Positions 1-64,000 of a stretch of DNA of 64,000 bases are shown piece after piece. The notes under the pieces are model-generated. The model was not told the origin of the DNA and did not search any database. It saw only the letters and a program-made list of their open reading frames with translations. Each line of letters starts with the position of its first letter. Within the stretch, counting starts at the first letter, position 1. Made by a program: the position numbers and the translations under genes. Origin of the DNA: Candidatus Phycocordibacter aenigmaticus (GTDB lineage Bacteria; Patescibacteriota; Minisyncoccia; Phycocordibacterales; Phycocordibacteraceae); contig CP174359.1 in NCBI GenBank assembly GCA_045401115.1, positions 652,667 through 716,666 of the forward strand. Direction: 5' to 3'.

Positions 1-3000
1 CATCAGGAAGTATAACCACAACCTTTGTATTGTCTTCGGTGCGAATTTCTGACACTTCTCCTGATACTTGTGACACGATACCTGAACCCTTCGGTGGTCG
101 TTTGTCGAAGAGTTCTTCAACACGCGGCAAACCATGGGTGATGTCACCACCAGCTGTTGCAGTACCACCAGAGTGGAACGTACGCATAGTAAGCTGTGTA
201 CCCGGCTCACCAATAGCCTGAGCAGCAACAGTACCCACCGCTTCACCAAGGTCGATAAGATTACGGTTTGTTAAATCAATACCGTAACAAAGCTGACAAA
301 TACCGCGATTTGATTCACACGTCATTGGTGACCGTGCAAAGATTTCTTCAATACCCGCGTCACGAATTTCTTGCGCAATTTCCTGGGTAATCAATGTACC
401 TCGTTTGAACGATACACCTTTTTCATCGATCGCTTTTGCAAGCACACGACCGAAGATAAGTTTTGCAAGATCGGCTTCCATACCGCTTGGCCGAACTTTC
501 TTAATTGAGACACCTTCTTTCGTACCACAGTCATGCTGAGACACCACGACATCTTGCGCGACGTCAAACAAACGACGTGTCAAATATCCAGCTGATGCTG
601 TCTTAAGTGCGGTGTCTGAAAGACCTTTTCGTGAACCGTGTGTGGTCGTAAAGTACTCGGTTGGGGTAAGCCCCTCTTTCATACCGGAGACAATTGGGAA
701 CTCGATGACTTCACCTCGGGTGTTGTTCATAAGACCCTTCATACCGGTCATCTGCACCAAGTTACCAGTTGAACCACGAGCACCTGACTGAATGATGGTC
801 GCGACCGATGAATGTGGATCCATAGATGGAACCACGTGTTGCTCAAGATCGGTTTTCGCTTTCATCCAAAGTTCAATTGAGAGACGTACACGCTCTTCTT
901 TTGTCAGCAAACCTTGGTCATACTGCTCTCTAATTGACTTCACTTCTTCGAACGCTTTGTCGATAATATCTTGTTTCTCTTTCGGAGTCTTAAGATCATC
1001 GATACTCCAACTAATACCCGAATGCGTTGCAAATCGGAAACCAAACGTTTTAATCTTATCGAGAATTGCAGGAATTTCTTCCAAACCGTATTTCTTAATA
1101 AGGTCGTTTACCAATGCAGATAATTTACCTTTAGTAATCTCTTCGTTCACGTACGGATAATCAGACGGTAGGATCGAGTTAAAGAGCAGACGTCCAACCG
1201 ATGTTTCAAATCGTTCGCCGTTAAATATGTCGTAGCGTTTTGTTTGAGATGGCTGTACCCATACTTTTGCTTGAAGGGCGATATCACCAAAGTCATGCGC
1301 GAGGATGGTGTTGTTAGGAGTCGCAAAGTATTTTCCTTCACCTTTTACTCCTTCAACAATACGGGTCATCCAGTACACACCAAGTGCGATGTCATGACTT
1401 GTGGCGACAACCGGATCTCCTGATCCCGGCTTGAGCACGTTACGATTCGCGGACATGATAGTCTTTGCTTCAAGCTGTGCTTCTTCAGAAAGAGGCACGT
1501 GTACCGCCATTTGGTCACCATCAAAGTCAGCGTTAAACGCCGGACAAACGAGTGGATGTAGTTGAATAGCATTACCTTCAATCAGGATTGGACGGAATGC
1601 TTGGATACCTTGGCGGTGAAGTGTCGGTGCACGGTTTAGAAGTACGTATTTACCTTCAATCACCTCTTCAAGAATCGCCCATACTTCGGGGATGCCTTCT
1701 TCAATAAGGCGTCCTGCTCCACGAATATTATGTGCAAGATCGCGCGCAATTAGACGTGAGATAACAAACGGACGGAAGAGTTCAAGCGCCATGTGTTTTG
1801 GTAGACCACACTCGTCAAGTGAAAGTTCCGGACCAACGACAATGACTGAGCGGCCTGAGTAGTCAACACGCTTACCAAGCAAGTTGAAACGGAAGTATCC
1901 CTGTTTACCTTTAAGATAATCGGCGAGTGATTTCAGTGGTCGCTTCTGCGCTGATGAGCCCGGTGAGAATGCACTACCGCCACGGCGAATAGAATTATCA
2001 AGCAGGGCATCAACCGCTTCCTGCAAGATACGCTTTTCGTTACGCAAAATAACGTCAGGCGCGTGAATGTCACGAAGCTTGGTGAGTCGGTTGTTACGGT
2101 TAATAACACGACGGTAGAGGTCGTTCACGTCACTTGTTGCATGGCGACCTGAGTCAAGCGCCACCATAGGACGAAGTGCTGGTGGGGTTACAGGAATCCG
2201 GGTAAGGAACATCCATTCAGGACGTACTCCTGCTGCGTGCATTGAGCGCACTAACGTGAGTCGTTTGTTCAACTTTTCACGCTCAGCAGCACCTGCTTTT
2301 TCAAGACGCTCTTCAAGTTTCCCAATGAACTTATCGAAATCAATTTTCTTAAAGAGTTCATAAATCGCTTCTGCACCAATACCTGCTTCAAAGAATGTGC
2401 CGTACTTCACTGAGAAGCGGTGGTAATCAATCTCATCAAGCACGATACCTTCACGAATTGATTCAATGTCTGACTTTGCTTCAAGCATGCGCTTCTTGAG
2501 CTCTGCCTGTGCCTTTTCATTCGTTATAGTCTTTAGCTTGGTTTTGTATTCGCTTTCAAGCTCTTTAACTAAACGATTACGTTCACCTTCGTTCACCTTG
2601 GTTACAATGTAGCCGGCAAAGTAAATCACTTTTTCAGCATCAGCTGCGGTGACACCAAGAATAAGGGCGATACGACTCGGTACACTGCGAAGGAACCAAA
2701 TGTGCGCTACGGGAGTAATGAGTTCAATGTGCGCCATGCGTTCACGACGTACCACTGAGCGCGTTACCTCGACACCACATTTTTCACAAATAATGCCGCG
2801 GAAACGTACTCCTTTGTATTTGCCACAGTAACATTCGAAATCCTTGTCCGGACCAAAGATGCGTTCGTCGAACAGACCGTCTTTTTCAGATCGTTGTGTT
2901 CGATAGTTGATTGTTTCTGGTTTTCGTACTTCACCCCACGACCAGTCAAGAATACGTTCAGGACTTGCCAATAGGAGTTGCATCCAATCGAAGTCTGATG

Positions 3001-3031
3001 TATCCGGTATTGATCCTCGTTTTTGTTCCAT
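1..3031 (-). CDS. rpoC: DNA-directed RNA polymerase subunit beta' (partial; C-terminus lies beyond window start)
   Basis: Reverse-complement from ATG at 3031..3029 translates [16 protein letters not shown]...[15 protein letters not shown]..., the conserved beta' N-terminus with its zinc-finger region. The ORF runs off the window edge and lies directly downstream of rpoB, the canonical order. Confidence 0.9.
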
Positions 3032-3054
3032 AATACTTTTTTTATCTTTGGCGA

Positions 3055-6000
3055 CTAATTACTGCGACTTTGTGTATCCTCATGTTCGTCATTCTTACCA
3101 AGAACAACGTTCAAACAAAGACCACGAAGTTGGTTTAAGAGCACATTGAACGATGCCGGTGTATGTACATGTTCAATAGTCTTACCTTTTACAATGGCGT
3201 CAAACGCGGCACTCCGACCTTGAATGTCGTCTGACTTAATAGTGAGCATTTCTCGCAGCGTATAAGCCGCGCCATATCCAAGAAGCGCCCAGACTTCCAT
3301 TTCTCCAAACCGTTGCCCTCCGTTTTGAGCCTTACCTCCGAGAGGTTGCTGTGTAATGAGAGAGTACGGACCAATAGAGCGCATGTGAATTTTATCTTCA
3401 ACCATGTGGTGAAGTTTTAGAACATACATGTAACCGACAGTAACGTTTTGTTCAAACGCTGAACCTGTACGTCCGTCATACAACGGTACAGTACCGCTTG
3501 GATCAAATCCTGCCTCTACTAATTCACTGCGAATCTCCTCTTCAGTAGCACCAGCGAACGGCGGTACAACTGCTTGGTAACCAAGCGTGTGTGCGGCAAG
3601 ACCCAAGTGAACTTCGAGAATTTGCCCAAGGTTCATACGACTTGGCACACCCAATGGAGTTAAAATGATGTCCACCGGTTCACCATCTTCGGTATATGGC
3701 ATATCTTCAATAGGAAGCACTTTTGAAATAACACCTTTGTTACCGTGACGACCAGCAAGCTTATCACCCACTGTCACGTTACGTACTTGCGCTACTGTCA
3801 CATAAATCTTCTTGATGGTTCCTGATTCAAGTGAATCACCACGCTCACGTGAGAATACTTTTACACCAACAACACGACCACGTTTACCACCTTCTAAACG
3901 TAAACTTGTGTCTTTTACATCTTTTGCCTTCTCACCGAAGATAGAACGAAGAAGACGTTCTTCTGGTGTGAGTTGCGTTTCTCCTTTTGGTGTAACTTTA
4001 CCTACAAGAATGTCTCCAGTACGCACTTCTGCACCGATACGCACAACACCCTCTTCATCAAGGTTCCGTAAGCGTGTTTCAGAAACATTAGGGATATCAG
4101 GAGTGGTCATTTCCGGACCAAGTTTGGTGTCACGCACCGCGACTTCAAATTCCTCCATGTGAATGGTTGAGAATTTACTCTCACGAACCAAACGCTCAGA
4201 AATAATAATAGCGTCTTCATAGTTGGCACCTGCCCAACTCATAAATGCTACTCGAACATTTTGTCCAAGCGCAAGCTGTCCACGATCAGTTGATGAGCCG
4301 TCAGCAAGCAATTCGCCACGTTTTACTTTTTGATCCAATGATACGGCAGGACGATGATAAAACGCTGAGAATTCATTCGTCATTGAGAATGGCTGTAAGC
4401 GATACTCACGGGTTTTACCTTTTTCGTTCTTAACCGCAACATGATTTGCATCAACTGCAGTGACCGTACCTGCTTCGTCGGCATATACCAAACGACCTGT
4501 GTCACGTGCTGCTGTTTCTTCCATACCAGTTGCTACAAGCGGTGCTTCGGCAACCACACATGGTGTTGCCTGCTTCTGCATGTTTGAACCCATGAGCGCG
4601 CGGTTTGCATCGTCGTTTTCAACAAACGGGATAAGCGATGTGGCAATTGAAAACATTTGATTAGTAGCGACATCAATATATTCCACTTCTTTTTTAGGAG
4701 TGAGCGTTGGTTCACCGTTGCGTCGTGCCTCAATAGTGTCACCAATAAGTTCACCTTTTTCATTCATTGGAACTGCAGCATGCGCAATCGAAACACGTTC
4801 CTCTTCAAATGCATTAAGATACTCAATCTTGTCGGTAACCACACCATTTTCTACTTTTGCGTATGGTGTTTCAATAATACCGAATTCATTAATTTCAGCA
4901 TACGCGGTCAAACGAAGGATCAAACCAATGTTTTGTCCTTCTGGAGTCTGGATTGGACAAAGACGACCATAGTGTGATGTGTGTACGTCACGTACTTCAA
5001 AACCGGCACGTTCACGTGTGAGACCACCGGGTCCAAGCGCTGAAACAGTACGAAGTTCTTCAAGTTCCTCAAGAATGTTTTGCTGTTTACCGAGTTGTGA
5101 AAGTGAGTTTGCAGTAAAGAATTCTTTAATTGCCGCAGCAAGTGGGCGCGGGTTTACAATCTGAATCGGAAGTGAAGTTTCCACGTCGATAGTCGACATT
5201 CTGTCTTGAATGTTGCGCTTCATACGTGAGAGACCAACACGAACACGTGTTTCCATAAGTTCACCGATTTGGCGAACACGACGAAAACCAAGATGGTCAA
5301 TATCATCTGGCTCAGCATGCGGCGTATTATTCAATTCAACGATATGACCGATAATAGTGATCATGTCTTCAAGAGAAAGAGTACGTCTGTCGAGTGATTT
5401 CTCATCCATAGGAAGATCAAATCGTTGATTGAAACGATGTCGACCAGGATACGAAATGTCATATCGCTCTTTTGAGAAGAGTCCAAGTACGTAATCACGT
5501 GCAGTATCAGGGGTCGCTAAGTCGCCATCACGAAGACGTTTATAGATCTCAATAAAAGCCTCTCCTTGCGTTTCAGCTGAGTCTTTTTCAAGCGTTGCTT
5601 GAATTGCCGCTTTACCATGTGGCACACGGTCAAACAGTGAAAGAATGTCTCGGTCATAGGTTGCGCCGAGAATACGAAGCAATGATGTTGCGGGGAATTT
5701 TCGCTTACGGTCAATTTTGATGAAGATTGCACCATCAGGCTCTGACTCAAGTTCAATCCATGCGCCGCGCGCAGGAATAATCTTTGCACCAAAACAACGC
5801 GTTCCTTTTACTTCTTGTACCGTAAAGAACACACCGAATGAACGGGCAAGCTGCGGCACAATAATACGCTCAACACCGTTAATGATGAATGTTCCATGAC
5901 TTGTCATCATCGGAATGTCAGCTAAGAATACCGATTGTTCTTTTTCCGTACCAAGTTGTTTATTAATAAGTTTAACCGTCGCTTTCACTGGAGCGTCGTA

Positions 6001-6246
6001 GGTCATCTTATTTTCCTTGGCAGTGTATTCATCTACCTTTGGTTCACCAACCTCATAACCAGTAAAGGCAAGTTGGAATTTTTTCTTTGAGTAATCGTCA
6101 ACCGGAGAGAACTCTTTAAGAAGATTTGGAATACCTTCACCTAAAAAGGTATTAAAACTCTCTACCTGCGGAGCAACGAGGTCTGGCATTGGCACCCGGG
6201 CCTCTCGATAGCGCTTAAAGCGCTTTTGTGTAATATTTTTTCCCAT
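3055..6246 (-). CDS. rpoB: DNA-directed RNA polymerase subunit beta
   Basis: 1115-aa ORF in the supplied track. The conserved N-terminus [31 protein letters not shown] begins at an internal ATG (6246..6244), so the start is trimmed to it. Beta-subunit motifs are present throughout. Confidence 0.93.
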
Positions 6247-6426
6247 AACGCAAGAGAAAACGCATAAAGCCCCCACTCGCGGGCCTGCGCCTTTGTATAA
6301 ATTTATGAATAACTCGTGATTTAAACTGCTCTCTCCCCCGGAACTCAATCGAATCTGTGTATGAAGCCTATCATACGTGGCATATCTATTCCCGTCAAGC
6401 AACGAGAATGTGGATACATAACCAAC

Positions 6427-7077
6427 CTACTGTTCACCCGCTTCCCGACGCCAACGATCTATTTCGGCATGGTTCCCAGAAAGGAGTACCTGAGGGACTG
6501 CGTACTTTTTTCCTTTCCATATGAGAATCTCGGGACGAGTATACGTTTCCGACGAAGCAACTCTTTCTTCTTCCACCGACTCAAATTTTCCTAATACTCC
6601 GGGAATCTGACGGCTTATTACATCAATAACCACCAGTGCCGGCAACTCGCCACCAGTGAGTGTATATGAACCAATAGAAAGCTTACGTGCTTTGAGAATC
6701 TTTTGCACACGCGCATCTACGCCTTCATACCTACCACAAATAAGAATAATATGTTTCTTCTTCCCTACTAATTTCCGCGCATAGACATTTGAAAAATCCT
6801 CACCAGAGGCATCGAAGAAAATAATTTCTACATTTTTTCTATCCTTCCTACCGAGCGCTTTATCAACCGCCCGTAATACGCTTTCCGCTTCGAGCACCAT
6901 ACCGGGACCACCACCATAAGGTTTTTGGTCAACACGGCGATGTTTATCCTTGGTAAAATCCCGTGGATTATAAAAAGAAACTTTTATTTTCTTATCGGTA
7001 ATTGCTCTACCAATAATGGATGTACCTATATACGAATCAAACGATTCTGGAAACAGTGTGACGACGTGGAAGTGCAT
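6427..7077 (-). CDS. trmD: tRNA (guanine37-N1)-methyltransferase
   Basis: 216 aa. MHFHVVTLFPESF...YGGGPGMVL...RYEGVDARV matches the TrmD SPOUT family. Confidence 0.9.
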   Translation of the reverse strand: MHFHVVTLFPESFDSYIGTSIIGRAITDKKIKVSFYNPRDFTKDKHRRVDQKPYGGGPGMVLEAESVLRAVDKALGRKDRKNVEIIFFDASGEDFSNVYARKLVGKKKHIILICGRYEGVDARVQKILKARKLSIGSYTLTGGELPALVVIDVISRQIPGVLGKFESVEEERVASSETYTRPEILIWKGKKYAVPQVLLSGNHAEIDRWRREAGEQ

Positions 7078-7146
7078 AGGGACAGTATATAGTAGATAGT
7101 AAGTAGAAGGTAGAAGGTGAAAAGTGGTCGGTGGTAGGTAGAAAGA

Positions 7147-7176
7147 AAAACCCTCGCCGCGGCGAGGGTTTTAAGT
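7147..7176. terminator. GC-rich perfect palindrome (aaaccctcgccgcggcgagggtttt) flanked by A/T runs; bidirectional intrinsic terminator
   Basis: Read directly from the sequence. It lies between the KH-protein gene end and trmD. Confidence 0.6.
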
Positions 7177-7204
7177 TGTTCTTTTCAACTTTTCAGCGCA
7201 ATCT

Positions 7205-7519
7205 TTAGAGCTTGAGATCTTCAAGTGCCTCATCAACACTCTTTGAAGCTGACGGGTGACTTGCGTGTCCAGTACCACCTTCAGGTTCACTAATTTTGAG
7301 ATTAACGCGTGCATTGTGCTTCATACCTACCACACGAAGAAGGATGCGGATCGCTTTGGCAGTGTTGCCTGAACGACCAATAACTTTACCCATATCGGCA
7401 GGATTAACATCGAGCGTTAAAAGGACTCCCATTTCATCTACTTGGCGTTTTACCTTTACATCGTCCGGATTATCAACCAACGTTTTAACAACGTATTCAA
7501 GAAATTCTTGGTCTTGCAT
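7205..7519 (-). CDS. KH-domain RNA-binding protein (YlqC/UPF0109 family)
   Basis: MQDQEFLEYVVKTLVDNPDDVKV...GKVIGRSGNTAKAIR is a KH motif. It sits between rpsP and trmD as in the conserved rpsP-KH-(rimM)-trmD operon. Start trimmed to the ATG at 7519. Confidence 0.8.
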   Translation of the reverse strand: MQDQEFLEYVVKTLVDNPDDVKVKRQVDEMGVLLTLDVNPADMGKVIGRSGNTAKAIRILLRVVGMKHNARVNLKISEPEGGTGHASHPSASKSVDEALEDLKL

Positions 7520-7663
7520 ATCTGTAATAGCTTTTCTGTTTAAGGGATAATAACTGGAGTATGCCGTGAAAAACAAAAAAAGTCAAAGTGTATACGAATG
7601 CACAGCTGACCGAGCCACCGGTACTGATGACGGACGTCGGACGTCCGTCATATAAAAACACTA

Positions 7664-7690
7664 CGTGATTTGTAGTGTTATGTGTAGCGC
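7664..7690 (-). terminator. Weak hairpin (acactac..gtagtgt) plus T-run on the minus strand, downstream of rpsP
   Basis: 7-bp AT-rich stem followed by TTTTT on the minus strand. A nearby 11-bp perfect palindrome (gacggacgtcggacgtccgtc, about 7634..7656) has no T-run. Confidence 0.3.
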
Positions 7691-7705
7691 TATGTTACAG
7701 GAGTG

Positions 7706-8173
7706 TTATGATGCTGTCTTTTCTGCCTCTTCTGAAGGCTGATCATCCTCAGGTGCCGCCTCTTCTGTTTTTTCTTCTTCAGCAGCAGGAGTAGACGCTT
7801 CTTCTGATGATGTATCAGCTGCACCTTCATCTGCTTCTGATGATTCTGACTCAGTAGCATCAGAAGGATCCTGTTCTTCTTCTACTTCTTCTTTTACGAT
7901 AGGAGTCTTCTTAGGAAGCACGTTCACCTTTTCTCCTTTAATGATTCCTTGAGAAACCAATAAATTATGGACTGTGCCTGAAGCCTTGGCGCCGTGTGAA
8001 AGCCAATGTTGAACCGCTTCAGCGTCAATAGAAGTTTGTTTTGTTTTTGGATGATGTGAACCAACTACAGCAACATTGCGACCAGCACGTGGAGATGCAG
8101 TATGTTCAGCAACCACAATACGAAATGCGGGGTCATTACGCCTACCAGTACGTTGAAATCGAATCTTTAACAT
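7706..8173 (-). CDS. rpsP: 30S ribosomal protein S16 with a long acidic Glu/Ser-rich C-terminal extension
   Basis: N-terminus MLKIRFQRTGRRNDPAFRIVVAEH is canonical S16. The last ~70 aa are low-complexity and acidic. Confidence 0.9.
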   Translation of the reverse strand: MLKIRFQRTGRRNDPAFRIVVAEHTASPRAGRNVAVVGSHHPKTKQTSIDAEAVQHWLSHGAKASGTVHNLLVSQGIIKGEKVNVLPKKTPIVKEEVEEEQDPSDATESESSEADEGAADTSSEEASTPAAEEEKTEEAAPEDDQPSEEAEKTAS

Positions 8174-8324
8174 GTGCCGAGAACTATAGCCTGTTTATGG
8201 AAAAATGACAACCCCATTCCCCACTCAGTATCCCCACTGCAGATTGAGCTACGGAAAAAACAAAAGAGGAATTCTATGTGGTATTTATTGTGTCAAAAGA
8301 AGTGTAAGGGTATAGTGCAAGGTA

Positions 8325-10253
8325 GTGAATACAAAACATACAGACTCACAGGGGAAATTAAGTGGCGTGATTCAGGTTACTAAAAGCGGTAAGGGTTTTC
8401 TCTTGCAAAGCGATACAGATGATATTGAGATTCCGCAAGAATGGGTACATACTGCCCTTTCTGGTGACGTGGTTGAAATAGCACGACAACGTAAATACGG
8501 AAAACTCATGGGGCGCGTAGTGCGTGTCATTGAACGAAAGACCTCGTCTTTTGTTGGTGAATTAGTAAATACACCAAAAGGTGTACAGCTGAAACCTGAC
8601 AATGGCCGCATCCATTTTAATTTTGCTATTGAAGGAACACCAGGAACAGGCGTTGGTAATAAAGTCGTCGGCTCTGTTGTTGAGTGGGAGTCAACACCAC
8701 CACGCGTCAAAATAGAGCGCGTGCTTGGCCCGGCTGGTGACCATGAAACCGAGATGCACGCAATTCTCGTTGAGCGTGGCTTCGAAAGTGACTTCCCACC
8801 TTCAGTTAAAAAAGCGGCTGATGAATTATATGAAAATGCATGGGATGAAAAAGAAATCGCTACACGTGAAGATTTTAGAGACACATGCACACTCACTATT
8901 GACCCTGAGGATGCTAAGGACTTCGATGACGCTATCTCCCTTAAAGAACTCCCCGACGGTTCATTCGAGGTAGGTGTGCATATTGCTGACGTATCTCATT
9001 TTGTTCAGCCAGGCGGTGCAATCGACCGCGAAGCATATGACCGTGGCACTTCCGTATACCTTGTTGACCGCACCATCCCTATGCTGCCGCCACAACTCTC
9101 AGAGGACCTTTGTAGCTTACGTCCCGAGGTTGACCGTCTCGCTTTCTCGGCAATTTTTACCATCAATACAGACAACGAAGTAGTGGACCGACGTTTTGTC
9201 CGTGGCATTATTCGCTCACAAAAACGATTTGTATATGACGACGCTGATATTGCACTTAAGGACGCCGAAATTCCCTACCATAAAGAACTAAACCGCTTAT
9301 GGGATCTTGCCCGCACACTGCGCGAAAACCGTAAAAAAGAAGGCGCTATCATGTTTGAGACGCCGGAAATTAAACCGGTACTCAATGAGAAAAATGAGGT
9401 ATCCGGATTTAAAACATCTGAATACACCGAGAGCCATCAGTTGATTGAAGAGCTCATGCTTCTGGCAAACCGAGAAGTTGCTTCGTTTGTTACTAACCGA
9501 CTTGGCAAAAAAAACTTACTCTTCATATATCGCGTTCATGACACTCCAGATACTGATCGGTTAGATGAACTTAGTGTATTCCTACGCGCTATTGGATACA
9601 ATCTAAAACAGTCGAAAGATGGAGTTTCTGTACAAGACCTCAATCAACTATTAATGGAAGCCAAAGGAACACCCGAAGAGCAACTTATCCAAACAGCGAC
9701 TGTACGCACAATGTCAAAAGCAATCTATGCTACTAAGAATATTGGTCACTTTGGTCTCGCGTTTGCAAACTATACTCACTTTACGTCACCTATTCGGCGT
9801 TATCCCGACCTTATTGTGCATCGTATACTCGGCGATTTGATTGAAGGTAAAAAGATTACTATTGATCCTACGGTGCAAGCAGAACGCGCCATTCATACCA
9901 GTGCCCGCGAAGCTGCTGCCACTGAAGCTGAACGTACGAGCGTTAAACTTAAACAGGTAGAGTATTTTGCAAACCATATTGGCGAAGCACGAGAAGGAGT
10001 TGTGTCAGGAGTTACTGACTGGGGTATTTATATACGCGACAATGAAAGCGCTGCCGACGGTATGATTCGTCTCGCAACACTCAATGATGATCATTACACC
10101 CATGACCGTAAAACATTTTCAGTTATTGGAGAACGAACTGGAAAAAAAATCCAACTCGGTGACCCAGTAACTGTAGTAGTAGATGGCGTGAATATTGATG
10201 ACCGCACTATCGATTTTAAGTTAAAAGAGGCACATCCAAAGCACAGCAAGTAG
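8325..10253 (+). CDS. rnr: Ribonuclease R / RNase II-family 3'-5' exoribonuclease
   Basis: 642 aa. Cold-shock/OB N-region, then an RNB catalytic signature (HFGLAFANYTHFTSPIRRYPDLIVHRIL) and a C-terminal S1-like region. Confidence 0.85.
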   Translation: MNTKHTDSQGKLSGVIQVTKSGKGFLLQSDTDDIEIPQEWVHTALSGDVVEIARQRKYGKLMGRVVRVIERKTSSFVGELVNTPKGVQLKPDNGRIHFNFAIEGTPGTGVGNKVVGSVVEWESTPPRVKIERVLGPAGDHETEMHAILVERGFESDFPPSVKKAADELYENAWDEKEIATREDFRDTCTLTIDPEDAKDFDDAISLKELPDGSFEVGVHIADVSHFVQPGGAIDREAYDRGTSVYLVDRTIPMLPPQLSEDLCSLRPEVDRLAFSAIFTINTDNEVVDRRFVRGIIRSQKRFVYDDADIALKDAEIPYHKELNRLWDLARTLRENRKKEGAIMFETPEIKPVLNEKNEVSGFKTSEYTESHQLIEELMLLANREVASFVTNRLGKKNLLFIYRVHDTPDTDRLDELSVFLRAIGYNLKQSKDGVSVQDLNQLLMEAKGTPEEQLIQTATVRTMSKAIYATKNIGHFGLAFANYTHFTSPIRRYPDLIVHRILGDLIEGKKITIDPTVQAERAIHTSAREAAATEAERTSVKLKQVEYFANHIGEAREGVVSGVTDWGIYIRDNESAADGMIRLATLNDDHYTHDRKTFSVIGERTGKKIQLGDPVTVVVDGVNIDDRTIDFKLKEAHPKHSK

Positions 10254-10291
10254 AACGAGATTCCCCTATTACAGACTTGAGTATGTATATG

Positions 10292-11560
10292 TTATGTACG
10301 TAGTTTGTTAATGCGACCACGAGCACGCTCTGCTTCAATAATACGTTCTACGCCCACAGCAAATGCTGCTGTGCGAAATGAAGTTTCGTGTTTGTATGCA
10401 AAACGAGAGACTACCTGCCACGCCTCAGTCATCACATCAGTAAGCCTTTGATTCACTGATTCACGAGTCATAATTTCACCAGTTCGTGATGCAATCCATT
10501 CAAGATATGACGCGGTGACTCCACCAGCATTTGCCAAAATATCCGGTAATACAACTATGTTGCGTTCTTTTAAAACTGCGTCACCTGCAGCTGTTGTAGG
10601 ACCATTAGCAAGTTCAAGTACTGTATGGACACGCATCTCCTGAGCAACTGTGTCATTAATAACGCCATCAAGTGCTGCGGGTATTAAAATATCAGCGTCC
10701 ATCGTAAGTATTGCATCAGGTTCTCCGCATTGTATATCGTCATCGTCACATAAATCATGGAGAGAGCCACCTTCTTTTTTTATTTTCTCAAGGCGTTTTG
10801 GGTCAAGTCCGCTTTTACACTGCACAGATCCCTGGGAATCAGCAGCTCCCACGATACAGTACCCCTGTTCATGCAGAAGACATGCTGCAGTGGCACCTGC
10901 GTTACCAAAACCATGTACTGTTACCCGTACGTTTTGTGGATTGAGACCTTTTTCCTTTATGTATGCATTTAATACCACCACACCACCAAACGCAGTTGCT
11001 GTATCACGCCCAGGAATACCGCCAAGTGAAAGTGGTTTACCGGTGAAAGTTGCAGGAAGGTTTTTTTGAGCACGAGCTTCATATGCGTCTAGCATAACCC
11101 CCATTAAACGTGCGTTTGTGTACACATCAGGTGCTGGGATATCTTTATCAGGACCAAGTACATCAAAAAACGCGGAAGCATAGGCGCGAGCAACGGCATC
11201 AATTTCATCAGATGAATATTCTTTTGGGTTAAACATAACTCCCCCTTTACCTCCACCGAGTGGCACGCCAACAATTGCACATTTTATCGCCATCATTGCA
11301 CTCAGTGCTTTTACCTCATCTTCATCTGCCTTTGGATGAAAACGAATACCACCTTTGTATGGGCCACGTGCATTATTAAATTGCACACGATATGCCGGCA
11401 GTGATACTTCTTCTCCGTCATGCATTACCTGAAGCATGCGATGTTCAATAGTATTCGGGGTTAGTAAGCACATCCGCTCCGCTTCGGAGAGTTTAAGAAG
11501 TGCAGCAGCACTCTCAATATGTGCACAGTATTCATCAAATGGGTGCAGGGTGGCATTCAT
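10292..11560 (-). CDS. gdhA: Glutamate dehydrogenase (Glu/Leu/Phe/Val dehydrogenase family)
   Basis: 422 aa. KGGIRFHP and GVPLGGGKGG motifs and the overall ELFV-dehydrogenase architecture. Confidence 0.85.
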   Translation of the reverse strand: MNATLHPFDEYCAHIESAAALLKLSEAERMCLLTPNTIEHRMLQVMHDGEEVSLPAYRVQFNNARGPYKGGIRFHPKADEDEVKALSAMMAIKCAIVGVPLGGGKGGVMFNPKEYSSDEIDAVARAYASAFFDVLGPDKDIPAPDVYTNARLMGVMLDAYEARAQKNLPATFTGKPLSLGGIPGRDTATAFGGVVVLNAYIKEKGLNPQNVRVTVHGFGNAGATAACLLHEQGYCIVGAADSQGSVQCKSGLDPKRLEKIKKEGGSLHDLCDDDDIQCGEPDAILTMDADILIPAALDGVINDTVAQEMRVHTVLELANGPTTAAGDAVLKERNIVVLPDILANAGGVTASYLEWIASRTGEIMTRESVNQRLTDVMTEAWQVVSRFAYKHETSFRTAAFAVGVERIIEAERARGRINKLRT

Positions 11561-11583
11561 ACCTTTAGCATACTGCTCCTTTT

Positions 11584-13779
11584 TTATTTCGCAACACTGA
11601 CCGCTTCTTCAAGTTTAACGGAAAGTACCTTTGACACTCCATCACCGCCCATGGTCACACCATACAGAATACCCGCTCGACTCATCGTTTCTCGGTTATG
11701 GGTAATCAGCAACAGTTGCGATTTTTCAGAAAGCGCGGAGACCATATCACCATAACGACGACTATTTGCTTCGTCGAGCGCGGCATCAGTTTCATCAAGA
11801 ACTAAGAATGGTGGTGGGTTGACTGATGACATAGCAAAAATAAGCGCGATTGAGGTCAATGCACGTTCCCCTCCTGAAAGCATTACTAAACTCTTAATAC
11901 GTTTTTGGGGCACCGAAAGTGCTAGATCAACACCGGCCACCGATTGTTCTTCTTCGTTGTCATCTTTATTGTCCTGGTTAAATTCATCACTTGCTATAGC
12001 ACGTGCTTTACGAGGGGTTTCTTTTGTGAAAACAAGTTTTGCACTTCCCCCATCAAACATGAGTCCAAAAAATCGAGAAAACTCAGCATTAATGGACATA
12101 ATACCTTTTTCAAAACGAGTACTCAGCTCAGTATCCAAATCCGCAATGAGCTGTTGAAGTGAGGCTGCTGATTCTTCAAGATCTTTTATTTCCGTCTCGA
12201 GAAAACGTTCCCGCTCAGACACCTCTTCATATTCTTTAAGCACATCGTCACCACCTCCGGCGCCCGCTTCTTCGATACGCACTTTTACTTTTTGTAATGC
12301 TCGTTTTTCTTCTTCTTGTTCAGTGCGTGAGACTGATGTTGCTAACGAAGTATCCACTTCATATGTAACTGCTTGAGAACCAACAAGCACACCAACTTCA
12401 CCGAGTTCGCGTTTCAACTCTTCCTCCTCAAGCGCCAATCGTGAAAGACGGTCGTTAAGTGTTTGGACCTCATGGGCAATATCACGCTCTTTTGCTGAAA
12501 GCGTGAATAATTCACGTTCTTTCTGACGTTCTTCAGTCCGCGCCTCATCAAGCTCTTTGCGCAGCGCATCGAGTTCGTGCGTAAGCGCTGCTTCTTGTTC
12601 AGTAAGGGAACGCGCCTTTACTTCATACGTTTCCTTTTCTGCCGCAAGTTTATCAATTGATTCCGTGGCTGACGCATCATGAGTAATCAATGATCGAAGT
12701 TGTGTAAATACATTTTGAACGAAAACACGAAGTGTATCTACTGACGCTGTATGTTCTTCAAGGGATTGCTCGTGCGTATCAACCATTTCGGAAAGTGCAC
12801 TACTGGAAACCGAAGCCTCCTGTGTAGTACTACGTAATGCTTCAAGTTGTCCTGAAAGACGTGCCGCTTCTTGGGCAGCAACACTCTTACTCGCGCGCAC
12901 CGTGTCAATTTCTTCGGAGAGAGAAACTATTTTTTGTGATTGAATATTATCGGTGTTCGATGCAATAACCGCACGTGCTTCTTGTACCTGTAATCGCACC
13001 GCCTCTAGTGCTGCTTGTTTCTCTTTTTTTGCATCCGTAAGACGCGCTTTTTCAACACGTATATATGCATCTTCACGCATAAAATAGACCCGAAATTTGT
13101 CTACTGCGTCTCGTCTTAAATCTTCTGTCTTTTTGATTTTATCTACCTGACGTTTAAGAAAACGAAGATGAGGTTGTACTTCTCTACGAAGTGCCTCAAC
13201 CTGTCGTATATTCTCCTGAGTTTTTTCAAGTTTTCGAGTGCTCTCTTCTTTTTTATATTGATATACCTTCAGACCGAGTGAATCCTCAAGCATTTCCCGA
13301 CGTTCTTTGGGTGAAGCGGACAGAATTTTGTCTGCCTCACCTTGCGAAATAATATGATGACTCGATTGTCCGATATTAGCATTCGCGAGTACATTAAAAA
13401 CATCTTTAAGGCGCACCGTAGCGCCGTTAATACGATACTCATTACTTCCATCACGATTCACTACCCGCTCCACTAAAACCTCATCGAAATCAATATCAAG
13501 GAACCGCGAAGTATTATCAAATGTAAGCGCAACACTGGCACGGTTGGCACGGCCAATAGTGTTCGATCCATTCCAAATTAAATCTTCGCCACGCTTACCA
13601 CGCATTGATTTCATTGATTGCTCACCAAGCACGAAGCGTATCGCTTCGGCAACATTGGATTTTCCTGAACCGTTTGGACCTACAATCGCAACAATAGAAT
13701 TTGAAAAATCAAACGATGTTTTTTTGGCAAACGATTTGAAGCCAGATACTTCAAGCTTAGCGAGATGCATTCCACTCAT
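11584..13779 (-). CDS. smc: SMC-family chromosome segregation ATPase (short, no canonical hinge)
   Basis: 731 aa. N-terminal MSGMHLAKLEVSGFKSF...GPNGSGKSN (Walker A), a long coiled-coil middle, then C-terminal LSGGERALTSIALIFAM (signature) and LVLDETDAALD (Walker B). It lies near rnc, as in the conserved rnc-smc arrangement. Confidence 0.7.
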   Translation of the reverse strand: MSGMHLAKLEVSGFKSFAKKTSFDFSNSIVAIVGPNGSGKSNVAEAIRFVLGEQSMKSMRGKRGEDLIWNGSNTIGRANRASVALTFDNTSRFLDIDFDEVLVERVVNRDGSNEYRINGATVRLKDVFNVLANANIGQSSHHIISQGEADKILSASPKERREMLEDSLGLKVYQYKKEESTRKLEKTQENIRQVEALRREVQPHLRFLKRQVDKIKKTEDLRRDAVDKFRVYFMREDAYIRVEKARLTDAKKEKQAALEAVRLQVQEARAVIASNTDNIQSQKIVSLSEEIDTVRASKSVAAQEAARLSGQLEALRSTTQEASVSSSALSEMVDTHEQSLEEHTASVDTLRVFVQNVFTQLRSLITHDASATESIDKLAAEKETYEVKARSLTEQEAALTHELDALRKELDEARTEERQKERELFTLSAKERDIAHEVQTLNDRLSRLALEEEELKRELGEVGVLVGSQAVTYEVDTSLATSVSRTEQEEEKRALQKVKVRIEEAGAGGGDDVLKEYEEVSERERFLETEIKDLEESAASLQQLIADLDTELSTRFEKGIMSINAEFSRFFGLMFDGGSAKLVFTKETPRKARAIASDEFNQDNKDDNEEEQSVAGVDLALSVPQKRIKSLVMLSGGERALTSIALIFAMSSVNPPPFLVLDETDAALDEANSRRYGDMVSALSEKSQLLLITHNRETMSRAGILYGVTMGGDGVSKVLSVKLEEAVSVAK

Positions 13780-13791
13780 ACCGATTCCCTA

Positions 13792-14310
13792 TTAATTTAA
13801 CCGAATGTTATACGATTCAGCGCCACCCCCACGACCTTCCCCATCTAACACACCTCCGCAAGTTACATTTCGAAATTCATCGTAATTAGCGTTTTCTGGT
13901 TTATCCATTTGACTTGCAAACAACACTGCGTAGGTTCTATTACCACAGGTATGAGAACCATCATAGTAATAATAATACGAGTCATTACTATTTGCTGCAG
14001 GGTCCGCTAAACTTCCATCAACATACGGCTCAATAAGATTGCGAAACGTCTCATTGGTAGCAATATTGCCGTTTGCACCTTCAGACTCAAGAGGAAACGT
14101 ACGGTTATCAACAAAATATAATTCGAGCGCTTTATGAATCTGCCGTAAATCAGCAACACGTCGTTTATCACGCGCGTCGAGTCTCGCATCAGTCAGTGCT
14201 GCTAAGCCTAACGAAGACAGTAATCCAATGATGGCGACAACAATAAGCAGCTCAATAATCGTAAAACCTTTTGATAAGAAATGTGAATGATTCTGTGAGT
14301 GATAACGCAT
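13792..14310 (-). CDS. Type IV pilin / pseudopilin-like protein
   Basis: Contains the class III signal-peptide motif KGFTIIELLIVVAIIGLL (prepilin N-methylation site). Start trimmed to an internal Met (MRYHSQN...) just upstream of the motif. Confidence 0.7.
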   Translation of the reverse strand: MRYHSQNHSHFLSKGFTIIELLIVVAIIGLLSSLGLAALTDARLDARDKRRVADLRQIHKALELYFVDNRTFPLESEGANGNIATNETFRNLIEPYVDGSLADPAANSNDSYYYYYDGSHTCGNRTYAVLFASQMDKPENANYDEFRNVTCGGVLDGEGRGGGAESYNIRLN

Positions 14311-14320
14311 ATACATATAA

Positions 14321-14581
14321 TTAACGAACATAATCAGGAACCGACTCTCCGGGACGTAATTGATCTTCTCCGAGCGTTTTTGGTTCTGGGATAGATTGTG
14401 CAAATAAGTATATACTGACGCCAATTAATACCATTGCAACAACTGCTAATAATACTGCCGCATCAGACGGATTTTTAATGATTCCAGTACGCGCTAACTG
14501 ATAGGCAAATCCTTTAGGTTCGGGCCGCGCGATACTTAGATCGTTATATTCAGTATTTTCATTGAAAGTAATCTTGCTCAT
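14321..14581 (-). CDS. Small hypothetical membrane protein
   Basis: 86-aa ORF with a single predicted TM helix (AAVLLAVVAMVLIGVSIYLF). No recognisable family. Confidence 0.4.
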   Translation of the reverse strand: MSKITFNENTEYNDLSIARPEPKGFAYQLARTGIIKNPSDAAVLLAVVAMVLIGVSIYLFAQSIPEPKTLGEDQLRPGESVPDYVR

Positions 14582-14645
14582 TACTCACTTAGTATACCTG
14601 CACATGAGTGAAGGCACCACAGATTTTGCCCACGGTTTCTCAACA

Positions 14646-15359
14646 CTATGCTATGTGTTTTTCCTCAGAAAGAGCGCGCGCTGCAGCTTTTTGTTCAGCG
14701 TCTTGTTTTGACCTTCCTTCACCTTTACAAATTACGATATCTCCCACTGAGAGCGAAACTATGAAATGTTTATCGTGATCAGGACCCTCGGCACGTACCA
14801 CCTCATAATGTGGTGTCATGCCGTATTTTGCTTGCGCTAATTCTTGAAACGCACTTTTAGCATCTTTCCATGCTCCTGTTTCCACCACCTCATCAATACG
14901 TGTTACCACATGCTTTGTTATAAATTGTCGAGCGGTTTCATACCCTTGATCAAGGTAAAGCGCACCAATTACCGCTTCAAAGGTATTCGCTAAAAGGCTG
15001 GTACGGGCACGTTCAAGATCTTTTGCTTCACCACGAGAAAGAAAGAGAGGTTCATGCATGGAAAGAGATTCAGCTACAGAAGCAAGCATTGAAGTGTTCA
15101 CTAACGCGGCACGATACGCTGTCAGCACCCCTTCAGGAGTCTCTGGGTAATGTTCAAAAATATAATCAGTAACCACTAACTCAAGCACTGCGTCGCCAAG
15201 AAACTCGAGACGCTCGTTGTGCTCAATTGGCATATTCGATTCGTTTACATAAGACCGGTGCGTGAAGGCGGTACGAAGTAAGTCTATATCATTAAAAGAA
15301 ACACCTATACGATTCTGGAACTCATCTAAGGCTCTCTGAGGGTTACTGTTCATATACAT
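14646..15359 (-). CDS. rnc: Ribonuclease III
   Basis: 237 aa. RNase III signature ERLEFLGDAVLELVV plus a C-terminal dsRBD-like region. Confidence 0.9.
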   Translation of the reverse strand: MYMNSNPQRALDEFQNRIGVSFNDIDLLRTAFTHRSYVNESNMPIEHNERLEFLGDAVLELVVTDYIFEHYPETPEGVLTAYRAALVNTSMLASVAESLSMHEPLFLSRGEAKDLERARTSLLANTFEAVIGALYLDQGYETARQFITKHVVTRIDEVVETGAWKDAKSAFQELAQAKYGMTPHYEVVRAEGPDHDKHFIVSLSVGDIVICKGEGRSKQDAEQKAAARALSEEKHIA

Positions 15360-16237
15360 TTCTGCTGCGCCACCACCATACCTAAATTCATGATACCGCG
15401 CAAATCTTCATAACAATCAAGTGATTCTAATTCCTCGGCAGTAAACCACTGCGCGTCAGTCACATTTTCTTCTTTTTGAATACGTAACGGGGTTTTAGCA
15501 CTGCACGCAACAAAGTATCCGACACGACGTGTGACTACACCGACATCTGGATCATGTGCTGTATATTCATGTTCACCAATAGGAGCAGTGACTTTTTTCA
15601 ACTCTATACCTAATTCCTCTTGTGCAACACGTACTGCTGCTCCGTCGGAAAGTTCTTTACCTTGATAGTGTGTCTTAGGGAGCGTCCATACATTAAACGG
15701 GTCAAGGACCAATGCTACATACAATGTGTCATTCTCAAACGAACACACCATGACACCAGCAAGATGTTCAACTTCGGTATGTTTCTTTTCTTCAGGTGCC
15801 TCTTCTTTACGTGGACTGCCCATATCACGATACACCGCCCCCAATACACCATTTATAAAACGTCCACTTGAATCTCCTCCAAATGTTTTTGCAAGTTCTA
15901 TCGCTTCATTAAGAGCTACTTTTGGAGGTACTGAAATTGATGTGCCAAAGAGAAGCTCAAATAATCCGATACGAAGAATATTCCGATCAACAGCAGCGAT
16001 TTTCTCAATTGGCCATTGCGGTGCCGCTTTACGAATAACCGCATCAATTTCACTTCGCTTTACTGTAATACCGCGTACCAACTTTAGAGAAAAAGCAGCA
16101 TCTTCATCTTCATGCGGAAGAGCAGCAGTGTTCTTTTGTAATGTTTCAGTAACAGTGTCACATGATAGGTCACCATACACATCTGCCGCAAACAGTGCTT
16201 GTAATACGCTAATACGTGAAAGATGTCGTGATGCCAT
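15350..16237 (-). CDS. nusB: Transcription antitermination factor NusB fused to a C-terminal Nudix hydrolase domain
   Basis: The first ~140 aa are NusB-like (ISVLQALFAADV...FINGVLGAV). The C-terminal ~150 aa carry a Nudix-box-like E-x7-RVAQEELGI core. It is one uninterrupted 295-aa ORF. Confidence 0.7.
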   Translation of the reverse strand: MASRHLSRISVLQALFAADVYGDLSCDTVTETLQKNTAALPHEDEDAAFSLKLVRGITVKRSEIDAVIRKAAPQWPIEKIAAVDRNILRIGLFELLFGTSISVPPKVALNEAIELAKTFGGDSSGRFINGVLGAVYRDMGSPRKEEAPEEKKHTEVEHLAGVMVCSFENDTLYVALVLDPFNVWTLPKTHYQGKELSDGAAVRVAQEELGIELKKVTAPIGEHEYTAHDPDVGVVTRRVGYFVACSAKTPLRIQKEENVTDAQWFTAEELESLDCYEDLRGIMNLGMVVAQQKCI

Positions 16238-16358
16238 AAAGAACTACTGCGGTGCGGAAAACCCGCACACATATCTCATAGCTTATAGCAAAATACCAAA
16301 AAGAAAAGCCATCTGTTACCGATGACTGTTTACTTCTCTGGAGTGAGCGTGGAGAGGA

Positions 16359-16652
16359 TTATTTCTCTTCCTTTTTTGTTTTCTTTTTTGGCGCCACTTT
16401 TTTAGTATTTTTTGGTGCTGTTTTCTCTTCTGCTTCTGCTTCAGCAACAGGCGCGTCTGTTACCTGTGTTTTTCCTTTCGTGTTTTTATCCATTACTGAA
16501 CGTCCACGATATGTGGTGCCATCAAGCAATGCACGGTGACGTGGATGAACTGAACCGCTGTTTTTTTCAACAGAAAGACGCTCGCCCTTAAGCGCATGAT
16601 GACTGCGGCGATTTTTTGTGTGTGAGCGCGTTGCGCGCATGCGTACTACCAT
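16359..16652 (-). CDS. rpmF: 50S ribosomal protein L32 with Lys-rich C-terminal extension
   Basis: RATRSHTKNRRSHHALK matches the L32 N-terminal motif. The C-terminal tail is KKVAPKKKTKKEEK. Confidence 0.8.
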   Translation of the reverse strand: MVVRMRATRSHTKNRRSHHALKGERLSVEKNSGSVHPRHRALLDGTTYRGRSVMDKNTKGKTQVTDAPVAEAEAEEKTAPKNTKKVAPKKKTKKEEK

Positions 16653-16710
16653 ATGGCGAGAATATTACATGAAAAGGCGCATAATAGCAACTCCTACAGC
16701 GCACCTCTCA

Positions 16711-17004
16711 TTAATTTACCTTATGAGCATATTCAGACCTTTTAGCGTGCACGTACTCATTCATTAAATGGTCCATAGAAGGACCGAGGAAATATGCACG
16801 CGCAGACCATATACCTCCTAGTGTTACTGCGCCGCCACCTATTTTTAAGAGATCAAGAGGACCAAAATCCGGCCCATCAATAGATTCATATACGAGATAC
16901 AGTAAGAGACCTGAAAGTGCGAGCAATAACGCCTTACTGCTTTCAGTTTTATGTGTCATCTCCTCAGACACCCGCTCAGGTGAACGAATAATTTCCTGCT
17001 TCAT
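16711..17004 (-). CDS. Hypothetical membrane protein
   Basis: 97-aa ORF with two hydrophobic segments. No recognisable family. Confidence 0.35.
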   Translation of the reverse strand: MKQEIIRSPERVSEEMTHKTESSKALLLALSGLLLYLVYESIDGPDFGPLDLLKIGGGAVTLGGIWSARAYFLGPSMDHLMNEYVHAKRSEYAHKVN

Positions 17005-17032
17005 AATTTGAATAGTAATGTCTTATGCTTAC

Positions 17033-17464
17033 TTATTCATCATCAGGACCCATTTCCTTAATGAAGTCATTTAATACACTTTCGGTAGAAACTGCAAGGA
17101 TTTCTAGTAATTCTTTCTGATCAAAATTTGCATTAAAAAAGGCCGCAACTGCTGGTAGATCTGGTTTTCCCCCGCCACCCTGCGCTGCCTCCACTGTTCC
17201 CATCAGTTCTTCACGTTGTTCGTCGGTCATCTTCTCACTGAGTCGCACTAAAAGGTCGGCACCAACTGCTTCCATTAATTTTTGTTCTACCTCTTTACGG
17301 TCCCTATCAGGGATACGCAATTCGTTCAACGTCTCATCAATACGTTGGTAAATACCCATTACCTGTCCAGCAAGCTCTTTCTGTGCAGCATCGGCTTGTG
17401 GTGCAGCGTCAGCTTCTTCTACCGTATCAACATCATTATTGTGGTGATTATTTGTGTCATTCAT
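17033..17464 (-). CDS. Hypothetical acidic protein
   Basis: 143-aa ORF with biased Asp/Glu composition. No recognisable family. Confidence 0.35.
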   Translation of the reverse strand: MNDTNNHHNNDVDTVEEADAAPQADAAQKELAGQVMGIYQRIDETLNELRIPDRDRKEVEQKLMEAVGADLLVRLSEKMTDEQREELMGTVEAAQGGGGKPDLPAVAAFFNANFDQKELLEILAVSTESVLNDFIKEMGPDDE

Positions 17465-17507
17465 ATAGCACTACTATGCTCTAAGCGTTTCAAAAAGTCA
17501 AAAGATA

Positions 17508-18110
17508 TTACGTAATTGTCTTTGTTTTAAGCCATGTTTTCCTATGAAGAGGGCACGCACCGTGCAGAGTGATTGCTTCATAATGCGCTTTCGTTCCATA
17601 ACCTTTGTGTCGTTCAAAACCATATTCCGGATATTGAATTGCGTGGCGCTCCATCTCCCTGTCACGCTCAGTCTTTGCAAAAACACTTGCAAGCATTATG
17701 GAAAGCTCTTTTTGGTCGCCTTTAATTATTGTTTGTTGATGTACATACCCTATTGGTGCCTTAAGTGAACCATCAAGACGTACATCACACACTTTTGGGT
17801 CTATGGCGAGCGCGGTAAGCGCTTCTGTCACCGCTAATTCTAATGCTGGTACAATACCCTTTTCATCAATATCGTTTGCTGGAACAGCGTGCACTCCTAC
17901 ACGCAGCTCACCTCTTTCTCGTCTTTCATCTATAATTGCGCGCAAGGTATCACGTTTTTTGGGTGTCAGTTTTTTTGAATCATTAATACCAGGGAAATCA
18001 GATACTGAAAACGTTTTGTTTAACCCAACCGCTGCAACCATAACAGGTCCTGCAATAGGACCACGGCCGACTTCATCTATTCCAATAATAATACGTGCTG
18101 TTGTGTTCAT
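17508..18110 (-). CDS. rnhB: Ribonuclease HII
   Basis: IIGIDEVGRGPIAGPVMVAAV, including the RNase HII DEDD-family N-terminal motif. 200 aa. Confidence 0.9.
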   Translation of the reverse strand: MNTTARIIIGIDEVGRGPIAGPVMVAAVGLNKTFSVSDFPGINDSKKLTPKKRDTLRAIIDERRERGELRVGVHAVPANDIDEKGIVPALELAVTEALTALAIDPKVCDVRLDGSLKAPIGYVHQQTIIKGDQKELSIMLASVFAKTERDREMERHAIQYPEYGFERHKGYGTKAHYEAITLHGACPLHRKTWLKTKTIT

Positions 18111-18166
18111 AATAGTTTTCCCTAGCAGAGAGTGGATGAGCGCGGTAAGCTATAGGTATTAGATAT

Positions 18167-21100
18167 ATGGAACTCACCCACCTCTCAGTACACTCACACT
18201 ATAGCCTACTTAATGGATTACCACAGATTGATGTGTTGGTGACACAAGCAAAAAAAGATGGGATGAACGCACTCGCGCTTACCGACCGCAACAATCTGTA
18301 TGGCGCTATTGAATTCTATAAAACGTGTACTAAGAATGACATTAAACCCATTATCGGTGTTGACTTAGATATTGACCTTGGTGTGCGTACGCGCCTTATT
18401 CTCCTTGCTGAAAACAATACCGGCTATCAGAATCTACTACCATTAGTATCAGATGCGCATATTGCACATAAAGGCGATCCGCACGCTACACGTGAGAGTT
18501 TAATGCAGTATAGCGAAGGGTTGATAGTGCTGATTCCAGGCGACGCTTTTGCTGCCGGTGGCATAACACTCGCAAAGGCGGTGCAAGAAATATTTCCAAA
18601 AGAAGCAATATATGCGCGGGCGGAATGGAGCAGTAGTGAATCTGAGCGCGCTCAACATCGCGCATTAGCTATTGAAGCAGGTATCCCATTTATCGCTTCA
18701 GATGATATTTTTTATATTAACTCCGAGGATAGTAACGCCCGAGAAATTGTACGAAAAATTGCCGACCCGGGCGCAGAACCTGATCCTAAAGACCGGACGT
18801 TTATTGATTTAAAAACATTTAAAGAGCGTTATCGAGAACAACCAGACGCACTTGAAAATATACATACTGTTATTGAGCGCACCTCAGTAACATTAGAATT
18901 GGGTTCATGGACATTCCCCGACTTCCCTATTCCAAAAGACACAACGTACGAAGATGAATTACGACGCGCCACCGAAGAAGGTCTGGTTGAGCGTGGTATG
19001 GAAAAAACAAAAGAAGTAGAAGAGCGGCTCGAATATGAACTCTCGGTTATCAACACTAAAGGGTTCGCACCATACTTCCTTGCAGTGGCCGACCTTCTTA
19101 ATTTTGCCAAAGAACACGACATTCTTACCACCACGCGCGGCTCTGCTGCCGGCTCGTTGGTTTCCTACCTCACCGGTATTACCAATATTGACCCAATTAA
19201 ATACAAACTCCCATTTGAGCGTTTTTTAAACCCAGAACGTCCAAAAGCGCCGGACATCGATATGGACTTTGCCGATAGTAAGCGCGACCAGGTAATTGAA
19301 TATGCGCGACAAAAATACGGCATTGAGAGTGTGGCACAAATCGGTACGTTCGGAACACTTATGGCACGCGCTGCGGTACGCGATGTTGCCCGTGCCCTTG
19401 GATACCCATATGGCGTTGGTGATCGTATCGCAAAACTTATTCCTTTTGGAAGTCAGGGTTTTCCTATGACTATTGAAAAGGCACTCGAGATAGAAGAAGA
19501 TTTACGACGCCTTTACCAATCTGATGAAGACGTAGAAATTATTATTAATACTGCGCGTAAAGTAGAAGGAAATGCCCGACATATGGGTGTGCATGCTGCC
19601 GGTGTGGTTATCGCGGCCGGACCAGCAACTGCTTTTACACCGCTTCAATGGGATCCACATGGAGAATCAATTGTTACTCAATACGATATGCACGCTGTTG
19701 AGGATGCCGGGCTTCTTAAGTTTGACTTTCTTGGTTTAAAAAACCTTTCAGTACTCGGAGATGCCATTGAACGCGTGCGCACACGCAAAAAAGAAGAAGT
19801 GGATATTGAAAATATTCCACTTGATGACCCTGCGGTTTTTGCCATACTCGCTCGCGGCGAAACAGAAGGTGTATTCCAACTCGGTGGCGCCGGTATGACT
19901 CGTTATCTCAAAGAACTCGCACCAACATCTATTGATGATATTAACGCTATGGTTGCGCTCTACCGACCTGGACCCATGGAATCAATCCCGCAATATATTG
20001 CACGTAAACGAAATCCTGAATTAATTACGTATCCGGATCAACGCCTTGAGAAGATTCTTGACCGATCGTATGGAATTATCACCTACCAAGACGATGTCTT
20101 GCTCACTGCTATTACACTTGCTGGATATACTTGGCTTGAAGCCGATATCCTACGTAAAGCAATGGGTAAAAAAATTCCGGCAGAAATGGAAGCCCAAAAA
20201 GAAAAATTTATCGACGGATGTGTTGATTATGGAAAACTTTCTGTTGCAAAAGCCGAATCAATATGGAAATTGATTGAGCCGTTCGCAGCGTATGGATTCA
20301 ATAAAGCACACGCTGCCAGCTATGGTATGGTTGCCTACCAAACCGCATACATGAAAGCCCATCACACCGCTGATTATATGGCTTCACTCATGTCCGCTGA
20401 TTCAGGTAATACTGAAAAAATTGCCATTCATGTTGCTGAATGTGTTCGACTCGGTATTGATGTACTCCCTCCTGATGTGAACGAGTGTTTTATTGACTTC
20501 ACTGTAGTGGATGAAAAAACAATTCGTTTTGGACTTGGTTCCATAAAGAACTTTGGTGGCGTCGCGGCAAAAGCAATTATTGAAGAGCGCACCGCGAATG
20601 GTCCCTTCACTGGTGTGGGTGATTTTGCATTTCGCATGGACAGCGGCAGTGTGAATAAACGTGGCATTGAAGCGCTGATCAAGGCAGGAGCTTTTGACCG
20701 ATTTGGTGACCGTACCGATATGATTGCGCATATGGACGAGATTTTGGCAGCACAAAGCCGTAAAAGCACCGCACCGGAAAACCAAGCAGCGCTCTTTACT
20801 TTTGAAGCAAAAGCTCCAGAAATCTCTATTAAGACTACCGACGAGACGTCACTTGCGGACAAGCTTGAGTGGGAAAAATCGCTACTCGGTATTTATGTAT
20901 CCGGACATCCTGTTGACCGCTTTAAAGAAGAATTGGCAGCGTATCCTGACTCAATAGCAAATGCTATTGCCGATGAACGAAAAGGGTTCCCGCAAATCAT
21001 TGGTGGCGTAATTGATACCGCAAAACTTATTTTGACCAAAAAAGGTGATCGTATGGGTTTCTTTACTATCTCTGACCGCACTCACTCAATAGAAGCAGTG

Positions 21101-21232
21101 GTGTTTCCAAAAACGTATCAGGAGGTAAAAGATATACTAACCGAAGGCACATGTATTCTTGCTAAAGGTAAAATATCATACCGCAATGACGAGCCATCGC
21201 TACTTATTGATAAGGTCAAAAAACTTGGGTAG
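18167..21232 (+). CDS. dnaE: DNA polymerase III subunit alpha
   Basis: 1021 aa. N-terminal PHP domain (LSVHSHYSLLNGL), the Pol III alpha catalytic core and a C-terminal OB-fold region. Confidence 0.9.
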   Translation: MELTHLSVHSHYSLLNGLPQIDVLVTQAKKDGMNALALTDRNNLYGAIEFYKTCTKNDIKPIIGVDLDIDLGVRTRLILLAENNTGYQNLLPLVSDAHIAHKGDPHATRESLMQYSEGLIVLIPGDAFAAGGITLAKAVQEIFPKEAIYARAEWSSSESERAQHRALAIEAGIPFIASDDIFYINSEDSNAREIVRKIADPGAEPDPKDRTFIDLKTFKERYREQPDALENIHTVIERTSVTLELGSWTFPDFPIPKDTTYEDELRRATEEGLVERGMEKTKEVEERLEYELSVINTKGFAPYFLAVADLLNFAKEHDILTTTRGSAAGSLVSYLTGITNIDPIKYKLPFERFLNPERPKAPDIDMDFADSKRDQVIEYARQKYGIESVAQIGTFGTLMARAAVRDVARALGYPYGVGDRIAKLIPFGSQGFPMTIEKALEIEEDLRRLYQSDEDVEIIINTARKVEGNARHMGVHAAGVVIAAGPATAFTPLQWDPHGESIVTQYDMHAVEDAGLLKFDFLGLKNLSVLGDAIERVRTRKKEEVDIENIPLDDPAVFAILARGETEGVFQLGGAGMTRYLKELAPTSIDDINAMVALYRPGPMESIPQYIARKRNPELITYPDQRLEKILDRSYGIITYQDDVLLTAITLAGYTWLEADILRKAMGKKIPAEMEAQKEKFIDGCVDYGKLSVAKAESIWKLIEPFAAYGFNKAHAASYGMVAYQTAYMKAHHTADYMASLMSADSGNTEKIAIHVAECVRLGIDVLPPDVNECFIDFTVVDEKTIRFGLGSIKNFGGVAAKAIIEERTANGPFTGVGDFAFRMDSGSVNKRGIEALIKAGAFDRFGDRTDMIAHMDEILAAQSRKSTAPENQAALFTFEAKAPEISIKTTDETSLADKLEWEKSLLGIYVSGHPVDRFKEELAAYPDSIANAIADERKGFPQIIGGVIDTAKLILTKKGDRMGFFTISDRTHSIEAVVFPKTYQEVKDILTEGTCILAKGKISYRNDEPSLLIDKVKKLG

Positions 21233-21239
21233 TTGCAGT

Positions 21240-21366
21240 GTTTTTTAGGGTATGCTCTAATGACTCTAAGTGTCGGTGTTGCTTTGCAGCATCGGAAGCT
21301 CGGTGGAACCGCGGTTGAGCACAATCGTCCGAGCATGGTAAAAGAATCTCATCTTTTACCATGCTC
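21240..21366 (+). promoter_or_regulatory. T-box riboswitch leader (probable Thr-responsive) with an intrinsic terminator, upstream of thrS
   Basis: The conserved T-box core GGUGGAACCGCGG is at 21292..21304. Its 5' flank GCUCGG can pair with CCGAGC, which is also the 5' arm of an 18-bp perfect terminator hairpin (21317..21360) followed by TTTTTT. Pairing is therefore mutually exclusive, as an antiterminator/terminator switch requires. A candidate ACU specifier sits at about 21254. Stem I would be unusually short. Confidence 0.55.
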
Positions 21367-21410
21367 GGACTTTTTTAATTCTTTAGAAATTATTCTTAAC
21401 CACCACCTCT

Positions 21411-23147
21411 ATGAACAAAGAACTTGAACACAAACGCCACACTCTCGCTCACCTCTTAGCTGCGGCTGTAGGACAGCTTTACCCGCACGCAAAGCTCACC
21501 CTCGGACCCGCTATTGATGATGGATTTTACTATGATATCGATTTTTCTGAAGGAGAAAAACCTGGTGAAGCAGAACTGAAGAAAATTGAAAAAATAATGA
21601 GGAAACTTCTTCCGTCATGGAAAGAGTTTACTCATAAAGAAATGAGTAAAGAGGAAGCTAAGGAACATTTCGAGAGCAACCAATTTAAATTAGAACTCAT
21701 TGATGAGATTGATGCGCGTGATGAAAAAATTACCCTCTATACGATTGGTAATTTTTCCGACCTGTGTCGTGGTGGACATAGTGAGAATCCTGCAAAAGAA
21801 ATTGCACTTGATTCATTTATGCTTGATCGTATTGCCGGCGCGTACTGGCGCGGTGATGAAAAAAACCCAATGCTCACCCGCATCTATGGCCTCGCATTCG
21901 ATACCAAAGAAGAACTAGATGCATACCTTGCTCAACGTGAAGAGGCGCGTAAACGCGACCATAAAAAACTTGGTGCAGAGCTTGGGCTCTTTACTATTTC
22001 CCCGCTTGTTGGATCAGGGCTGCCACTTTTAAAACCAAAAGGTATGATTATCCGACGAGAAATTGAAGAATACCTCTGGGAACTTCATAAAAACAAGGGA
22101 TACGACCGAGTGTGGACACCACATATCACAAACTTGTCACTTTATGAGACAAGTGGGCATGCGGAAAAATTTGGTGAAGAACTGTTCCGTGTTAAAGGAG
22201 GCGATGAAGACTTCGCTTTAAAACCAATGAACTGCCCACACCATATGCAGATTTTTGCTGATGACCAATTTTCATACCGTGATATGCCGGTACGTTATTT
22301 TGAACCCGCAACAGTATATCGTTATGAAAAATCCGGTCAACTTTCCGGCCTTACCCGTGTACGCGCCATCACTCAAGATGACGGACATTTGTTCTGTCGC
22401 GTCTCGCAAATTACCGAAGAGGTATCGGAAATTATTTCTATTGTTCGCGCATTCTACGAAACCGTGGGATTACTCGATGATTATTGGGTGAGTCTATCTG
22501 TGCGTGGCCCAGAGGGTATGTATCTCGGCGGTGATGCAGTATGGGATCAAGCAGAGACTGCACTTGAAGAAGCAGCTCAAAAAAATGAATTAAATTATAC
22601 ACGTGTTGAAGGTGAAGCAGCATTCTACGGACCAAAGCTCGACTTTATGTTTAAAGACGCGATTGGTCGTGAGTGGCAACTCGCAACTATTCAATGTGAC
22701 TTTAACCTCCCTGAGCGCTTTAAACTGGCATATACTAACGAACAAGGAGAGAAAGAACAGCCAGTTGTGATTCATCGTGCTATCTCAGGATCTATTGAAC
22801 GTTTTATGGGCGTACTGATTGAGCATTATGCTGGAGCCTTCCCTCTTTGGCTTGCGCCAACACAAGTAAAAGTGCTTCCAGTGTCTGAGTCGCACCAGGC
22901 GTATGCTAAGAGCGTTATGGAAAAACTTGCTGAGGCAGGAATTCGCACTGAACTTGATAACGAAGAATCCCTTGGTAAACGTATCCGCCAGGCGAATATT
23001 GAGAAAGTCCCCTACTTCTTTGTGATTGGTGATAAAGAAGTAGAGGCCGGAACGGTGACTGTAGAAGGGCGTGGAGGCAATGAAGGAGCTCAGGACGTTG
23101 ATGCGGTGATTGCCATGCTCGCTGAAAAGATCAAAGAGCGTTCATAG
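21411..23147 (+). CDS. thrS: Threonine--tRNA ligase (lacks the N-terminal TGS domain)
   Basis: 578 aa. HTLAHLLAAAVGQLYPHAKLTLGPAIDDGFYYDID aligns to the ThrRS N2 editing-domain start. Class II catalytic and anticodon-binding regions follow. Confidence 0.88.
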   Translation: MNKELEHKRHTLAHLLAAAVGQLYPHAKLTLGPAIDDGFYYDIDFSEGEKPGEAELKKIEKIMRKLLPSWKEFTHKEMSKEEAKEHFESNQFKLELIDEIDARDEKITLYTIGNFSDLCRGGHSENPAKEIALDSFMLDRIAGAYWRGDEKNPMLTRIYGLAFDTKEELDAYLAQREEARKRDHKKLGAELGLFTISPLVGSGLPLLKPKGMIIRREIEEYLWELHKNKGYDRVWTPHITNLSLYETSGHAEKFGEELFRVKGGDEDFALKPMNCPHHMQIFADDQFSYRDMPVRYFEPATVYRYEKSGQLSGLTRVRAITQDDGHLFCRVSQITEEVSEIISIVRAFYETVGLLDDYWVSLSVRGPEGMYLGGDAVWDQAETALEEAAQKNELNYTRVEGEAAFYGPKLDFMFKDAIGREWQLATIQCDFNLPERFKLAYTNEQGEKEQPVVIHRAISGSIERFMGVLIEHYAGAFPLWLAPTQVKVLPVSESHQAYAKSVMEKLAEAGIRTELDNEESLGKRIRQANIEKVPYFFVIGDKEVEAGTVTVEGRGGNEGAQDVDAVIAMLAEKIKERS

Positions 23148-23161
23148 ATCCCTCGTTCATA

Positions 23162-23203
23162 TAAAAAATAAACGGCTCACCGAGGTGAGCCGTTTATTTT
23201 TAA
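23162..23203. terminator. Bidirectional intrinsic terminator; member of the ATAAACGGCTCA...TGAGCCGTTTAT hairpin family
   Basis: aaaaaataaacggctcaccgaggtgagccgtttattttt: a 14-bp stem with an A-run upstream and a T-run downstream. It lies between convergent thrS and the surface-protein gene. Confidence 0.7.
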
Positions 23204-23328
23204 TTGTAAGCCTAAAGAGTTTTCTAAAAGAGGTGGAGTTCAAGGCGCTGAGGTTTTTTGCGGTGAGCCGTACTGCTAGATACGGTGAGCCGGAAAAAGT
23301 ACCGAGAGCAACGAAGAAATACGCTCTT

Positions 23329-26300
23329 TTAGGAAACTCTGACGTCGAATGCTTGTGCGAGCGCAATCTTGAGGTTAGTGAATTGTGAGGTGTAACTGGT
23401 ATCAAGTGCGTGAGCAAATACCTCAACCAGTTCTGAAAGCGCCGCATCAGAAACCGTTGCTGCCTTTTCTTTAATATCCAAGTCATTAAACTCAGTGCCT
23501 GTTTTGCGCGATCGGCAGAGACGGTCAAGTGTGGTGGCAATTGCTGTTGCGAACCGTGTTGCTGATACTCCTTCAGACTCTATCTTTGCAAGCAATGTAA
23601 ACGCCTCGTCACGATTACCTGAGAGTAATGCGGCAACAAATCGATTCACTGCTTCACCTTCAAGTGCTGGAGCTTTTGCATCTGACTGCGCATGAGATGT
23701 GTGTGCCGGCGCTTCAGGTGACTCTTCTACCACTGACTCCTCCTGTGGAGTGTTTGTTGACTCGGTCGCGCGGATTAACTCACGAACACGAGTGCCTGAG
23801 AGATGGATCCATCCGTCTTCACGTGGAATAGTGCGTACGGCCTCATTCAGTACGTCACCAAACGCTTTAAGTGTTTCGGCACGTTCGGTACGTAAATGAG
23901 TCGCAACCATCACAGCTTCTGGTGAGAGGAGGATGCCTGCAGCGTGTGCACGTGACTCAATAACATCACTTAACTCAGGCAACGCACCTGCGGCATTTGG
24001 TGTGTATACTACCGACGGACGTGATGCCGGTGCAGCGTGTCTTTGAGGTGCCGGCGCTACTGATGGCGCCATAGTTGCAGCAGCAACTGGTTCTACATCA
24101 CGCTCAAACTCATCCGCTTCATTAAACTGCGGTGCTGCTGTTGTATTGTCATATGATGGCGGTTCATAGTCGTGGTAATCACGAGCATTAGATGTTTGCG
24201 GCACTATGCCAATACGCTCTGCAAAGAACCGTAGACTACCGCGCCCAATAAGGACATAGGTAATGCCGAGACTCCATAGCGCGACTGCCAACCAGAAGAG
24301 CATAGTCAGGAATGGACCTGCCTCAAAACCAGTATATGGAACCTGTGCCAGTGATACGAATGATGCGCCGAGCACCTCACCTCCTGGAGCACTCGCCAAA
24401 GAGACGTTTGGCTGATTTAAACCACCACCACAATTAGTACAACCGGTATTAACACGAACTTCCGCAGAACAAGTGACATCACCATGGGGACCTGAGAAAG
24501 TTGCAGTGTAATTAGTATCAGTTGATGGGAACAATGTATTAGTTGTGCCGCCTCCAACCGGAGATATTGAACCAACATTATTATCAATGCTGCCGCTCGT
24601 TACGTTCGCTGAGGTCCAAGTCAGTGTAATTGAGTCACCAGTATCAATCTGTGAATCAGATGCGGTAAGTGTACACGCAGGTACTGGATCTGGTGGTTGA
24701 TTCACGGTTACTGTAGTGCTACAGCTTGTTGTGTCGCCTGCACTGTTTTTTGCAACACCAGTAAATGTTCTCGTGCTTGTCAGCGGAACAGTATCTTTTG
24801 AACCACTACCAATACTTACTGAACCGATACCTTGATTAATTTCAAAAGAAACGGCATTTTGTGTACTCCACTGGAGTGTTGAAGTTGCATTGAGGTCAAC
24901 CACACTTGGGTTTGAGGTGAGTGTACACACTGGAGCATTAGGTGTAGGAGGTGGATCAATAGTAATAGAACACGTACGCTCTGCGCCAGCACTGTTTCTC
25001 ACTTTAAGGTTGTAGGTACCTGCGCCCACGGTCTTTGAACCATCTTGTGGTGTGATGCCAGCACCGTTAAGGAATGCGGCAGCAGCATTGCTAATAGTCC
25101 AACTCAATTCTGTAGTAGTTTCACCCATAGCAATTGCTGGTGCATCAATAGTACACACTGGAGGGTTAGTCACCACCTGTTTGTTTTTAAAGACGACTGC
25201 GGCACATGAAGACCCACTTGGTACATTCACTACACCGCCTGATGGGGTCACTGAAATCAAATCCCATGAACTACCCGCGTCCACTTCAGTCACTGTATGT
25301 AGTCCAGGAGTGACGTTATCAAAACGTGCGTGTCCATTAGCGTCTGAGGTAACAGTTCGACTACCTAGTTTAAAGGTGAACTGCGCAACCGGTGTGAGCG
25401 GTGCTCCGGTAGTATCAAACGTTTCTTTCAGAATACGGATACATCCAGGGGCTGGAGGTATTGGCGGCGGATCAATAGTAATAGAACATGTACGTTCAGC
25501 ACCGGCGCTATTTCTCACTTTGAGGTTGTAGGTACCTGCGCCCACGGTCTTTGAACCATCTTGTGGTGTGATGCCAGCACCGTTAAGGAATGCGGCAGCA
25601 GCATTGCTAATAGTCCAACTCAATTCTGTAGTAGTTTCACCCATAGCAATTGCTGGTGCATCAATAGTACACACTGGAGGGTTAGTCACCACCTGTTTGT
25701 TTTTAAAGACGACTGCGGCACATGAAGACCCACTTGGTACATTCACTACACCGCCTGATGGGGTCACTGAAATCAAATCCCATGAACTACCCGCGTCCAC
25801 TTCAGTCACTGTATGTAGTCCAGGAGTGACGTTATCAAAACGTGCGTGTCCATTAGCGTCTGAGGTAACAGTTCGACTACCTAGTTTAAAGGTGAACTGC
25901 GCAACCGGTGTGAGCGGTGCTCCGGTAGTATCAAACGTTTCTTTCAGAATACGGATACATCCAGGGGCTGGAGGAGGAGTTTCAACAGTAATTGCTGCCG
26001 TACAGGTGGCAGTATCTCCGGCACTGTTTTGAACAGTACCAGTATATACGAACGTACCTGCACTTCCTGGTGTTATAGATTTTGTCCCATTTGCAATTGG
26101 ACTCGTCCAAAGAGAGAGCGCTCCCACTCCACGATTAATAGAAAAACTTGTTGCGTTGCGTGTTTCCCACGTAATATCAGCATCTTCGCCGAGTTCAATA
26201 GTACTTGGTGCGATGGACATTGTACATACAGGTGGCTGGATTTGCGGAGCAACAGTGACCGTATCAGAACACGTAGCGGTGCGACCAGTAGCACTCGTTA

Positions 26301-26742
26301 CCGTCATAGTGTATGTGGTACTTCCGACCGGAGGAGTAACTGAACGGGTACCGTTTGAGATATTTACCGCCCCAATATTTTGATTAATAGTTGCAGTACT
26401 TGCACGCGTGGTCGTCCAAGACAGGTTGGTGCTGTCACCAAAAGACAGAGAAGATGGGTTCGCGGTAAGTGTACATACTGGAGTAATGTGACCGCCACCG
26501 CCGCCACCGCCATCACCGCCACCGCCGCCGATAGTGCCACCGCCGCCGCCCCAACCGCCGCCACCACCACCGCCGCCGTCGTGCTTAATACAAGTATGAC
26601 AACTAATAATCGCGTTGGCAGTATTGATACCTCGATCCACAACACTTTCTGAAAGGTCCACTGTAAACCATGCCCCGGCAAAAAGCAGGATAAATATAAA
26701 AAATGAACGAGCAATGGTGTTATATACGTTGTTATTTATCAT
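23329..26742 (-). CDS. Giant cell-surface protein with N-terminal signal/anchor, poly-Gly tract, about 7 Cys-bracketed Ig-like repeats, a TM helix and a ~350-aa cytoplasmic tail
   Basis: 1137-aa ORF with N-terminal hydrophobic FFIFILLFAGAWF. A Gly tract (GGGGGGGGWGGGGGTIGGGGGDGGGGGGG) is encoded by the GCC/ACC-repeat DNA at about 26490..26580. Repeated ~85-aa modules follow the pattern PVCT...LxW...TCxxTITV, alternating with prealbumin/Cna-B-like modules. The motif VPYTG is followed by a TM helix and basic residues (RGSLRFF). The start overlaps the upstream sortase stop (ATGA). Confidence 0.75.
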   Translation of the reverse strand: MINNNVYNTIARSFFIFILLFAGAWFTVDLSESVVDRGINTANAIISCHTCIKHDGGGGGGGGWGGGGGTIGGGGGDGGGGGGGHITPVCTLTANPSSLSFGDSTNLSWTTTRASTATINQNIGAVNISNGTRSVTPPVGSTTYTMTVTSATGRTATCSDTVTVAPQIQPPVCTMSIAPSTIELGEDADITWETRNATSFSINRGVGALSLWTSPIANGTKSITPGSAGTFVYTGTVQNSAGDTATCTAAITVETPPPAPGCIRILKETFDTTGAPLTPVAQFTFKLGSRTVTSDANGHARFDNVTPGLHTVTEVDAGSSWDLISVTPSGGVVNVPSGSSCAAVVFKNKQVVTNPPVCTIDAPAIAMGETTTELSWTISNAAAAFLNGAGITPQDGSKTVGAGTYNLKVRNSAGAERTCSITIDPPPIPPAPGCIRILKETFDTTGAPLTPVAQFTFKLGSRTVTSDANGHARFDNVTPGLHTVTEVDAGSSWDLISVTPSGGVVNVPSGSSCAAVVFKNKQVVTNPPVCTIDAPAIAMGETTTELSWTISNAAAAFLNGAGITPQDGSKTVGAGTYNLKVRNSAGAERTCSITIDPPPTPNAPVCTLTSNPSVVDLNATSTLQWSTQNAVSFEINQGIGSVSIGSGSKDTVPLTSTRTFTGVAKNSAGDTTSCSTTVTVNQPPDPVPACTLTASDSQIDTGDSITLTWTSANVTSGSIDNNVGSISPVGGGTTNTLFPSTDTNYTATFSGPHGDVTCSAEVRVNTGCTNCGGGLNQPNVSLASAPGGEVLGASFVSLAQVPYTGFEAGPFLTMLFWLAVALWSLGITYVLIGRGSLRFFAERIGIVPQTSNARDYHDYEPPSYDNTTAAPQFNEADEFERDVEPVAAATMAPSVAPAPQRHAAPASRPSVVYTPNAAGALPELSDVIESRAHAAGILLSPEAVMVATHLRTERAETLKAFGDVLNEAVRTIPREDGWIHLSGTRVRELIRATESTNTPQEESVVEESPEAPAHTSHAQSDAKAPALEGEAVNRFVAALLSGNRDEAFTLLAKIESEGVSATRFATAIATTLDRLCRSRKTGTEFNDLDIKEKAATVSDAALSELVEVFAHALDTSYTSQFTNLKIALAQAFDVRVS
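24962..25993 (-). repeat. Exact in-frame tandem duplication (2 x 516 bp) inside the surface-protein gene
   Basis: About 470 bp are identical at period 516, for example the 25001.. and 25517.. copies of ctttRaggttgtaggtacctgcgcccacggtctttgaacc... This yields two identical 172-aa protein units and the identical plus-strand shadow ORFs 25052..25531 and 25568..26032. Confidence 0.85.
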
Positions 26743-27365
26743 AGAATAGAATGGGTACTATAGAACGCCTCAACAACATAACGTTCACCTGGTTCACCAA
26801 ATGAGTTACATGTTGAAAGGATTAAGTTTTGTGAATTTTCTTTAAGTGGAATCAATGCGTCTGATGCCTGCACTAATGATACGGACTGAACAGTATACTC
26901 ATACAGAGTGTTATCTGAATATACTTTGATCACGTCGCCGGCTGAAAGTTTTTGAAGACCGTTAAAAGCTTTAAAAGCTTTGTTTTGTACAACAGGCAAA
27001 CCGCTTTGGTGACCAAAAAGGAACATCGTGGATCGTTCCCCTAAACGCGCCGACCCTGGATATCGCACTGCTCCGTTAAGTAGCGCATTATCAAGGTCGG
27101 TAATGGCTGTTGATGTAGGATTTTCAATCTTTGTATCAACACCAATAGACGGTATTACGACACGAGTTGGTGCCTCAACATATTGAGGCATTTCCACTGG
27201 GGTTTCCTCTGATGCAGTTTCAGCAGCAACAGATTCCTCTTGTTGCGGTGCTTCTGGTACAAAGTCAACGAGAAAAAGTATCACTGCTGTGATGAAAAAT
27301 ACACCGAAAAATACCATTAACAAACGGATTGGGTGTATATCACGATTTGATACTCTTTGCGTCAT
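26739..27365 (-). CDS. Sortase-family transpeptidase
   Basis: 208 aa with an N-terminal TM anchor. Conserved sortase blocks are VIPSIGVDTKI, RYPGSARLGE, MFLFGHQ and ILSTC (the TLxTC catalytic Cys motif). Confidence 0.75.
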   Translation of the reverse strand: MTQRVSNRDIHPIRLLMVFFGVFFITAVILFLVDFVPEAPQQEESVAAETASEETPVEMPQYVEAPTRVVIPSIGVDTKIENPTSTAITDLDNALLNGAVRYPGSARLGERSTMFLFGHQSGLPVVQNKAFKAFNGLQKLSAGDVIKVYSDNTLYEYTVQSVSLVQASDALIPLKENSQNLILSTCNSFGEPGERYVVEAFYSTHSIL

Positions 27366-27603
27366 AATCTGTGTGTCGCTGCTGTCAAATAACTGTCTCT
27401 TATCGGTATTCAGCGACTCCTGGGCCTATTCCAGGTTGGAACCAATTCTATATATGAAAATAGGATTTGTCAAGTCTTTCATTATTCATCCATATACTGC
27501 GCGCTCTTTGGCTAAAGGTCATTTTATGATAGGTAATCATACGTATAGTACGCTGCGAGAAAACTTGACAAAACCTTTTTTATGTTATATATATGCATTA
27601 CAT

Positions 27604-28650
27604 ATGAATACAGAAAATAATCGAAATCAGAACGGCGCGACACGAGCCGTGACCCGTGTGTTTGCTGTTATTGGCTTTATCGCGATAATTCCGTTTGGTC
27701 TCTGGGCAAGTGTGTCTGTTGCTCGAGCAATGCCTGATGCATTCAGCGCGATAGCATCTGCGTTAGTATCGGTTACGTCAGTGTTTGTCTCTGCAGATGA
27801 AACAATCACACTTTCTGTCCCCTCTTTAACTGTACAATCAGGTGATTCATTCGTGCTTTCTTGGGAACATACACAAAAACGCACCGAGGGACGTTACACA
27901 TTAAGCTATGGATGTGTTGAGGGAGTGACAGTGCATCGACCGACAACACAAAATGCATCTGCTGAATTTGCATGTAACACTCCTGTTGAATTTCTTAACG
28001 CCAATAATTCGGTCGTGTTAACTGTAAAGTCAACGCAAAACCGCTTTGTTGACTTACCGATTACCCTCGCGTTTACTCCGCAAAGCGCAGGTGTACCAAC
28101 AGTAACCGCTAACACACTTATAACTATTGAAAATAGCGCTCTTACCGGTAGTCCTACGGTGACCGAAACCTCTACTCCCACACGACCAACAACACCAACT
28201 CGTGGAGAAGAAACAACCACTATTGATGTGATTAATACTACTGGACCAGCAGCAAGTGATCCAAATGGTTTTGTTGACCTCTCAGCACGTCTTATTGAGG
28301 TGGGTGTCGTTGATAAAGCTACCGGTGAATTTACCGCAAGCTCAACGCCAAGTCGTTCAGTTATTGGTAAACGCGTTGCGGCACGGTTTGCTATTGAAAA
28401 CAACGGGACTAAGACCAGTGATCAATGGACCTTTAACGCGGTGCTTCCAACCTACCCTTCACATATCTACAGCTCCCCTACCCAGCAGATACTTGGCCCG
28501 GGTGACCGTATTGAGTTTACGCTTGGATTTGACTCTTTCGAGCAAGACAACGAAGGAGTACTTATTGTGAACGTTGATCCAACGCAACGTATCAATGAGT
28601 CAAATAAGGATAACAACATCCTCCGCGCTCCTATTACGGTTATTGATTAA
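27604..28650 (+). CDS. Secreted/membrane-anchored hypothetical protein with Thr/Pro-rich linker and a CARDB-like C-terminal domain
   Basis: The start is taken at the internal ATG 27604 (MNTENNRNQ...), because the longer ORF would overlap the sortase gene. It has an N-terminal TM/signal (VFAVIGFIAIIPFGLWASVSVARA), a TPTRPTTPTR linker and a C-terminal block KRVAARFAIENNGTKTSDQWTFNAVLP...GDRIEFTLGFD, loosely CARDB-like. Confidence 0.55.
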   Translation: MNTENNRNQNGATRAVTRVFAVIGFIAIIPFGLWASVSVARAMPDAFSAIASALVSVTSVFVSADETITLSVPSLTVQSGDSFVLSWEHTQKRTEGRYTLSYGCVEGVTVHRPTTQNASAEFACNTPVEFLNANNSVVLTVKSTQNRFVDLPITLAFTPQSAGVPTVTANTLITIENSALTGSPTVTETSTPTRPTTPTRGEETTTIDVINTTGPAASDPNGFVDLSARLIEVGVVDKATGEFTASSTPSRSVIGKRVAARFAIENNGTKTSDQWTFNAVLPTYPSHIYSSPTQQILGPGDRIEFTLGFDSFEQDNEGVLIVNVDPTQRINESNKDNNILRAPITVID

Positions 28651-28674
28651 TCAATTAATAACTGTATCCTCTTA

Positions 28675-28710
28675 AAACAGCACCTACTTATAGGTGCTGT
28701 TTTTTATAAA
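28675..28710. terminator. Bidirectional intrinsic terminator (aaaacagcacctacttataggtgctgtttttt)
   Basis: 10-bp stem flanked by AAAA and TTTTTT. It lies between the convergent secreted-protein gene and gyrB. Confidence 0.65.
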
Positions 28711-28728
28711 ATATTCAAAGAAAGTTGA

Positions 28729-30852
28729 TTAAATATCGAGATTAGCAGCTTTAGCATTACTTTGGATAAATGATTTTCGTGCAGGAACATCAGTGCCCAT
28801 AAGGATGTCAAAGATGCGGTCGGCTTCTTGTGCGTCGTTAATGGTTACCTGCTTCAATACCCGACGTTCCGGATCCATGGTGGTTTCCCAAAGCTCTTCC
28901 GGATTCATTTCACCGAGACCTTTGTATCGTTGTAGTGAGAATTTACTCTGACGCTTTTTCTTTGCTGGTGTCTCCTCTTCTTCCTCATCTCCATTTTCAC
29001 CCTGTTCAGCTTCGACAAGATTTTCTACTTCATCAACATCTTGTTTACCAACAATGGCATTCTTCTCAGCTTCAGTGAAGGCGTAGAATACTTCTTTACC
29101 TTTCTTAATTTTGAAAAGAGGTGGTTGAGCAATATAGAGATATCCACCCTCTACCACTTCTTTGAAGTAGCGATAGAAAAGTGTGAGAAGAAGAGTGCGA
29201 ATGTGCGCACCGTCAACATCTGCGTCAGTCGCAATAATAATTTTATGGTAGCGTAATTTTGAAACATCAAATAAGTCACCGATTGCCGTACCGAGTGCTA
29301 CGACCAGCGCTTTGATTTCGTTTGATGCGAGCATCCGGTCAAGTCGTGCGCGCTCTACGTTTAAAATCTTTCCACGAAGCGGCAAGATGGCTTGCGTGCG
29401 ACGATCACGACCCTGCTTACTTGAGCCACCTGCAGAGTCTCCCTCCACGATGAACAACTCAGATTCTTCAGCACTTCTACTTTGACAGTCAGCAAGTTTA
29501 CCCGGTAAGGTCATACCCTCAAGCGCGCCCTTTCTCAGTACTGAGTCTTTTGCTGCCTTTGCCGCTTTACGTGCTTTAAGTGCAAGTAAACTCTTACTAC
29601 AAATAGACCGTGCTTCATCAGGATGCGTTTCCAAAAAGTCCGCGAAACTTTCTGCAAACACAGTGTCTACCGCGCCACGTGCTTCAACCGAGCCGAGTTT
29701 TGCCTTGGTCTGTCCTTCAAACTGAATTTCCGGCATCTTTACCGAAATAACGGCAGTAATACCCTCGAGCACATCGTCACCAGTGAAATTCTCTTCTCCT
29801 TCTTTTACGAGTTTATTTTTACGGGCATAACTATTTAAAGTTCGCGTGAGCGCTGTCTTAAATCCAGTTACATGCATACCCCCTTCCGGCGTATGAATAT
29901 TGTTTGCAAATGCAGTCAACCTTCCAGAAATATCGTCAACATACTGAAGGGCAATCTCTACTGAAACATCTTCAACCTCTTTATCAATATAGAAAATTGT
30001 TTTATGCACCGCTTTTTGAGAACGGTTATTGAATGACACAAGAGAACGTAGTCCTCCTTCGAAATAAAACGTTTGTGATGGTGCCTGCAAGCCAAGGAAA
30101 CGTAGATATAACTCCCCACTTAAGTCAGGTACTGCAGTGTGTTCACGCAAATCCCATACCGCAATACGTGTTCCTTTTACTAAGTACGCCTGCTGACGTA
30201 GATGAGAAACGATACGCTTCCATTCATATACAACTTCTTTAAAGATTTCTTCGTCAGCTTCAAACGTAAGAATGGTACCGGTAAAATCTGAAGGTCCCAC
30301 TTTTTTTACTTTTGCCTTCGCCTTGCCACGTGCATATTCCTGCATGTAATGTGCACCGTCACGATGTACATCGACACGCGTATATACTGAGAGCGCGTTC
30401 ACGACCGACACACCAACTCCATGAAGACCACCGGATACTTTATAACCACTTTCATCACCGCCGAATTTACCACCAGCGTGAAGCGTGGTCATAATCGTTT
30501 CAAGTGCTGAAACTTTTGTTTGTTTATGTATATCAACCGGAATACCACGGCCATTGTCTACTACACGAATACGATTCCCAGGGAGAAGCGCCACCTCGAT
30601 ATCATTAGCAAAGCCACCCATCGCTTCGTCACGTGAGTTGTCAAAAACCTCCCAAATAAGGTGGTGCAGACCATCCGGACCAGTGGTGCCAATATACATA
30701 CCGGGACGTTTACGTACCGGTTCGAGTCCTTCAAGGACTGAAATCTGCTCTGCGCCGTATGAGCCTGCCGCCGCCTTTTTAGCGGTTTTCTTAGCAGCTG
30801 GTGCTTTTTTAGCAGCGCTTTTCTTGGTCGTTTTCTTAGGTGTATTAGGCAT
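28729..30852 (-). CDS. gyrB: DNA gyrase subunit B with Lys/Ala-rich N-terminal extension
   Basis: 707 aa. A KKTTKKSAAKKAPAAKK tail precedes SYGAEQISVLEGLEPVRKRPGMYIG (GHKL ATPase). TOPRIM and C-terminal GyrB regions follow. Confidence 0.9.
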   Translation of the reverse strand: MPNTPKKTTKKSAAKKAPAAKKTAKKAAAGSYGAEQISVLEGLEPVRKRPGMYIGTTGPDGLHHLIWEVFDNSRDEAMGGFANDIEVALLPGNRIRVVDNGRGIPVDIHKQTKVSALETIMTTLHAGGKFGGDESGYKVSGGLHGVGVSVVNALSVYTRVDVHRDGAHYMQEYARGKAKAKVKKVGPSDFTGTILTFEADEEIFKEVVYEWKRIVSHLRQQAYLVKGTRIAVWDLREHTAVPDLSGELYLRFLGLQAPSQTFYFEGGLRSLVSFNNRSQKAVHKTIFYIDKEVEDVSVEIALQYVDDISGRLTAFANNIHTPEGGMHVTGFKTALTRTLNSYARKNKLVKEGEENFTGDDVLEGITAVISVKMPEIQFEGQTKAKLGSVEARGAVDTVFAESFADFLETHPDEARSICSKSLLALKARKAAKAAKDSVLRKGALEGMTLPGKLADCQSRSAEESELFIVEGDSAGGSSKQGRDRRTQAILPLRGKILNVERARLDRMLASNEIKALVVALGTAIGDLFDVSKLRYHKIIIATDADVDGAHIRTLLLTLFYRYFKEVVEGGYLYIAQPPLFKIKKGKEVFYAFTEAEKNAIVGKQDVDEVENLVEAEQGENGDEEEEETPAKKKRQSKFSLQRYKGLGEMNPEELWETTMDPERRVLKQVTINDAQEADRIFDILMGTDVPARKSFIQSNAKAANLDI

Positions 30853-31047
30853 CTATATAAGCATTAAAAATGGCGCCTCGCGGGCCTCATATATTATACC
30901 ATCCGTATGCGTGAAAATCTCCCACATATAACCCCCCTCGTCAGGACTTCAATAGTCCCCGTTCTTTCCTCGATACACTCTGATTCATCCCCGCAACGGG
31001 GTTGATGGGTATGGACGGGAGGCTCATTTTTACATACACTAGAGGCT

Positions 31048-32184
31048 ATGACCAACATCAATATCCCTCGTGACGAAGAGCGCGCACTTATCAACAAACT
31101 TGACGAACGCACTGACGCTGAGGCGGCACGTATTAAGCGTTATCTTAGTATGCCTGACCTCTCCCGTACCCCGAGCAGTCCTCTTGCTGATATGGTGGAA
31201 CGAGTAAAGAGTGTCCCTACACTTAAGGATTTTGATGATATTACTATTCCTGAGGTGGTGCCAGCAAACATCTGCTTTGACCTCTTTGATTTCACAGCCG
31301 ACCATCCCGCTCGTTCAAAATCAGATACGTATTATCTTGATGAAGAAAATATCCTACGCACACATGATACGGTCTTTTGGTACTACTACTTACACCTACC
31401 TGAGGTACAAGAGAAAATTAAAGCCGGTGAATCGTTTGGCACCGTTTGTTACGGAAAGGTATATCGTAAAGATGAGATTGACCGGCACCATATGAATGTG
31501 TTTCATCAATTCGGCGGCTGGTTTCTACAGCCCGACTCAGAAGGTATTCTTGAGCTTGACTCACTCAAAGCAGTGCTCTCTGAGGTGGTTGAAAGTGTTT
31601 TTGGAGAGGATGCTGAATATCGTTTTAATGAAGACACATTCCCCTACACCGATCCCTCTCTTGAAGTAGAGGTGAAGATTAACGGTGAATGGATTGAGAT
31701 TTTAGGTGGCGGTATGCCTAAAAAATCAGTGCTTAAGAATATGGGCATTGAGGGATATAACGGCTGGGCATTTGGTTTCGGTCTGGAGCGTCTCGCTATT
31801 ATTTCTATGAAACTCCCTGATATTCGCCTTTTATGGAGTGATGATGAACGCGTAACAAAACAGCTCACACTTGGTCAAGAATTCCAAGAAGTATCTAAAT
31901 ATCCACCAGTTATTCGTGATATTTCTTTTATTGTACCGAATACTTTCACCCCAAATGATTACTTTGATATGGTGCGTGATACTGTGGGCGACGATATGGT
32001 CGAAGAGGTTGAACTCCTTGATAAATATGAGAATGAAGAAAAGTTTGGTGTTGGTAAATTAAGTTATGCATATCGTATTGTGTATCGCTCTCTGGATCGC
32101 ACACTCACGAGTGAAGAGGTGGATGCGCTCCATAAGAAGCTTGAAGCGGCAACAGTAGAACACTTCGATGCCGAGGTTCGCTAA
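31048..32184 (+). CDS. pheS: Phenylalanine--tRNA ligase, single-chain type: PheS catalytic core fused to a C-terminal FDX-ACB anticodon-binding-like domain
   Basis: 378 aa with class II motif 3 (GWAFGFGLERLAII). The last ~95 aa (PPVIRDISFIVP...VEEVELLDKYEN...GKLSYAYRIVYRSLDRTLTSEEVDALHKKLE...HFDAEVR) match the FDX-ACB fold normally at the PheT C-terminus or in mitochondrial monomeric PheRS. The usual PheS N-terminal coiled-coil is reduced. Confidence 0.8.
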   Translation: MTNINIPRDEERALINKLDERTDAEAARIKRYLSMPDLSRTPSSPLADMVERVKSVPTLKDFDDITIPEVVPANICFDLFDFTADHPARSKSDTYYLDEENILRTHDTVFWYYYLHLPEVQEKIKAGESFGTVCYGKVYRKDEIDRHHMNVFHQFGGWFLQPDSEGILELDSLKAVLSEVVESVFGEDAEYRFNEDTFPYTDPSLEVEVKINGEWIEILGGGMPKKSVLKNMGIEGYNGWAFGFGLERLAIISMKLPDIRLLWSDDERVTKQLTLGQEFQEVSKYPPVIRDISFIVPNTFTPNDYFDMVRDTVGDDMVEEVELLDKYENEEKFGVGKLSYAYRIVYRSLDRTLTSEEVDALHKKLEAATVEHFDAEVR

Positions 32185-32204
32185 AAAACACTTCTTACTT
32201 TACT

Positions 32205-32240
32205 TAAAACACCAGATACGTATCTGGTGTTTTTTAAAAC
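32205..32240 (+). terminator. Intrinsic terminator downstream of pheS (aaaacaccagatacgtatctggtgtttttt)
   Basis: 9-bp stem plus T-run, read directly from the sequence. Confidence 0.65.
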
Positions 32241-33136
32241 CCACTCACTCTATAAAAAAGTTCGCCATCTTTAATATACAGAGATCCGTCAATAACACGG
32301 AATACTGCTTGAGGCGCAGTAGCAACTTGTACGAGCAATCTGGGCTGACGTATGTCTGCTTCAACCAAAAAGACGCCTGAGTGTTCAGTTTGGTATAGCA
32401 CCCCGCCGGCAAAGAACTGCGCATGAGTCACTGTTTTTTTGCCTTCCTCAAGAAAGAAATGGGAAACACAAAGGGATGGGCGTGTACAAAATGAGCTTGG
32501 TGGTGCAGTATTGCGTGTCCATTTTAAAAGTAAATTACCGTTATTGATCACCAACGCTGCTCCGTCACTTTCTGCAACAGGTAGTGATGGCTCAGCGGTA
32601 TCGTGCTGTGTGCTTGACGCGACTGTATTTACATCATTATCAGTGGTAGTGCTTACTGTAAATGCTTCTTGCAGGCGAATATACTCTCGCTCACTTACAT
32701 ACTGTGTGGTCGATGTCGCATTAGTCGTGGTTGCATGTATTTCAAGGTCCTGCTCTACCTGTACAAGCCTCATCTCAATGGGTTGCGGTACCACAAACAT
32801 TGAAGCATTAGTCACTAACTGAGACTCAACAACGATGTCTTTTGACCATGTATGATAACCGTCTTTTCTCCCCTGCACTACATACGACCCCGGTTCGATA
32901 TTATCTAAAAAGAAAGACTTTGAAAAAAGACTTGTACGGCCAATCACTTCACCATTCAGGTGTATTGAAGTTCCTGAGATTGGTGCCGAAAGATATACTC
33001 CTCCATTTGAAACAAGCGAAAAGCCATCAAGACGATACCCTGACGCATAAAGCACTACAATAGGCGTAATGAGCGCAAAGAGCGCAAAAAATAGCAATGA
33101 TACGATACGGCGCGTTTTAAGAGAGAGCGGTTCCAT
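32234..33136 (-). CDS. Membrane-anchored hypothetical protein with PEGA-like domain
   Basis: 300 aa with an N-terminal TM (IVSLLFFALFALITPIVVLYASGY). The block GEVIGRTSLFSKSFFLDNIEPGSYVVQGRKDGYHTW resembles a PEGA domain. It lies downstream of the GT2 synthase gene. Confidence 0.5.
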   Translation of the reverse strand: MEPLSLKTRRIVSLLFFALFALITPIVVLYASGYRLDGFSLVSNGGVYLSAPISGTSIHLNGEVIGRTSLFSKSFFLDNIEPGSYVVQGRKDGYHTWSKDIVVESQLVTNASMFVVPQPIEMRLVQVEQDLEIHATTTNATSTTQYVSEREYIRLQEAFTVSTTTDNDVNTVASSTQHDTAEPSLPVAESDGAALVINNGNLLLKWTRNTAPPSSFCTRPSLCVSHFFLEEGKKTVTHAQFFAGGVLYQTEHSGVFLVEADIRQPRLLVQVATAPQAVFRVIDGSLYIKDGELFYRVSGF

Positions 33137-33149
33137 ACACTTATTCTAC

Positions 33150-33400
33150 CGCAAGGATGGGGTTTTATCGTCCTTACTCTTAGGAGAAAGCGAAGTTTGC
33201 TCCCGGCGAGCGTTCGGTAGTGAAGAAGAATTATCTTCTTCACTACCCTCTCTGATCTTGGTGGTAAGCACAGCTTGCTCCCGGCGAGCGTTCGGAAATG
33301 TATAAAAGATTACTTTCATACATTTCCCTCTCTGCTCTTGGGAGTAAATAAAGTTTGCTCCATGCGTCGGTTCGACAATACAGAAGGATTACCTTCTGTA
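33150..33400. repeat. Three tandem ~79-bp units, each with a conserved 23-nt core (gtttgctcccggcgagcgttcgg, or variant gtttgctccatgcgtcggttcga) and a unit-specific perfect 12-13-bp hairpin with an identical ATTA loop
   Basis: Cores start at about 33195, 33273 and 33353. The hairpins are gtgaagaaga-atta-tcttcttcac, ggaaatgtataaaag-atta-ctttcatacatttcc (one mismatch) and acaatacagaagg-atta-ccttctgtattgt. Each is followed by a semi-conserved ccctctctg-N-ctttgg block. The stem sequence differs completely between units while pairing is kept. Confidence 0.75.
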
Positions 33401-34950
33401 TTGTTCTCTCTCGACTTTGGAGTGACCCAGAAACCAATATATTTTTTAAACGCCAAACGAAGTTGCGCTTCAATGCCGGGAATGGCACTAAAAATAATCA
33501 TAGTAAATGGCACTAAAAGCCATTGGAGCCATAAACGCACAAAAGCAAACCGGCTGTGGTTTTTCGGACGTACCGGCATTAGGCGCATACCGTAAATAGC
33601 TAAAAATACCAACCCGAGCATTGCGGCGGTTAAAAACCATGATGAAATAATCGGAAGGTTATATGAAAGCACTGTTGCGTTAAACGCAGCACCACCGATT
33701 AATAACGGAAGCCACCCAACCGCAAACAGGAAAAGTGGTTGCACCGCCAACGACCACGCCCCCTCAATATGAACGCCGAGCAAATGAATTTTTTTTCTCA
33801 GAGGAATACGTGAGTTTTTTATAAAATGGAACATAAGGTAAGGAATATTTTCCGCGCTTCCATACATCCACCGCAAATGTTGTTTATATAAACGTGATGC
33901 CGTACTAAAGAAACCAGGACCGACATTTGCATCCATAGAAACCGGATACAGTATCGGGACTACCCTATAGTTACCGTCGTAGTGCATAAAAAGATTAAAG
34001 AAAATGCGAGAATCTTCGTTCACCATATTACGTTGCCAATAATCAGCTTCAACAAGCGCTTTTAGAGGAATAGCGTGAGATGAAAATGTTGAGAGACGTT
34101 CCGGTCGTTCTTGTTGAATGAGTTGCCAAAATGTTGAAGAATACGCCAAAATGCGAGAAAGAGTCGGTGATGACCAAATATTATTGTTATAGAGCGGTAC
34201 AGGTTGAAACGATGCATGCTGCGCATCTTCTGTGGTTAAAAAATTCCAAGTTACACACGAAAAATAATCGGGATAAATCACCGTATCAGCATCGAAGGCA
34301 GATACGAGTACGTTCTCATATGCAAAACCATGTGTATCAACTACACGTTTCGTCGCCTCACGCGCTGCGTGTGCAATGTTTGAACCCTTCCCGGCAATTT
34401 CTCCTACAATGTCTGCAGGATGTACCGTAATAATAATTTCAAGAAATGTGTCTTGAAAAGCTTCTTGAACACGCTGTGCTATTTCATATGCTTCTGTGCC
34501 AGCACGCTCTTCAGCGCCAAGCACGACTGCAATTTGCTTGGTGTTAAAACGTGACTCAGCAAGCGCTCTCACACTCTCATAGAGCACTTCATAAGGCTCT
34601 TTATAGAAAGGGAAAATAACGACATGATGCACATCGTCAGCTCGTAGTTTAGTAAGCCGCTCACTCCAGTCAATAGTTAAATTGTGTCTGAGGCGATGAA
34701 AACTGTGCCGTAAATGAATAGTGAGGAAAATAGTTTTAAAAAGCCAATAAGCTGAAAAACCAATAGTAAAATATGCAACGATCTTCGGTATAAAGAATGA
34801 AAGTATGATGAATACTATGAGCGTACCAACCGACAAAATACCGGGGATAGTTTCAAAAAAACGATAGAGTGTGCGATCGCTTCCAGAAAGGTCAGAAGCC
34901 CGGCCAATATGTAAATACTCGTTTCTGCGTTTTTTTTCCATATTTTTCAC
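33316..34950 (-). CDS. Processive family-2 glycosyltransferase (cellulose/chitin/hyaluronan-synthase-like polysaccharide synthase), polytopic membrane protein
   Basis: 544-aa ORF with multiple TM helices. Motifs VVIFPFYKEP, FDADTV (DxD) and QHLRW (QxxRW) are diagnostic of processive GT2 synthases. The annotated 3' end reads through the hairpin repeat array, so the true stop may differ. Confidence 0.7.
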   Translation of the reverse strand: MKNMEKKRRNEYLHIGRASDLSGSDRTLYRFFETIPGILSVGTLIVFIILSFFIPKIVAYFTIGFSAYWLFKTIFLTIHLRHSFHRLRHNLTIDWSERLTKLRADDVHHVVIFPFYKEPYEVLYESVRALAESRFNTKQIAVVLGAEERAGTEAYEIAQRVQEAFQDTFLEIIITVHPADIVGEIAGKGSNIAHAAREATKRVVDTHGFAYENVLVSAFDADTVIYPDYFSCVTWNFLTTEDAQHASFQPVPLYNNNIWSSPTLSRILAYSSTFWQLIQQERPERLSTFSSHAIPLKALVEADYWQRNMVNEDSRIFFNLFMHYDGNYRVVPILYPVSMDANVGPGFFSTASRLYKQHLRWMYGSAENIPYLMFHFIKNSRIPLRKKIHLLGVHIEGAWSLAVQPLFLFAVGWLPLLIGGAAFNATVLSYNLPIISSWFLTAAMLGLVFLAIYGMRLMPVRPKNHSRFAFVRLWLQWLLVPFTMIIFSAIPGIEAQLRLAFKKYIGFWVTPKSRENNTEGNPSVLSNRRMEQTLFTPKSREGNV

Positions 34951-35051
34951 ACACCTTTCCTATCAACTTAAAACCGTACGTTATACCCTTATATAAACCG
35001 TAGCATGACTTTCATACGTCATTGATTACTACTCTCTATAATTAATGAGTG

Positions 35052-35125
35052 AGCCACCTCCCAGATTCGAACTGGGGACCTACGCTTTACAAGAGCGCCG
35101 CTCTAACCAACTGAGCTAAGGTGGC
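35052..35125 (-). tRNA. tRNA-Thr (anticodon UGU)
   Basis: Minus-strand sequence GCCACCTTAGCTCAGTTGGTTAGAGCGGCGCTCTTGTAAAGCGTAGGTCCCCAGTTCGAATCTGGGAGGTGGCT folds as a cloverleaf. It has a 7-bp acceptor stem, a D-arm, a 5-bp anticodon stem with loop CTTGTAA (anticodon TGT) and a T-arm GGTTCGAATCC-like. No CCA is encoded. Confidence 0.85.
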
Positions 35126-35151
35126 AGAATTACTATGCACCAACAAGACTA

Positions 35152-35544
35152 CTATACCGAATCATTGTGTTTTTTTCCATCCTTTTTTGAATCACCAATA
35201 TCTTTAAGAAATGGCGATGGACTACGAAGATCAGCACTGTACCTTCGCGAAGGATGTGTACGGTGACCAATGCGCGAAAGCGTTTTCTCTGCCTTACGAA
35301 GCGCTTTTGCGCTACTCACCACAAGAGTATGCGTCGCTTGATGTATTGCCTGAAAAAACCAAACACGGTAGGTGCGCGGTATATCACCCAGCACGAGTGT
35401 GCGCCAAAGCCTGGTCACCGCACGGTCAAGCGCATCACGCGTCTTGGCAAACACACGCACACCATGCGCGCTTTCAATAATACGAAACGTAATAAACGCG
35501 ATCATACCCGCAAGGCCAACGCTAAACAAGATAAATGCGATCAT
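35152..35544 (-). CDS. Hypothetical membrane protein
   Basis: ORF with an N-terminal TM (MIAFILFSVGLAGMIAFITF) and basic composition. Start trimmed to avoid overlap with tsf. Confidence 0.35.
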   Translation of the reverse strand: MIAFILFSVGLAGMIAFITFRIIESAHGVRVFAKTRDALDRAVTRLWRTLVLGDIPRTYRVWFFQAIHQATHTLVVSSAKALRKAEKTLSRIGHRTHPSRRYSADLRSPSPFLKDIGDSKKDGKKHNDSV

Positions 35545-35551
35545 AGATACC

Positions 35552-36133
35552 CTACCGAGTACTATACCGCGTAAATTCACCTACTTCTATACGTTCTCCA
35601 AATTTTTGTGTCGCGCTATCAATAAGGTCACGAATGGTTTTCTCAGGATCCTTAATGAATTCTTGTTCCATAAGCACGATCCCCTTAAGATACGCGTCCA
35701 CTTTACCCTGACGAATCTTTTCTTTAAGATCATCAGGCTTATCAGCTACCTCTTCATCAAACATTGCGTTAATTTCAGCAAGACGTTCTTCAGGGATATC
35801 ATCACGTTTTAAGTATGCTGGGTTTGCAGCGGTAATGTGCATAGCAATATCGTATGCTAATGCAACAAATTCTTCATTGTTAGAAACGAAATCAGTTTCT
35901 GAAAGAAGAAGCACCATTGAACCAGCAGCACGGTTACTATGGATGTACGCTGATACTGCTCCTGCACCAAGGTCTCGATCTGCTTTTTTTGCAGCAATAG
36001 CTGCACCTTTTTCTTGAAGAATCTGAAGTGCTTTATCATAATCACCTCCCGCCTCTTCAAGCGCCTGTTTACACTGCATTACCGAAATACCGGTAGCATC
36101 TCGTAACTTTTTTACATCTTCAGTACTTGCCAT
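35552..36133 (-). CDS. tsf: Elongation factor Ts (short form)
   Basis: 193 aa. N-terminal UBA-like VKKLRDATGISVMQCKQALEEAGGDYDKA is the EF-Ts signature. It lies downstream of rpsB as in the rpsB-tsf operon. Confidence 0.88.
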   Translation of the reverse strand: MASTEDVKKLRDATGISVMQCKQALEEAGGDYDKALQILQEKGAAIAAKKADRDLGAGAVSAYIHSNRAAGSMVLLLSETDFVSNNEEFVALAYDIAMHITAANPAYLKRDDIPEERLAEINAMFDEEVADKPDDLKEKIRQGKVDAYLKGIVLMEQEFIKDPEKTIRDLIDSATQKFGERIEVGEFTRYSTR

Positions 36134-36165
36134 AGGAAAAAATTCTTTAGTGTTTTTTATTTGTA

Positions 36166-36939
36166 TTATGCGGAAGTTGTTTCAGTTTTTTTCACTGATG
36201 CACCAGAAGAGATACCATCGCGGTATGCTCGGACAAGTTCATCAAGAAAGAATTGGACACTCGCCCGTGATGCATCGTTTCCAATAATTGGATGTTGCAC
36301 TTTAGTGACGTCACAATCAGAGTTAAGAATACCAATAACCGGAATACCACTGTCATTCGCTTCTTTCACCGCAATGCTCTCAGCACGAGTATCTACTACC
36401 ATCAATGCCTGCGGTAAAGAATCCATGCCTGAAAGACCGCTAAAAGTCTCTTCAAGTTTAGCAATTTCCCGACCAATCAAAAGTCGTTCTTTTTTTGTAT
36501 ATTTCTTTGCAAGGACTCCTGTCTCACGTTCCTCGGTGAGGTCAGCGAGTCGTTGTACGCGCTTTTTGATTTCAGAAAAGTTGGTCAGTGTACCGCCAAT
36601 CCAACGCCCAGCAACATACGGCATATCGAGTGCATCGGCAGCTTCACGAGTGCTTTCACGCACTTCAGGTTTACCACCAACAAAAAGAACCTTCTTTCCG
36701 TCTGCTCCAAGAGAGCGCATAAAAGCAAGCGCCTCTTCAAGTTTTTCAGAACTTTTAGTTAAATCAATAATATCGTTTTTACCCTTACTCCCGAAGATAA
36801 AATCACGCATTGATGCGTGGCGACGCGCACGTGAGTATCCAAGGTGAGCTCCCACATTAAAAAGTGCGCCGAGTAGTGAGTTCGGTGTGTCTTTAGTAGC
36901 TTCTGTTTGACTATCGGTCATGTTCGAAAAATGTACCAT
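36166..36939 (-). CDS. rpsB: 30S ribosomal protein S2
   Basis: 257 aa with the S2 family signature LLGALFNVGAHLGYSRARRHASMRDFIFG. Confidence 0.9.
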   Translation of the reverse strand: MVHFSNMTDSQTEATKDTPNSLLGALFNVGAHLGYSRARRHASMRDFIFGSKGKNDIIDLTKSSEKLEEALAFMRSLGADGKKVLFVGGKPEVRESTREAADALDMPYVAGRWIGGTLTNFSEIKKRVQRLADLTEERETGVLAKKYTKKERLLIGREIAKLEETFSGLSGMDSLPQALMVVDTRAESIAVKEANDSGIPVIGILNSDCDVTKVQHPIIGNDASRASVQFFLDELVRAYRDGISSGASVKKTETTSA

Positions 36940-36969
36940 GAGTGGCTTGTTTAGGCAATAGAATAGGTC

Positions 36970-37929
36970 TTATTGCACCTGCGCATCATTTTCAAGCGCC
37001 GTTGCAGCTTCTTGCACATCAGAAAGAATATCTTCTATATTGCCCAATAAAATACCCTCGATATTATGCCAACTCTTTTTAATACGATGATCGGTTACCC
37101 TATCCTGAAGAACGTTGTATGTACGAATTTTTTCACTCCGGTCACCGGTTCCAATTTGATTACGACGCACTTCAGCATGTTTTTGTGCCTCTTCTTCTTC
37201 AAATTGCGACTCAACTTTTGCAGTTAAAATTTCCATAGCTTTCTCACGGTTTGCTTGCTGACTACGTGCCGAATCACTCCGCACCTCAATACCAGTTGGA
37301 ATGTGCACTAACCGTACTGCTGTCTCAACTTTGTTCACATTCTGTCCACCCGCGCCACCGGAGCGGGAAAATTCCATATGAATATCTTCTGTTTTAAGTT
37401 CAATCTTTGGTTTTTTACGAATAGGAAGCACTGCTACACTTGCGGTTGATGTATGAATACGACCTGACTTTTCCGTCTCAGGTATACGCTGTACACGATG
37501 TACACCAGTCTCGTAGCGTAATTTCTCGTATACCCCCTTCCCTTTTATCTCGGCAGAAAGACTGTCAATCGGTTTTACGTCCCACCCTTGTTGCCCGGCA
37601 TAGTTTTCATACATGGTAAAAAGATCATGAGCAAAAATATTCGCCTCATCGCCACCTGCGCCAGCGCGAATTTCCATCACCACCGCAACAGGCTTTTCTC
37701 CTTCCTTTACCTCTTCAGTAGCAATATCTGCCATGTTTTTTTCAAGCGCGATTTGTTGCTCTTCAAGCACCTTTCGTTCTTCCTCGGCAAGCTCCTCCAT
37801 CGAAGGGTCTTCGGCAACCATATGGGTAATTCGTTCAAGCTCCTTGGAAATGCGCTCATACTCACCAGCAAAGAATGCAGTGCGCGGGTTCTCTTTGTAT
37901 TCGTGTAGTTGTGTTTCGTTTATAGCCAT
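36970..37929 (-). CDS. prfA: Peptide chain release factor 1
   Basis: GGQ motif ([26 protein letters not shown]) and an RF1-type tripeptide region [17 protein letters not shown] (PxT class, not SPF). Start trimmed to MAINETQ (ATG 37929). Confidence 0.8.
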
Positions 37930-37974
37930 AGATAAAAAGCAGCACCTGTGTACTGCTTTATAGTATATCAAGCG

Positions 37975-38229
37975 TTATTTCTTTGCTTTCGCAGCACGCT
38001 GTTTAAACTTCTCAACGCGACCAGCGCGGTCAATAGTAGTCTTTACACCAGTATAAAACGGATGTGAGGCTGAACTAATTTCCATTGTATAGAGAGGATA
38101 CTCGTTTCCGTCATCCCACTTTGCTGTTGCTTCGGTCTCTACTGTTGAGCCAATAAGAAAACGCGTACCAGAACTCTGGTCTTCAAAAATCACCTTGCGG
38201 TAGTTATCTGGGTGAATATCCTTTTTCAT
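37975..38229 (-). CDS. rpmE: 50S ribosomal protein L31
   Basis: [21 protein letters not shown]... is the canonical L31 N-terminus. 84 aa. Confidence 0.88.
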
Positions 38230-38280
38230 GTGAAGAAACTATAACAAAAAACACCAGAAATGCAATGAACTCTGTTCTCC

Positions 38281-39687
38281 TTAAGAACCCGCCAATTGAT
38301 TAATAAGTCGCTGGAATTCATCAGCAAACCCCATCACGCCATCTCCATAAAATGCGTATTGTGGTTTATTAGCATTATTCCATCCAGCGAAGTAGCGAAG
38401 TGCGGCACACTTTTCTGGATCATTTGTTAGTTTACATGTGGAGGTTTCTTTCCCCGCACCATTGTCCGCCATTAACATACCGGTTGCCGTAAACGCGTCT
38501 TCGTTATTGTAGGGATTTGACGGGTCGTTGCCTTTAAGGGCAATACGAATACGGTCTTTGTTTGCCCGATACTCCCACGGACCCTGCCAAAATGCATCCC
38601 AGCTCATAGAACGTGAAGCATTGTTACAGTCACCTGTTTTAACGTTGATAAACCCGCCATAACAAACCCAGGTGGACGGAATAAACTGACTCGGCCCCAT
38701 AGCGCCTCCCCAGCCATAACTTGGCGCTTGAGAAACCGGCACACTGTCAGGGTCAAGGCCGAGTGTGTCCATAATATACGTAAATACCGGTTGATCACGT
38801 GTTGGGTGCATGTCAGTACGCCATGAACCGGTACCAAGAAATTCTCCTAATCGTGTCTCCTGTTTAAGAATTGCAAGAATCAGTGCCGGGCGAACCCCCA
38901 CTGCACTCCCGGCACGTTCAGCATGGTCGAGGGCTTGTCCGAACGGAATGGCCGCCGAATCACGAAGTGAGAAAAGTTCTGCGCGAATCTCAGATGCGGT
39001 TTTCTCAATTGAATTAATTAATTCTTGGTATGCGTCTTCTTCGCCTTGAGTAACCCTTAGAATTTCTGCTCGCTGTGCTTGGCGTTCCTCAATTTTGCGT
39101 TTTTCAAGTACCTGAAGGGTCCGTAGCTCTTGCTCTTCAATGCGTCGAGCCTCAAGGGCGCTCCGTTCTTCAGCAGTCACGTCTTTTGTATCTTCAATAT
39201 CGTAAAATGATTCTCGTAAGGAGGCTTTAATAACGGCAAACGCATCAACATCGGCAAAAAAATCAGATACGTTCTTTGAAGCTAACACGAATTCAGCTAG
39301 TGTATGATCATCAATTTCGTTTGTTTTTCGTAAAATATTTGCCAGTGATTCCTTTTCTCGGGCAAGCTTTTTATCAAGCTCAGTGATGGTCTCTGATTTT
39401 TCGCCAATATCATTCGTGAGTGATCTGATAGAGAGGTCACGGGCGCGTATGGAAAGTTGCGCTTTTTCTATCTCAGCATCAAGAATAGCGATGTCTCGTT
39501 CCAGCGAAACACGTTCTCGTTGTTTCTCTTCCAAAAAAACCGATTGATTTTCAATTTCTGCTTCAAGCGCAGCAAGGTCACGCTTTAGTTGCTCACGACG
39601 TTCAGCGACATCATCGGCACCAACCGCTTGGATGGTGCCAAGCGGAAGAAGTATCAGTAGTGCAAGTGTCGCAACAACAATTCTCAT
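38281..39687 (-). CDS. Secreted coiled-coil protein with C-terminal lytic-transglycosylase-like (MltB/SLT-like) domain
   Basis: Signal peptide MRIVVATLALLILLPLGTIQA, about 230 aa of coiled coil, then ILKQETRLGE...GAMGPSQFIPSTW, resembling the murein transglycosylase catalytic region. Start trimmed to ATG 39687. Confidence 0.6.
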   Translation of the reverse strand: MRIVVATLALLILLPLGTIQAVGADDVAERREQLKRDLAALEAEIENQSVFLEEKQRERVSLERDIAILDAEIEKAQLSIRARDLSIRSLTNDIGEKSETITELDKKLAREKESLANILRKTNEIDDHTLAEFVLASKNVSDFFADVDAFAVIKASLRESFYDIEDTKDVTAEERSALEARRIEEQELRTLQVLEKRKIEERQAQRAEILRVTQGEEDAYQELINSIEKTASEIRAELFSLRDSAAIPFGQALDHAERAGSAVGVRPALILAILKQETRLGEFLGTGSWRTDMHPTRDQPVFTYIMDTLGLDPDSVPVSQAPSYGWGGAMGPSQFIPSTWVCYGGFINVKTGDCNNASRSMSWDAFWQGPWEYRANKDRIRIALKGNDPSNPYNNEDAFTATGMLMADNGAGKETSTCKLTNDPEKCAALRYFAGWNNANKPQYAFYGDGVMGFADEFQRLINQLAGS

Positions 39688-39747
39688 AGTGTCCCCTTTA
39701 GTATAGCAAGTGTGACGCACTCCTCCCATAATTACACTGGGTACTAA

Positions 39748-39778
39748 TAAAACCCGACGAGTCGGGTTTTATATTTTT
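39748..39778 (-). terminator. Intrinsic terminator downstream of rplY (aaaacccgacgagtcgggtttt)
   Basis: 8-bp GC-containing stem with flanking A/T runs, read directly from the sequence. Confidence 0.55.
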
Positions 39779-39796
39779 GAAAATATGATGTCTAAA

Positions 39797-40462
39797 CTAG
39801 TCTTCTTGTTTTTCAGAATCACTCTCTTCACTATCACCCTCTTCTTCTTTCTTGCCACGATCCTCTGAAATACCAATAGCATCCATATCAGGCTCTTCAG
39901 CTGATTCCTCTGTCTCCTCTTCAGGCATTGCAAGCGTTACCACTGTTTCTTCAGGATCAGTAATTAACGTCACTCCGGCAGGAAGTGAAATGTCTCCTGC
40001 AGAAATGGTATCGTCAAGTGTCTTGAGGCTAGAAATATCAACCACAAACTCATGCGGCAAGTTGGTTGCTTCAGCTTCAATAGTGATTTCATGAAGTGCC
40101 TTGATAACATTCGCACCAAGCTCTTTGACCGCTGAAGATTCTCCAGTAAATTCAATAGGAATCTCCACCTCTACTTTCTGTCCTTTCTTTACGATATAGA
40201 AATCTGCATGACGTGGCTCATTTGCCAATGGGTCAATATCAATCTCATGGATCAGCACATTTTTTACCTCACCATCAATAGATAATTTGATAATAGTTGA
40301 TTCACCTGCGTCTTTGAATACACGAGTAAAATCAGACGTAGCAACTTCGATTGCAATCGAATCTTCCTGTGCACCATACACCACAGCTGGCATACGACCT
40401 TCCGCACGGAGTGTTTGTACGCCTTTTCCTGTTATTGATCGTTTTTGGGCATTAAGTTCCAT
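39797..40462 (-). CDS. rplY: 50S ribosomal protein L25 / general stress protein Ctc with acidic C-terminal tail
   Basis: MELNAQKRSITGKGVQTLRAEGRMPAVVYG is the L25 N-terminal signature. 221 aa. Confidence 0.85.
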   Translation of the reverse strand: MELNAQKRSITGKGVQTLRAEGRMPAVVYGAQEDSIAIEVATSDFTRVFKDAGESTIIKLSIDGEVKNVLIHEIDIDPLANEPRHADFYIVKKGQKVEVEIPIEFTGESSAVKELGANVIKALHEITIEAEATNLPHEFVVDISSLKTLDDTISAGDISLPAGVTLITDPEETVVTLAMPEEETEESAEEPDMDAIGISEDRGKKEEEGDSEESDSEKQED

Positions 40463-40522
40463 ATATGCATGGGAGTATAACCCGTGGTCTTATAAATGGC
40501 AATAATCTATTCCGAATAAAAC

Positions 40523-42181
40523 CTATTTAAAATCAAGATGAGCAAAGGGTTCATAATCACCCCGAATGACCTTCTTGCCGGGATTAAAAATGTCCTGTGG
40601 GTCAAAAGTTTCCTCGACACGGTTAAAAAGTTCCGTCATGCGTGGACCAAACATACGCTCAACATACGGGGTACGCACGAATCCATCGTTATGTTCACCG
40701 GAAATCGAACCTTTATAAGACAACACCAGTTCATATACTCGGTCAGACAGTTCCGTAATAAGTTTTTTTGCATCAGGTCGATTTGGATCAAGCAGTGGGA
40801 TGATATGAAAATTACCGTCTCCTACGTGTCCAGCAATAGTATAGATAAGATCATATTCTTTCAGAATGGCATTAAGTTTTGGTAAAAATTCAGGTAATGA
40901 TTGCGGTGGCACCACGAAATCATCAATAAACGGTGCAGTGCGTTTATTGCGCACCTTACTACGCAGCAGGTTAAAGCTCTCGCGGCGCACCGTCCAATAT
41001 TTACGCGCCTCTTTTTCATTCTTTGCAAGGAACGTGTCGACAGCGTCCCCATGTTCCATTTTTACTTCAGCAATAAGTGCTTCAGCTTGTTTTAGTGCTT
41101 CAGCTTGCTCTTGTGCACGAAATTCAACAAGCAGCACCAGCTTAGGAACTCCCCCGGTAAGGAGACGCCATATTTCAGGCAAAAACGATATTCCAAGTTG
41201 AAAAATATTTGATTTCATACTCAACGCAAATTCCGGAAAATACCGTACTGCTAGAGAGAATGTGTTATCGTCATACGATTCAAAACTATTCGGCTTATGC
41301 GCAAGCACGGTGGGAACCAGTGTGCCGAGATCATCAATAGAATCCACAAATAGCACCGCCATAGCTGCGTATGGTTTTGGCTCTACCAAACGAAACTTTA
41401 TTTTAGTGATAATACCCATAGTGCCTTGTGAGCCCACCATTAAACGCGCCAAATTTAAACTCGTGATTCCGTCGCCAATATCCCACAATGCATACCCAGA
41501 TGAGTTTTTCTCAACATGTGGTTTTTTCTCTTTTATAATGTCACTGTTTTCTTTTACTAATGAACCGATCCTGCGATACATTTCTCCTTCGAATGAATCT
41601 TCAGACATTTTTTTCATCAGTGCCTCGCCTGAGAGCGCTTTGAGCGTATACACGTTGCCGTCAGCAAGTACCATCTCAAGTTCTTCTACATAGCGCGCAG
41701 TTTTTCCGTATTTTAAATTACGTTCTCCACCAGAGTCGTTCGCTGCCATACCACCGACAGTACACAACTCCCGGGAAGCGGTATAGCTCGGCAAAATAAA
41801 ACCTTTTTCGCGCGTCCGCACATCAAAATCACGATAAAACACCCCTGGTTCAACTACTGCATACCCGCCGTCAGCGTCTTCCCCCACCTCACACACAGTG
41901 TTGAAATGCGGAAGCATGTCAATCACAATTGAGTCACTCAGTGGCCCACCACTCATATCAGTACCGGCAGACCGCGCGGTAATACTTATCTCTTCGCCTG
42001 CGTCTCGTTTAGTATTTACAAAATCCACCAGCGCCTGTACGTCAGCGGTATCTCGCGGTGCCACCACTACCGTCGGTTTGAGTACAAATAGACTTGCGTC
42101 TCGACTAAACTTCTCTCGTGTTTCTGAGGAATCATCAACATCTCCACGAACAACGGTACGTAATTCATCAGCTAAACTCAT
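40523..42181 (-). CDS. FAD-linked oxidase (GlcD/D-lactate dehydrogenase-like, FAD-binding PCMH-type)
   Basis: 552 aa. N-terminal FAD-binding domain (VVVAPRDTADVQALVDF...ARSAGTDMSGGPL) plus an FAD-oxidase C-terminal domain. Confidence 0.7.
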   Translation of the reverse strand: MSLADELRTVVRGDVDDSSETREKFSRDASLFVLKPTVVVAPRDTADVQALVDFVNTKRDAGEEISITARSAGTDMSGGPLSDSIVIDMLPHFNTVCEVGEDADGGYAVVEPGVFYRDFDVRTREKGFILPSYTASRELCTVGGMAANDSGGERNLKYGKTARYVEELEMVLADGNVYTLKALSGEALMKKMSEDSFEGEMYRRIGSLVKENSDIIKEKKPHVEKNSSGYALWDIGDGITSLNLARLMVGSQGTMGIITKIKFRLVEPKPYAAMAVLFVDSIDDLGTLVPTVLAHKPNSFESYDDNTFSLAVRYFPEFALSMKSNIFQLGISFLPEIWRLLTGGVPKLVLLVEFRAQEQAEALKQAEALIAEVKMEHGDAVDTFLAKNEKEARKYWTVRRESFNLLRSKVRNKRTAPFIDDFVVPPQSLPEFLPKLNAILKEYDLIYTIAGHVGDGNFHIIPLLDPNRPDAKKLITELSDRVYELVLSYKGSISGEHNDGFVRTPYVERMFGPRMTELFNRVEETFDPQDIFNPGKKVIRGDYEPFAHLDFK

Positions 42182-42274
42182 GCTTATTATTATAACTCAC
42201 GTGAAATATTTAATAGTTTCTGTACCCCACTACTTGATACAGGATGTCTAAAACCCAGTGGTATACTACACACC

Positions 42275-43000
42275 ATGGCTTTTGTGCACGCAGGAGAAGA
42301 GCACCGTAAACACGAAGATCTCGTAGAAGCTCTCAATGACCCTGAAACATTCAAAAAATACAAAGAATCCTGTGATAATCAGCCGGTTTCTTTTCTCCCT
42401 CATATACTCGGACACTTTCTTATTGCCGCCGGCAACACGCTCTACGGGAAAAAGCCGTCATATCTTAAATTTCGCGCCGTAGAAGTTATTGCGCGCGTAC
42501 CCTACCATTCATGGGTTGCAGTTAGTCACACGTTACTTACTCGATTCTATAAAGATGAGAAACGCGCGTTGGTACTCTGTGCCGATGGAGAATTTGCGCG
42601 CCTCTCCCAAGAGAACGAGACAATGCATGTGGTGGTTATTTCAACACTTACTGAAAATGAAGAGCGTGGCAACGTTATTACTCATACCATTATCCCACTG
42701 ATGTTTGCGCTCTTTTATTACTGGGTCAGTTACCTTATTTATCTCTTTAAACCACGATGGTCACTTGAGTTGAACTACCTTTTTGAGAATCATGCTCTTG
42801 AACAGTATGATGAATTTCTCAAACAAAACGAAGAATCACTCAAGAGTAAACCTATTGAGAGCGAGTTTCTCTCATGGTATGGCCGTGAATTTAGGACGCA
42901 GTACGATTTTTTCCAATCAGTACGTAATGATGAACTCATCCACAGGAACCGTTCAATCCACACCACTTCGTGGCGAGAAAAAACTACATCTCCCCAATAA
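42275..43000 (+). CDS. Alternative oxidase / plastoquinol terminal oxidase (AOX/PTOX)-like di-iron carboxylate protein
   Basis: All four AOX iron-ligand motifs occur in order: AVEVIARVP (LET-like), ENETMH (NERMH), YLFENHALEQYDEFLK (LEEEA..H.Y.EFL) and VRNDELIHRN (RADEAHHR). Size is 241 aa. Confidence 0.72.
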   Translation: MAFVHAGEEHRKHEDLVEALNDPETFKKYKESCDNQPVSFLPHILGHFLIAAGNTLYGKKPSYLKFRAVEVIARVPYHSWVAVSHTLLTRFYKDEKRALVLCADGEFARLSQENETMHVVVISTLTENEERGNVITHTIIPLMFALFYYWVSYLIYLFKPRWSLELNYLFENHALEQYDEFLKQNEESLKSKPIESEFLSWYGREFRTQYDFFQSVRNDELIHRNRSIHTTSWREKTTSPQ

Positions 43001-43041
43001 TTACATTGCCTCTTTTGAACGGTGGTACACTAAAACAACAT

Positions 43042-44007
43042 ATGAACAATATAGATTTTTTAGCTATTGGCGACACTGTTACTGACGCATTTATTACCTT
43101 AGAAGATATTCGCATTGATACCGATCCTGACCCTGAGGATCAAGGGCAAGATGAAATTTGTTTCCGTTTTGGCGACAAACTACCGTATGAAGAACTGACC
43201 ATCACCCCAGGTGTGGGTAATGCTGCAAACGCGGCAGTCTCTGCCCATAGACTTGGACTCAACACCGCTCTGGTAACCGATATTGGTGGTGATACGTTTG
43301 GTAAGGAAATTCTTGAATACTTTGCTGGAGAAGGGCTCAACACTGAGTATGTACGGGTCCATGACAATATTCCTACGAATTATCATTTTGTGCTGTCACA
43401 CAATGCAGAACGTACTATTCTCATTAAACATCAAGCCTACCCATACGCACTTTCTCATATTGAACCACCCAAAACACTGTATTTCTCTTCTATCGGAGAA
43501 GGCACTGAGGAATATCATGACGCTATTGCGGATTATGTTGAAGCGCACCCCGATATACTTTTTGCATTCCAACCTGGCACCTTCCAAATGAAACTTGGCA
43601 AAGAGCGCCTCAAGCGTATCTACGCTCGCGCGAACATGGTGTTTGCAAACAAAGAAGAATACCAACGCATTCTTGAATCGAAGAGTGATGATGTTGAAGC
43701 GCTTCTACAAGAAATGAAAGAACTCGGTCCTGATACTCCTATTCTTACCGACGGACGAAACGGCGCCTATGCGCTGACTGAAGAAGGAATTGAACACGTA
43801 TCAATGTTCCCCGACCCAGCGCCTCCGAAAGAGCGCACCGGTGCTGGTGATGCGTTCTCGTCAACCACCGCAGCGTTAGTAACAGAAGGTTTCTCTCTTA
43901 AAGATGCGATGAAACGTGGCACTATCAATAGTGCATATGTCGTACAAAAAACCGGCGCACAGGAAGGACTACTCACTCGTGAAGCAATCGAAGAAAAACT
44001 CAAATAA
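43042..44007 (+). CDS. PfkB/ribokinase-family carbohydrate kinase
   Basis: Start at ATG 43042 (MNNIDFLAIGDTVTDAF..., N-terminal Gly-rich substrate motif). The C-terminal TGAGDAF anion-hole motif is present. Confidence 0.75.
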   Translation: MNNIDFLAIGDTVTDAFITLEDIRIDTDPDPEDQGQDEICFRFGDKLPYEELTITPGVGNAANAAVSAHRLGLNTALVTDIGGDTFGKEILEYFAGEGLNTEYVRVHDNIPTNYHFVLSHNAERTILIKHQAYPYALSHIEPPKTLYFSSIGEGTEEYHDAIADYVEAHPDILFAFQPGTFQMKLGKERLKRIYARANMVFANKEEYQRILESKSDDVEALLQEMKELGPDTPILTDGRNGAYALTEEGIEHVSMFPDPAPPKERTGAGDAFSSTTAALVTEGFSLKDAMKRGTINSAYVVQKTGAQEGLLTREAIEEKLK

Positions 44008-44025
44008 GAAGCATAGAAAAAACAA

Positions 44026-44096
44026 AAAATAAACGGCTCAATGACTGAGCCGTTTATTTTTTACCGCATTTTTGGTCAACACCCGGGTGTTGACCA
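44026..44096. repeat. Composite palindromic element: hairpin H (ATAAACGGCTCA-atga-CTGAGCCGTTTAT, with A/T runs) plus 24-nt perfect palindrome P1 (TGGTCAACACCCGGGTGTTGACCA)
   Basis: H is at 44026..44062 and P1 at 44073..44096, between the convergent kinase and ABC permease genes. The same H+P1 pair recurs in inverted order at 49825..49908, and H alone at 23162..23203. Confidence 0.75.
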
Positions 44097-44123
44097 GGGA
44101 GGTGGTGGGAGTTTTTAGGTGCC

Positions 44124-44924
44124 CTACTCTCGGATGCGCCAGCCAGTGCGGAAGAGATGTACTACAAGGAGTGAGAGCACGACGATAAGCCCAAGTATCA
44201 TTGACGCGCCAATAAGTAGGTTCAACTCGTGAATGCCAATGGTGGCGAAGCGCATCATGTCGATGAAGTAGAAAAATGGGTTCGCACGGGTAATGTTTTG
44301 CACCAACTCTGGCAGGAATGTTATAGAGTAAAACATGCCACCGAGCATGGTGAGTGGCGAGATAATGAACGTATTGAGAATGCCAAGTTGTTCAAAACCG
44401 TTTGCCCAGAGCCCCACTAAGATACCGAGTAAGGCAAAAATAATAGAGATAGCGATAACCGTCAAAAGGAATACAAACGGATGCACAATAGATACCGCAC
44501 CAAAGAACAATCCAATAATTAAGATACCGCTGCCGACGAATAGCGCACGCAGTACGGCGCTTGCGACAAAACCAATGAGCATTTCGATGTACGAGAACGG
44601 CGCCACTAACACTTCGTGAATACTCTTGACCCACCGACCGAAGTACACCGAACTTGCGGTGTGTTCAAAAGAACTGGTGAGAATGTTCATAGTAAGAATA
44701 CCTGGAAACACAAATGCCATATATGACACACCGCTAATCAAGTCTATTCTCTTACCCAACACAAACCCGAAGATAAAAATAAAGAGAGTCGCGGAAATAA
44801 GTGGTGCCGCGAACGTTTGCACCTTCACCCGTAAAATACGGTTCATCTCCTTTCGAATCAGTGTTCTAAGGCCTATCCAGTTGATTCCGTAGCGAAATGT
44901 TAGTTTGTTACTTTCTTTGTTCAT
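44124..44924 (-). CDS. ABC-2 type transporter permease
   Basis: 266 aa with 6 predicted TM helices. It lies immediately downstream of the ABC ATPase gene. Confidence 0.7.
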   Translation of the reverse strand: MNKESNKLTFRYGINWIGLRTLIRKEMNRILRVKVQTFAAPLISATLFIFIFGFVLGKRIDLISGVSYMAFVFPGILTMNILTSSFEHTASSVYFGRWVKSIHEVLVAPFSYIEMLIGFVASAVLRALFVGSGILIIGLFFGAVSIVHPFVFLLTVIAISIIFALLGILVGLWANGFEQLGILNTFIISPLTMLGGMFYSITFLPELVQNITRANPFFYFIDMMRFATIGIHELNLLIGASMILGLIVVLSLLVVHLFRTGWRIRE

Positions 44925-44934
44925 ACGGGATTAA

Positions 44935-45669
44935 TTAGCGTCCTTCTCCTTTAGTTAATTTCAGATACATCGTCTCAAGTCGATCACCGTCTTTCATAAA
45001 CTCAGCGCGATCCGCCTCAGCAACAATGGTCCCATTATTAATAATGCCAATACGTGAACACAGACGCTCAACTTCTTCAAGATAGTGACTCGTTAAGATA
45101 ATGGTCTTCCCTGCCTCATTAATGCGCTGTAGATGGTCCCATAACTCATGACGAAACTCTACATCCACGCCAGCCGTCGGCTCATCAAGGATAAGGAGGT
45201 CAGGGTCATGCACCATGGCACGCGCCAACATAACGCGGCGTTTTAGCCCTCCTGAGAGGTGTTGAAACTGTTTTGTAGCATGCGACTCAAGATTAAATTG
45301 CTTCAATAATTCAGTGATACGTTCTTTACGTTGTTCTTTTGGCATACCAAAAAAACCAGCATTATAGTCAAGAATCTGCCACACTCGTGCAAAGATATCG
45401 ACGTTAAAATCTTGCGGAGAAAGCCCTACCTTTTTACGTGCCTGGCGGTAGTCATTCACCACATCAATACCGAACACTTCAAGTGTGCCGCCTGTGGGCA
45501 TCGCAATACCGGTTAAGCAGTGGATGGTTGTTGACTTCCCTGCTCCGTTAGGTCCTAAGAGCCCAAAGAACTCACCCTGAGGAATGGAGAGTGATACGTC
45601 ATTAAGCGCTACCGTACCGGTCGCGTACGTTTTTTGTAGATTATGTATAGCAACCGCAGCCTGTGTCAT
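44935..45669 (-). CDS. ABC transporter ATP-binding protein
   Basis: Walker A GPNGAGKST, signature LSGGLKRRV and Walker B LLILDEPTAGVD. Confidence 0.88.
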   Translation of the reverse strand: MTQAAVAIHNLQKTYATGTVALNDVSLSIPQGEFFGLLGPNGAGKSTTIHCLTGIAMPTGGTLEVFGIDVVNDYRQARKKVGLSPQDFNVDIFARVWQILDYNAGFFGMPKEQRKERITELLKQFNLESHATKQFQHLSGGLKRRVMLARAMVHDPDLLILDEPTAGVDVEFRHELWDHLQRINEAGKTIILTSHYLEEVERLCSRIGIINNGTIVAEADRAEFMKDGDRLETMYLKLTKGEGR

Positions 45670-45726
45670 AGTCGCATTATTCTAACACAGCCCGATACGC
45701 TGTTTTAAAAAAGTAGGAAATGAAAA

Positions 45727-46734
45727 TTACTTACGTGACTGAGCGCGTTCTACAGCTGCAACAATCGCTGTAGCATCAAGCCCGTACTGAGTAATAAGTT
45801 CTTCCGGGTCGCCTGACTGACCAAATATATCCTGCACCCCGACACGCTCAATTGGAACCGGATGCGTACTGCTTAAAAATTCAGCAACCACACTACCAAA
45901 TCCGCCTGCTGCTTGGTGCTCTTCAACTGTCACCACAGCACCTGCTGTTTGCGCTGCTTCAAGTACACTCTTCTCGTCGAGCGGTTTTATTGTGTGACTG
46001 TTTAGAACTGACACCGCGATTCCTTTTTCTTCAAGCATACGCGCCGCTTTTAACGCTTCATGAAGCAGAGGTCCGCAACCAATAATCGCAACATCTGGTT
46101 TGGAACTTTCCCACATCATATACGAAGTTCCAATAGAAAATGGGGTGTCGTTAGTGGTCATGAGTGGTGTTTTCTCGCGGGCAAAGCGCAGGTAGGTTGG
46201 TTTACCATTCTGCGCGGCGGCAATAACTGCCTTCCGTGCTTCCTCGGCATCTGCCGGATACAGCACCACCATATTGGGCAACATACGCATTAGTCCAATG
46301 TCTTCTAACATTTGGTGTGTCGCACCGTCAGGCCCCACCGACACTCCCGCGTGCATCCCGCAGATTTTTACCGGTTGCTCATTGAGCGCAACAGTGGTGC
46401 GGATTTGCTCATAGTTCCTCCCGGGATTAAAAGCTGCATATGATGCCACAAACGGAATTTTTCCGGCGGCAGCAAAGCCACTGCCGACACTTACTAAATT
46501 TTGTTCAGCTACACCAAGTTCAACATATCTATCAGGAAACTCTTTTTGAAACCAACTCGCTCGGGTTGAATCAGCAAGATCAGCACAGAGCACCACCACG
46601 TTCTTATCTTCCTTACCAGCTTCGACTACCCCCTCACCAAAACCATTACGAGTCGGTGCACGATCTGTATCTTCTTCAAAAAGTTTTTTATTCAAATGTA
46701 TATTTGGATTTATCATATTATTCACTATCGCCAC
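45727..46734 (-). CDS. Transketolase, C-terminal subunit (split tkt)
   Basis: 335 aa with pyrimidine-binding and C-terminal transketolase domains (GVAEQNLVSVGSGFAAAGKIPFVASYAAF). Confidence 0.85.
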   Translation of the reverse strand: MAIVNNMINPNIHLNKKLFEEDTDRAPTRNGFGEGVVEAGKEDKNVVVLCADLADSTRASWFQKEFPDRYVELGVAEQNLVSVGSGFAAAGKIPFVASYAAFNPGRNYEQIRTTVALNEQPVKICGMHAGVSVGPDGATHQMLEDIGLMRMLPNMVVLYPADAEEARKAVIAAAQNGKPTYLRFAREKTPLMTTNDTPFSIGTSYMMWESSKPDVAIIGCGPLLHEALKAARMLEEKGIAVSVLNSHTIKPLDEKSVLEAAQTAGAVVTVEEHQAAGGFGSVVAEFLSSTHPVPIERVGVQDIFGQSGDPEELITQYGLDATAIVAAVERAQSRK

Positions 46735-47584
46735 ATTCTATTTTTCCATCAAGAGAACGGATAATTTTTAAGAATTTTTGTGCTTCTTCTTTGTTTGGCG
46801 GCTTGCCGTGCCACGTGTAGTCGAATTCTATTTCCGGCACTCCTTTACCAGGAATGGTGTGCGCCAAAAGCAGTGTTGGTTTTTCATAAATAGCGTGCGC
46901 TTCGTTAGACGCGTCAACTATTTCTTCCATATTGTGACCGTCAATTTCGATAACATGCCACCCGAATGCTTCATATTTATCTCGAATCGGTTCAAGCGGC
47001 ATTACCTCCTCCGTCATGCCGTTAATCTGGATGTTGTTACGGTCCATTATTGCAGTAATATTTGAAAGACGATTGTTACCCGCAAACATTGCTGCTTCCC
47101 AAATATTTCCTGCTTGTTGTTCACCATCACTCATAGCACAGTATATGCGATGTTTCTTACCATCCATACGTGCTGCATATGCCATACCGGCGGCTTGTGA
47201 AAGACCACTTCCCAATGGACCAGAAGTGGTTTCCATACCAGGCAAGCGCGTACGCTCTGGGTGCCCCTGTAGACGTGTACCGAATTTACGGAGCGTTAAA
47301 CACTCTTCAATGGGAAAATAGCCGGCATGTGCCATAGCCGCGTAACGCACCGGCACAATATGTCCGTTTGAAAGCACTAAACGGTCACGTTCCTCCCATT
47401 CAGGATCCTCCGGTTTATGGTTCATTATATGAAAATAGAGCGCGGTAAAAATATCAGCCATACCAAGAGGACCTGCGGTATGACCACTCCCCGCTTCAGT
47501 CAGCATTTCAATAATAGTTTCGCGCACAGCACGCGCTTTTTCTTGTAGATGCGTGACTTCTTTGTCAGTAATCGTTTTAGACAT
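46718..47584 (-). CDS. Transketolase, N-terminal (TPP-binding) subunit (split tkt)
   Basis: 288 aa with the thiamine-diphosphate motif GSGHTAGPLGMADIFTALY. It overlaps the C-terminal subunit gene by 17 nt. Confidence 0.85.
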   Translation of the reverse strand: MSKTITDKEVTHLQEKARAVRETIIEMLTEAGSGHTAGPLGMADIFTALYFHIMNHKPEDPEWEERDRLVLSNGHIVPVRYAAMAHAGYFPIEECLTLRKFGTRLQGHPERTRLPGMETTSGPLGSGLSQAAGMAYAARMDGKKHRIYCAMSDGEQQAGNIWEAAMFAGNNRLSNITAIMDRNNIQINGMTEEVMPLEPIRDKYEAFGWHVIEIDGHNMEEIVDASNEAHAIYEKPTLLLAHTIPGKGVPEIEFDYTWHGKPPNKEEAQKFLKIIRSLDGKIECGDSE

Positions 47585-48260
47585 GAGTAAGTTGTGTTAT
47601 TGCGGCAGCAGGATCATTTGAGGAAAAAATAAACGAACCGGATGCAAGACGATTTGCGCCAGCTGTTATAAGACTTGGTGCAACTTCTGCATTTACACCA
47701 CCGTCTATTTGAATAATAGCATTAGGATACGCTTCTCGAATTGAACGCACCGTGGAAATAGTTTTTTCTGAAAATGGCTCACCTTGTTTGCCAATATGTT
47801 CAATACCCATAACCTGCACATAATCAACATGATGCATATATAGAGCAAGCTGTGCCATATCTGTGTCTGGCATCACTGCTACGCCAAGCTCAATGTCGTT
47901 GTCAAATGCAATACGCTTAAGCGCATTCAAATCGTGGGTCGCGTTTATGTGAAAAATTGCCCGAGTAATACCGAGCCTACTCCACTGTTCAAGTAATACT
48001 TCCGGTTGATGCACCATTAAATCAACTTCGAAATTAAACACCTCTTGGAACGGAAGTCCTTCGTGTCCCTCGACGATACGTGTAAATTCTTCTGTGTCAC
48101 CCGCATGCATTGGCCACGTACGCATTGGCACGAACACACCGTCACATACATCAAGTTGTACGTATGGCGCTATGCCTTGTACACGCGCAAGATGCCCCTC
48201 TATTTCCTTAAGAGTAGGCACTAAAATAGCAGGCAGCACCTCAACATTCTTCATGTTCAA
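47577..48260 (-). CDS. rpe: Ribulose-phosphate 3-epimerase
   Basis: 227-aa TIM barrel. QLDVCDGVFVP and C-terminal IQIDGGVN blocks resemble Rpe, and the gene sits in a pentose-phosphate cluster. Confidence 0.65.
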   Translation of the reverse strand: MNMKNVEVLPAILVPTLKEIEGHLARVQGIAPYVQLDVCDGVFVPMRTWPMHAGDTEEFTRIVEGHEGLPFQEVFNFEVDLMVHQPEVLLEQWSRLGITRAIFHINATHDLNALKRIAFDNDIELGVAVMPDTDMAQLALYMHHVDYVQVMGIEHIGKQGEPFSEKTISTVRSIREAYPNAIIQIDGGVNAEVAPSLITAGANRLASGSFIFSSNDPAAAITQLTHV

Positions 48261-48693
48261 TACGAGTTATTTTATCCAGTCGTCGTTGATGCCTCTCTGC
48301 GGGATCACGTTCAGTGGCAAGAAATACATCAGCATACTCACGCACCTCGCTCTCATTAAGAACATCGGCAGCGAGTGTAATTACGTTTATATCGTCGTGT
48401 GCGCGAGCGTGATGAACTGATTCTTTTGAATAACCTACGGTAGCGCGCACGCCGCGCACCTTATTAGCAACCACATCCATACCCATACCAGAGCCACATA
48501 ATAAGATACCGCGTGCCTCACTATCGCGAGCGACTGCCTGCGCTACGGGGTACGCAAAATCAGGATAATCATCAGTTGAATCTTCTTCAAACGCGCCCAT
48601 ATCTTCAACGGTATATCCCGATTCAATAAGATATTGCTTGAGCACCTCTTTGTCTTGGTACCCTCTGTGATCTGCGCCAATGTATACCTTCAT
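48241..48693 (-). CDS. rpiB: Ribose-5-phosphate isomerase B
   Basis: 150 aa. MKVYIGADHRGY...ILLCGSGMGMDVVANK matches the RpiB/LacAB family. Confidence 0.85.
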   Translation of the reverse strand: MKVYIGADHRGYQDKEVLKQYLIESGYTVEDMGAFEEDSTDDYPDFAYPVAQAVARDSEARGILLCGSGMGMDVVANKVRGVRATVGYSKESVHHARAHDDINVITLAADVLNESEVREYADVFLATERDPAERHQRRLDKITRIEHEEC

Positions 48694-48696
48694 AGA

Positions 48697-49725
48697 TTAA
48701 ATATGGGAGCCGGTCTTAGTGACGTGCGTGACCAGTGTGTTGGCGTAGCCCATTTCATTGTCGTACCACGAGAACACCTTTACTAAATTACCACCTACCA
48801 CACGAGTAAAATCAAGATCTGCAATTGAGGCATGCGTATCACCAATAATGTCGCTGGAGACGATTGGGTCTTCGTTCACTCGGAAAATACCGTGCCAGCG
48901 CTTCTCTTGAGCGGCTGCGCGCAAGATATCATTCACTTCTTCTGTTGAGGTATCGCGTTTTGATACAAAAGTAATATCAACAAGCGAACCAACTGGTACC
49001 GGCACGCGCATAGCCACACCATCAAATTTATCCGAGAGTTGCGTCAGTGCTTGTGTGGTTGCCAACGCAGCGCCAGTAGTAGAGGGGACAATATTCGCTG
49101 CTGCTGCACGACCACGTCGTGGGTCTTTTTTTGATGGCCCATCAATCAGTGCTTGTGAGGCAGTGTATCCGTGTACGGTATTAAGTAATGCTTTTTCCAC
49201 ACCGAGTGTTTCGTCAAGAATAGCCATAAGCGGCGTACCAGCGTTTGTCGTACATGATGCGTTTGATGAAATGTCACACGTCTTGAGTGTATCGTCATTC
49301 ACTCCCATTAATACTGTAGCGCCAGAAACCCCTGCCTGTTTCGGATCATCTTTAACTGGAGCACTGACCACGACGCGTTTTGCGCCGGCAGTGAGATGCG
49401 CTTTTGATTTTTCATAACTAGCGAAGACACCTGTTGCTTCAACCACCACATCTACATCGTGTTTTTCCCATGGCAACTGTGCTGGATCACGCTCTGCATA
49501 GAGTGGAATTGTATCCGAACCAACAGTAAGCTCATTCTCCCCAGCAACAACACGTTCCGGAAATCGACCATAAACTGTGTCATAGCTCAGTAGATAGGCC
49601 AGGTTCTCAGGATCAGCGAGGTCATTGATGGCGACAATAGTAATATTGGGATTGGCGTGTGCGAGTCGATAGAATGCACGCCCAATTCTACCGAATCCAT
49701 TAATAGCTACGTTTAATTTTTTCAT
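48697..49725 (-). CDS. gap: Glyceraldehyde-3-phosphate dehydrogenase
   Basis: NAD-binding LNVAINGFGRIGRAFYR plus the catalytic region. Start trimmed to MKKLNVAING. Confidence 0.88.
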   Translation of the reverse strand: MKKLNVAINGFGRIGRAFYRLAHANPNITIVAINDLADPENLAYLLSYDTVYGRFPERVVAGENELTVGSDTIPLYAERDPAQLPWEKHDVDVVVEATGVFASYEKSKAHLTAGAKRVVVSAPVKDDPKQAGVSGATVLMGVNDDTLKTCDISSNASCTTNAGTPLMAILDETLGVEKALLNTVHGYTASQALIDGPSKKDPRRGRAAAANIVPSTTGAALATTQALTQLSDKFDGVAMRVPVPVGSLVDITFVSKRDTSTEEVNDILRAAAQEKRWHGIFRVNEDPIVSSDIIGDTHASIADLDFTRVVGGNLVKVFSWYDNEMGYANTLVTHVTKTGSHI

Positions 49726-49824
49726 ATCCACATTGTAGCGCATCATTTATACCCCCTCTCCACATCTCGTTATCGCCACTAATAGTGAGTTATGGGTTAA
49801 GAATGCTGAAAATGCTCTATACAC

Positions 49825-49908
49825 CCCTTGGTCAACACCCGGGTGTTGACCAAGGGGTGGTAACCCATAAAACATAAACGGCTCAATGTATTGAGCCGTT
49901 TATGTTTT
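49825..49908. repeat. Second copy of composite palindromic element: 34-nt perfect palindrome (CCCCTTGGTCAACACCCGGGTGTTGACCAAGGGG) plus hairpin H (ATAAACGGCTCA-atgtat-TGAGCCGTTTAT)
   Basis: Read directly from the sequence, in inverted order relative to the 44-kb copy. It lies between the 3' end of the YcnI-like gene and the gap start. Confidence 0.75.
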
Positions 49909-49931
49909 ATCTTCCACCTACCACGTATTAT

Positions 49932-50453
49932 TTAAGATCGCCTTCCGTAGACCAGCGATGTCACGACGAACCCAATAACAAGCCCGACAGCAATACCAAT
50001 AAGGTTTGAAGAGCTGAAGAAACCACCGCCACTGTTCGTATTTGCAACTGCACCACCAACGACAGTGAGTGTGAATTCAGTACTTGCTATTGCTTCATCT
50101 TCATTTTGATAACGGGCACTCACTGTGTATTCTCCAGCATACGGAAACACATAACTCAAACGTGACCCACCGAATTCGGCGTTATGCACACCAGTTGCTA
50201 ATGTCGTGCCGCGTTCTCCTTCAATACGCACCCACACATCGGAAAAATCATGAAAACGTTCTTGATTACGTAAAATCTCAAAATCAAAGATAACTGCTTC
50301 ACCGACCTCCGGTGCCGGAGAACTGTATCCAATATCAAGCGCATATCCATTCACCTCATCTTCGTGGGATGTCCCCCATGAATGAGCACCTACCACACCA
50401 GGAGCGAGTAAAAATAGAAACGTGACGAGGAAAGTAGCTACAAATTTCATCAT
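49932..50453 (-). CDS. Secreted protein with N-terminal His after the predicted signal cleavage site and a C-terminal TM anchor (YcnI/CopC-like architecture; putative metal-binding)
   Basis: Signal peptide MMKFVATFLVTFLFLLAPGVVGA, then mature HSWGTSHEDEV..., a beta-rich middle and a C-terminal TM helix IGIAVGLVIGFVVTSLVY plus RRS. Confidence 0.4.
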   Translation of the reverse strand: MMKFVATFLVTFLFLLAPGVVGAHSWGTSHEDEVNGYALDIGYSSPAPEVGEAVIFDFEILRNQERFHDFSDVWVRIEGERGTTLATGVHNAEFGGSRLSYVFPYAGEYTVSARYQNEDEAIASTEFTLTVVGGAVANTNSGGGFFSSSNLIGIAVGLVIGFVVTSLVYGRRS

Positions 50454-50854
50454 TTAACTATGATAACACCAGTGAAGTATGGCGCAAGGTGATCGTGGAA
50501 ATCCCACTCTCCTGTTTGACCGAATGTGAATTCCCACGTTTCTTCCGCCGATACTGGTCGTTTTGGATCAAACTCAGGATAGTCACGATGTGATGGATGA
50601 AGGTTAGATGCCGGCCAATGTGGTTTTTTAAGTTCCGTATTAAACACCACAGTATCCCCTTCCTCTATCTCGAGTTCTTCTGGGACATATCCGGTTTCAG
50701 TAAGTGTGATGGTGTGAATAACACCAGTGGCGTTAGTAATTGGTTGATTATTTACTTCCTCTTTTGATGAGTTGTTTTGGGAAAAGAAAAACACCGCCCC
50801 TGCAAGTACAGCTAGGAGCACTATAACAACACCGAGTACACGTTTATCACCCAT
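50450..50854 (-). CDS. Membrane-anchored stand-alone cupredoxin-like domain protein (Cys ligand replaced by HDH)
   Basis: 134 aa. N-terminal TM, then ITLTETGYVPEELEIEEGDTVVFNTELKKPHWPASNLHPSH...ETWEFTFGQTGEWDFHDHLAPYFTGVIIVK. This matches the cupredoxin_1-like strand pattern (GDTVxFxN...H...TFxxxGxYxYxCxxHPxMxGxIxV) with C-x-x-H-P-x-M replaced by H-D-H-L-x-P. Confidence 0.6.
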   Translation of the reverse strand: MGDKRVLGVVIVLLAVLAGAVFFFSQNNSSKEEVNNQPITNATGVIHTITLTETGYVPEELEIEEGDTVVFNTELKKPHWPASNLHPSHRDYPEFDPKRPVSAEETWEFTFGQTGEWDFHDHLAPYFTGVIIVK

Positions 50855-50866
50855 AGAATAAAAAAA

Positions 50867-52309
50867 TTATATCACGTCTTGCGGACAGTATGCAGCCAGC
50901 TCAGGAGTAAGCGTGTTGCAGATACGTCTTGTTTTCTCCACGCTATACCATCCATCTAAATCACCAAGAACTTCTGTATAGCAAGCATCCTTATGGGTCA
51001 CTGAAAGGGTCGCATCTGCACAAAAATCAAGCGCGGCTTCATATTCTTTTTCTGGAATTCCATGTTCAAGGAGACCGTGAGCAAAACCAGCGATACACCG
51101 GTTTTGGTGTGTACCAAGTCGACGACATACATCAACAACCTCAGCACTATTGAAAGACGGCAATTCATTGTACGCATACAAACCTGCAAGATATTCAAGG
51201 GCCACATTCAAATGCGGTTCTTTTGTGCCTGAAAGCACTGCTTGAGCTGCAGGGAGGAATTGATTATCGGCCATCCAGAAAATAACCGAGTTCATGTTAC
51301 CGTAGCATGATTCAGCATACTGTCCTTCTTGTGCAGCGCACAGAGTAACCGGGTTTTCTTTTGACACATCCAATCCATACTCATTATTAATATATAAATT
51401 TGCAATGCCGTTAAATAAACCTGACGCACAACGGAATCGTTCTTCCTCCCCCTCTGACGCAACTTCACATTGCGCAAGTGCCGCATCTATTACTGCCGAT
51501 ACGCTGCCAAATTCTCCTGTATTCGCAATAAAAGTTTCCATCACCCCATGGCCAATGCCGTGATAACACTGCAAACGTGCATCGGGCGCATCCCGCCCCA
51601 CTGCTTCGCCAATCGCTTCACACACACCGCCGGCACTCGCAATATCATCGGTGGCACCAAGATATGCTTCCATAAAACCATGATGGAAGCCTGAAGCACA
51701 TGCTGACGCTTTTGGTGTCATGATTGAATTTGAGTCTTTACGATAAAATCCATAACTTGCCAAGCCAATATTATGCGCAATGTAGTGACAAGACTGCGCA
51801 AACTCAGGTTCGCTTTCATAGAGTTCAGCCACTTTGTCATACGCTGCGCCAAGCCCATCTTCAGCAAGTGCAAGAAAAATATCGTCCTGCCAGCACGCAA
51901 GATTACCTCCCCGAGAAATACAACTATCTGTTAATTCACCATCTACACCAGTGACGCGTACGATACCAAAATAAAATGGTGCGAGATGGTCATGATATTT
52001 AAAAAGACCTGATTCCGTGAAGGTAAACTCCCACGTGGCTCCTGGCGGCAGTGCTTGTTGCGTATCAAACTCGGGATATGCTTCGTGTGTTGGATGAAAA
52101 TCAGAAGCCGGCCAAAAATATTTGTTACTTCTATTAACAAATGTCACTGTCTCCCCCACAGCAACCGTAATCTCAGTTGGTGAAAAACCATTTTCAGTGA
52201 GCAGCACAGTACGCGGCGGTGTTACTATCAGATTGATAAGTAACACCAAGCCCGTTATCATTATAACGCTCCCAACTCCAACCAATACTCCTTTTTTATT
52301 TTTATTCAT
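50867..52309 (-). CDS. Paralog family member A1: TM anchor + cupredoxin-like domain + Cys/His-rich helical repeats
   Basis: The cupredoxin-like block (GETVTFVNRSNKYFWPASDFHPTHEAYPEFD...TWEFTFTESGLFKYHDHLAP) is followed by repeats such as SCHYIAHNIGLASYGFY, CASGFHHGFMEAYL and CYHGIGHGVMETF. Start trimmed to Met15. Confidence 0.65.
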   Translation of the reverse strand: MNKNKKGVLVGVGSVIMITGLVLLINLIVTPPRTVLLTENGFSPTEITVAVGETVTFVNRSNKYFWPASDFHPTHEAYPEFDTQQALPPGATWEFTFTESGLFKYHDHLAPFYFGIVRVTGVDGELTDSCISRGGNLACWQDDIFLALAEDGLGAAYDKVAELYESEPEFAQSCHYIAHNIGLASYGFYRKDSNSIMTPKASACASGFHHGFMEAYLGATDDIASAGGVCEAIGEAVGRDAPDARLQCYHGIGHGVMETFIANTGEFGSVSAVIDAALAQCEVASEGEEERFRCASGLFNGIANLYINNEYGLDVSKENPVTLCAAQEGQYAESCYGNMNSVIFWMADNQFLPAAQAVLSGTKEPHLNVALEYLAGLYAYNELPSFNSAEVVDVCRRLGTHQNRCIAGFAHGLLEHGIPEKEYEAALDFCADATLSVTHKDACYTEVLGDLDGWYSVEKTRRICNTLTPELAAYCPQDVI

Positions 52310-53780
52310 AAACAAAATCGTATGAGCAATATTTCTGATACGGTTCCTCAATAGTATTACATATATCCGCTACCTTCTCTTTTGTATAAATCCCCTTAAA
52401 GGTGCGAGTAATATTCCAGTAGCATACGTCCCGTTCATGAGCAGTGAGTATGTCGGTACGACAAAAATCCAAAGCTTTTTCATATTCACGATTTGGCTCG
52501 CCAAAGGCTGCAAATGCACCCGTTAATCCTTTCATACAATCTGTTTGTAAAAACTGCGGTAAGCGCCGGCAGTCATATACTAAATCGGAAAAATCATCTT
52601 CAAGAATACGTGCGCCAAGTGCACCAGCAGCAAATGAATTAATAATCGTACCGGCAATCAAATCGTCAGGAATAGTGGAGATGTGTTTCTCATATATCAT
52701 TCCCATATCAATATTTACCTCAGTATTGAGTTTCATTGCGACTTCGTAGTAGCACGCACGTGCAATTTCATCACTTTCAAATGAAGCGCATAATATAAAC
52801 GGTTTATCATCAGAATAATGTAATCCAAATTGATTGTTCCACATCCAGTCAGCGATGACATTAAAGGCGCCTTGGAGGCATTGTTCACGCAGCGGAGTCT
52901 CTTTAAGTCGATCACACGCGGTGAGGGCGGGAGCAACTAACTTTTCTGTATTTCCCCAATCTTCAATATTAAGGGGTTCAGGGACAAAGCCGTGCCCAAT
53001 GGCGTGATAGCAGTTTAATTGTATCCATGGCAATTCATCTTCACGTCCGGTAAGGTTCTCACAAATTTCAAGTGCGAGATCGTAGTCCGGTTCATCGCGC
53101 AGGAAATGCTCAAGGAATCCATGGTAGTAACCGTAGCCACAGTACGAAGTTTCCGGCGGGAACTCCAATTTACTCATGTCTTTGTGACCAAGATACAAAC
53201 CATACTCAACTTCACCGAGTTTGTGTGCCATCCAGTGACATCCGATAGAACTAAATTCGGGTTCGTTTTCATACAGCTCTTCGAAGAGTGCGAACGACTC
53301 TTTTACTCCCTCAGTTTCTAACGTATTGGCAAGTTCCCGTTCCCAACATGCCTGTTTTTCTGACGCGCTTAATTCATCAGAACGTTCAATACAACTCACC
53401 ACTTCAGTGACATCACCTACAAGAATCTGGCCTCGAAAGTAGGGACGGAGATGGTCGTGGTACCACCACACACCATCTTTTTTAAACGTAAACTCCCAAC
53501 GCTCACCCGGTTTTATCGGCCTACCCACATCAAACTCGCTGTATATTTCATGTAGTGGATGGTTGTCGGATGCGACCCACAACGAATGACTACTCTTGTT
53601 TAAAAAAGTAACTGTGTCCCCTGAATCAATCACGAGTTTCTTTGGCGAGAAGCCACTGTCTTTTAGAACGACTGTGTTTGGCGTTAACGGCTGATACTGA
53701 GACAATGCCAATCCTCCCACAAGAAACGTGAGTGCGAGAATGCTAATAATGATGAGAGCGGGTCGTAAAAAAATATTCAT
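52302..53780 (-). CDS. Paralog family member A2 (cupredoxin-like + Cys/His-rich repeats)
   Basis: 492 aa. GCHWMAHKLGEVEY, YCGYGYYHGFLEHFL and NCYHAIGHGFVPEP. Near-identical to A3 over long stretches at the nucleotide level. Confidence 0.65.
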   Translation of the reverse strand: MNIFLRPALIIISILALTFLVGGLALSQYQPLTPNTVVLKDSGFSPKKLVIDSGDTVTFLNKSSHSLWVASDNHPLHEIYSEFDVGRPIKPGERWEFTFKKDGVWWYHDHLRPYFRGQILVGDVTEVVSCIERSDELSASEKQACWERELANTLETEGVKESFALFEELYENEPEFSSIGCHWMAHKLGEVEYGLYLGHKDMSKLEFPPETSYCGYGYYHGFLEHFLRDEPDYDLALEICENLTGREDELPWIQLNCYHAIGHGFVPEPLNIEDWGNTEKLVAPALTACDRLKETPLREQCLQGAFNVIADWMWNNQFGLHYSDDKPFILCASFESDEIARACYYEVAMKLNTEVNIDMGMIYEKHISTIPDDLIAGTIINSFAAGALGARILEDDFSDLVYDCRRLPQFLQTDCMKGLTGAFAAFGEPNREYEKALDFCRTDILTAHERDVCYWNITRTFKGIYTKEKVADICNTIEEPYQKYCSYDFVYE

Positions 53781-53814
53781 AGCGTACTCTTACATGCTCG
53801 ATATATGTACTGCG

Positions 53815-55290
53815 CTATTCATATGAGTATTCATAAGAGCAGTATTCTTTATATGGCTCTGCAATATTGGTACATACCTCTGCCATTTTCTCTTTTGTAT
53901 AAACCCCTTTAAAGGTGCGGGTAATATTCCAGTAACATGTGTCTCTTTCTTTCTCTGTAAGTATATTCATACTGCAAAAATCTATTGCCTTTTCATATTC
54001 ACGATTTGGCTCGCCGTATGCCACAAATGCACCCGTTAATCCTTTCATACAATCTGTTTGTAAAAACTGCGGTAAGCGCCGGCAGTCATATACTAAATCG
54101 GAAAAATCATCTTCAAGAATACGTGCGCCAAGTGTAGTTGCCATAAATGAATTAATGACCATACCTGCGATTCTTTCGTTTGGTATATCAGAAACATATT
54201 TCTCATGCGCCAATATGACATCGTTATCAACCTTTGGATTTAACTTCATTGCCACTTCGTAGTAACACGCTTCTGATGTATACGTATCTTCAAAAAGAGC
54301 ACATATTTCAAGTGGTGTGTCGTCTGGGAAATACAAACCAAATTGGTTATTCCACATCCAGTCAGCGATGACATTGAAGGCACCTTGGAGACATTCAACA
54401 CGAAGTGCCTGCTCGTCAAGCCGATTACACGCATTCAGTGCAGGTGCTACCAGCTCTTTTGGCTTCCCCCACTCTTCAATATCGAGTGGTTCGGGAACAA
54501 AGCCGTGTCCTATGGCGTGGTAGCAATTCAACCGTATGCGTGGCAATTCATCTTCACGGCCGGTAAGATTCTCACAAATTTCAAGTGCGAGATCGTAGTC
54601 CGGTTCATCGCGCAGGAAATGCTCAAGGAATCCATGGTAGTAGCCGTAACCACAGTACGAAGTTTCCGGCGGGAACTCCAATTTACTCATGTCTTTGTGG
54701 CCAAGGTAAACGCCATACTCAACTTCACCGAGTTTGTGTGCCATCCAGTGACATCCAATTTGACTAAACTCAGGCTCACTCTCGTATAATTTTTTAAAGA
54801 GTACAAATGATTCCTTCACCCCTTCAATTTCCAGGGTATTGGCAAGTTCCCGCTCCCAACATGCTTGCTTCTGTGATGTATTCAACTCGTCGGAGCGTTC
54901 AATACAACTCACCACTTCAGTGACATCACCTACAAGAACCTGGCCGCGAAAGTAGGGACGGAGATGGTCGTGGTACCACCACACACCGTCGTTCTCGAAT
55001 GTGAACTCCCAACTCTCGCCGGGCTGTATGGGCCTGCCTATATCAAATTCAGTATAGATGTCATGTTGTGGATGGTTGTCGGATGCAACCCATAACGAAT
55101 GACTGCTCTTGTTTAAAAAAGTCACTGTACCCCCTGAGTCAACCACGAGTTTCTTTGGTGAAAAACCACCATCTTTCAGTACGACTGTGTTTGGTGCTAA
55201 GGATTCATAATTGGAGACCACGATTCCGGCCGCGAAAAATGCGAAAGCAAGAATACTGATGATAATACTGGGTCGTAAAAAAATATTCAT
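53815..55290 (-). CDS. Paralog family member A3 (cupredoxin-like + Cys/His-rich repeats)
   Basis: 491 aa. About 85% identical to A2 (same motifs). For example nt 54040..54130 equals 52530..52620. Confidence 0.65.
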   Translation of the reverse strand: MNIFLRPSIIISILAFAFFAAGIVVSNYESLAPNTVVLKDGGFSPKKLVVDSGGTVTFLNKSSHSLWVASDNHPQHDIYTEFDIGRPIQPGESWEFTFENDGVWWYHDHLRPYFRGQVLVGDVTEVVSCIERSDELNTSQKQACWERELANTLEIEGVKESFVLFKKLYESEPEFSQIGCHWMAHKLGEVEYGVYLGHKDMSKLEFPPETSYCGYGYYHGFLEHFLRDEPDYDLALEICENLTGREDELPRIRLNCYHAIGHGFVPEPLDIEEWGKPKELVAPALNACNRLDEQALRVECLQGAFNVIADWMWNNQFGLYFPDDTPLEICALFEDTYTSEACYYEVAMKLNPKVDNDVILAHEKYVSDIPNERIAGMVINSFMATTLGARILEDDFSDLVYDCRRLPQFLQTDCMKGLTGAFVAYGEPNREYEKAIDFCSMNILTEKERDTCYWNITRTFKGVYTKEKMAEVCTNIAEPYKEYCSYEYSYE

Positions 55291-55323
55291 AGTGATGTTA
55301 TTCTCCTCACTGTATATACTGCG

Positions 55324-56796
55324 TTATTCATACGTACAATATTTTTGATACGGTGCCGCAATCAGTGCGCACACTTTTTCCATTTTATCTTTTAGATACA
55401 CTGCTTCAAATGTACGGACAATATTCCAGTAACAAATATCTCTCTCTTCTTCAGATAGTATATCCAAATTACAAAAATCAATTGCTTTTTTGTATTCGTT
55501 CTCTGGTTCACCAGCAGCCATAAATGCTGCAGATAATCCTTTCATGCAGTCTGTCTGTAAGAATTCTGGTATCTGCCTGCACTCATACACAAAACGGGAA
55601 AAGTCGTTGTTGAGAATGTCTTGACCAAGAGCGCTCGCTGCAACAGAACTCAGCACCATACCTGCAATAGCTTCATCGGGTATATGAGATATGTATTTAT
55701 TATATGCACGCACAATATTATTATCAACACTCGGGTTCAGTCGCATTGACACCTCGTAATAACACGCAGACTTCTTTTCATGATCATCAAAAGATGCGCA
55801 GAGAGCAAGAGGTTTATCTTCTGGGTAGTACAAACCAAATTGGTTATTCCACATCCAATCACCAATTACATTAAACGTCCCTTGATAACATTCGTGACGC
55901 TCGTCGTCACGGCTCATTCTCTCACATGCGTCTAACGCCGGAGCAACCATTTTCCGTGGGTCTCCCCACACTTCAACATCATCCGGCTCAGGAACAAATC
56001 CGTGACCGACCGCATGATAGCAGTTCAAGCGAATTCGTGGGATTCTATCTTCAAGTCTGGTAATGAGTGTTTGACAGAACTGGTTGGCGGCATCGTAATC
56101 AGGGTCGTCACGTAGGTAATGCTCCAGAAATCCATGATAGTAGCCGTATCCACAATACGATGTCTCCGGAGGAAATTCTAAACGAGAAAGATCTTTATGG
56201 GTTAGGAATTCGCTATACTCAACCTCACCAATTTTATGCGCCATCCAGTGACATCCAATAGTAGTAAAATCTTTATCTGTATTATACAGTTCAGTAAATA
56301 ATTCGAACGAAGCTGTGGTTCCATGTTCCTTAAGTTCGTTTGCAAGCTCTCGCTCCCAGCACGACTGTTTATCCTCAATTGACGCTCCTTCGAGTTCATC
56401 GAGACAACTCTTTGATTCGTCGGCATTACCCACCACCACTTTTCCGTTGTAGTAAGGGCGCAGATGGTCGTGATACCACCAGACTCCCTCTTTTTCAAAA
56501 GTAAACGTCCACGATTCATTTTTCTCAAGTGGATGTCCTGCATCAAACTCCGTATATAAAGTATGCTGAGGATGATTATCAGAAGCAGGCCAAAATGAAA
56601 ATGAGCCTTTATTTATAAATGTTACCGTCTCCCCCACTTGAATTGCTATTCGCGAGGGATGAAAACCACCATCTTTAAAAACAACTGTGTTTGGTCCCAC
56701 AGGTGTATAGTTAGACACCACGATTCCGCCTACGAGAAACGCGAGTGCGAGAATGCTAATGATAATAAAAGCGGAAAGAGGTGCTGAAATTTTCAT
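55324..56796 (-). CDS. Paralog family member A4 (cupredoxin-like + Cys/His-rich repeats)
   Basis: 490 aa. GETVTFINKGSFSFWPASDNHPQH...WWYHDHLRPYY, GCHWMAHKIGEVEY and NCYHAVGHGFVPEP. Confidence 0.65.
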   Translation of the reverse strand: MKISAPLSAFIIISILALAFLVGGIVVSNYTPVGPNTVVFKDGGFHPSRIAIQVGETVTFINKGSFSFWPASDNHPQHTLYTEFDAGHPLEKNESWTFTFEKEGVWWYHDHLRPYYNGKVVVGNADESKSCLDELEGASIEDKQSCWERELANELKEHGTTASFELFTELYNTDKDFTTIGCHWMAHKIGEVEYSEFLTHKDLSRLEFPPETSYCGYGYYHGFLEHYLRDDPDYDAANQFCQTLITRLEDRIPRIRLNCYHAVGHGFVPEPDDVEVWGDPRKMVAPALDACERMSRDDERHECYQGTFNVIGDWMWNNQFGLYYPEDKPLALCASFDDHEKKSACYYEVSMRLNPSVDNNIVRAYNKYISHIPDEAIAGMVLSSVAASALGQDILNNDFSRFVYECRQIPEFLQTDCMKGLSAAFMAAGEPENEYKKAIDFCNLDILSEEERDICYWNIVRTFEAVYLKDKMEKVCALIAAPYQKYCTYE

Positions 56797-56805
56797 GGAG
56801 TCTTT

Positions 56806-58050
56806 TTATTGTATATCATTAGCGTTTGGTTGAATATTATATCCTTCTTTGTTTAAACACTGCGTACTCCATGGTTCAGGTAGTGTTCGGCAAAACGTTT
56901 TAAATGGCTCTGAATCCGGTATAAAGTTAAACGTTGAATAGAATAACAGTTCATCGTAGCACCGCTGACCAACACCATGCTCTTCAGCTATTTCACACAA
57001 ATCAACCGCGCGCGAGGCAAGGCGATAATCGGTTTCAATAAACCGCGATGCTGAATTTGCAAAACACTGCCCTTGTCGCTCTTGCGGCAATCCTTCACAA
57101 ATCGGAACAATCCGGCTCGCATCAAAATTAAATTGAGCTGTTAACACATAGAACATCGCATTGTAACAACGATGCATTGACTGCCCATCAGGTACAAGAT
57201 TACAAAATCGCTGGAGTAAGTTCGGGTCACTAAGCTCCTCGCGATAGAGCGGCCAACTTTCTCGATGACATGCCGCACGACGCTCGCCAGAAAATGTTCT
57301 GCAAAACGCTTCGGCTTCTGCTTGGGTTTCCGGCTCTATATCCTCAACGAGGGCGAAATCCTCAGGCTCAAGCGGTTGAAAAATCTGCATGTAGGCGCCC
57401 TCATAACATGTTTGTGTATAATCGCGCTCGCCTTTTTTTGCCACTTGATCACATACTCCGGTTGCCTCACTGATATGAGCATCAGTAATATACATAGAAA
57501 GATGTCCTAGAGCGTGGTAACAACTTGCCTGTTCAAGACCAGTAAACGTTTTTGCTTCACTATTTTCACAGATAGTATCAAGTTGAGGAATGAGTTCTTG
57601 AAGTTCTTCACCTACAAAAACCTTATCGCGGAAACGCTCTTGAAATGCACCGTGAATAGCACCGTTTGAACAAACACCGGTCGGTGCACGCGCAATAACT
57701 TCAGTCCATTTAGAAAGGTCCTTAGCTGCTTCTTTAGCAGATAAGTTATGACCAAGTACATGGCAATAAAAATAACTAGGGTCACGTTCCTGTACTTTAA
57801 CTGTTACTTGAAACGCTTCCTCCATAGTAAGTCCTTTATCCATAAGACGCGGTATCTCGGTATCGTAACAATGAGGCGCATTATTTTCTTCCGCACACGC
57901 TTCCATCACCTCGTCAGCGAGCTCTGCAAAGGTTTTACCAGACGTACCGACAGTATCTACAAACAAGCCCTGCAGCTGCCCTGCAGCTGCATAGCCTATA
58001 ACAATAAGAACTAAAATACTGATTATAAAAATATTTTTCTTTTTTTGCAT
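56806..58050 (-). CDS. Paralog family member B1 (signal anchor + Cys/His-rich repeats, no cupredoxin domain)
   Basis: 414 aa. YCHVLGHNLSAKEAAKDL, CSNGAIHGAFQERF and CYHALGHLSMYI. Paralogous to 61354..62610. Confidence 0.6.
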   Translation of the reverse strand: MQKKKNIFIISILVLIVIGYAAAGQLQGLFVDTVGTSGKTFAELADEVMEACAEENNAPHCYDTEIPRLMDKGLTMEEAFQVTVKVQERDPSYFYCHVLGHNLSAKEAAKDLSKWTEVIARAPTGVCSNGAIHGAFQERFRDKVFVGEELQELIPQLDTICENSEAKTFTGLEQASCYHALGHLSMYITDAHISEATGVCDQVAKKGERDYTQTCYEGAYMQIFQPLEPEDFALVEDIEPETQAEAEAFCRTFSGERRAACHRESWPLYREELSDPNLLQRFCNLVPDGQSMHRCYNAMFYVLTAQFNFDASRIVPICEGLPQERQGQCFANSASRFIETDYRLASRAVDLCEIAEEHGVGQRCYDELLFYSTFNFIPDSEPFKTFCRTLPEPWSTQCLNKEGYNIQPNANDIQ

Positions 58051-58055
58051 ACAAT

Positions 58056-59057
58056 TTATGGACGATCTTCAATGCCTTCGGTTAAATCAGCTAATCTCAG
58101 ACATCGATCTCTCTCCTGTGGAGATACTAACACGCAAAATTGTTCTGGTTCATCGCGAAGCTCATCTAAAGCATAGAAACTCCATGACGCTCCCGCTAGA
58201 CACGCCACCTCCCCAAGGGAACCAAACGCAGCGCAATGTTCACGTACACGCGGCGCGTTGTATTCAGTACTCGGTGCTAAATTAGATCCAATACCCATAA
58301 AACATCGCTCACGATAGATAGACGACGCAATATCACCACATACAGCTTTTTGTTGCTGAATGTTGTTATTCAACATCCGCAAAAACCACTGACCAAGTTC
58401 AAAATAGCAAGACTCTCGAAAAACCTCATCGACTTCAGTGCAGGGAGTATATGGGTCATTTTTATTAAACTCCCGGGGTTTCGGTATTTCTCCATCAGGA
58501 CCAACAACAAGTGGAGTGTTGTACTCCATAAACACTCCTGAAGTACAGCCTAAAAGTTGGGTGACTTGAGTAGTTTTTGCACATAACTCAAGTGCTTTAG
58601 AGACACTCTCATATCCGACATATTCCATAATACCGTGACCGATACCATGTTGGCACCCGGTACCTAAGACTGAGTACGCATTAACACATTGTGTATCAAG
58701 CTCACTGATTACAGAAACACCTTCTTCACTAATTGCTCGCCCAAAAAACCCATGGAAACAACCGAAACTAAAACTTGCATCACAGTAACGGATACCCGCA
58801 ACACCTTCATGTTCATAAAAAAGCTCTCCGATAATATGTGTTGAAAGATGTCGCCTCTCAAAGGGTGCGACTTGATTCTTCTTTTTAAATTCAGAAAATG
58901 CATCCTGCGCACCTACTTTATTAATGCGTGTATCCCAATACGCACGATTATAGGACTCACTCTCTATTGAATAGATTGGATGTGAGTCAGCGGTTAAAAA
59001 TGTGCCGATAAACATACCGACAATGATAAGTACTCCAAATATTGCAAAACGTCTCAT
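58056..59057 (-). CDS. Paralog family member C1 (signal anchor + Cys/His-rich repeats)
   Basis: 333 aa. FSFGCFHGFF, CQHGIGHGIMEY and GCTSGVFMEYNTPL. Paralogous to 59060..60091. Confidence 0.6.
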   Translation of the reverse strand: MRRFAIFGVLIIVGMFIGTFLTADSHPIYSIESESYNRAYWDTRINKVGAQDAFSEFKKKNQVAPFERRHLSTHIIGELFYEHEGVAGIRYCDASFSFGCFHGFFGRAISEEGVSVISELDTQCVNAYSVLGTGCQHGIGHGIMEYVGYESVSKALELCAKTTQVTQLLGCTSGVFMEYNTPLVVGPDGEIPKPREFNKNDPYTPCTEVDEVFRESCYFELGQWFLRMLNNNIQQQKAVCGDIASSIYRERCFMGIGSNLAPSTEYNAPRVREHCAAFGSLGEVACLAGASWSFYALDELRDEPEQFCVLVSPQERDRCLRLADLTEGIEDRP

Positions 59058-59059
59058 AG

Positions 59060-60091
59060 TTACATAATATCAGCATCTTCAGTTGGACAGGGAGAATAGT
59101 ATTCAGAAATACTCTCACTACATACTAATGCAGCATCTTCATATCCAGCACCATCAAACATAACGCTCCACGCGGCTGACGCGCGACATAAATATCTACC
59201 TTTTTCTGTAGGCATGAGCCCACACCCTTCATTTACTTTATACGGATCAAAATTAACACTTGGAGCCACAACACCACCTAATCCATGGTAACAATTTCGT
59301 ACATAGCTTTCTAAAGGAGACCCGGCACAAAGCGCGCCAATCTTTTCAAAATCATAGTTATATACCTGCCCCCACCACTGTGGTAATTCGTGATAACACG
59401 AATCCCTAAATTCCACCGCAACAGTGTCACATGGCGCATAGGGGTTCTCTGGATTAAGAGGCCGAGGTTCAGTAAAGAAGACTCCTTCGTCAGAATAGCG
59501 TAGCGGTGTGTTGTATTCCATAAACACACCGCCGGTACAACCAGCTATCGGGTTCGGTTGGGTTGTTTTTTTACATAACTCAAGCGCTTTTGCTAATTGT
59601 CCACCACCAAAATATTCCACCAATCCGTGACCAATGCCATGCCGACATGCAGATGGGTCACCATATGTTACTGCGCTACACGCCTCATCTAATTTTGTAA
59701 TACTACTAATTCCTTCAAAAGAAACTGCGTTGGTAAAAAAACCATGATAACAACCAAACGCAAACTGTGGGTCACAATATCGCACTCCTTCTATTCCCTC
59801 CGAAACAAGTAACTCTTCCCCAAAAATATGCGCAGCATTATGTTGTGTTCCAAAATCAGCATGTTGATAATCAGTAACAAAACGAGCATATGCCTTCTGA
59901 GGACCCTGAGTCGAAAGAAGATCTGTTATGCGCGTCCGCACCTGTGCCGGATCTACTCCATATCCTCCTCTATCGGCAACTAATGTGTCTTCTGTATTTG
60001 GTATAGATGGCTTAATAAAGGAATGTATAAAAAACCATAAAAAAATTCCTGCCAGAATCACCACAAATAGAAACAAGGCATTCTTTTTCAT
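59060..60091 (-). CDS. Paralog family member C2 (signal anchor + Cys/His-rich repeats)
   Basis: 343 aa. FAFGCYHGFF, CRHGIGHGLVEY and GCTGGVFMEYNTPL. Confidence 0.6.
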   Translation of the reverse strand: MKKNALFLFVVILAGIFLWFFIHSFIKPSIPNTEDTLVADRGGYGVDPAQVRTRITDLLSTQGPQKAYARFVTDYQHADFGTQHNAAHIFGEELLVSEGIEGVRYCDPQFAFGCYHGFFTNAVSFEGISSITKLDEACSAVTYGDPSACRHGIGHGLVEYFGGGQLAKALELCKKTTQPNPIAGCTGGVFMEYNTPLRYSDEGVFFTEPRPLNPENPYAPCDTVAVEFRDSCYHELPQWWGQVYNYDFEKIGALCAGSPLESYVRNCYHGLGGVVAPSVNFDPYKVNEGCGLMPTEKGRYLCRASAAWSVMFDGAGYEDAALVCSESISEYYSPCPTEDADIM

Positions 60092-60095
60092 ACCT

Positions 60096-61313
60096 TTATG
60101 TATTATTTAAACAGAAATTACGGTGCGGACCTTCCGGAAGGCGGTTACACAAAGGCGCTGCTGATTTAGTGTTGCGCATGAAATAAACAATTGTCTCTGA
60201 AAGGTGTCGGTAGCAGGCATTCCGTTCTCGTTCATCTTCGGCAATAGCGCAAAAAGTAAAAGAGGCATCAGGGTTATTTTCACCTCCCCAAAACAACGAT
60301 CCTAAGGCACTTGCATTACACGCCATTCTACCCGCCTCATTATCGGTAAGCGCACACCACTCCCGTATCCGTTGCAATGACTCTTTCGGAGCAGACCCGA
60401 TGTCGCGTATATCCCTGTCCTGCGCAAGCACGAGAAATTCCTTACCGAACCCTCCGTAACACGCCTCCCATTCAGCTCTGTTCTTTTTTGGTATTTCATC
60501 ACAGTAGGTAAACGCTTTCTCATAGTCTTCAGGTTGCGGGCGGGCGAGATCGGCACCGGCGCTGACAAAAAGGTGTGGAGTAAGATAGGTGTAACAAATC
60601 GGGCGTACAAGTTCAGGCATAAACGATGCGTTGCATGGCGCAAGTGGATCATCCTCTTTAAAATAATTATCTTTCTCTAACTCCCATGCGTTTCGATCAT
60701 GGACACCAGCAAACATTTCCATTGTTGCCCCGCCGACACATTCAACATACTCACGATTTTGGCGCGCTTCACTACCGGTTTGCGCACACATCTCAATTGC
60801 CTGTTCAAAATTATAATTTGCATACGCGAGTATGCCATGTCCAAGTCCGTGAAAACACATTGTATAGGCACCCGAGCCGCCTGGCGCATTACTGCATGCC
60901 TCAGCTATTTCATTGAGCGCCCCCTTCCCTTCTTCAGAAAAAAGTCCGACCACTATTGAGTGTGAACAGGCATTACGAAAATCGGGAGTACAATCATAAA
61001 TACCGTCTATCCCTTTTTGTTTATATAATATGTCACCCACCACATGACCTAACAGGTGAAGATCCGTTCCTGGTGCAATGTCCGCCTGGAGCAGCGCTTG
61101 AAACGCATACGCCCCTCCTTTTTCCTCAGCAAGATTCTCAAAAAAATCAGCGTACTCGTCAAAAGAAAGTGGGTTTCCTTTCAAATCAGCAACTTCACGA
61201 TGCGGCTGTGCGAATGAATCAGTGACTATATAGCCCACACCAACCAACACCATGATGCCCACTACAAATAAAACGGATTTTATTTTCTTCATATGTGTCA
61301 CAATATCAGACAT
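60096..61313 (-). CDS. Paralog family member D (signal anchor + Cys/His-rich repeats)
   Basis: 405 aa. HLLGHVVGDILY, MCFHGLGHGILAY and VECVGGATMEMF. Confidence 0.6.
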   Translation of the reverse strand: MSDIVTHMKKIKSVLFVVGIMVLVGVGYIVTDSFAQPHREVADLKGNPLSFDEYADFFENLAEEKGGAYAFQALLQADIAPGTDLHLLGHVVGDILYKQKGIDGIYDCTPDFRNACSHSIVVGLFSEEGKGALNEIAEACSNAPGGSGAYTMCFHGLGHGILAYANYNFEQAIEMCAQTGSEARQNREYVECVGGATMEMFAGVHDRNAWELEKDNYFKEDDPLAPCNASFMPELVRPICYTYLTPHLFVSAGADLARPQPEDYEKAFTYCDEIPKKNRAEWEACYGGFGKEFLVLAQDRDIRDIGSAPKESLQRIREWCALTDNEAGRMACNASALGSLFWGGENNPDASFTFCAIAEDERERNACYRHLSETIVYFMRNTKSAAPLCNRLPEGPHRNFCLNNT

Positions 61314-61353
61314 AAAACGTACTTAGTATATCAGAATCCTCACCAATACATTC

Positions 61354-62610
61354 TTACAGATCAAAAATAGAGAGGTTAGATCCTTCACCTGCCTGGCAGC
61401 GTTCTTTATATGAGTGCGGCAAGAGTCCACAAAAATGTTCAAAGCGTTCAGTGCCCGGAACCGTACTAAACGATGAATAAAATAACAATTCATCCCAACA
61501 TCGCTTCCCCACACCTGTTTTTTCTGCCCGCTCACAAAATTCAATTGATTGTTCAAGAAAATCATCATCAATCTCTAAAAAACGAGAACTAATATTTGCA
61601 TAACATTGAGCCATACGTTCATCAGAAAGACCTAAACAAATCGCCTCTAGCCTGTCTTGGTTAAATTCAAAATGTGCCGTGAGTACATAAAAGATAGTAT
61701 TATAACAACCTTGAATCCCACGTTCTGTAGTGTATACACCACAGAACCGATCCATTCCTTTTATGGTTTTTATATCTTCCAAAAAAAGTGGCCAGGATTC
61801 ACTATTACATGATTCTCTTGGAATACGATCAAATTGTGCACAAAAATCACGCGCTTCCGTTTGTGTTCGCGGTGCTCGATCAGCAATAAGCGCGATGTCT
61901 TCAGGTTCAAGTGGTTGGAAAATTTGCATAAAAACCCCATCGTAACAATTACGCACAAACTCATATGGTTCACTCCGTGTGACCACCGAGTCACATAAAT
62001 TTACTGAAGCTTTAGCGTCTGCATCGTGAATATACATCGTAAGATGTCCAATCGCATGGTAACAACTGGTTCGCTCAAGCTCAGTAAATGTTCGAGTTGC
62101 AGTATCTTCACAAATAGTTTTTAATTTTGGTTTTAACACACCTAACTCTTCTGAAGAAACATTTTCATCTCGAAACCTTTCCTGAAATGCACCGTGTAAG
62201 CAGCCATTTGAACATTGGCCGACCGGGCATCGTGCTACCACATCAGTCCATTGCGAAAGGTCTTTTGCAGCTTCTTTAGCGGAAAGATTGTGTCCTAACA
62301 CGTGACAATAGTAATAACGTGGATCCTCTTTTTGTATAAGCGCAGTTACCTCAAACGCCTCTTCCATTGAAATGCCTCGTTGTAATAATTTTGGCACTTC
62401 TTCATCATAACAAGTCGGGGCGTAGTTACTTTCGGCACACACTTTTAGAATTTCTTTAGCATATCCCTCAACCCCACCACTTCCGTCACTTTGTATAATA
62501 GAAGCGACCAAAGTGACCGCACTGTAGCTCAGAAAAAATACTAAGAATAGAAAAGCACCAAGTACAAATCTTTTTCTAATATCAGACTGATTATTGTTCT
62601 TTTGCATCAT
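61354..62610 (-). CDS. Paralog family member B2 (signal anchor + Cys/His-rich repeats)
   Basis: 418 aa. YCHVLGHNLSAKEAAKDL, CSNGCLHGAFQERF and CYHAIGHLTMYI. Clear paralog of B1. Confidence 0.6.
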   Translation of the reverse strand: MMQKNNNQSDIRKRFVLGAFLFLVFFLSYSAVTLVASIIQSDGSGGVEGYAKEILKVCAESNYAPTCYDEEVPKLLQRGISMEEAFEVTALIQKEDPRYYYCHVLGHNLSAKEAAKDLSQWTDVVARCPVGQCSNGCLHGAFQERFRDENVSSEELGVLKPKLKTICEDTATRTFTELERTSCYHAIGHLTMYIHDADAKASVNLCDSVVTRSEPYEFVRNCYDGVFMQIFQPLEPEDIALIADRAPRTQTEARDFCAQFDRIPRESCNSESWPLFLEDIKTIKGMDRFCGVYTTERGIQGCYNTIFYVLTAHFEFNQDRLEAICLGLSDERMAQCYANISSRFLEIDDDFLEQSIEFCERAEKTGVGKRCWDELLFYSSFSTVPGTERFEHFCGLLPHSYKERCQAGEGSNLSIFDL

Positions 62611-64000
62611 TCAAACATTCTTCTTTATACTTATCAGGCATGGTAGCGCATAATGCTGTTTGTGTCTTTTCAGTCGAATAAAGTTCGGCAATACGATTAA
62701 TATATCTCTCAAAACATATTGCGGACGATTCCTCTGTACCTAAATCTACACAAAAACTACTTACTTTAATAGATGGCTCAACACCCCAATAATCAAACGC
62801 TGCATCAAAAGCACCTATAATACATGATTTGTAATACGCACGAGGCATGAGCGAACAGGTGCGTTCTACTTCTTGAGCATTACGTAACGTATTACTACTG
62901 GTATCACGACCTATGCTGTTAAAACACGCATCAACAAAACCTTCTTCCGCTCCCAGACATACATCAATTACTTCCTGGTAATCACGGGTAACTACCGCAA
63001 ACATCCAAGAAGTCTGCATTTGATAACACTTCCGTTTAGCAGTATGATCCTCAACCGTGTCACAAGGATAATAAAGATTATCAGTACTAACCCAATTCGT
63101 ATAATGCCCATTAATGCCGGCGGAAAAACCTAATGCTGTGGTTACATTTTCCATAAATACCCCACCATAACAAAAATCTGTTTTTTCTTTTTCAGAAAAC
63201 GAACGGCACGCTGAAAGAGCTTTTGGTAAATCATAATCAAGAAATGCCATAAGTCCGTGTCCCGCGCCATGGAAACACTGATTACGTTCAAATGGAACTT
63301 TAAGAGAAGTACATAAAGCATTGAGTTCTTCTTTAAAACTTCCGGAACCCACTTCCCAAAAAAACGCTTCAATGAAGCCGTGGTAAAAACCGGAATGACA
63401 CGCTGAACTGCCATCTTTAAGAATTTCCTTTCCGAATACATCATATGCTGCTCGCCCAACATAGTGAGCCGCACTATGGCAACTAAAATTTGAACCTTCT
63501 CCACTTTCTTCTGAAATTTTTTCTATCGTACGACGTGGACCAATCTGAAACACTACACGACGGATCTCAATATCATCGGGTGCATAATGGTATACCCTTT
63601 CTGCTTCATAATTTTTATCTGAAAAAAGATCTTCTTTGTCTAAGACAGTACCAAGCAACAACCCCTCGGAACCGCTTCTAATAGATGCGAGGCCTGGGAT
63701 GGTATTTGATTCTGTACGTATGATAGCGTGTAAAAAATATCGTACTGCTTTCGTTATATGATATATCACCGAACCAACATACTCACTATTGGGGTTCACT
63801 ACTACAGTGCCTGAAGATTGTAACGAGAGATGATCATGAAAATTCCAAAAGCCGGGTTCTCGGAACGTAAACGTATATTTACCGTTGGGAGGTATCGGTT
63901 CGCACGCGTCAAATACGTATTCTTCAATAAGAGAGCCGCAACGACGTATATCTGAACCAGGATATGCAGCGTGTGTGGGGTGGAAATTTGAAGCAGGCCA
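62591..64000 (-). CDS. Paralog family member A5 (partial; the N-terminal cupredoxin-like domain continues past the window end)
   Basis: The frame continues upstream of the listed GTG start. Translation of 63800..64000 gives WPASNFHPTHAAYPGSD...KYTFTFREPGFWNFHDHLS, followed by CHSAAHYVGRAAY, CHSGFYHGFIEAFF and CFHGAGHGLMAF. Confidence 0.6.
   Translation of the reverse strand, partial: WPASNFHPTHAAYPGSDIRRCGSLIEEYVFDACEPIPPNGKYTFTFREPGFWNFHDHLSLQSSGTVVVNPNSEYVGSVIYHITKAVRYFLHAIIRTESNTIPGLASIRSGSEGLLLGTVLDKEDLFSDKNYEAERVYHYAPDDIEIRRVVFQIGPRRTIEKISEESGEGSNFSCHSAAHYVGRAAYDVFGKEILKDGSSACHSGFYHGFIEAFFWEVGSGSFKEELNALCTSLKVPFERNQCFHGAGHGLMAFLDYDLPKALSACRSFSEKEKTDFCYGGVFMENVTTALGFSAGINGHYTNWVSTDNLYYPCDTVEDHTAKRKCYQMQTSWMFAVVTRDYQEVIDVCLGAEEGFVDACFNSIGRDTSSNTLRNAQEVERTCSLMPRAYYKSCIIGAFDAAFDYWGVEPSIKVSSFCVDLGTEESSAICFERYINRIAELYSTEKTQTALCATMPDKYKEECLNDAKEQ

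Follow-up and report, generated by a model that had tools for sequence, protein, structure and literature searches.

The gene at 31048..32184 on the plus strand of the 64-kb stretch of DNA analysed here (the window) raises the question of whether its host, a Paceibacteria (Patescibacteria/CPR) bacterium, could charge tRNA-Phe with a PheRS made of one polypeptide. In reviews, the (alpha-beta)2 heterotetramer is described as conserved in all prokaryotic PheRS, and the mitochondrial enzyme as the only monomeric class II core (PMC3275996). The sequence-only reading of this gene had placed a PheS core and a C-terminal FDX-ACB domain on one chain, and this was borne out by Pfam, by NCBIfam and PDB sequence matches, and by the predicted fold. 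We conclude, with a probability of roughly 0.8, that the gene encodes the housekeeping PheRS of the host: an editing-free single chain that replaces pheS-pheT (pheST) and is very probably the sole PheRS of the cell. The single-chain architecture is one so far described for mitochondria. A full-text literature search turned up no paper on a single-chain PheRS from bacteria or CPR, or on its sister family SrmL, which NCBI curators label a ‘mystery ligase’; a PheT that has lost domain B2 was noted in some CPR (Mukai, 2017), and the subject of a later paper is SepRS (Mukai, 2022).

The coding sequence is complete (ORF listing, codons checked), running from ATG to TAA and specifying 378 aa plus a stop. 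Homologs align to residues 1-378 with 100% coverage, and the fused PF01409 and PF03147 architecture is common to more than 7000 of them (375-400 aa, uninterrupted) from NCBI, JGI, ENA, and Logan. The identical protein is also present on an independent 1.7-kb contig. At NCBI, these single-chain proteins are named ‘hypothetical’.

Residues 41-272 (31168..31863, +) form the catalytic core, which is of the PheS type (class II) and matches PF01409 (tRNA-synt_2d) with 179 bits against a cut-off of 19.8 (E 1.3e-52). A linker (residues 273-282; 31864..31893, +), delimited by the Pfam boundaries and by alignment with the C-terminus of E. coli PheS and the start of E. coli PheT B8, separates the PheS C-terminus (...DERVTKQ), in which the D-x-R-x-x-KQ motif of PheS is kept, from the start of a B8-like domain (SKYPP...). 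This FDX-ACB anticodon-binding domain occupies residues 283-378 (31894..32181, +); the Pfam scan of the C-terminus that the sequence-only reading had proposed recovered PF03147 over its full length (model positions 1-94/94), with 75 bits against a cut-off of 31.1 (E 4.8e-21). Both Pfam scores are far beyond chance. The FDX-ACB consensus motifs recognised in that reading were found as RDISFIV, VEEVELLDKY, GKLSYAYRIVYRS, and TLTSEEV.

Ahead of the core, a short helical region (residues 1-40; 31048..31167, +) replaces the coiled coil of ~85-100 aa of canonical PheS. The N-terminal coiled coil had been read as reduced, correctly so, since the AlphaFold (AF2) model has just two short helices before the core (residues 9-20 and 24-34); the alignment to TIGR00468 (pheS) begins at residue 33, equivalent to model position 61. 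PF02912, PF03483, PF03484, and PF17759 had no match in the 378-aa protein. Because both the PF02912 coiled coil and domains B1-B7 are missing, the heterotetramer interface cannot form. The protein is predicted to be a monomer. The AF2 model (pLDDT 93.3, pTM 0.89) has no disordered junction. Its top whole-chain PDB match in Foldseek is human mitochondrial PheRS (3CMQ; TM 0.79/0.74, rmsd 3.1 A, E 5e-35), with a TM of 0.59 to the open form (3TUP), and canonical PheS chains match only its core. The PDB sequence matches point the same way, the best being to human mitochondrial PheRS (E 3e-61, versus 6e-31 for bacterial PheS).

Mitochondrial PheRS (human FARS2, 3CMQ/3TUP; yeast MSF1; TIGR00469; ‘PheRS-M’) is likewise a single chain of PheS core, short linker, and B8/FDX-ACB, and like the window protein it has neither coiled coil nor editing domain. 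The two share 34% identity (TM 0.79), together with the FPxT pocket, the motif-3 Ala, the Asp-x-aromatic motif, and the C-terminal Arg for G34. In contrast to the mitochondrial enzyme, the window protein is bacterial, has no presequence and a different N-terminal segment, and carries an insertion of ~13 aa (WYYYLHLPEVQEKIKAGES) ahead of motif 2. The description ‘mitochondrial-type’ holds for architecture, but not for family membership: the protein scores 228.2 bits on TIGR00469 (pheS_mito), below the cut-off of 258.35, and falls in a separate bacterial clade, distinct from the eukaryote and virus clade, in neighbor-joining trees on BLOSUM62 distances (one outgroup, without support values), which allow coarse clade assignment only. 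P0121, the nearest 50%-cluster representative, does pass TIGR00469 (264.3 bits).

Compared with canonical (alpha-beta)2 PheRS, in which PheS is homologous to the window core and PheT B8 to the C-terminal domain, there is one gene instead of two, and PF02912, B1-B7, the editing site, and the catalytic-like module are missing. The protein scores 161.3 bits on TIGR00468 (cut-off 237.45), and on the PheT model TIGR00472 only the B8 part matches (model positions 692-798; 66.5 bits versus a cut-off of 402.65). As the sequence-only reading had stated, no pheT follows in the window, the next gene (32234..33136) lying on the minus strand. The best NCBIfam match is the SrmL model NF051887, at 236.3 bits against a cut-off of 300, where P0245, a true SrmL member, scores 375.8. 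SrmL resembles the window protein in its two-domain architecture, similar length, and occurrence as a Patescibacteria/Paceibacteria family, but is only 34-36% identical to it. SrmL keeps HTS/HQxD. It has HPY where the window protein has FPY, and ALG/ASG where the latter has AFG; its FDX-ACB domain is degenerate and contains a loop insertion, and neither the aromatic that stacks on G34 nor the C-terminal Arg is left, whereas the window protein has an intact Asp-x-Tyr and Arg378.

The residues that would bind phenylalanine are retained; their catalytic and specificity roles are taken from PMC3275996. The motif-2 Arg140 (31465-31467, +) and Gln154 are invariant in 200 Paceibacteria sequences, as is GLERL of motif 3, and among these 200 clade members the same holds for Phe198, Tyr200, and Thr201 of the Phe pocket Phe198-Pro-Tyr200-Thr201 (31639-31650, +) and for the specificity residue Ala241 (31768-31770, +) in motif 3, GWAFGFGLERL. 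Eukaryotic cytosolic PheRS normally has Tyr as the second aromatic residue (PMC3275996). In the C-terminal domain, the residues predicted by motif mapping to read G34/A35/A36 comprise Asp291 (31918-31920, +), Ser293, Asp325 (32020-32022, +), Tyr327 (32026-32028, +), Ser339, and the C-terminal Arg378 (32179-32181, +). By motif, this set corresponds to Asp696/Ala698/Asp729/Tyr731/Ser742/Arg780 of Tt PheRS and to Asp745/Ser747/Asp778/Phe780/Arg830 of Mt PheRS, with the roles in G34 recognition from PMC8136816, and it is invariant or nearly so across the window clade.

These features suggest that the 378-aa protein would charge tRNA-Phe with phenylalanine. The PheS-derived core would activate phenylalanine with ATP and then transfer it to tRNA-Phe, while the FDX-ACB domain, the equivalent of PheT domain B8, would read the GAA anticodon, chiefly G34. 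By analogy with human mitochondrial PheRS, tRNA binding probably makes the FDX-ACB domain swing open from a closed position. Because there is no editing (B3/B4) domain, Tyr-tRNA-Phe or m-Tyr-tRNA-Phe would not be proofread in cis.

The genomic setting points to a replacement of pheST. The gene gyrB (28729..30852, -) is the syntenic partner that defines a ‘PheRS slot’: of 81 homologous loci, 62 have it no more than 10 kb away, in divergent orientation in 48 (as in the window), co-directional downstream in ten, and convergent in four. In Ca. Microsyncoccus PMX.50, the one genome in which adjacency of pheST and gyrB was seen, the order is pheS (00316), pheT (00317), gyrB (00318), and the ten co-directional fused-gene loci share this order. 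SrmL is adjacent to gyrB in four further loci (L085 and L087-L089), in a slot of the window type (SrmL-gyrB-thrS-L32-nusB/NUDIX-rnc-smc), and the flanking genes of SrmL genomes are as close to those of the window as are those of ordinary relatives. A conserved protein of 78-86 aa is encoded upstream of SrmL. Depending on the Paceibacteria lineage, the slot by gyrB thus holds the fused gene, canonical pheS-pheT, or SrmL. Since the fused gene sits where pheS-pheT is found in PMX.50, it is most likely a pheST replacement, which could have arisen through loss of all that lay between the PheS core and the last PheT domain, or through displacement in situ. The divergent intergenic region of 195 bp between gyrB and the PheRS gene (30853..31047) presumably carries both promoters. 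A promoter and Shine-Dalgarno scan of this region returned no convincing sigma-70 consensus or Shine-Dalgarno sequence; an AGAGG at 31041-31045 is just 2 nt from the ATG. The Rfam scan of the window recovered tRNA-Thr only, with no T-box or leader 5' of the PheRS gene.

The single-chain PheRS is present in one copy per locus and is conserved with synteny in at least 80 species, which represent several candidate orders. Closed or near-closed genomes that carry the gene include JANBVK010000001.1 (621 kb), JBBTSZ010000002.1 (566 kb), and CAZXQA010000001.1 (487 kb), and contigs of 719 and 667 kb carry P0114 and P0065. Homologs share a median identity of 66% with the window protein, compared with 52% for ThrRS, 54% for EF-Ts, 50% for S2, 60% for RF1, and 70% for GyrB from the same loci. 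These identities support a housekeeping level of conservation, and it appears that a large group of ultra-small bacteria of the Patescibacteria/CPR have this protein as their normal housekeeping PheRS. Phe codons are in normal use in the window proteins, and a PheRS is therefore required. With E. coli PheT as query, tblastn against the 64-kb window found nothing beyond the FDX-ACB domain. Across 1.34 Mb (80 GTDB loci from 80 species plus the window; tblastn with E. coli PheT and PheS), there was no PheT and no second PheS, which by itself is weak evidence because these loci are syntenic rather than random. Canonical pheST occurs in some Paceibacteria (PMX.50_00316/00317 and PMX_810_sub_00195/00194; further canonical PheS and PheT are UniRef90 A0A1V5WYU2, A0A2M6Z1S1, and A0A2M7R5P9), so its absence cannot be assumed for the whole class; in the source genome, of which the analysis covered 64 kb, pheST is probably absent elsewhere. 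The list of 43 CPR markers in a freshwater CPR paper contains a single Phe-tRNA synthetase entry. Neither the window nor any of 60 loci contains a tRNA-Phe gene, and the supplements of the Minisyncoccus and Phycocordibacter papers contain no PheRS annotation.

The occurrence of PheS and PheT in some Paceibacteria leaves room for an accessory paralog: canonical pheS-pheT would be located elsewhere in the genome, and the fused protein would act otherwise on Phe or on a tRNA-like substrate. It would fit this explanation that the top NCBIfam match is a ‘PheS-related mystery ligase’ and no PheRS equivalog cut-off is passed, and that a related fused protein is found in an Oligoflexia MAG, presumably alongside normal pheST. 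However, the gyrB slot carries either the fused gene or pheST or SrmL, which were never found together within +/-10 kb, and no fusion of PF01409 and PF03147 was present in the stored gene-table parts of two canonical-pheST genomes, PMX.50 included. Moreover, full conservation of the Phe pocket and of the G34-reading set would make such a paralog a redundant PheRS in genomes of ~0.6-1 Mb, and most translation genes are less conserved than this one. We therefore regard an accessory role as unlikely. SrmL as a co-resident paralog was also rejected as the default, given that it occupies the same slot and never co-occurs in the +/-10 kb loci.

One part of the active site departs from known PheRS. 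In the alignments, the pocket wall ‘HDTVFW’ (31366..31380, +) is remodelled in a clade-specific manner: where Thr is usual there is Asp107 (31366-31368, +), and Trp111 (31378-31380, +) takes the place of the Gln equivalent to Gln124 of human mitochondrial PheRS, which hydrogen-bonds m-Tyr (PMC3275996). In motif 2, Gly156 (31513..31515, +) aligns with human mitochondrial Glu159, whose role is likewise known from PMC3275996; E. coli PheS, mito-type proteins, SrmL, and the sister sequence P0121 have Glu or Asp there. Relative to the human mitochondrial enzyme, the window protein has thus exchanged Gln124 for Trp111 and Glu159 for Gly156, and gained Asp107. At positions 107/156, 203 sequences have the pair (Asp,Gly) and about 120 have (non-Asp, Glu/Asp), and the intermediates (Thr,Asp), (Asn,Asp), and (Asp,Asp) were found. 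As judged from these alignments, Thr107Asp and Glu156Gly are coupled and clade-specific, and are accompanied by Gln111Trp; together, they would relocate the active-site carboxylate and remove the two groups by which the human enzyme stabilises m-Tyr.

The same substitutions, with Phe200Tyr, could instead be taken as a sign of changed amino acid specificity, for example for another aromatic substrate, as three polar-wall residues that differ from those of E. coli, Thermus, and human mitochondrial PheRS are fixed in the clade, a motif-2 acidic residue that is universal elsewhere is here Gly, and Trp is present instead of Gln111. Yet the residues around the ring and para position are canonical (Phe198, Tyr200, Thr201, Ala241, and the motif-3 Gly residues), and the coupling of the changes, with (Asp,Asp) intermediates, looks like relocation of a charge rather than its loss. 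The anticodon domain also keeps the residues that read G34 of GAA, and normal use of Phe codons in the window requires a PheRS. A switch of substrate is quite improbable.

We also considered recent transfer, in which a true mito-type gene would have come from a huge phage, a giant virus, or a eukaryote. It would fit this explanation that the protein has the architecture and fold of mitochondrial PheRS, and that huge phages and giant viruses commonly carry single-chain PheRS (45 IMG/VR contigs and one ENA contig, L091). The viral proteins (IMG/VR L092-L136; ENA L091) are compact and fused, have no presequence, measure about 340-400 aa, and are 28-45% identical to the window protein. In the distance trees, viral copies group with the eukaryotic mito-type clade, and two with SrmL, but none with the window clade, which stands apart from eukaryotes and viruses. 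Vertical conservation with conserved synteny in the species sampled, and a base composition that is unremarkable for the window, also argue against a recent arrival, which we consider very improbable. An ancient transfer of single-chain PheRS may nevertheless have occurred, the distance trees being crude. There is a negligible chance that the fusion is an artefact, through a frameshift in or mis-assembly of pheS-pheT, or that the gene is a pseudogene: no supporting evidence was found, and this explanation is refuted by the independent uninterrupted homologs, the identical protein on an independent contig, and the high-confidence model with its ordered junction.

In a broader scenario, which is tentative and on balance doubtful, single-chain PheRS would not have been invented by eukaryotes, and the bacterial clade, mitochondrial PheRS, and the copies in huge phages and giant viruses would have a single origin. 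The organellar enzyme would then derive from a bacterial or viral single-chain lineage that displaced pheS-pheT at the gyrB locus in Paceibacteria, and the loss of editing would subsequently have been offset by Thr107Asp, Glu156Gly, and Gln111Trp, a remodelling of the polar pocket wall that would remove both hydrogen-bond partners of the toxic analogue m-Tyr known from the human enzyme.

If the housekeeping assignment is true, a whole class of very abundant environmental bacteria with a PheRS of 378 residues would contradict the view that the heterotetramer is present in all prokaryotes. A single-chain PheRS would also explain the annotation gap at NCBI, and would affect completeness scoring of CPR genomes where marker sets expect pheT (TIGR00472, COG0072). 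The enzyme is very small, and could serve as a scaffold for an orthogonal synthetase. In sister lineages, the slot is taken by SrmL, in which both substrate-recognition sites are altered, and which may be the more novel lead. Within one phylum, there would be a reductive series from full PheT, via B2-less PheT, to B8 only, which bears on the origin of mitochondrial PheRS. For the organisms themselves, the single-chain PheRS would provide a natural bacterial model for coping without PheRS editing, in which the coupled Asp107/Gly156/Trp111 is a candidate for built-in discrimination against m-Tyr and Tyr.

The fused PheRS gene (31048-32184, + strand, ATG to TAA) encodes a 378-aa protein in which a PheS-type class II core (PF01409, residues 41-272; Pfam E 1.3e-52) is followed by an FDX-ACB anticodon-binding domain (PF03147, residues 283-378; E 4.8e-21) that is full-length (model positions 1-94 of 94), which confirms, far above chance, the fusion proposed in the sequence-only reading. 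Pfam did not detect the N-terminal domain PF02912 in this protein, and an AlphaFold2 model built from 50 homologs (pLDDT 93.3, pTM 0.89) has two short N-terminal helices, a class II core and an alpha/beta C-terminal domain, in keeping with the suggested reduction of the N-terminal coiled coil. Human mitochondrial PheRS provides the best solved structures by sequence (E 3e-61, with the alignment spanning both domains); for bacterial PheS chains (E 6e-31) the alignment is limited to the core. The top whole-chain Foldseek match is the closed form of human mitochondrial PheRS (3CMQ; TM 0.79/0.74, rmsd 3.1 Å, 34% identity), with lower scores for its tRNA-bound open form (3TUP; TM 0.59) and for canonical PheS chains (TM ~0.53), so the likeness to the monomeric mitochondrial enzyme holds at the level of architecture. 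As had also been read, no pheT follows in the window: the next gene (32234-33136) is on the - strand, and tblastn with E. coli PheT against the whole window matched only the FDX-ACB domain of the PheRS.

The label "mitochondrial-type" stands for architecture and fold, but not for family membership. The protein falls short of each curated NCBIfam cut-off among those scored: 236 bits for the "PheS-related mystery ligase" SrmL (NF051887; cut-off 300), 228 for pheS_mito (TIGR00469; 258), 161 for pheS (TIGR00468; 237) and 66, from the B8 domain only, for pheT (TIGR00472; 403). Exhaustive search of 50%-identity cluster representatives followed by NCBIfam labelling gave three groups, which form three clades in crude neighbour-joining trees (one outgroup, without support values): a eukaryote-like mito-type clade; a bacterial clade, separate from the other two, comprising the window protein and the homologs P0121, P0124, P0125 and P0131; and the true SrmL proteins (P0245, 376 bits). 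P0121 is 60% identical to the window protein and passes pheS_mito at 264 bits. P0124 (MBX7144632.1), a 414-aa fused PheS and FDX-ACB protein with 43% identity that retains FPF and the motif-2 Asp, is encoded on a 41-kb contig of an Oligoflexia MAG (non-CPR), where it may coexist with a normal pheST. Single-chain PheRS genes without presequences are also found on a phage-like ENA contig of 340,874 bp (L091:8001-9047) and on 45 IMG/VR contigs (L092-L136; many 200-530 kb, one 1.47 Mb, several from giant-virus MAGs); in the rough tree these group with the mito-type clade or, in two cases (L132, L135), with SrmL; the window clade includes none of them.

Searching with the window protein retrieved >7000 proteins, annotated as "hypothetical protein" (NCBI) or "phenylalanyl-tRNA synthetase alpha chain" (JGI); the best 120 are all of 375-400 aa with both domains, share 69-75% identity except for one at 96%, and carry the source names Paceibacteria, Kaiserbacteria, Colwellbacteria, Parcubacteria or Patescibacteria. 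Scanning the GTDB species representatives gave 308 relatives, of which the best 80 were used for locus comparisons; their labels include Kaiser-, Colwell-, Nomura-, Zambryski-, Vogel-, Jorgensen- and Doudnabacteria, and each related locus has exactly one PheS-like gene. Across these 80 loci, median identity to the window protein is 66% for the fused PheRS, compared with 70% for GyrB, 60% for RF1, 54% for EF-Ts, 52% for ThrRS, 50% for S2 and 49% for DnaE. A 4.2-kb contig binned as "Nitrospira sp." (L077, JBEBJM010000053.1) is probably mis-binned, since its fused PheRS (63% identity) is typical of Paceibacteria, and dozens of "uncultured Candidatus Saccharibacteria bacterium" records (many CA*-prefixed) have a gene and synteny of the Paceibacteria type, pointing to generic mislabelling.

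The window itself (GC ~44%) encodes rpoB, trmD, rpsP, RNase R, smc, rnc, a nusB-NUDIX fusion, rnhB, dnaE, thrS, gyrB, tsf, rpsB, prfA, a type IV pilin, a sortase-like protein and many secreted paralogs. The NusB-NUDIX hydrolase fusion (15350-16237, -) recurs in L085 (17189-18094), L087 (16431-17330) and L088 (15490-16389), and is conserved across these Paceibacteria lineages. A predicted 1137-aa surface protein (23329-26742, -) contains a poly-Gly tract, plus an almost perfect internal duplication spanning ~160 aa (APGCIRILKETFDTT...), and adjoins the small sortase-like gene (26739-27365). About 12 co-directional paralogs (50867-63799, -) encode Cys-rich proteins that bear signal or anchor sequences: four members of ~490 aa (50867-56796, -) share an N-terminal cupredoxin-like "VTFxNxS...W..SDxHP" segment, and are followed by relatives of ~330-420 aa up to the window end.

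The Phe-pocket and anticodon-reading residues of a PheRS are in place. According to the roles reviewed by the Safro group (PMC3275996), and by a motif alignment on which all residue correspondences here are based (including Thermus, Tt, and M. tuberculosis, Mt, numbering), ring recognition by Tt Phe258/Phe260 would fall to Phe198/Tyr200, Tyr being invariant at the second aromatic position in eukaryotic cytosolic PheRS (PMC3275996); Thr201 corresponds to Tt Val261, E. coli (Ec) Thr251 and human mitochondrial (hm) Thr235, and Ala241, inside GWAFGFGLERL, to Ec Ala294 and Tt Ala314. These four residues, together with motif-2 Arg140 and Gln154, are invariant in the 120 database homologs and 81 locus-encoded proteins. 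In the Mt PheRS-tRNA complex, Asp745 (Tt 696) contacts the riboses of A36 and A37, Asp778 (Tt 729) and Arg830 (Tt 780) contact G34, Phe780 (Tt Tyr731) stacks on G34, and Ser747 (Tt Ala698) contacts A35 (PMC8136816); the counterparts Asp291, Asp325, Arg378 (the last residue), Tyr327 and Ser293 vary little or not at all within the clade.

gyrB lies within 10 kb of the fused gene in 62 of 81 loci, divergent and adjacent in 48 of these, as in the window, and co-directional and directly downstream in 10 loci (including L078, L081 [Doudnabacteria-type], L048, L064, L021 and L023); other recurring neighbours are tRNA-Thr(UGU), tsf, rpsB, prfA and thrS. The window and 60 related loci contain no gene for tRNA-Phe whose identity elements could be compared. 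The window GyrB (28729-30852, -) has a Lys/Ala-rich N-terminal extension of ~30 residues (MPNTPKKTTKKSAAKKAPAAKKTAKKAAAG) before its ATPase domain. Canonical genes exist in other Paceibacteria. Ca. Yanofskyibacterium PMX_810_sub (Paceibacterales) has a pheT (00194; B3/4, CLM, B5, FDX-ACB) adjoining pheS (00195; PF01409 and PF02912) (PMC10936435, suppl. file 4), and Ca. Microsyncoccus PMX.50 has pheS (00316), pheT (00317) and gyrB (00318), then secE, nusG and rplK (PMC9763046, suppl. file 2). Such PheT of some Paceibacteria is without the B2 tRNA_bind domain, having B3/4, CLM, B5 and FDX-ACB only. Among the rows listed in the two gene tables, PF03147 occurs solely in PheT and the fused gene does not appear.

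In PMX.50, the one canonical genome with readable neighbours, pheS-pheT thus directly adjoins gyrB, in the same position and order as in the 10 co-directional loci and as SrmL; adjacency of two given genes by chance in a genome of ~700 genes is about 0.3%. On the simplest reading, from this single canonical genome, the fused gene took the place of pheST at the gyrB locus; a deletion between the end of pheS and the beginning of the PheT B8 domain would give exactly the fused protein. A second pheST elsewhere in the genome is therefore unlikely. The 1.34 Mb of syntenic sequence sampled yielded no PheT and the CPR 43-marker list has one Phe-tRNA synthetase entry, both of which lend slight further support to a sole PheRS. 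Because replacement is read from one genome's adjacency and the table rows listed, we put the probability that the fused protein is the cell's PheRS at roughly 0.8, and consider it a little less probable, if still likely, that it is the sole one.

An alternative occupant of this slot appears to be SrmL, given the same gene order, no co-occurrence in the loci and similar flanks. A search with true SrmL gave ~2900 matches, whose source names include Nomurabacteria, Minisyncoccia and Patescibacteria group; SrmL is itself a Patescibacteria/Paceibacteria family. It lies beside gyrB at L085:10001-11194, L087:10001-11200, and L088 and L089:10001-11203, and the order on four independent contigs ([78-86 aa ORF]-SrmL-gyrB-thrS-L32-nusB/NUDIX-rnc-smc) mirrors smc-rnc-nusB/NUDIX-...-thrS-...-gyrB-PheRS of the window. 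The SrmL-gyrB loci contain no window-type gene, canonical PheS or PheT, and the 80 window-type loci no SrmL. Flanking proteins resemble the window's as those of ordinary relatives do (GyrB 68-71%, ThrRS 55-65%, SMC 41-42%), whereas the ligase is only 34-36% identical to the window protein. SrmL has an altered pocket (HPY, ALG/ASG), and its FDX-ACB domain has lost the stacking aromatic and C-terminal Arg that read G34 and gained a loop insertion; judged from sequence, the window protein displays none of this loss of PheRS determinants. The 78-86 aa ORF, conserved directly upstream on every gyrB-linked SrmL contig (L085:9752-9988; L086:130-366; L087:9736-9993; L088 and L089:9720-9980), has no Pfam match, and its product could be a partner subunit of SrmL. 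Paceibacteria thus form a mosaic of three states: pheST, the fused type and SrmL.

The fused protein as the cell's PheRS would activate Phe in one chain via motif-2 Arg140 and motif 3, with Phe198, Tyr200, Thr201 and Ala241 lining the pocket, and its B8-like domain would bind the stacked G34-A38 purines of tRNA-Phe via Asp325, Tyr327 and Arg378. The acceptor end may be positioned by domain rotation from the closed form, as modelled, to an open form, as shown for human mitochondrial PheRS. In two of 80 loci, from two lineages, a stand-alone tRNA-binding OB-fold protein of 122-134 aa (L048:4631-5035; L078:6859-7227), Trbp111/PheT-B2-like (tblastn E 4e-11 to E. coli PheT residues 40-149), is encoded directly upstream of the fused gene, and may add tRNA affinity in trans; the 4-nt overlap of the L078 gene with the PheRS start codon points to translational coupling and to a tRNA-binding cofactor acting in trans.

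Cis editing would be absent from the single chain. E. coli PheS, mito-type proteins, SrmL and P0121 have Glu or Asp at the motif-2 acidic position (FHQxE/DG; hm Glu159), where the window protein has Gly156; Gly156 sequences carry Asp107 in "RTHDT" where others have Thr, and hm Gln124 corresponds to Trp111. The pair (Asp107, Gly156) occurs in 203 sequences and (non-Asp, Glu/Asp) in ~120, and the rare mixed states are (Thr,Asp) (L062, L071, P0121, P0122), (Asn,Asp) (P0080) and (Asp,Asp) (L029, L030). This pattern, from few and phylogenetically nested events that fall short of statistical proof, is suggestive of stepwise carboxylate relocation. Since Gln124 and Glu159 are the two H-bond partners of the m-Tyr meta-OH in human mitochondrial PheRS, which without editing readily charges m-Tyr (PMC3275996), we propose that the 107/111/156 change may confer better discrimination on an enzyme without an editing domain.

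A 2010 review held the heterotetramer to be conserved in all prokaryotes and the human mitochondrial enzyme to be the only monomeric class II core (PMC3275996). Sequence databases hold thousands of copies of the bacterial fused PheRS, and our literature search found no published description of them or of pheT absence alongside the fused gene. As a kind, single-chain PheRS is already known from organelles; the window clade is, by its sequences, a distinct bacterial clade that scores below the curated cut-offs, with an insertion and a remodelled active site of its own, and it seems to have taken the place of pheST in situ.

Follow-up and report, generated by a model that had tools for sequence, protein, structure and literature searches.

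An apparently low-copy structured repeat family at gene 3' ends of Paceibacteria-like genomes, with three tandem units between a GT2 glycosyltransferase gene and a PEGA-like gene

The window, that is, the whole 64,000-nt stretch of DNA analysed here, carries on its minus strand a GT2 glycosyltransferase ORF followed by a PEGA-like gene, and an array of three tandem units of ~79 bases lies where the two meet (Table 1). By eye, the window ORFs of at least 110 aa look like housekeeping genes (rpoB/C, SMC, dnaE, thrS, gyrB, pheS, tsf, rpsB and prfA).

Table 1 Features of the GT2–PEGA region and other elements of the window.
Feature	Positions	Strand	Description
GT2 glycosyltransferase ORF	33316..34950	-	Pfam PF13632
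Unit A (first module)	33346..33423	-	Starts at the GT2 C-terminal Thr codon; covariance-model match 88.4 / 87.9 bits
5' block of unit A	33406..33423	-	ACT CCA AAG TCG AGA GAG = T-P-K-S-R-E, last conserved GT2 codons
P2 hairpin of unit A	33375..33404	-	13 bp perfect stem; UAAU loop 33388-33391
Core of unit A, CGAACCGACGCATGGAGCAAAC	33353..33374	-	Holds the 3' strands of P1b and P1, plus the tail
Unit B	33266..33345	-	80 nt; P1 CUCCC:GGGAG, P1b GAGC:GCUC; covariance-model match 89.3 bits
P2 hairpin of unit B	33294..33327	-	15 bp; UAAU loop 33309-33312
Unit C	33188..33265	-	Covariance-model match 85.2 bits
P2 hairpin of unit C	33216..33247	-	14 bp perfect stem; UAAU loop 33230-33233
Trailing partial 5' block copy, CTCCTAAGAGTAAGGACG	33169..33186	-	Array form = (A-B)3-A'
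-10-like box TAGAAT	33143..33148	-	6 nt upstream of the PEGA-like ATG; putative leaderless-type promoter
PEGA-like gene	32234..33136	-	PF08308, borderline score; downstream of GT2
RNase III gene	14646..15359
Canonical bidirectional terminators	21352..21395; 23167..23198; 28674..28703; 49873..49904		A-run/G+C stem/T-run

Tandem Repeats Finder reported the array at 33178-33361 with a period of 78, 2.3 copies and 75% matches, and a repeat search returned three 77-nt copies starting at 33177, 33255 and 33335, spaced by 78 and 80 nt. Every unit holds an inverted repeat: 33216-33229/33234-33247 (14 bp, 100% complementary), 33294-33308/33313-33327 (15 bp, 93%) and 33375-33387/33392-33404 (13 bp, 100%). 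The arms of all three are separated by 4 nt, which read ATTA on the plus strand and form a UAAU loop on the minus strand. The repeat and inverted-repeat searches thus confirmed the initial annotation, which had described three tandem units with a period of 78–80 bp and hairpins closed by ATTA. A 23-nt core occurs exactly at 33195-33217 and with one mismatch at 33273-33295 (0 expected in shuffles), and the third copy, in unit A, differs at six positions. When folded, all three units proved far more stable than shuffles (z = -3.9 to -6.2 for single units), and the whole-array fold reached z = -9.1. Collapse of the assembly is unlikely to have produced the array, because each unit has its own stem and because an identical GT2 protein with the tail is present in both the NCBI and the Logan sources (P0001). 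The A-B-A' layout, with its trailing partial block, is also found in two related loci, L001 and L008.

The array begins inside the GT2 gene. An alignment of 30 GT2 homologues shows no variation at T507, P508, K509 and R511, every homologue whose C-terminus was read ends in ...GFWVTPKxR(E), and most end 0–15 residues after TPKxR (C-termini read for 40 of the 120 listed). The gene-strand block of each unit, ACTCCNAAGNNNAGAGAG, encodes T-P-K-x-R-E. Because this block consists of the conserved GT2 C-terminal codons, the 5' part of the first unit is real coding sequence. The ccctctctg...ctttgg block that the initial annotation called semi-conserved is the antisense of these codons, TPKSRE. The conserved end of GT2 falls at 33406, and the last ~30 codons run through unit A, which is 78 nt long, in frame and read through, into unit B, where the UGA stop (33316-33318) lies inside the 5' arm of P2. 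The read-through tail had been dismissed as a probable artefact; that judgement does not apply to TPKSRE, which is coding; only the ~33 later residues have no counterparts in most homologues. Among the C-termini read, unit-derived tails are found in few GT2 homologues, and their stop positions differ. Nor is the array a conserved coding repeat of the GT2 homologues, most of which end shortly after WVTPKxR.

Read on the gene (minus) strand, the module is ~78–81 nt long and comprises, from 5' to 3', the 5' block (ACUCCNAAGNNNAGAGAG), a stem-loop termed P2, a core (CCGAAC-NNNC-GCN-NGGAG) and a CAAGCUU tail. P2 is hypervariable in sequence, 10–15 bp long and perfectly paired. The 5' block and the core pair with each other in two further helices, P1 (5 bp, CUCC(N):(N)GGAG) and P1b (4–5 bp), the latter formed by the G of AAG plus the variable codon x with four core bases. 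Conserved purine-rich internal loops, AA/GCN and AGAGAG/GAAC, separate P1, P1b and P2, and together the three helices are predicted to make up an irregular rod of ~70 nt; units A and B adopt this P1/P1b/P2 rod directly in their minimum-free-energy folds. In unit A, the 5' block supplies the 5' strands of both short helices (P1 CUCCA:UGGAG, P1b GUCG:CGAC), and the six bases by which its core differs from that of unit B are compensatory. The core is conserved largely because it is base-paired with the block of terminal codons. Unit C has a perfect P2 and partly decayed P1 (CCACC vs GGGAG) and P1b (GAUC vs GCUC). A short second hairpin, P3, is formed 3' of the core by the CAAGCUU tail (AAGC-loop-GCUU); in copies unlinked to GT2 it is longer (7–11 bp) and shows compensated variation.

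A covariance model built from 10 units was used to align 12 units from nine loci. In this alignment, 86.4% of the pair cells are complementary, compared with 63.5% in shuffles and 41–44% in slid-partner controls, and 22 of 25 pairs are altered on both sides. The covariation score was 0.625 vs 0.21, and 0 of 500 shuffles scored as high. P1b changes in step with the codon for the variable residue (AGC:GCUC, UCG:CGAC, AAC:GUUC in L001, GGU:GCUC with G-U pairs in L002 and CAGCG:CGCUG in L005), and P1 follows the third, synonymous base of the Pro codon (CUCCA:UGGAG, CUCCC:GGGAG, CUCCG:CGGAG in L008 and GCCG:CGGC in L005). The earlier proposal, that pairing persists in the stems although their sequence turns over, therefore stands, and extends to P1 and P1b and to other genomes. 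The unusual property of the module is that the terminal codons of a conserved gene form half of its closing helices, and their non-coding partner follows synonymous changes. Across the wider GT2 set (74 loci), the mean probability that the Thr-Pro-Lys codons pair with sequence downstream was 0.37 vs 0.55 at control positions; the codon pairing is thus a property of the module and not of the GT2 family.

Searching with the covariance model, as the initial annotation had suggested, found further units both at GT2 ends and at unlinked sites. A metagenome scan yielded 80 GT2 loci, and nine contig look-ups added ten more; in every inspected locus of the scan, a PEGA-like gene follows GT2. Modules at GT2 ends occur only in the closest GT2 relatives, in 0–3 copies. 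The window has three units, L008 (same genome as L088) has two plus a remnant, and L084, L001, L002, L092 and L093 have one each, with a sequence-divergent version in L005 and a partial version in L003. No module was seen at the GT2 end in L006, L090, L089 or L010. The module is thus dispensable, as L006 and L090 lack it even though their GT2 proteins are 76–77% identical. Absence or variation in the manner of a minisatellite was named by the initial annotation as evidence against its reading, and this is partly the case: the number of tandem units varies from none to three among related genomes, as in a minisatellite or a MIRU-type VNTR.

Pairs of loci show how units come and go. L001 differs from L089, whose GT2 is 83% identical, by an exact in-frame insertion of 81 nt, which spans 27 codons, contains no stop and has a copy of the codon block on either side; this direct repeat is ~19 nt long and imperfect, and a tandem duplication fits equally well. 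Across the final 300 nt of GT2, the spacer and the start of PEGA, L084 and L093 are 91% identical, and they are wholly different in P1, P1b and P2 from the Thr codon to GCAAG. Either a unit was replaced in one of the two loci, or each lost a different part of an ancestral array. In their P1/P1b types, window units A and B correspond to L008 units 1 and 2, indicating that the unit duplication is old. Although the GT2 proteins of L008 and of L084 are each only about 70% identical to that of the window, unit B, L008 unit 2 and the L084 unit share an 18/18 identical 5' block and a core identical at about 22/23 positions, and their P2 stems are completely different. These near-identical blocks and cores beside unrelated stems show that sequence is constrained in the feet and loops, and only pairing in P2. 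Copy number at the GT2 locus changes by gain and loss of units. A second, unrelated hairpin insertion is present in the same GT2–PEGA spacer (L042 vs L012).

At least five further copies lie at unrelated gene ends or between tRNA genes. A narrow-pattern scan of 185,579 genomes, in which the window's genome was not included, returned three loci: L088, and two loci without a GT2 link, L086 and L087. The latter two are about 85% identical by eye over ~90 nt, and in both the stop codon of the neighbouring gene lies inside the 3' arm of P3. On ~490 kb of related DNA, the covariance model gave three unlinked matches: a tandem pair beside the tsf 3' end (L076), a copy between tRNA genes (L048) and a weak match of 22.7 bits, also between tRNA genes (L093:78-148). 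All unlinked copies abut gene or tRNA ends and carry the same 5' block as the units at GT2 ends. P2 has decayed in L086 and L048, as has P1 in unit C of the window. Further copies of the module were found in metagenome relatives and in the genome collection, though not elsewhere in the 64-kb window, where a search with filters off gave no further copy; pattern scans of viral contigs gave 0 matches. Collectively, the module belongs to an apparently low-copy structured repeat family at gene 3' ends and in intercistronic spacers of Paceibacteria-like genomes.

Rfam at the gathering threshold found only a tRNA-Thr in the window, and E-value scans of the array and of L087 gave chance-level matches only. 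A search of the literature turned up no account of repeats of this kind in Patescibacteria. Set against Rfam and the literature on Patescibacteria repeats, the family is previously undescribed; very little is known of non-coding elements in these organisms, which have tiny genomes and are almost uncultured.

Folding of the sense strand is moderately supported. The single mismatch in P2 of unit B is a G-U pair on the minus strand and A.C on the plus strand, the internal G-U pairs of P2 fall on the sense strand, and the 5' arms of P2 are 73% purine. Of 13 units, 11 fold more stably in the sense than in the antisense orientation. The count of G-U vs A.C on the model-fitted alignment (11 vs 14), which is partly an alignment artefact, showed no strand asymmetry. 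Four or five unlinked copies are antisense to their neighbouring genes, so a strictly sense-strand role in cis cannot hold for all members.

The region around the array was compared with the genome's usual signals. Judging from the -10-like box of the PEGA-like gene, the array lies between the coding end of GT2 and a separate, probably leaderless promoter. A TAnnnT box ending 6–8 nt before the PEGA-like ATG was found in 7/7 scanned module-bearing loci and in most long-spacer loci, and the genome is poor in Shine-Dalgarno motifs and rich in -10-like boxes. The terminator scan found no terminator within the array, and no stem is followed by a run of four or more T residues. Because they lack a T-run, in contrast to the A-run/stem/T-run arrangement found elsewhere in the genome, the units are not its normal terminators, as the initial annotation had also concluded. 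In L086 and L087 a canonical terminator adjoins the module, which is therefore not needed for termination there.

Comparison with known element classes excluded several of them. The variable segments, 28–34 nt long, form perfect inverted repeats around an invariant UAAU loop, and the conserved blocks of ~48 nt pair with each other, with at most three units in any locus; these properties rule out a CRISPR array, in agreement with the initial annotation. Its suggestion of guide-like modules found nothing in support. A tRNA-like GGTTCGA on the plus strand was rejected, as ARAGORN found nothing and there is no matching stem. By eye, AGAGAG/GAAC does not fit a K-turn or loop-E either, because its non-bulged strand has two bases too many.

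The module shares features with REP/BIME, Correia/ERIC, Rickettsia palindromic elements (RPE), MIRU and attC, and fits none of them fully. Like REP/BIME and Correia/ERIC elements, it is a short imperfect palindrome that lies between cistrons or at the 3' ends of genes, occurs in both orientations and is at times clustered in tandem; it forms long RNA stems when folded and is patchy among relatives. Those elements, however, number tens to hundreds per genome, whereas the module is low-copy as far as seen. It further departs from them in that only the feet and internal loops are conserved and the central stem differs in every copy, and in that the terminal codons of a gene serve as its 5' foot. 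Neither a TA nor a short target duplication was seen, and no RAYT or transposase was noticed among the ORFs inspected by eye. RNase III cuts Correia stems, and an ERIC element at a 3' end alters transcript levels (PMC10969869). Rickettsia palindromic elements lie in frame within genes, where they insert a peptide segment that does not destroy the protein (PMC10969869). The 81-nt L001 insertion and the 78-nt unit A are likewise in-frame palindromic repeats. RPE are nevertheless about 100–150 bp long, occur in many unrelated genes and are alike in sequence throughout; the module, by contrast, sits at the extreme C-terminus, forms tandem arrays and is not conserved in being translated through. 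Hairpins of the phage T7 type cut by RNase III are irregular, have internal loops and lie between genes of one transcript, and the hairpin remaining after cleavage stabilises the upstream mRNA. They differ from the module in that the latter is repeated and dispersed. MIRU/VNTR elements are reportedly tandem units of 46–101 bp, intergenic in operons and oriented with the genes, with short ORFs overlapping the flanking gene ends and a copy number that varies among strains. They are also said to be without dyad symmetry. Both MIRU and the module are thus tandem and variable in number, whereas the module unit is a rod-like hairpin with covariation.

We tentatively favour a reading that falls a little short of being probable: the array would be a REP/Correia/RPE-like structured repeat with minisatellite-like change in copy number, probably serving as an RNA hairpin for processing or stability between GT2 and PEGA. 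The rods would form in the GT2 transcript once the last codons are clear of ribosomes. They might then act like REP/BIME or Correia elements, either as double-stranded RNA that is processed, for example by RNase III, for which the genome has a gene, or as a block to 3' exonucleases. In this way they would set the 3' end and the stability of the GT2 mRNA, separating GT2 from the separately promoted PEGA gene. The fold with its covariation, the existence of the family, its changes in unit number and its place beside the genes are established here; that the module is transcribed, is met by a trans-acting factor and affects the mRNA we infer by analogy. Should the RNA role be true, the array would exemplify transcript demarcation in organisms largely without Shine-Dalgarno motifs and with leaderless starts.

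The main rival, which we consider possible though unlikely, is that the array is selfish or mutational DNA with no RNA role, either a minisatellite or a MITE-like palindromic insertion. Template switching would keep the stems perfect, and slippage or unequal recombination between the 5' blocks would let the number of units drift. Template switching is known to make and repair perfect stems in one event (PMC8794818). The patchy presence of 0–3 copies in close relatives fits this rival, as do the exact filled and empty pair flanked by direct repeats (L001/L089), the whole unit swapped within 91%-identical flanks (L084/L093), the decayed copies and the unrelated hairpin inserted in the same spacer. 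As in a MITE, the unit ends are inverted repeats, formed imperfectly by P1 and P1b. Other evidence weighs against a purely mutational origin. Template switching would erase internal loops, whereas AA/GCN and AGAGAG/GAAC are conserved across genomes, and the short helices P1 and P1b each covary on their own, also with synonymous positions in the codons of a real gene. We therefore argue against template switching as the only explanation. In addition, the flanks of untranslated units are ~97% identical between genomes whose divergence is saturated, indicating purifying selection on the sequence.

It is improbable, in our view, that the array is a substrate of structure-specific recombination or transposition at the GT2 end, comparable to attC or to the folded single strand of IS200/IS605-like elements; here the element would bring its own terminal codons, and tandem units would be successive insertions. 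attC sites resemble the module in their conserved paired ends, unpaired spacer, second short helix, variable terminal stem-loop and strand asymmetry, and may likewise form arrays. The A-B-A' layout with its duplicated ~18–19-nt block, the cassette-like replacement starting exactly at the Thr codon (L084/L093) and the same 5' block on unlinked copies agree with this view, and the strand asymmetry is compatible with single-stranded DNA. However, when both strands of 33160-33430 were searched by regular expression, the R''/R' consensus RYYYAAC/GTTRRRY gave no match, and no integrase, recombinase or transposase was noticed by eye among window ORFs of at least 110 aa or around L086 and L087. The attC-like sites proposed by the initial annotation are unsupported, and are rejected on their motifs. 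No cassettes lie between the sites either, there being no ORF between units that repeat every 78–80 nt. Moreover, differential loss from an ancestral two-unit array explains L084/L093 without an enzyme, the family is apparently low-copy, and no target duplication is clear at the unlinked copies L086 and L087. More specifically, the modules might be mini-cassettes of a structure-specific single-strand recombination or transposition system as yet undescribed in Patescibacteria, which would insert, exchange and stack hairpins with conserved feet and loops and free stems at a site overlapping the gene's terminal codons and restoring them. This would explain the A-B-A' layout, the unit swap within 91%-identical flanks and the dispersed copies, and we hold it to be a long shot. 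If a DNA role is true, the module would be a new small mobile or recombining element.

Also doubtful, and to a similar degree, is a translation-sensing RNA switch, in which the core GGAG has two alternative partners, the 5' block upstream of it (P1) and the one that follows (P3), and ribosomes on the last GT2 codons flip the register, altering read-through or processing ahead of PEGA. P1 and P3 are indeed mutually exclusive, and P3 is strong in L001 (GAGCAAGC:GCUUGCUC) and in L002 (a 15-bp hairpin). The P3 inner helix covaries (AAG:CUU vs AAA:UUU; GGAG:CUCC vs GGG:CCC in L084 and L093), and the GT2 ORF extends into the structure in every case. The outer helix of P3, however, follows automatically from the tandem repeat, the position of the stop codon is not conserved, the unlinked copies have no preceding ORF in the same orientation, and the PEGA gene has its own -10 box.

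The weakest reading, which we regard as very improbable, takes the array for a coding peptide repeat, a 26–27-residue GT2 C-terminal TPKSRE...PNARREQ possibly joined across the stop codon by a -1 frameshift at G_GGA_AAU: unit A and the L001 insertion are in frame, an X_XXY_YYZ heptamer is present and the -1 frame runs without a stop from unit B to a point 10 nt short of the PEGA ATG, but most homologues stop soon after TPKxR, unit B is 80 nt long, the core differences show no synonymous bias (GCT/GTT/CGA; CGG/ACG/ATG), and a protein search with six unit translations gave nothing at E <= 10. Stop positions differ in every locus, falling at the start of P2, in its loop, in its 3' arm, at the core end or past the whole unit (the stop lies within the unit in L084, L008, L092 and L093), and this lack of conservation also speaks against a frameshift or translational coupling. 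The heptamer (33322-33328) lies within the 5' arm of the unit B stem instead of 5–9 nt upstream of a stem, its position is not conserved, and L003 has the same heptamer without a frame change. Both the peptide repeat and the programmed -1 frameshift are thus largely excluded. The covariance model can be used to annotate modules of this family, and to avoid calling read-through of their units as protein tails.

The UAAU loops that close the variable stem P2 are identical in the three tandem hairpin modules at the end of the GT2 glycosyltransferase gene. Their UAA triplets cover all three reading frames, one triplet per frame (offsets of 2, 0 and 1 from the GT2 frame), so that the array would present a stop to a ribosome whichever frame it was reading. 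By chance, three UAA triplets would fall in three different frames with a probability of ~2/9. UAAY was also detected in the loops of module copies at other loci (L084, and unit 1 of both L008 and L076). The array further contains a G_GGA_AAU heptamer, and the −1 frame is open from unit B to just short of the PEGA-like gene, a combination that we judged to be a coincidence. RNase III is the sole candidate noticed within the window for a factor acting in trans on the folded units.

Positions of features in the window and of repeat motifs at related loci
Feature	Position	Strand	Details
UAAU loops	33388-33391, 33309-33312, 33230-33233	-	three, identical
G_GGA_AAU heptamer	33322-33328	-	two codons 5' of GT2 stop
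Open −1 frame	33146-33319	-	57 codons; ends 10 nt before PEGA ATG
RNase III gene	14646-15359	-	PF14622, PF00636, dsrm
Intrinsic terminators	21352-21395, 23167-23198, 28674-28703, 49873-49904		canonical, bidirectional, between genes
Paralogous genes	50867-56796	-	four in tandem, ~490 aa each; similar N-termini (MNIFLRP...)
Six-gene run	56806-63799	-	333-418 aa; hydrophobic N-terminal segments
CCG-rich 15-nt tandem repeat	26491-26578		ACCGCCACCGCCGCC, ~6 copies
ACTGTTCACTGT-type motifs	L002:2187-2250, L008:4190-4290, L020, L057, L090:1650-1705

The spacer between GT2 and the downstream PEGA-like gene can carry a second palindromic insertion, unrelated to the array modules. In L042, a perfect hairpin of ~40 nt (GGGGTATACCCCCACACC...GGTGTGGGGGTATACT) lies exactly at the −10-like box preceding the PEGA ATG and is flanked by duplicated GG(A/G)GTATAC, whereas the near-identical L012 lacks it (L042:4040-4110 versus L012:4040-4075). 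Hairpins of this type are also present in L017, L019 and L028. Immediately 5' of the same box, several loci bear ACTGTTCACTGT-type motifs as direct and inverted repeats, a place held by TGATACTT repeats in L015, L032 and L050. Both kinds of repeat could be operator-like sites.

Among the upstream regions of 36 window ORFs, a Shine-Dalgarno-like motif was identified in only four, and many genes have a TAnnnT box ending 6–11 nt 5' of the ATG. The frequency of such boxes suggests that leaderless-type starts are widespread in the window. Each of the intergenic terminators consists of an A-run, followed by a G+C-rich stem and a T-run. The ACCGCCACCGCCGCC repeat is located within an ORF of 1137 aa (23329-26742, minus strand). 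The six-gene run, which adjoins the four tandem paralogues, probably encodes membrane or secreted proteins.

Follow-up and report, generated by a model that had tools for sequence, protein, structure and literature searches.

A 241-aa protein encoded in the 64,000-nucleotide stretch of Candidatus Phycocordibacter aenigmaticus DNA analyzed here (the window) is a bona fide di-iron protein of the AOX/PTOX family, with every iron ligand intact. The reading that we favor, as moderately probable, is that this protein would act as a heme-free, non-pumping quinol:O2 oxidase and as an oxygen and redox sink, with the FAD enzyme encoded next to it as a candidate, non-obligatory feeder. Both ORFs and the divergent gap between them lie exactly where the initial annotation had placed them (Table 1).

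Table 1. Features of the oxidase locus, with coordinates in the window
Feature	Coordinates	Strand	Details
FAD-linked D-2-hydroxyacid dehydrogenase, soluble, VAO/PCMH superfamily (GlcD/LDHD/D2HGDH/YdiJ-N-half type)	40523..42181	-	552 aa
Divergent intergenic region	42182..42274	.	93 bp, between FAD enzyme and oxidase genes
AOX/PTOX-family di-iron oxidase, Paceibacteria clade	42275..43000	+	241 aa, PF01786
PfkB-family sugar kinase	43015..44007	+	PfkB E=6.9e-34; co-directional with oxidase
Long hairpin, T-runs on both sides	44021..44065	.	terminator-like site, 20-pair stem

Residues 64-227 of the 241-aa protein match positions 54-211 of the Pfam AOX model, PF01786, at E=4e-11 (43.4 bits, gathering score 22.7). 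No other Pfam family was matched at E<=0.1, and identities as Coq7, rubrerythrin or a ferritin-like protein were ruled out because AOX is the sole match at this threshold. The four AOX/PTOX iron motifs that had been read from the ORF proved to be real; AVE70VIARVPY, N114-E115-T-M-H118, F-E171-N-H-A-L-E-Q-Y178-DEFL and N-D219-E220-L-I-H223-R carry the ligands E70, E115/H118, E171 and E220/H223 in the order E...ExxH...E...ExxH. All six ligands, together with N114, D219 and Y178, are invariant among 23 Paceibacteria homologues and also in an 18-sequence alignment of three clades, in which Acidimicrobiales-type and eukaryotic PTOX-type sequences were added to those of Paceibacteria. Since mean column identity among the 23 diverse Paceibacteria homologues is 66%, the oxidase is under strong purifying constraint.

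Alignment with TAO and PTOX showed that no canonical Glu or His ligand is lost. NETMH is aligned with NERMH of TAO, DELIH with DEAEH, and E171 with the first Glu in LEEEA; the first motif aligns to ALETIARVPY of PTOX. Y178, which corresponds to the Tyr in LEEEAVITY of TAO, seven residues beyond the third-motif Glu, is assigned as the catalytic Tyr (equivalent to TAO Y220), and N114 and D219, the Asn and Asp immediately before the Glu of each ExxH, as second-sphere residues, both assignments following the TAO structure literature. Gln177 is found where TAO has T219 and His173 where TAO has E215; given the replacement of T219 by Gln, substrate specificity could differ. A basic residue, K65, stands five positions before the first Glu, where PTOX has Arg.

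The AF2 model of the oxidase (pLDDT 88, pTM 0.87) is a four-helix bundle like that of TAO. When the model was compared with the PDB by Foldseek, ranks 1-13 were all TAO (probability 1.00, TMq 0.54-0.58), which was the only significant match among solved structures at a moderate TM of 0.57, and the ranks below were noise or bacterioferritin. Helix 134-158 (VITHTIIPLMFALFYYWVSYLIYLF) has a mean hydropathy of 1.62 (1.77 in its most hydrophobic 19-residue segment, residues 139-157), and helix 40-57 has a hydropathy of 1.06; a signal peptide was not found. The gene is predicted to encode a functional single-subunit di-iron carboxylate oxidase without heme or copper, which would be a monotopic membrane protein, attached on the cytoplasmic side by helix 134-158 and the N-terminal helix 40-57.

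Inspection of the junction downstream of the oxidase gene placed the start of the PfkB kinase gene 15-41 bp past the oxidase stop codon, and the gene call at locus L001 puts it at window position 43015. Because the kinase gene is close and co-directional and the hairpin terminator lies only past it, the two genes are probably co-transcribed. The hairpin, located between the kinase gene and a convergent ABC-2 permease gene, is likely a bidirectional terminator closing this unit, and the AOX-PfkB order is kept in three other loci (L002, L003 and L006). Pentose-phosphate genes are also found near the oxidase gene in the window, and at another locus (L066) the oxidase gene lies downstream of phosphoketolase and acetate kinase genes, separated by at most 18 bp. 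On the other strand, the FAD enzyme gene is flanked by L25 and by the oxidase gene. The gap between them had been described as a shared promoter region; while the divergent arrangement stands, the gap is only 24 bp in one close relative, a consensus scan detected no promoter in the 93-bp gap of the window, and the region has no more promoter-like sites than chance would produce (6, with 7.7 expected), so that any promoter assigned there is putative. The sequence of the gap contains an 8-bp palindrome, TCACGTGA. TATAAT-like elements can be seen by eye near both start codons and carry no evidential weight.

The neighboring 552-aa protein contains the Pfam domains FAD_binding_4 and FAD-oxidase_C (E=2.3e-28 and 7.9e-52, respectively), and Pfam, structures and motifs agree with its earlier description as GlcD-like; it is a FAD-dependent 2-hydroxyacid dehydrogenase of the GlcD/LDHD type, with the domain architecture and the His/His/Glu-His active-site motifs of FAD-linked D-2-hydroxyacid dehydrogenases. 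The solved structures closest to it are glycolate oxidase (9qgz), LctD (7qh2), mouse LDHD (8jdc) and D2HGDH (6lpn); its GHVGDGNFH motif is identical in mouse LDHD, and its GEH aligns in 9qgz, 7qh2 and 8jdc. Orthology with GlcD or YdiJ was rejected, as the best NCBIfam matches were far under the equivalog cut-offs (271 bits against 1350 for the N-terminal half of YdiJ, 217 against 568 for GlcD) and the protein has neither an Fe-S domain nor GlcE/GlcF.

A divergently paired dehydrogenase and oxidase had suggested a minimal two-enzyme chain, in which electrons from a D-2-hydroxyacid, e.g., D-lactate, would pass to quinone and then to O2, much as in the glycerol-3-phosphate dehydrogenase and AOX of bloodstream Trypanosoma brucei. 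We regard such a dedicated chain as possible but doubtful. There is precedent for it in the glycerol-3-phosphate dehydrogenase/ubiquinone/AOX chain documented in the reduced, glycolysis-dependent trypanosomes and microsporidia (PMC2820529). Both genes are widespread in Paceibacteria, where orthologues of the FAD enzyme are 60-75% identical, and among the 83 other loci compared, over flanks of up to 10 kb, no redox enzyme except the FAD enzyme turns up repeatedly beside AOX. The FAD gene is the immediate neighbor in six of these, in three orientations: divergent as in the window (L002, L003 and L006), co-directional with the FAD gene first and 23-72 bp between the genes (L078 and L079), and co-directional with AOX first (L075). 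The genes flanking the pair differ between these loci, and of 31 metagenome contigs from the L079 lineage, 12 have the FAD gene upstream on the same strand, with AOX identity as low as 62%. The pairing is lineage-specific and conserved in two separate lineages, and this recurrence in three orientations lends some weight to it.

The same comparison provides the evidence against an obligatory partnership. No FAD enzyme gene is present within 6 kb of AOX at the remaining 77 of the 83 loci, and all four additional FAD enzyme loci (L086, L087, L088 and L089) have no AOX nearby, even though L087 is syntenic with the window (PfkB followed by FAD-L25-SLT). In L094 a purN-like gene intervenes between the two genes, and in L097 they are separated by a gap of 420 bp. 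ABC-transporter and GtrA genes are common to both arrangements, which suggests retained ancestral synteny. In addition, Pfam, NCBIfam and the neighboring genes provided no quinone-reducing module for the FAD enzyme, i.e., no Fe-S/CCG domain, membrane-binding domain or GlcE/GlcF partner, and its solved relatives pass electrons to ETF, cytochrome c or partner subunits and not directly to quinone. Clustering of the genes beside AOX at the 83 loci revealed a convergent PduO-type cobalamin adenosyltransferase as the most common neighbor (12 loci), followed by housekeeping genes; no conserved operon partner identifying an electron donor was found among them. AOX as part of a fixed multi-gene system was rejected because its neighbors vary and those in the co-directional position are almost all singletons. 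A functional link between the FAD enzyme and the oxidase is plausible, with the adjoining D-lactate-type dehydrogenase as one candidate electron feeder and not an obligatory partner.

As a quinol:O2 oxidase, the reading that we favor, the enzyme would take electrons from a membrane quinol and pass them to O2, forming water, with no proton pumping. Its role in a sugar-fermenting Patescibacteria cell without a respiratory chain would be to remove O2 and to dispose of reducing equivalents, with no conservation of energy. The cell would probably not make the quinone itself but obtain it along with lipids from a host or the environment, a source already proposed for the bo3 and bd oxidases of other CPR bacteria. 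Among the 55 ORFs of the window, some of them scanned against Pfam (64 kb of a genome of roughly 721 kb), no men or ubi gene, prenyltransferase or NDH-2 was recognized.

A di-iron protein of this kind could also act on another lipophilic or soluble substrate, or be an oxygenase or hydroxylase like Coq7 or AcsF, which we consider unlikely. The Paceibacteria clade is only 24-28% identical to characterized enzymes and carries the Gln and His replacements at TAO T219 and E215 described above; PF01786 is nonetheless the sole match, with no other di-iron family at E<=0.1, and the catalytic Tyr and the basic residue at K65 are kept. The sister clade, moreover, is found in Acidimicrobiales, which are aerobic actinobacteria that contain menaquinone. 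Published Parcubacteria genomes without quinone biosynthesis (PMC4508563, PMC8407418) would also seem to favor a non-quinol substrate, and one of them, Parcubacterium C7867-001, carries the oxidase gene (L074), which is unmentioned in the paper on that genome, a foundational Parcubacteria study (PMC4508563). However, the same genome encodes a bd quinol oxidase in the absence of quinone biosynthesis genes, and host-derived quinones were proposed (PMC4508563); since bo3 and bd quinol oxidases occur in quinone-auxotrophic CPR, missing quinone biosynthesis is no argument against the use of quinol.

The initial annotation had considered AOX-family oxidases rare in bacteria and not to be expected in a reduced genome. 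While the genome is indeed a reduced one, of the Patescibacteria, the expectation of rarity did not hold for this lineage, as at least 215 GTDB species, almost all labelled Patescibacteria, carry this oxidase. The clade comprises more than 1000 homologous 90%-identity protein clusters in Paceibacteria, all with PF01786, which argues that the 241-aa frame is not a chance ORF. Identity to relatives is similar for AOX (64-70%), the FAD enzyme (66-71%) and PfkB (61-68%), and the GC and GC3 of the oxidase gene are within about 1 SD of those of the genes in the window; because its divergence tracks that of the flanking genes and its composition is native, the oxidase gene appears to be vertically inherited. 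Recent horizontal acquisition, e.g., from Proteobacteria, as a single CPR hit was interpreted in a study of Naegleria AOX (PMC9540462), or a decaying relic without a role, is highly improbable and was rejected on this composition and co-divergence and on the invariant catalytic residues, and the distribution of the clade, as well as the fact that the 150 best representatives are all of the PTOX-type ARVPY form with no mitochondrial or proteobacterial AOX type among them, also speaks against a transfer.

CPR and Patescibacteria are usually described as anaerobic fermenters that lack respiratory chains, and where their oxygen biology is discussed, attention has gone mainly to bo3 and bd oxidases, which occur sporadically and were acquired horizontally. 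The oxidase family described here is far more widespread in Paceibacteria than these and appears native to the lineage. It is essentially missing from openly readable CPR papers, and no study of the Paceibacteria clade was found in the literature on AOX/PTOX in Parcubacteria, Patescibacteria or CPR, the single CPR hit in the Naegleria study being the sole mention, although the protein is already named at NCBI, where the entry with the identical sequence is [quoted passage not shown]. If active, the enzyme would offer a simple explanation for persistence in oxic groundwater, soil and lakes and would sharpen the question of where quinone-auxotrophic epibionts obtain their quinone, for which this small and easily expressed protein would allow a direct test. 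More tentatively, and with less confidence than in the oxidase function itself, the clade may represent an ancient, vertically inherited, heme-free, single-gene terminal oxidase of Paceibacteria that runs on host quinones, fed by the FAD dehydrogenase in some lineages, or that uses a non-quinone donor. Such a trait would imply an unrecognized and widespread consumption of O2 by ultra-small "obligate fermenters", with fermentation shifted toward acetate and ATP, and would make the oxidase a molecular marker for host-lipid dependence.

Comparison with known members of the family refines the description of the protein as AOX-like; membership in the AOX/PTOX family holds, but its ARVPY motif and hhalign comparison make it PTOX-like rather than mitochondrial-AOX-like. 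Judged by sequence, the Paceibacteria clade falls toward PTOX within the family, with an Acidimicrobiales clade as its neighbor, and is only 24-28% identical to its PTOX and Acidimicrobiales relatives. Alignment of the oxidase with PTOX sequences by hhalign gave a probability of 99.7% (E=1e-25, 162 columns), and the nearest named distant match is "immutans protein [Nannochloropsis oceanica]". PTOX (IMMUTANS), found in plastids, cyanobacteria and algae, belongs to the same Pfam family, has ALETIARVPYF where the oxidase has AVEVIARVPYH, and shares the ligand pattern E / NExxH / ExHAxxxY / DExxH and the conserved hydrophobic FAFFYYW helix. In contrast to PTOX, to which its identity is just 24-27%, the Paceibacteria oxidase is a protein of 230-245 aa without a transit peptide or long N-terminus, and it is found in a non-photosynthetic, ultra-small bacterium without known plastoquinone, neither plastid nor cyanobacterial. 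Immediately ahead of the fourth motif, PTOX has an insertion of approximately 20-26 residues, which is missing in both the Paceibacteria and the Acidimicrobiales clades.

The closest bacterial relatives outside CPR are the short proteins named "alternative oxidase / ubiquinol oxidase" of Acidimicrobiales/Ilumatobacteraceae (Actinomycetota), with profile scores of approximately 90-126 bits. These are likewise compact (approximately 235-260 aa), with an ARVPYQ motif, but they are only approximately 24-28% identical and have signatures of their own (QQDNEQWHLLIL, FEDHAEHEY and DERxH). Their hosts are presumably free-living aerobes that have respiratory chains and quinones of their own. TAO (PDB 3VV9 and others) and the mitochondrial and proteobacterial AOX share the four-helix-bundle di-iron fold, and motifs 2-4 and the catalytic Tyr of TAO align residue by residue, whereas identity is approximately 15-18% and the signatures LET-x-A-x-VPG, NERMH, LEEEA and RADEAxHR are represented here by VEVIARVPY, NETMH, FENHA and RNDELIHR. 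Among solved structures, TAO was not reached by a single-sequence search or with a profile of Paceibacteria only, but it was reached, at E of about 1e-5, once the profile was broadened by Acidimicrobiales-type and PTOX-type sequences.

Like the chain of trypanosomes and microsporidia, the proposed system would use a non-pumping oxidase to re-oxidize reducing equivalents, and its AOX gene lies beside sugar-catabolic genes and a FAD dehydrogenase gene. Unlike in that chain, the dehydrogenase is of the soluble 2-hydroxyacid type and not a GlpD-type G3PDH, its reduction of quinone is putative, with no known endogenous quinone, and its pairing with AOX is conserved in some lineages only. The nearest functional parallel within CPR is provided by the bo3 and bd oxidases of Parcubacteria and other lineages, quinol-dependent O2 reductases of organisms without quinone biosynthesis that have been interpreted as O2 scavengers possibly acting on host quinones (PMC4508563, PMC8407418, PMC9166423). 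While those oxidases, of the heme (and heme-copper) kind, are built from several subunits and were acquired as operons, the oxidase described here is encoded by a single 0.7-kb gene and would use iron alone.

The 241-aa protein was found to belong to the AOX family, as proposed in the initial annotation, since it matched PF01786 above the gathering score (E=4e-11, 43.4 bits against 22.7); no other Pfam family was matched at E<=0.1. Each of the four iron-ligand motifs that had been described for this ORF was found in the sequence, as AVE70VIARVPY (motif 1), N114-E115-T-M-H118 (motif 2), F-E171-N-H173-A-L-E-Q-Y178-D-E-F-L (motif 3) and N-D219-E220-L-I-H223-R (motif 4). In an alignment of 23 Paceibacteria homologues with 55-69% identity to the window oxidase (mean column identity 66%), residues E70, N114, E115, H118, E171, H173, A174, Y178, D219, E220 and H223 were invariant, and the same 11 positions remained invariant after the addition of 6 Acidimicrobiales-type and 4 eukaryotic PTOX-type sequences. 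Every ligand was thus retained on alignment, and the loss of a ligand, which had been raised as possible evidence against the assignment, was not found. Among solved structures, the trypanosome alternative oxidase (TAO) was missed by a single-sequence search and by a profile built only from Paceibacteria; a broadened profile reached it (9m2a, 9kun, 3vv9) at E ~1e-5. In the resulting alignment, NETMH and DELIH of the oxidase correspond to NERMH and DEAEH of TAO, E171 corresponds to the first Glu of TAO LEEEA and Y178 to the Tyr seven residues past it; we take these two TAO residues to be E213 and Y220 of the TAO structure literature. Moreover, a confident AlphaFold2 model built from the alignment (pLDDT 88, pTM 0.87) retrieved TAO chains from the PDB at Foldseek ranks 1-13 (probability 1.00, TM 0.54-0.58), with noise thereafter.

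The ORF coordinates agree with the initially described divergent pairing of the oxidase with a 552-aa FAD enzyme across an intergenic region of exactly 93 bp (42182..42274). A perfect palindrome in this region, immediately upstream of a TATAAT-like element of the FAD gene, may serve as a binding site for a regulator. Past the stop codon of the oxidase gene (42998-43000) comes a gene for a PfkB-family sugar kinase, which starts at 43015 (TTG, from the gene call in L001, a relative's locus) or 43042 (ATG), and the sole terminator-like hairpin lies 3' of this kinase; the two genes are probably co-transcribed. Genes for transketolase, ribulose-phosphate epimerase, RpiB and GAPDH adjoin the oxidase block. 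In L066, another relative's locus, the oxidase gene lies downstream of phosphoketolase and acetate kinase genes, both Pfam-confirmed, and this operon-like layout connects the oxidase with acetate fermentation, which yields ATP. These two contexts tie the oxidase gene to sugar fermentation, and they fit a redox-sink role permitting more oxidised end products. Single cases of other neighbours were a gene for a soluble glucose/sorbosone dehydrogenase-type protein (GSDH) and, with one gene between, a gene for a DoxX-domain membrane protein.

Coordinates of features in the window and in relatives' loci
Feature	Sequence	Position	Strand	Description
Glutamate-type dehydrogenase	window	10292-11560	minus	Glu/Leu/Phe/Val family, Pfam E=9.5e-60
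Surface-type protein	window	23329-26742	minus	1137 aa
FAD enzyme	window	40523..42181	minus	552 aa
Palindrome	window	42198-42205		TCACGTGA, 8 bp
Oxidase	window	42275..43000	plus	241 aa
Terminator-like hairpin	window	44021-44065		
Paralogous Cys/His-rich array	window	50450-64000	minus	at least 10 consecutive proteins
Stand-alone cupredoxin-like protein	window	50450-50854	minus	134 aa
Four paralogues	window	50867-56796	minus	~490 aa; N-terminal cupredoxin-like domain and Cys-rich domain
Further Cys-rich paralogues	window	56806-62610	minus	no Pfam match
GSDH neighbour	L004	4882-6738		same strand, 22 bp upstream of oxidase
DoxX-domain neighbour	L005	6001-8405		same strand, ~0.9 kb downstream of oxidase
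Fermentation cluster	L066	2523-6708		co-directional phosphoketolase (XFP), acetate kinase and AOX-like genes, gaps <=18 bp
AOX/PTOX-like oxidase gene	L074	6001-6648		Parcubacteria bacterium C7867-001, LFCK01000004.1
Block with oxidase gene missing	L087	4005-7370		window-like synteny: RpiB, Rpe, transketolase, PfkB / FAD, L25, SLT
FAD oxidase cluster	L089	6685-9402		NAD_binding_1 (479 aa), ApbE and FMN_bind genes adjoining

Among the other genes of the window, the glutamate-type dehydrogenase is a further NAD(P)-linked enzyme of this reduced genome that may bear on redox balance. The surface-type protein has a poly-Gly tract near its N-terminus and long near-exact internal repeats, including a ~190-aa segment with 'GCIRILKETFDTTGAPLTPVAQFTFKLGSRTV...' that is present twice. 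The Cys/His-rich paralogues are apparently secreted; the cupredoxin-like domain of the four ~490-aa members matched Pfam Cupredoxin_1 weakly and their Cys-rich domain had no Pfam match.

Taken together, the oxidase is probably a monotopic, cytoplasm-facing di-iron quinol:O2 oxidoreductase, which would pass electrons from quinol to O2 without pumping protons, would use a quinone acquired by the cell rather than made by it, and would thereby remove O2 and dispose of reducing equivalents. For a minimal genome, such an enzyme may be attractive as it would require one small gene and iron alone, in contrast to the multi-subunit, heme-dependent bo3 and bd oxidases.

A special case of this reading, in which the FAD enzyme is a dedicated feeder of the oxidase, is conceivable but doubtful. 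The FAD enzyme carries FAD_binding_4 and FAD-oxidase_C domains (Pfam), with no signal peptide or transmembrane segment seen in its 552 residues, and is a flavoprotein of the cytoplasm that belongs to the D-2-hydroxyacid dehydrogenases. Its best NCBIfam matches, to the N-terminal half of YdiJ (271 bits) and to GlcD (217 bits), fell below the respective cut-offs of 1350 and 568, and it is orthologous to neither. The closest solved structures were glycolate oxidase, the LctD subunit of bifurcating lactate dehydrogenase, mouse mitochondrial D-lactate dehydrogenase (LDHD) and D-2-hydroxyglutarate dehydrogenase; its GHVGDGNFH motif is identical in mouse LDHD and its GEH motif aligns in glycolate oxidase, LctD and mouse LDHD. 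Characterised relatives donate electrons to ETF, cytochrome c or partner subunits. The sequence holds no feature indicating quinone reduction; it has neither an Fe-S/CCG domain nor a membrane-binding domain, and GlcE/GlcF are missing from its neighbourhood. Orthologues with 60-75% identity are widespread in Paceibacteria, so the FAD enzyme is a core enzyme of this class in its own right. In L089, an Adlerbacteria-type contig, the flavin-transfer/reductase-type cluster adjoining the orthologue may suggest that the dehydrogenase has another electron route.

Comparison with 83 other AOX loci showed the FAD oxidase to be an immediate neighbour in 6, either divergent with window-like synteny (L25 / FAD | AOX-PfkB / ABC-transporter; L002, L003, L006), upstream on the same strand with 23-72 bp spacing (L078, L079) or downstream on the same strand (L075). 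With the L079 oxidase as query, a scan of metagenomes yielded 31 contigs, 12 of which carried the FAD oxidase upstream on the same strand, with AOX identity down to 62% and variable spacing (a purN-like gene between in L094, a 420-bp gap in L097). Two or more distant lineages therefore keep the genes adjacent, in differing orientations, and the FAD oxidase is the sole redox enzyme recurring beside AOX. The linkage is suggestive but clearly not obligatory: at 77 of the 83 loci there was no FAD oxidase within 6 kb, and four further FAD-oxidase loci had no AOX. A gene of the cobalamin adenosyltransferase family in convergent orientation was the commonest neighbour (12 loci), and co-directional neighbours were nearly all singletons. 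In L087, one of the four loci without AOX, 33 bp separate PfkB from the FAD oxidase; AOX was lost or gained inside an otherwise fixed block. ABC-transporter and GtrA genes lie near both FAD/AOX arrangements, and the adjacency may therefore reflect an ancestral gene order that was retained.

That the oxidase acts on a non-quinol substrate is improbable. Quinone-biosynthetic, prenyltransferase and NDH-2 genes were not recognised among the 55 ORFs of the 64-kb window (partly by Pfam, partly by reading of translations). Parcubacteria bacterium C7867-001 was described as having a bd oxidase but lacking quinone biosynthesis (Nelson & Stegen 2015, PMC4508563), with no mention of its AOX-family gene (L074), and soil and lake CPR studies reported quinol oxidases without quinone synthesis, favouring O2 scavenging (PMC9166423, PMC8407418). 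By analogy, absent quinone biosynthesis would not be unusual here and would not alone refute quinol-oxidase function. An O2 sink that depends on host quinone or on no quinone could, tentatively, be a general trait of Paceibacteria.

Recent horizontal transfer or a relic is effectively excluded: among close relatives the identity of AOX (64-70%) runs parallel to the values for the FAD oxidase (66-71%) and the PfkB kinase (61-68%) on either side, and GC (0.428 against 0.439±0.019 for window genes) and GC3 (0.413 against 0.356±0.052) are both within ~1 SD, which point to vertical descent. Over 1055 90%-identity clusters matched the oxidase at E<=1e-3, and when a single genome of each GTDB species was scanned, relatives appeared in at least 215 species, a lower bound because only two exact peptide patterns were used. 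While the initial view that such a gene is unexpected in a reduced genome is fair against textbook CPR descriptions, the gene is in fact common in this class. The best 80 matches were essentially all Patescibacteria (with labels including Paceibacterota, Minisyncoccia, Kaiser-, Adler-, Yonath- and Nomurabacteria), and a few seem to come from mislabelled bins. Several Paceibacteria-type oxidase loci fall in bins labelled Bacillota, Gammaproteobacteria or Saccharibacteria (L021, L055 and L084, as well as many 'uncultured Candidatus Saccharibacteria' loci); for these, the source records probably misassign the taxonomy.

The kind of enzyme is already well known, and NCBI lists the identical sequence, on a 721-kb contig, as "alternative oxidase" (Patescibacteria group bacterium UBA2163), so that the annotation pre-exists; its neighbour is named "FAD-binding oxidoreductase" in the same organism. 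No paper joining "alternative oxidase" with Parcubacteria was found in the accessible literature, and Patescibacteria/CPR searches returned only irrelevant papers besides a Naegleria AOX study, which ascribed one CPR AOX match to transfer from Proteobacteria (PMC9540462). CPR oxygen-metabolism papers describe only bo3 and bd oxidases (PMC9166423, PMC4508563, PMC8407418). What is new is the recognition of a distinct, compact, PTOX-related clade as native and widespread in Paceibacteria, which the searchable CPR papers do not mention.

When 1.84 billion representatives were searched exhaustively with a profile, only 500 matches reached E<=1e-3: about a dozen Paceibacteria representatives (>190 bits), then, after a score gap, a bacterial clade (~90-126 bits) annotated as Acidimicrobiales/Ilumatobacteraceae "alternative oxidase" (4682 proteins), and PTOX-like eukaryotic sequences below it (~60-80 bits); one distant cluster included "immutans protein [Nannochloropsis oceanica]". 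All 150 best matches containing motif 1 had the PTOX-type "ARVPY" form and none the mitochondrial/proteobacterial AOX form. Profile-profile comparison aligned motif 1 to PTOX "ALETIARVPY", and hhalign matched the Paceibacteria alignment to 18 PTOX-like sequences (99.7% probability, E=1e-25). By motif, profile match and clade order, the window oxidase is thus nearer to PTOX than to mitochondrial-type AOX. Unlike PTOX, however, the Paceibacteria oxidase has neither the ~20-26-residue insertion before motif 4 nor the long N-terminus, and it is filed inside PF01786 as neither PTOX proper nor AOX proper.

Follow-up and report, generated by a model that had tools for sequence, protein, structure and literature searches.

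A conserved operon of membrane-anchored proteins carrying a new histidine- and cysteine-rich helical domain, with a tentative role in metal binding

Within the window (i.e., the whole stretch of 64,000 nucleotides analyzed here), a conserved operon on the minus strand encodes ten proteins that share an all-alpha domain of ~340 aa, referred to below as the body. Our comparisons support the view that the body is a new domain of repeated alpha-helical hairpins, matched by no characterized family or solved fold. The operon contains 12 tightly packed genes (intergenic gaps, -20 to +40 nt), extends from position 49932 to approximately position 64216, past the window end, and accounts for about 2% of the 0.72-Mb genome. 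It comprises the ten body genes, of which five also encode an N-terminal cupredoxin domain, one gene for a cupredoxin only, and one gene for a beta-sandwich protein of 173 aa. A sequence-only reading had noticed a tandem array of at least 11 same-strand paralogs, with a cupredoxin-like domain on five members and one gene for that domain alone. The array and both cupredoxin arrangements were recovered, and the count was revised to ten body genes plus the cupredoxin-only and beta-sandwich genes.

The first gene of the operon (62591..64000, minus strand) is cut by the window end, with its frame open to position 64000. As seen in full on a matching contig (L071), it encodes a 541-aa protein (start at approximately window position 64216) in which a TM anchor is followed by a cupredoxin with a Cys-containing insert; a long linker leads on to the body. 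This contig also carries the exact sequence of the 61354..62610 gene, and the next gene upstream of the 541-aa gene there is unrelated; thus, the array does not run on well past the window end. Five body genes lacking the cupredoxin follow on the minus strand, at 61354..62610 (418 aa; 20 Cys), 60096..61313 (405 aa; 16 Cys; orthologs 48 to 59% identical), 59060..60091 (343 aa; 14 Cys), 58056..59057 (333 aa; 14 Cys), and 56806..58050 (414 aa; TM anchor and body; 18 Cys). The 418-aa protein is ~50% identical to the 414-aa protein, whose orthologs (58 to 65% identity) occupy the same position in other genomes, and the 333-aa protein, from a short subfamily without the C174/C204 pair, is 39% identical to the 343-aa protein. 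The other cupredoxin-body genes, also on the minus strand, lie at 55324..56796 (490 aa), 53815..55290 (491 aa), 52302..53780 (492 aa), and 50867..52309 (480 aa, or 494 aa with the alternative end at 52351). The 492-aa protein is the youngest duplicate (78% identity to the 491-aa protein), and the 490-aa protein is ~60% identical to both. The operon ends with the stand-alone TM-anchored cupredoxin (50450..50854, minus strand; 134 aa; zero Cys), whose start coordinate overlaps the next gene by 4 nt, and the 173-aa beta-sandwich protein (y; 49932..50453, minus strand). The latter had been described as an upstream neighbor; on the minus strand, it is the last, most downstream gene. A promoter and terminator scan revealed no enrichment. 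Antisense open reading frames inside the array (e.g., 56202-56546 and 60302-60652) have no homologs and are treated as spurious for that reason.

A hydrophobic N-terminal anchor is present in all complete window proteins and in the 541-aa protein, in agreement with the earlier proposal of a signal anchor in each member. These anchors support the prediction that the array proteins are extracytoplasmic, tethered to the cytoplasmic membrane on its outer side.

The 480-aa product of 50867..52309 (identical to NCBI ACJKTH_03825; 100% identity to P0001) consists of a TM anchor, a cupredoxin with four His (residues 34 to 120), and an all-alpha body (residues 130 to 472). Alignment of the ten body proteins revealed 16 invariant columns (i.e., five His, two Gly, and nine Cys). 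Across 215 proteins with 272 instances of the domain, the His are conserved at H175 (100%), H179 (99%), H210 (98%), H250 (99%), and H254 (99.6%), and G253 is conserved at 100%, while E214 is conserved in only 77%. With conservation of 98 to 100% in homologs, the His motifs are genuine and not merely compositional. They follow the pattern H175-x3-H179, H210(-x3-E214), and H250-x-x-G-H254, and their codons were verified on the minus strand (H175, 51785-51787; H179, 51773-51775; H210, 51680-51682; H250, 51560-51562; H254, 51548-51550). In an AF2 model of the 480-aa protein (pLDDT, 94.7; pTM, 0.91), the invariant His form i/i+4 pairs, carried by helices 168-191, 199-220, and 244-264. Instead of recurring in every repeat, as first described, they are confined to helices one to three of the domain. 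As the helical-repeat description had anticipated, the body is entirely alpha-helical and contains internal repeats (hhalign probability, up to 96.8%).

As a working definition, we took the family to be an all-alpha domain of ~340 aa with the motifs H-x3-H, G-x2-H-G, and C-x-H-G-x-G-H-G and at least five sequential Cys pairs, and these features were found in all ten window paralogs and in 272 instances elsewhere. The bodies of all paralogs had no match in Pfam or NCBIfam at E values of ≤1, the body profile had none among PDB sequences, and no similar fold was found among solved structures. Comparison with Sel1, TPR, HEAT, and ankyrin repeat profiles and solved repeat structures likewise yielded no match, and the literature searched contained no mention of the family. 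The original impression that the architecture belongs to no characterized family is therefore upheld, and a Sel1/TPR/HEAT repeat protein is ruled out. Helicobacter Hcp proteins (Sel1-like) are secreted alpha/alpha-hairpin repeats with one disulfide each, a design principle common to the body; however, the body has no Sel1/TPR Pfam match even at E values of ≤1, differs in repeat length and motifs, and possesses an invariant His cluster that Hcp proteins lack. HxxxH or HxxxE/H pairs on adjacent helices, with five to six His, also characterize the type-3 copper proteins tyrosinase and hemocyanin and the di-iron protein hemerythrin, and they resemble the body in this respect; no sequence or structural similarity to these proteins was detected.

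The number of Cys is even in all ten window body proteins (i.e., 14, 16, 18, or 20). Five Cys pairs are ~100% conserved in the 272 instances. The 174/204 pair is complete in 191 instances, absent from 81, and reduced to a single Cys in none, and the 359/370 pair co-occurs with a phi of 0.96. This parity and covariation, seen in the alignments, support the notion that the Cys residues behave as disulfide pairs, in line with the proposed disulfide stabilization; the Cys are arranged in pairs separated by 10 to 30 residues, rather than at the regular spacing of 12 to 15 residues initially reported.

The cupredoxin domain is a true amicyanin homolog (profile E value, 1e-10) with a Greek-key beta-sandwich fold that has lost the type-1 ligands. 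In the alignment, H106-D107-H108 falls on the Cys92 ligand loop, and the amicyanin ligands Cys92, His95, and Met98 correspond to Asp, Ala/Arg, and Phe/Lys, respectively. Four His are invariant in 70 sequences (H72, H75, H106, and H108; codons at 52094-52096, 52085-52087, 51992-51994, and 51986-51988 of the minus strand, all verified), and the stand-alone cupredoxin carries the motifs WPASNLHPSH and FHDH. The stand-alone protein matches PF13473 with an E value of 7e-6 (26.4 bits); the window proteins score 17 to 26.4 bits, just under the gathering threshold of 27, many homologs have a precomputed match to this family, and P0098, in which the cupredoxin is fused at the C-terminal side of the body, scores 45.9 bits. 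Matches to domain 1 of laccase/Fet3 are weak (E values, 1e-4 to 0.1). In contrast to single-domain cupredoxins such as amicyanin and plastocyanin (PF13473/PF00127), an invariant WPAS-x-x-H-P-x-H and H-D-H replace the type-1 ligands here, and the domain is TM anchored and in most cases joined to the new helical domain. Because the type-1 Cys, His, and Met ligands are missing, a standard blue-copper electron carrier is ruled out. A multicopper oxidase is also ruled out, given the single cupredoxin domain, the single HxH (HDH) motif, and the absence of the type-1 Cys.

In the y protein, a signal peptide precedes a beta-sandwich of eight strands, and a TM helix lies at the C terminus. The signal peptide is cleavable (..VVGA|HSWG) and leaves an invariant His (H24) at the mature N terminus; D40 and D57 are nearly invariant. 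In an AF2 model built on an alignment of database homologs, the strands span residues 28 to 132 and the helix spans residues 148 to 170, and y as modeled shows a CopC-family fold. The mature N-terminal His resembles that of the Cu(II) site of CopC/PcoC/CrdA and of the mono-histidine brace of YcnI (DUF1775) (PMC8424229, PMC9182242). According to alignments and hydropathy, y has the topology expected of a YcnI protein, in which a signal peptide precedes an N-terminal His and the extracytoplasmic beta-sandwich is held by a TM anchor at the C terminus. Unlike CopC and YcnI, y has neither a second invariant His nor a Met-rich Cu(I) loop in its alignment, and no CopD/YcnJ-type membrane partner was found near it. 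Searches of Pfam and NCBIfam at E values of ≤1 (CopC PF04234 and YcnI PF07987 included) gave no match, and no CopC was among the PDB sequence matches at E values of ≤10. The earlier designation of a YcnI/CopC-like secreted protein consequently holds for fold, topology, and N-terminal His, but not for sequence similarity, which is undetectable.

Similarity within the family greatly exceeds chance expectation; homologs of the window proteins attain E values of 1e-124 to 1e-40, and the family counts 7,503 cluster representatives (clusters at 50% identity). Profile scans of contigs with the subfamily alignment located arrays of up to 17 genes in other genomes; the stand-alone cupredoxin and y close the array in the window and at L001, L002, L003, L005, L007, and L017. 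Each subfamily has an ortholog in other genomes (40 to 65% identity) that is closer than its window paralogs (21 to 39%), and the paralog order is conserved across genomes. About six clades can be separated by identity, not the four proposed earlier. In the youngest pair (52302..53780 and 53815..55290), the dN/dS ratio is 0.13 at a dS of ~1; this ratio and the orthologs in the same order speak for functional constraint. Because the subfamilies are ancient and kept in a conserved order, these comparisons point away from ongoing amplification and toward roles that are non-redundant. The suggestion of a long-running expansion understated the age and fixed order of the subfamilies.

We tentatively favor, with somewhat less than even confidence, the explanation that the array is an extracytoplasmic module for the binding or redox chemistry of a metal, probably copper, on a new fold. 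A metal center is suggested because five invariant His in the body occur together with two copper-protein-like partners. The five His, from three neighboring N-terminal helices, would be close in space and would make up a transition-metal site, mono- or dinuclear and most likely for copper, while successive helices would be stapled by 6 to 8 disulfides. The cupredoxin, with Asp for the type-1 Cys and four invariant His, would offer ligands suitable for a type-2-like Cu(II) site; the N-terminal His of y would act as in a histidine brace; and both proteins may serve in metal capture or delivery or in electron exchange with the body. Since they are anciently diverged and in fixed order, the paralogs may differ in their jobs, for instance by binding distinct ligands or partners or by serving as separate subunits in one assembly. 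Metal binding, the identity of copper, and redox or catalytic activity are what we infer from these features. The fusion of the cupredoxin in half of the body genes and the two partner genes at the array end speak for the metal reading. Little need for copper is known in these organisms, and E214 is incompletely conserved; both count against this explanation. Classical electron transfer by the cupredoxin finds no support, given the missing type-1 ligands. No gene that would name a pathway (CopA, CopD, Ftr1, or Dsb) is present in the window or recurrent beside arrays, where only envelope proteins recur, and the absence of a copper or iron transporter is a further point against the metal reading. 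A more specific version, which we regard as unlikely, is an unseen fold with a new poly-His copper center, in which the five body His and up to four from the docked Cys-less cupredoxin would build an interdomain multinuclear site; this site would recall the trinuclear cluster of multicopper oxidases, to which it is unrelated. Together with a CopC-like histidine-brace partner, it would constitute a surface machine for redox chemistry or metal capture, with a massive expansion in Patescibacteria.

Alternatively, the body could be a non-catalytic envelope module, i.e., a rigid alpha-solenoid, stapled by disulfides, with a wall polymer or a partner protein as its ligand, or a hetero-oligomeric surface structure built from the paralogs, with the His contacting ligand or serving a structural role and the cupredoxin and y as further surface modules. 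We judge this rather improbable. The body is present in one to seven copies per polypeptide and is fused elsewhere to GH3, alpha/beta-hydrolase, FG-GAP, and HEAT/LRV domains; the proteins with two to seven copies and the GH3, hydrolase, and FG-GAP fusions fit a binding or scaffold module better than a catalytic center and weigh against the metal reading. Arrays elsewhere lie among envelope genes, recurrently those for large Ig-like surface proteins (33 loci) and multi-TM+TPR proteins (17 loci), as well as those for PMT_2 glycosyltransferase, pilin, and PG_binding_1/fn3 proteins. Homologs outside CPR adjoin beta-lactamase-family and CW_binding_2 genes, in contexts that are otherwise inconsistent (toxin-antitoxin, transposases, an oxidoreductase, and, in one case, a multicopper oxidase at a distance of 4 kb), and ancient fixed-order paralogs would fit the subunits of a single assembly. 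However, five invariant His with two HxxxH pairs in >270 very divergent copies would be uncommon on a face that binds a polymer, a domain with 6 to 8 disulfides seems to have no need of a structural metal, and the repeated pairing with a four-His cupredoxin and an N-terminal-His protein of CopC fold is left unexplained.

Acquisition of iron or of divalent metals in general, as by EfeO or FtrA/FtrB, is improbable in our estimation. In such a scheme, y would capture the metal (as does P19), the cupredoxin would oxidize Fe(II), and the body would hold Fe(III) as does the M75 domain of EfeO. The cupredoxin-body layout, a helical domain with His/Glu behind a cupredoxin, mirrors EfeO. At the system level, the array has the same extracytoplasmic components as EfeO and FtrA(P19)/FtrB, namely, a metal-binding protein of Ig-like type, a cupredoxin that is not blue, and a helical domain whose ligands are of the metal type. 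Nevertheless, the body is not M75-like in sequence or fold, there are ten paralogs per locus, an Ftr1/EfeU-type permease is absent in the window and not recurrent near arrays, and a ligand set made up almost entirely of His is better suited to Cu or Zn than to Fe(III). An EfeO M75 homolog is ruled out, since no M75/imelysin-like domain with the HxxE motif was matched. Tandem membrane-anchored surface proteins in an episymbiont-type genome, in arrays of up to 17 genes elsewhere, might also call to mind rapidly diversifying surface antigens or host-adhesion variants that arose by recent tandem duplication. The invariant core residues and the low dN/dS at a dS of ~1 even in the youngest pair, together with orthologs that are closer than paralogs and in conserved order, make this highly improbable, and antigenic variation was rejected on the basis of that dN/dS ratio and the conserved orthology.

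The body family, which comprises ≥7,500 clusters (50% identity), has no Pfam or NCBIfam model and no solved relative. Patescibacteria make up a large part of bacterial diversity, and their surface biology is mostly obscure. If the metal center is real, the body would be a new scaffold for copper bioinorganic chemistry. Annotation sources label these genes "plastocyanin" or "cupredoxin domain-containing," and metabolic reconstructions of CPR bacteria assign single-domain cupredoxins the role of electron donor to NirK (PMC5581439, PMC12931201). If the interdomain copper-center reading were true, the "plastocyanin" genes from which electron transport to NirK has been inferred in CPR genomes would be something else. 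Where the NirK-donor assignment is based on the genes described here, it should be re-examined because the type-1 Cys is missing.

The array lies on the minus strand and, according to open reading frame (ORF) analysis, contains every gene reported in the sequence-only reading. In transcription order, it begins with a gene for a 541-aa protein that joins a cupredoxin to the body (i.e., an all-alpha, Cys/His-rich domain of ~340 aa). This gene runs from 62591 to beyond 64000, with its start just past the window end; the frame is open up to 64000, where it encodes the end of the cupredoxin domain, and the full protein is found on L071, the contig matching the window's end. Five body-only genes (61354-62610, 60096-61313, 59060-60091, 58056-59057, and 56806-58050) and four cupredoxin+body genes (55324-56796, 53815-55290, 52302-53780, and 50867-52309) follow, and the series closes with a stand-alone cupredoxin gene (50450-50854) and a gene for a 173-aa protein (49932-50453). 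Hypothetical protein ACJKTH_03825 matches the sequence encoded by 50867-52309 exactly (100% identity). Spacing between the genes is -20 to +40 nt, and the cluster, at ~14.3 kb, takes up 2.0% of its 721-kb contig. The gene upstream of the operon on L071 is unrelated to the body family, so the array begins at the 541-aa protein; the end of that upstream gene (L071:3-146, just beyond window position 64216) encodes a Thr/Ala/Arg-rich low-complexity tail (TTARATTTAKVTTTVRVTT...). Minus-strand ORFs inside the array at 56202-56546, 60302-60652, and 63142-63504 had no BLASTP match in seven other loci, and the 80- to 148-aa ORFs overlapping array genes in other frames (three on the minus strand and several on the plus strand) are regarded as spurious.

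The helical body is a new family without a detectable sequence or structure relative among characterized families. Searches of Pfam, NCBIfam, and PDB sequences gave zero matches to it, and Foldseek comparison of a structure model with the full PDB returned cupredoxins only and none for the body. The sequence-only reading had likewise been unable to place it. The model, an AlphaFold2 prediction for the 480-aa product of 50867-52309 (whose residue numbers are used for the body) built from an 83-sequence alignment, is very confident (pLDDT, 94.7; pTM, 0.91) and comprises a transmembrane (TM) helix (residues 5 to 28), a beta domain (34 to 120), and ~17 helices across residues 130 to 472. Judged by PDB searches, the modeled body would be a new fold. 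Profile-profile comparison of segments detected internal repeats (up to 96.8% probability; E = 3e-10), and the N-terminal half of the body matched the C-terminal half with 94.9% probability. From the helix boundaries and Cys positions, we infer that each conserved Cys pair bridges two consecutive helices, from the end of the first to the beginning of the second. The Cys pairing, the helical model, and the internal repeats thus argue for the disulfide-stabilized alpha-hairpin repeats proposed earlier. The accompanying idea that every repeat presents His did not hold: invariant His residues occur only on helices 168-191, 199-220, and 244-264, where the model arranges them as i/i+4 pairs.

The ten body proteins of the window share 16 invariant alignment columns (five His, two Gly, and nine Cys), and every complete one begins with a hydrophobic anchor and contains 14, 16, 18, or 20 Cys residues, always an even count. 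When searched against 1.84 billion cluster representatives, the ten-body profile retrieved 7,503 proteins with E <= 1e-3, including 2,739 at E <= 1e-30; some of these homologs carry 2 to 7 body copies per chain. Residue conservation was scored in 272 domain instances from 215 homologous proteins. His and Gly residues were almost fixed (H175, 100%; H179, 99%; H210, 98%; H250, 99%; H254, 99.6%; G253, 100%), and the Cys pairs 230/248, 281/294, 324/335, 395/405, and 430/443 were kept in 99 to 100% of instances. The pair 174/204 was complete in 191 instances and wholly absent from 81, with a single Cys in 0, and co-occurrence was also strong for the pairs 359/370 (phi = 0.96) and 464/475 (phi = 0.87). 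Such joint gain and loss of the variable Cys residues is the behavior expected for disulfide partners, to which shared ancestry also contributes. Because His, Gly, and Cys columns and paired Cys are conserved across homologs, the motifs are not merely compositional.

The cupredoxin domain does not keep the amicyanin type-1 ligands Cys92, His95, and Met98: Asp aligns to the first, and residues other than His and Met align to the second and third, respectively. The stand-alone cupredoxin has zero Cys. The domain is therefore no blue-copper carrier. Invariant in 70 cupredoxin sequences are W66-P-A-S-(D/N)-x-H72-P-x-H75, D82, and H106-D107-H108. With four His residues and an Asp in place of the Cys, the domain might accommodate a type-2-like site. 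In the first gene (L071:220-540; window 63800-64000, minus strand), the cupredoxin contains an insert of 14 residues, two of them Cys (GSDIRRCGSLIEEYVFDAC); the other copies lack this insert, but it recurs in one C-terminal cupredoxin of the homolog P0098.

The signal peptide of the 173-aa protein is of the standard type, and its predicted cleavage leaves a His as the first residue; this His is the only invariant potential ligand in alignments of 28 and of 35 homologs. In the model of the protein (pLDDT, 88), eight strands form a sandwich and a TM helix lies at the C terminus. The earlier description of this protein as YcnI/CopC-like agrees with its fold and architecture; family membership is not demonstrated, as Pfam/NCBIfam-type and PDB sequence searches gave no sequence-level match to CopC or YcnI.

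Searching one genome per species recovered 131 relatives in 70 loci, practically all of them from Patescibacteria lineages (Paceibacterota, Kaiser-, Nomura-, Yanofsky-, Taylor-, Colwell-, Doudna-, and Daviesbacteria, and others). Almost every locus has a tandem array, the longest with 17 genes in a row. The terminal order of the window (two cupredoxin+body genes, the stand-alone cupredoxin, and the 173-aa gene) is also found in L001, L002, L003, L005, L007, and L017. Each window paralog has, at the equivalent position in these genomes, an ortholog with 40 to 65% identity, while the window subfamilies are mutually 21 to 39% identical. Even between the two most recently duplicated genes (52302 and 53815; 78% identical), dN/dS is 0.13 at a dS of about 1. 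By this comparison of sequences, the operon is conserved: its paralogs are ancient and each has been maintained separately, with a few duplications confined to particular lineages. The positional orthologs and the low dN/dS led us to reject a fast-evolving variable array, and conservation of the orthologs in order, with the same ratio, essentially excludes an array for antigenic variation. Large genomes from outside Patescibacteria, labeled Candidatus Poriferisodalis, SAR202, Rhodospirillales, and Thermodesulfobacteriota, also encode cupredoxin+body proteins, each in a single copy and in inconsistent gene surroundings. On one SAR202 contig, a two-domain multicopper oxidase (L076:13356-14408) lies 4 kb from the homolog; this single case may be a coincidence.

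Homologs also show the body in other combinations. P0078 (3580 aa, from an ENA contig of 831 kb) has seven tandem bodies and, C-terminal to them, a GH3 glycosidase domain and HEAT/LRV repeats; P0079 has five body copies. Other chains fuse three bodies to FG-GAP, an alpha/beta-hydrolase to a body, or two bodies to two C-terminal cupredoxins, both of the His4 type. The recurrent neighbors of the arrays are envelope proteins; metal transporters are not among them. Three further kinds of neighbor are absent from the window: TM-anchored proteins of ~160 to 230 aa (a third accessory type, ~25 nt from arrays in 21 loci, e.g., L006:11411-12500 and L009:14178-15176), in which a Cys pair is conserved and the strand pattern G-D-x-V-x-F-x-N is cupredoxin-like, without the His motif; multi-TM proteins with a C-terminal TPR region (~23 nt from arrays in 17 loci, e.g., L045:2599-4974); and a membrane-protein pair of no assigned kind (about 160 and 330 aa) within arrays in 9 loci.

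The interpretation with the best support, though tentative, is that the body is an extracytoplasmic, disulfide-rigidified module in which the five invariant His would form a metal site, with the His4 cupredoxin and the CopC-fold protein with its N-terminal His as putative partners in metal handling or redox chemistry. Among metals, copper is the most likely candidate, since both partners have copper-protein folds, body and cupredoxin are fused in either order, and an all-His ligand set suits copper. We hold this interpretation short of even confidence because the classical site is gone from the cupredoxin and no transporter is associated with the locus. Multi-copy architectures, hydrolase and adhesin fusions, and the envelope-gene neighborhoods of the arrays favor the main rival, in which the body is a cell-envelope module that binds or scaffolds and has no catalytic role; we consider this rival rather unlikely. 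An EfeO/FtrAB-like iron system is improbable; the partner folds fit, but both a permease and an M75-like domain are lacking.

The body family is large and accounts for a considerable part of very small genomes; its members are at present labeled "hypothetical," "plastocyanin," or "cupredoxin domain-containing." Published CPR reconstructions give single-domain cupredoxins an electron-donor role to NirK (PMC5581439, PMC12931201). The type-1 Cys is missing from members of the present family, so such assignments need checking.

Outside the cluster, the window is ordinary chromosome, with rpoB, dnaE, gyrB, and tRNA synthetases among its genes. Directly downstream of the operon is one row of ORFs read from translation and gene order. 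The 288-aa product of 46718-47584 (minus strand) looks like the TPP-binding, N-terminal half of a split transketolase; the adjoining 45727-46734 (minus strand; 335 aa) is presumably its C-terminal half. The row also includes ORFs that read as ribulose-phosphate epimerase-like (47577-48260), RpiB (48241-48693), and GAPDH (48697-49746). Relatives of 5 of 6 ORFs in this row were found near arrays in 4 to 6 other loci, and a representative of the GAPDH-type group there matched Pfam Gp_dh domains. Farther away, a 1137-aa ORF (23329-26742, minus strand), whose sole Pfam match is weak (SpaA/prealbumin-like fold), probably encodes a large surface protein of the kind typical for these genomes; it adjoins a CARDB-domain protein at 27289-28650.
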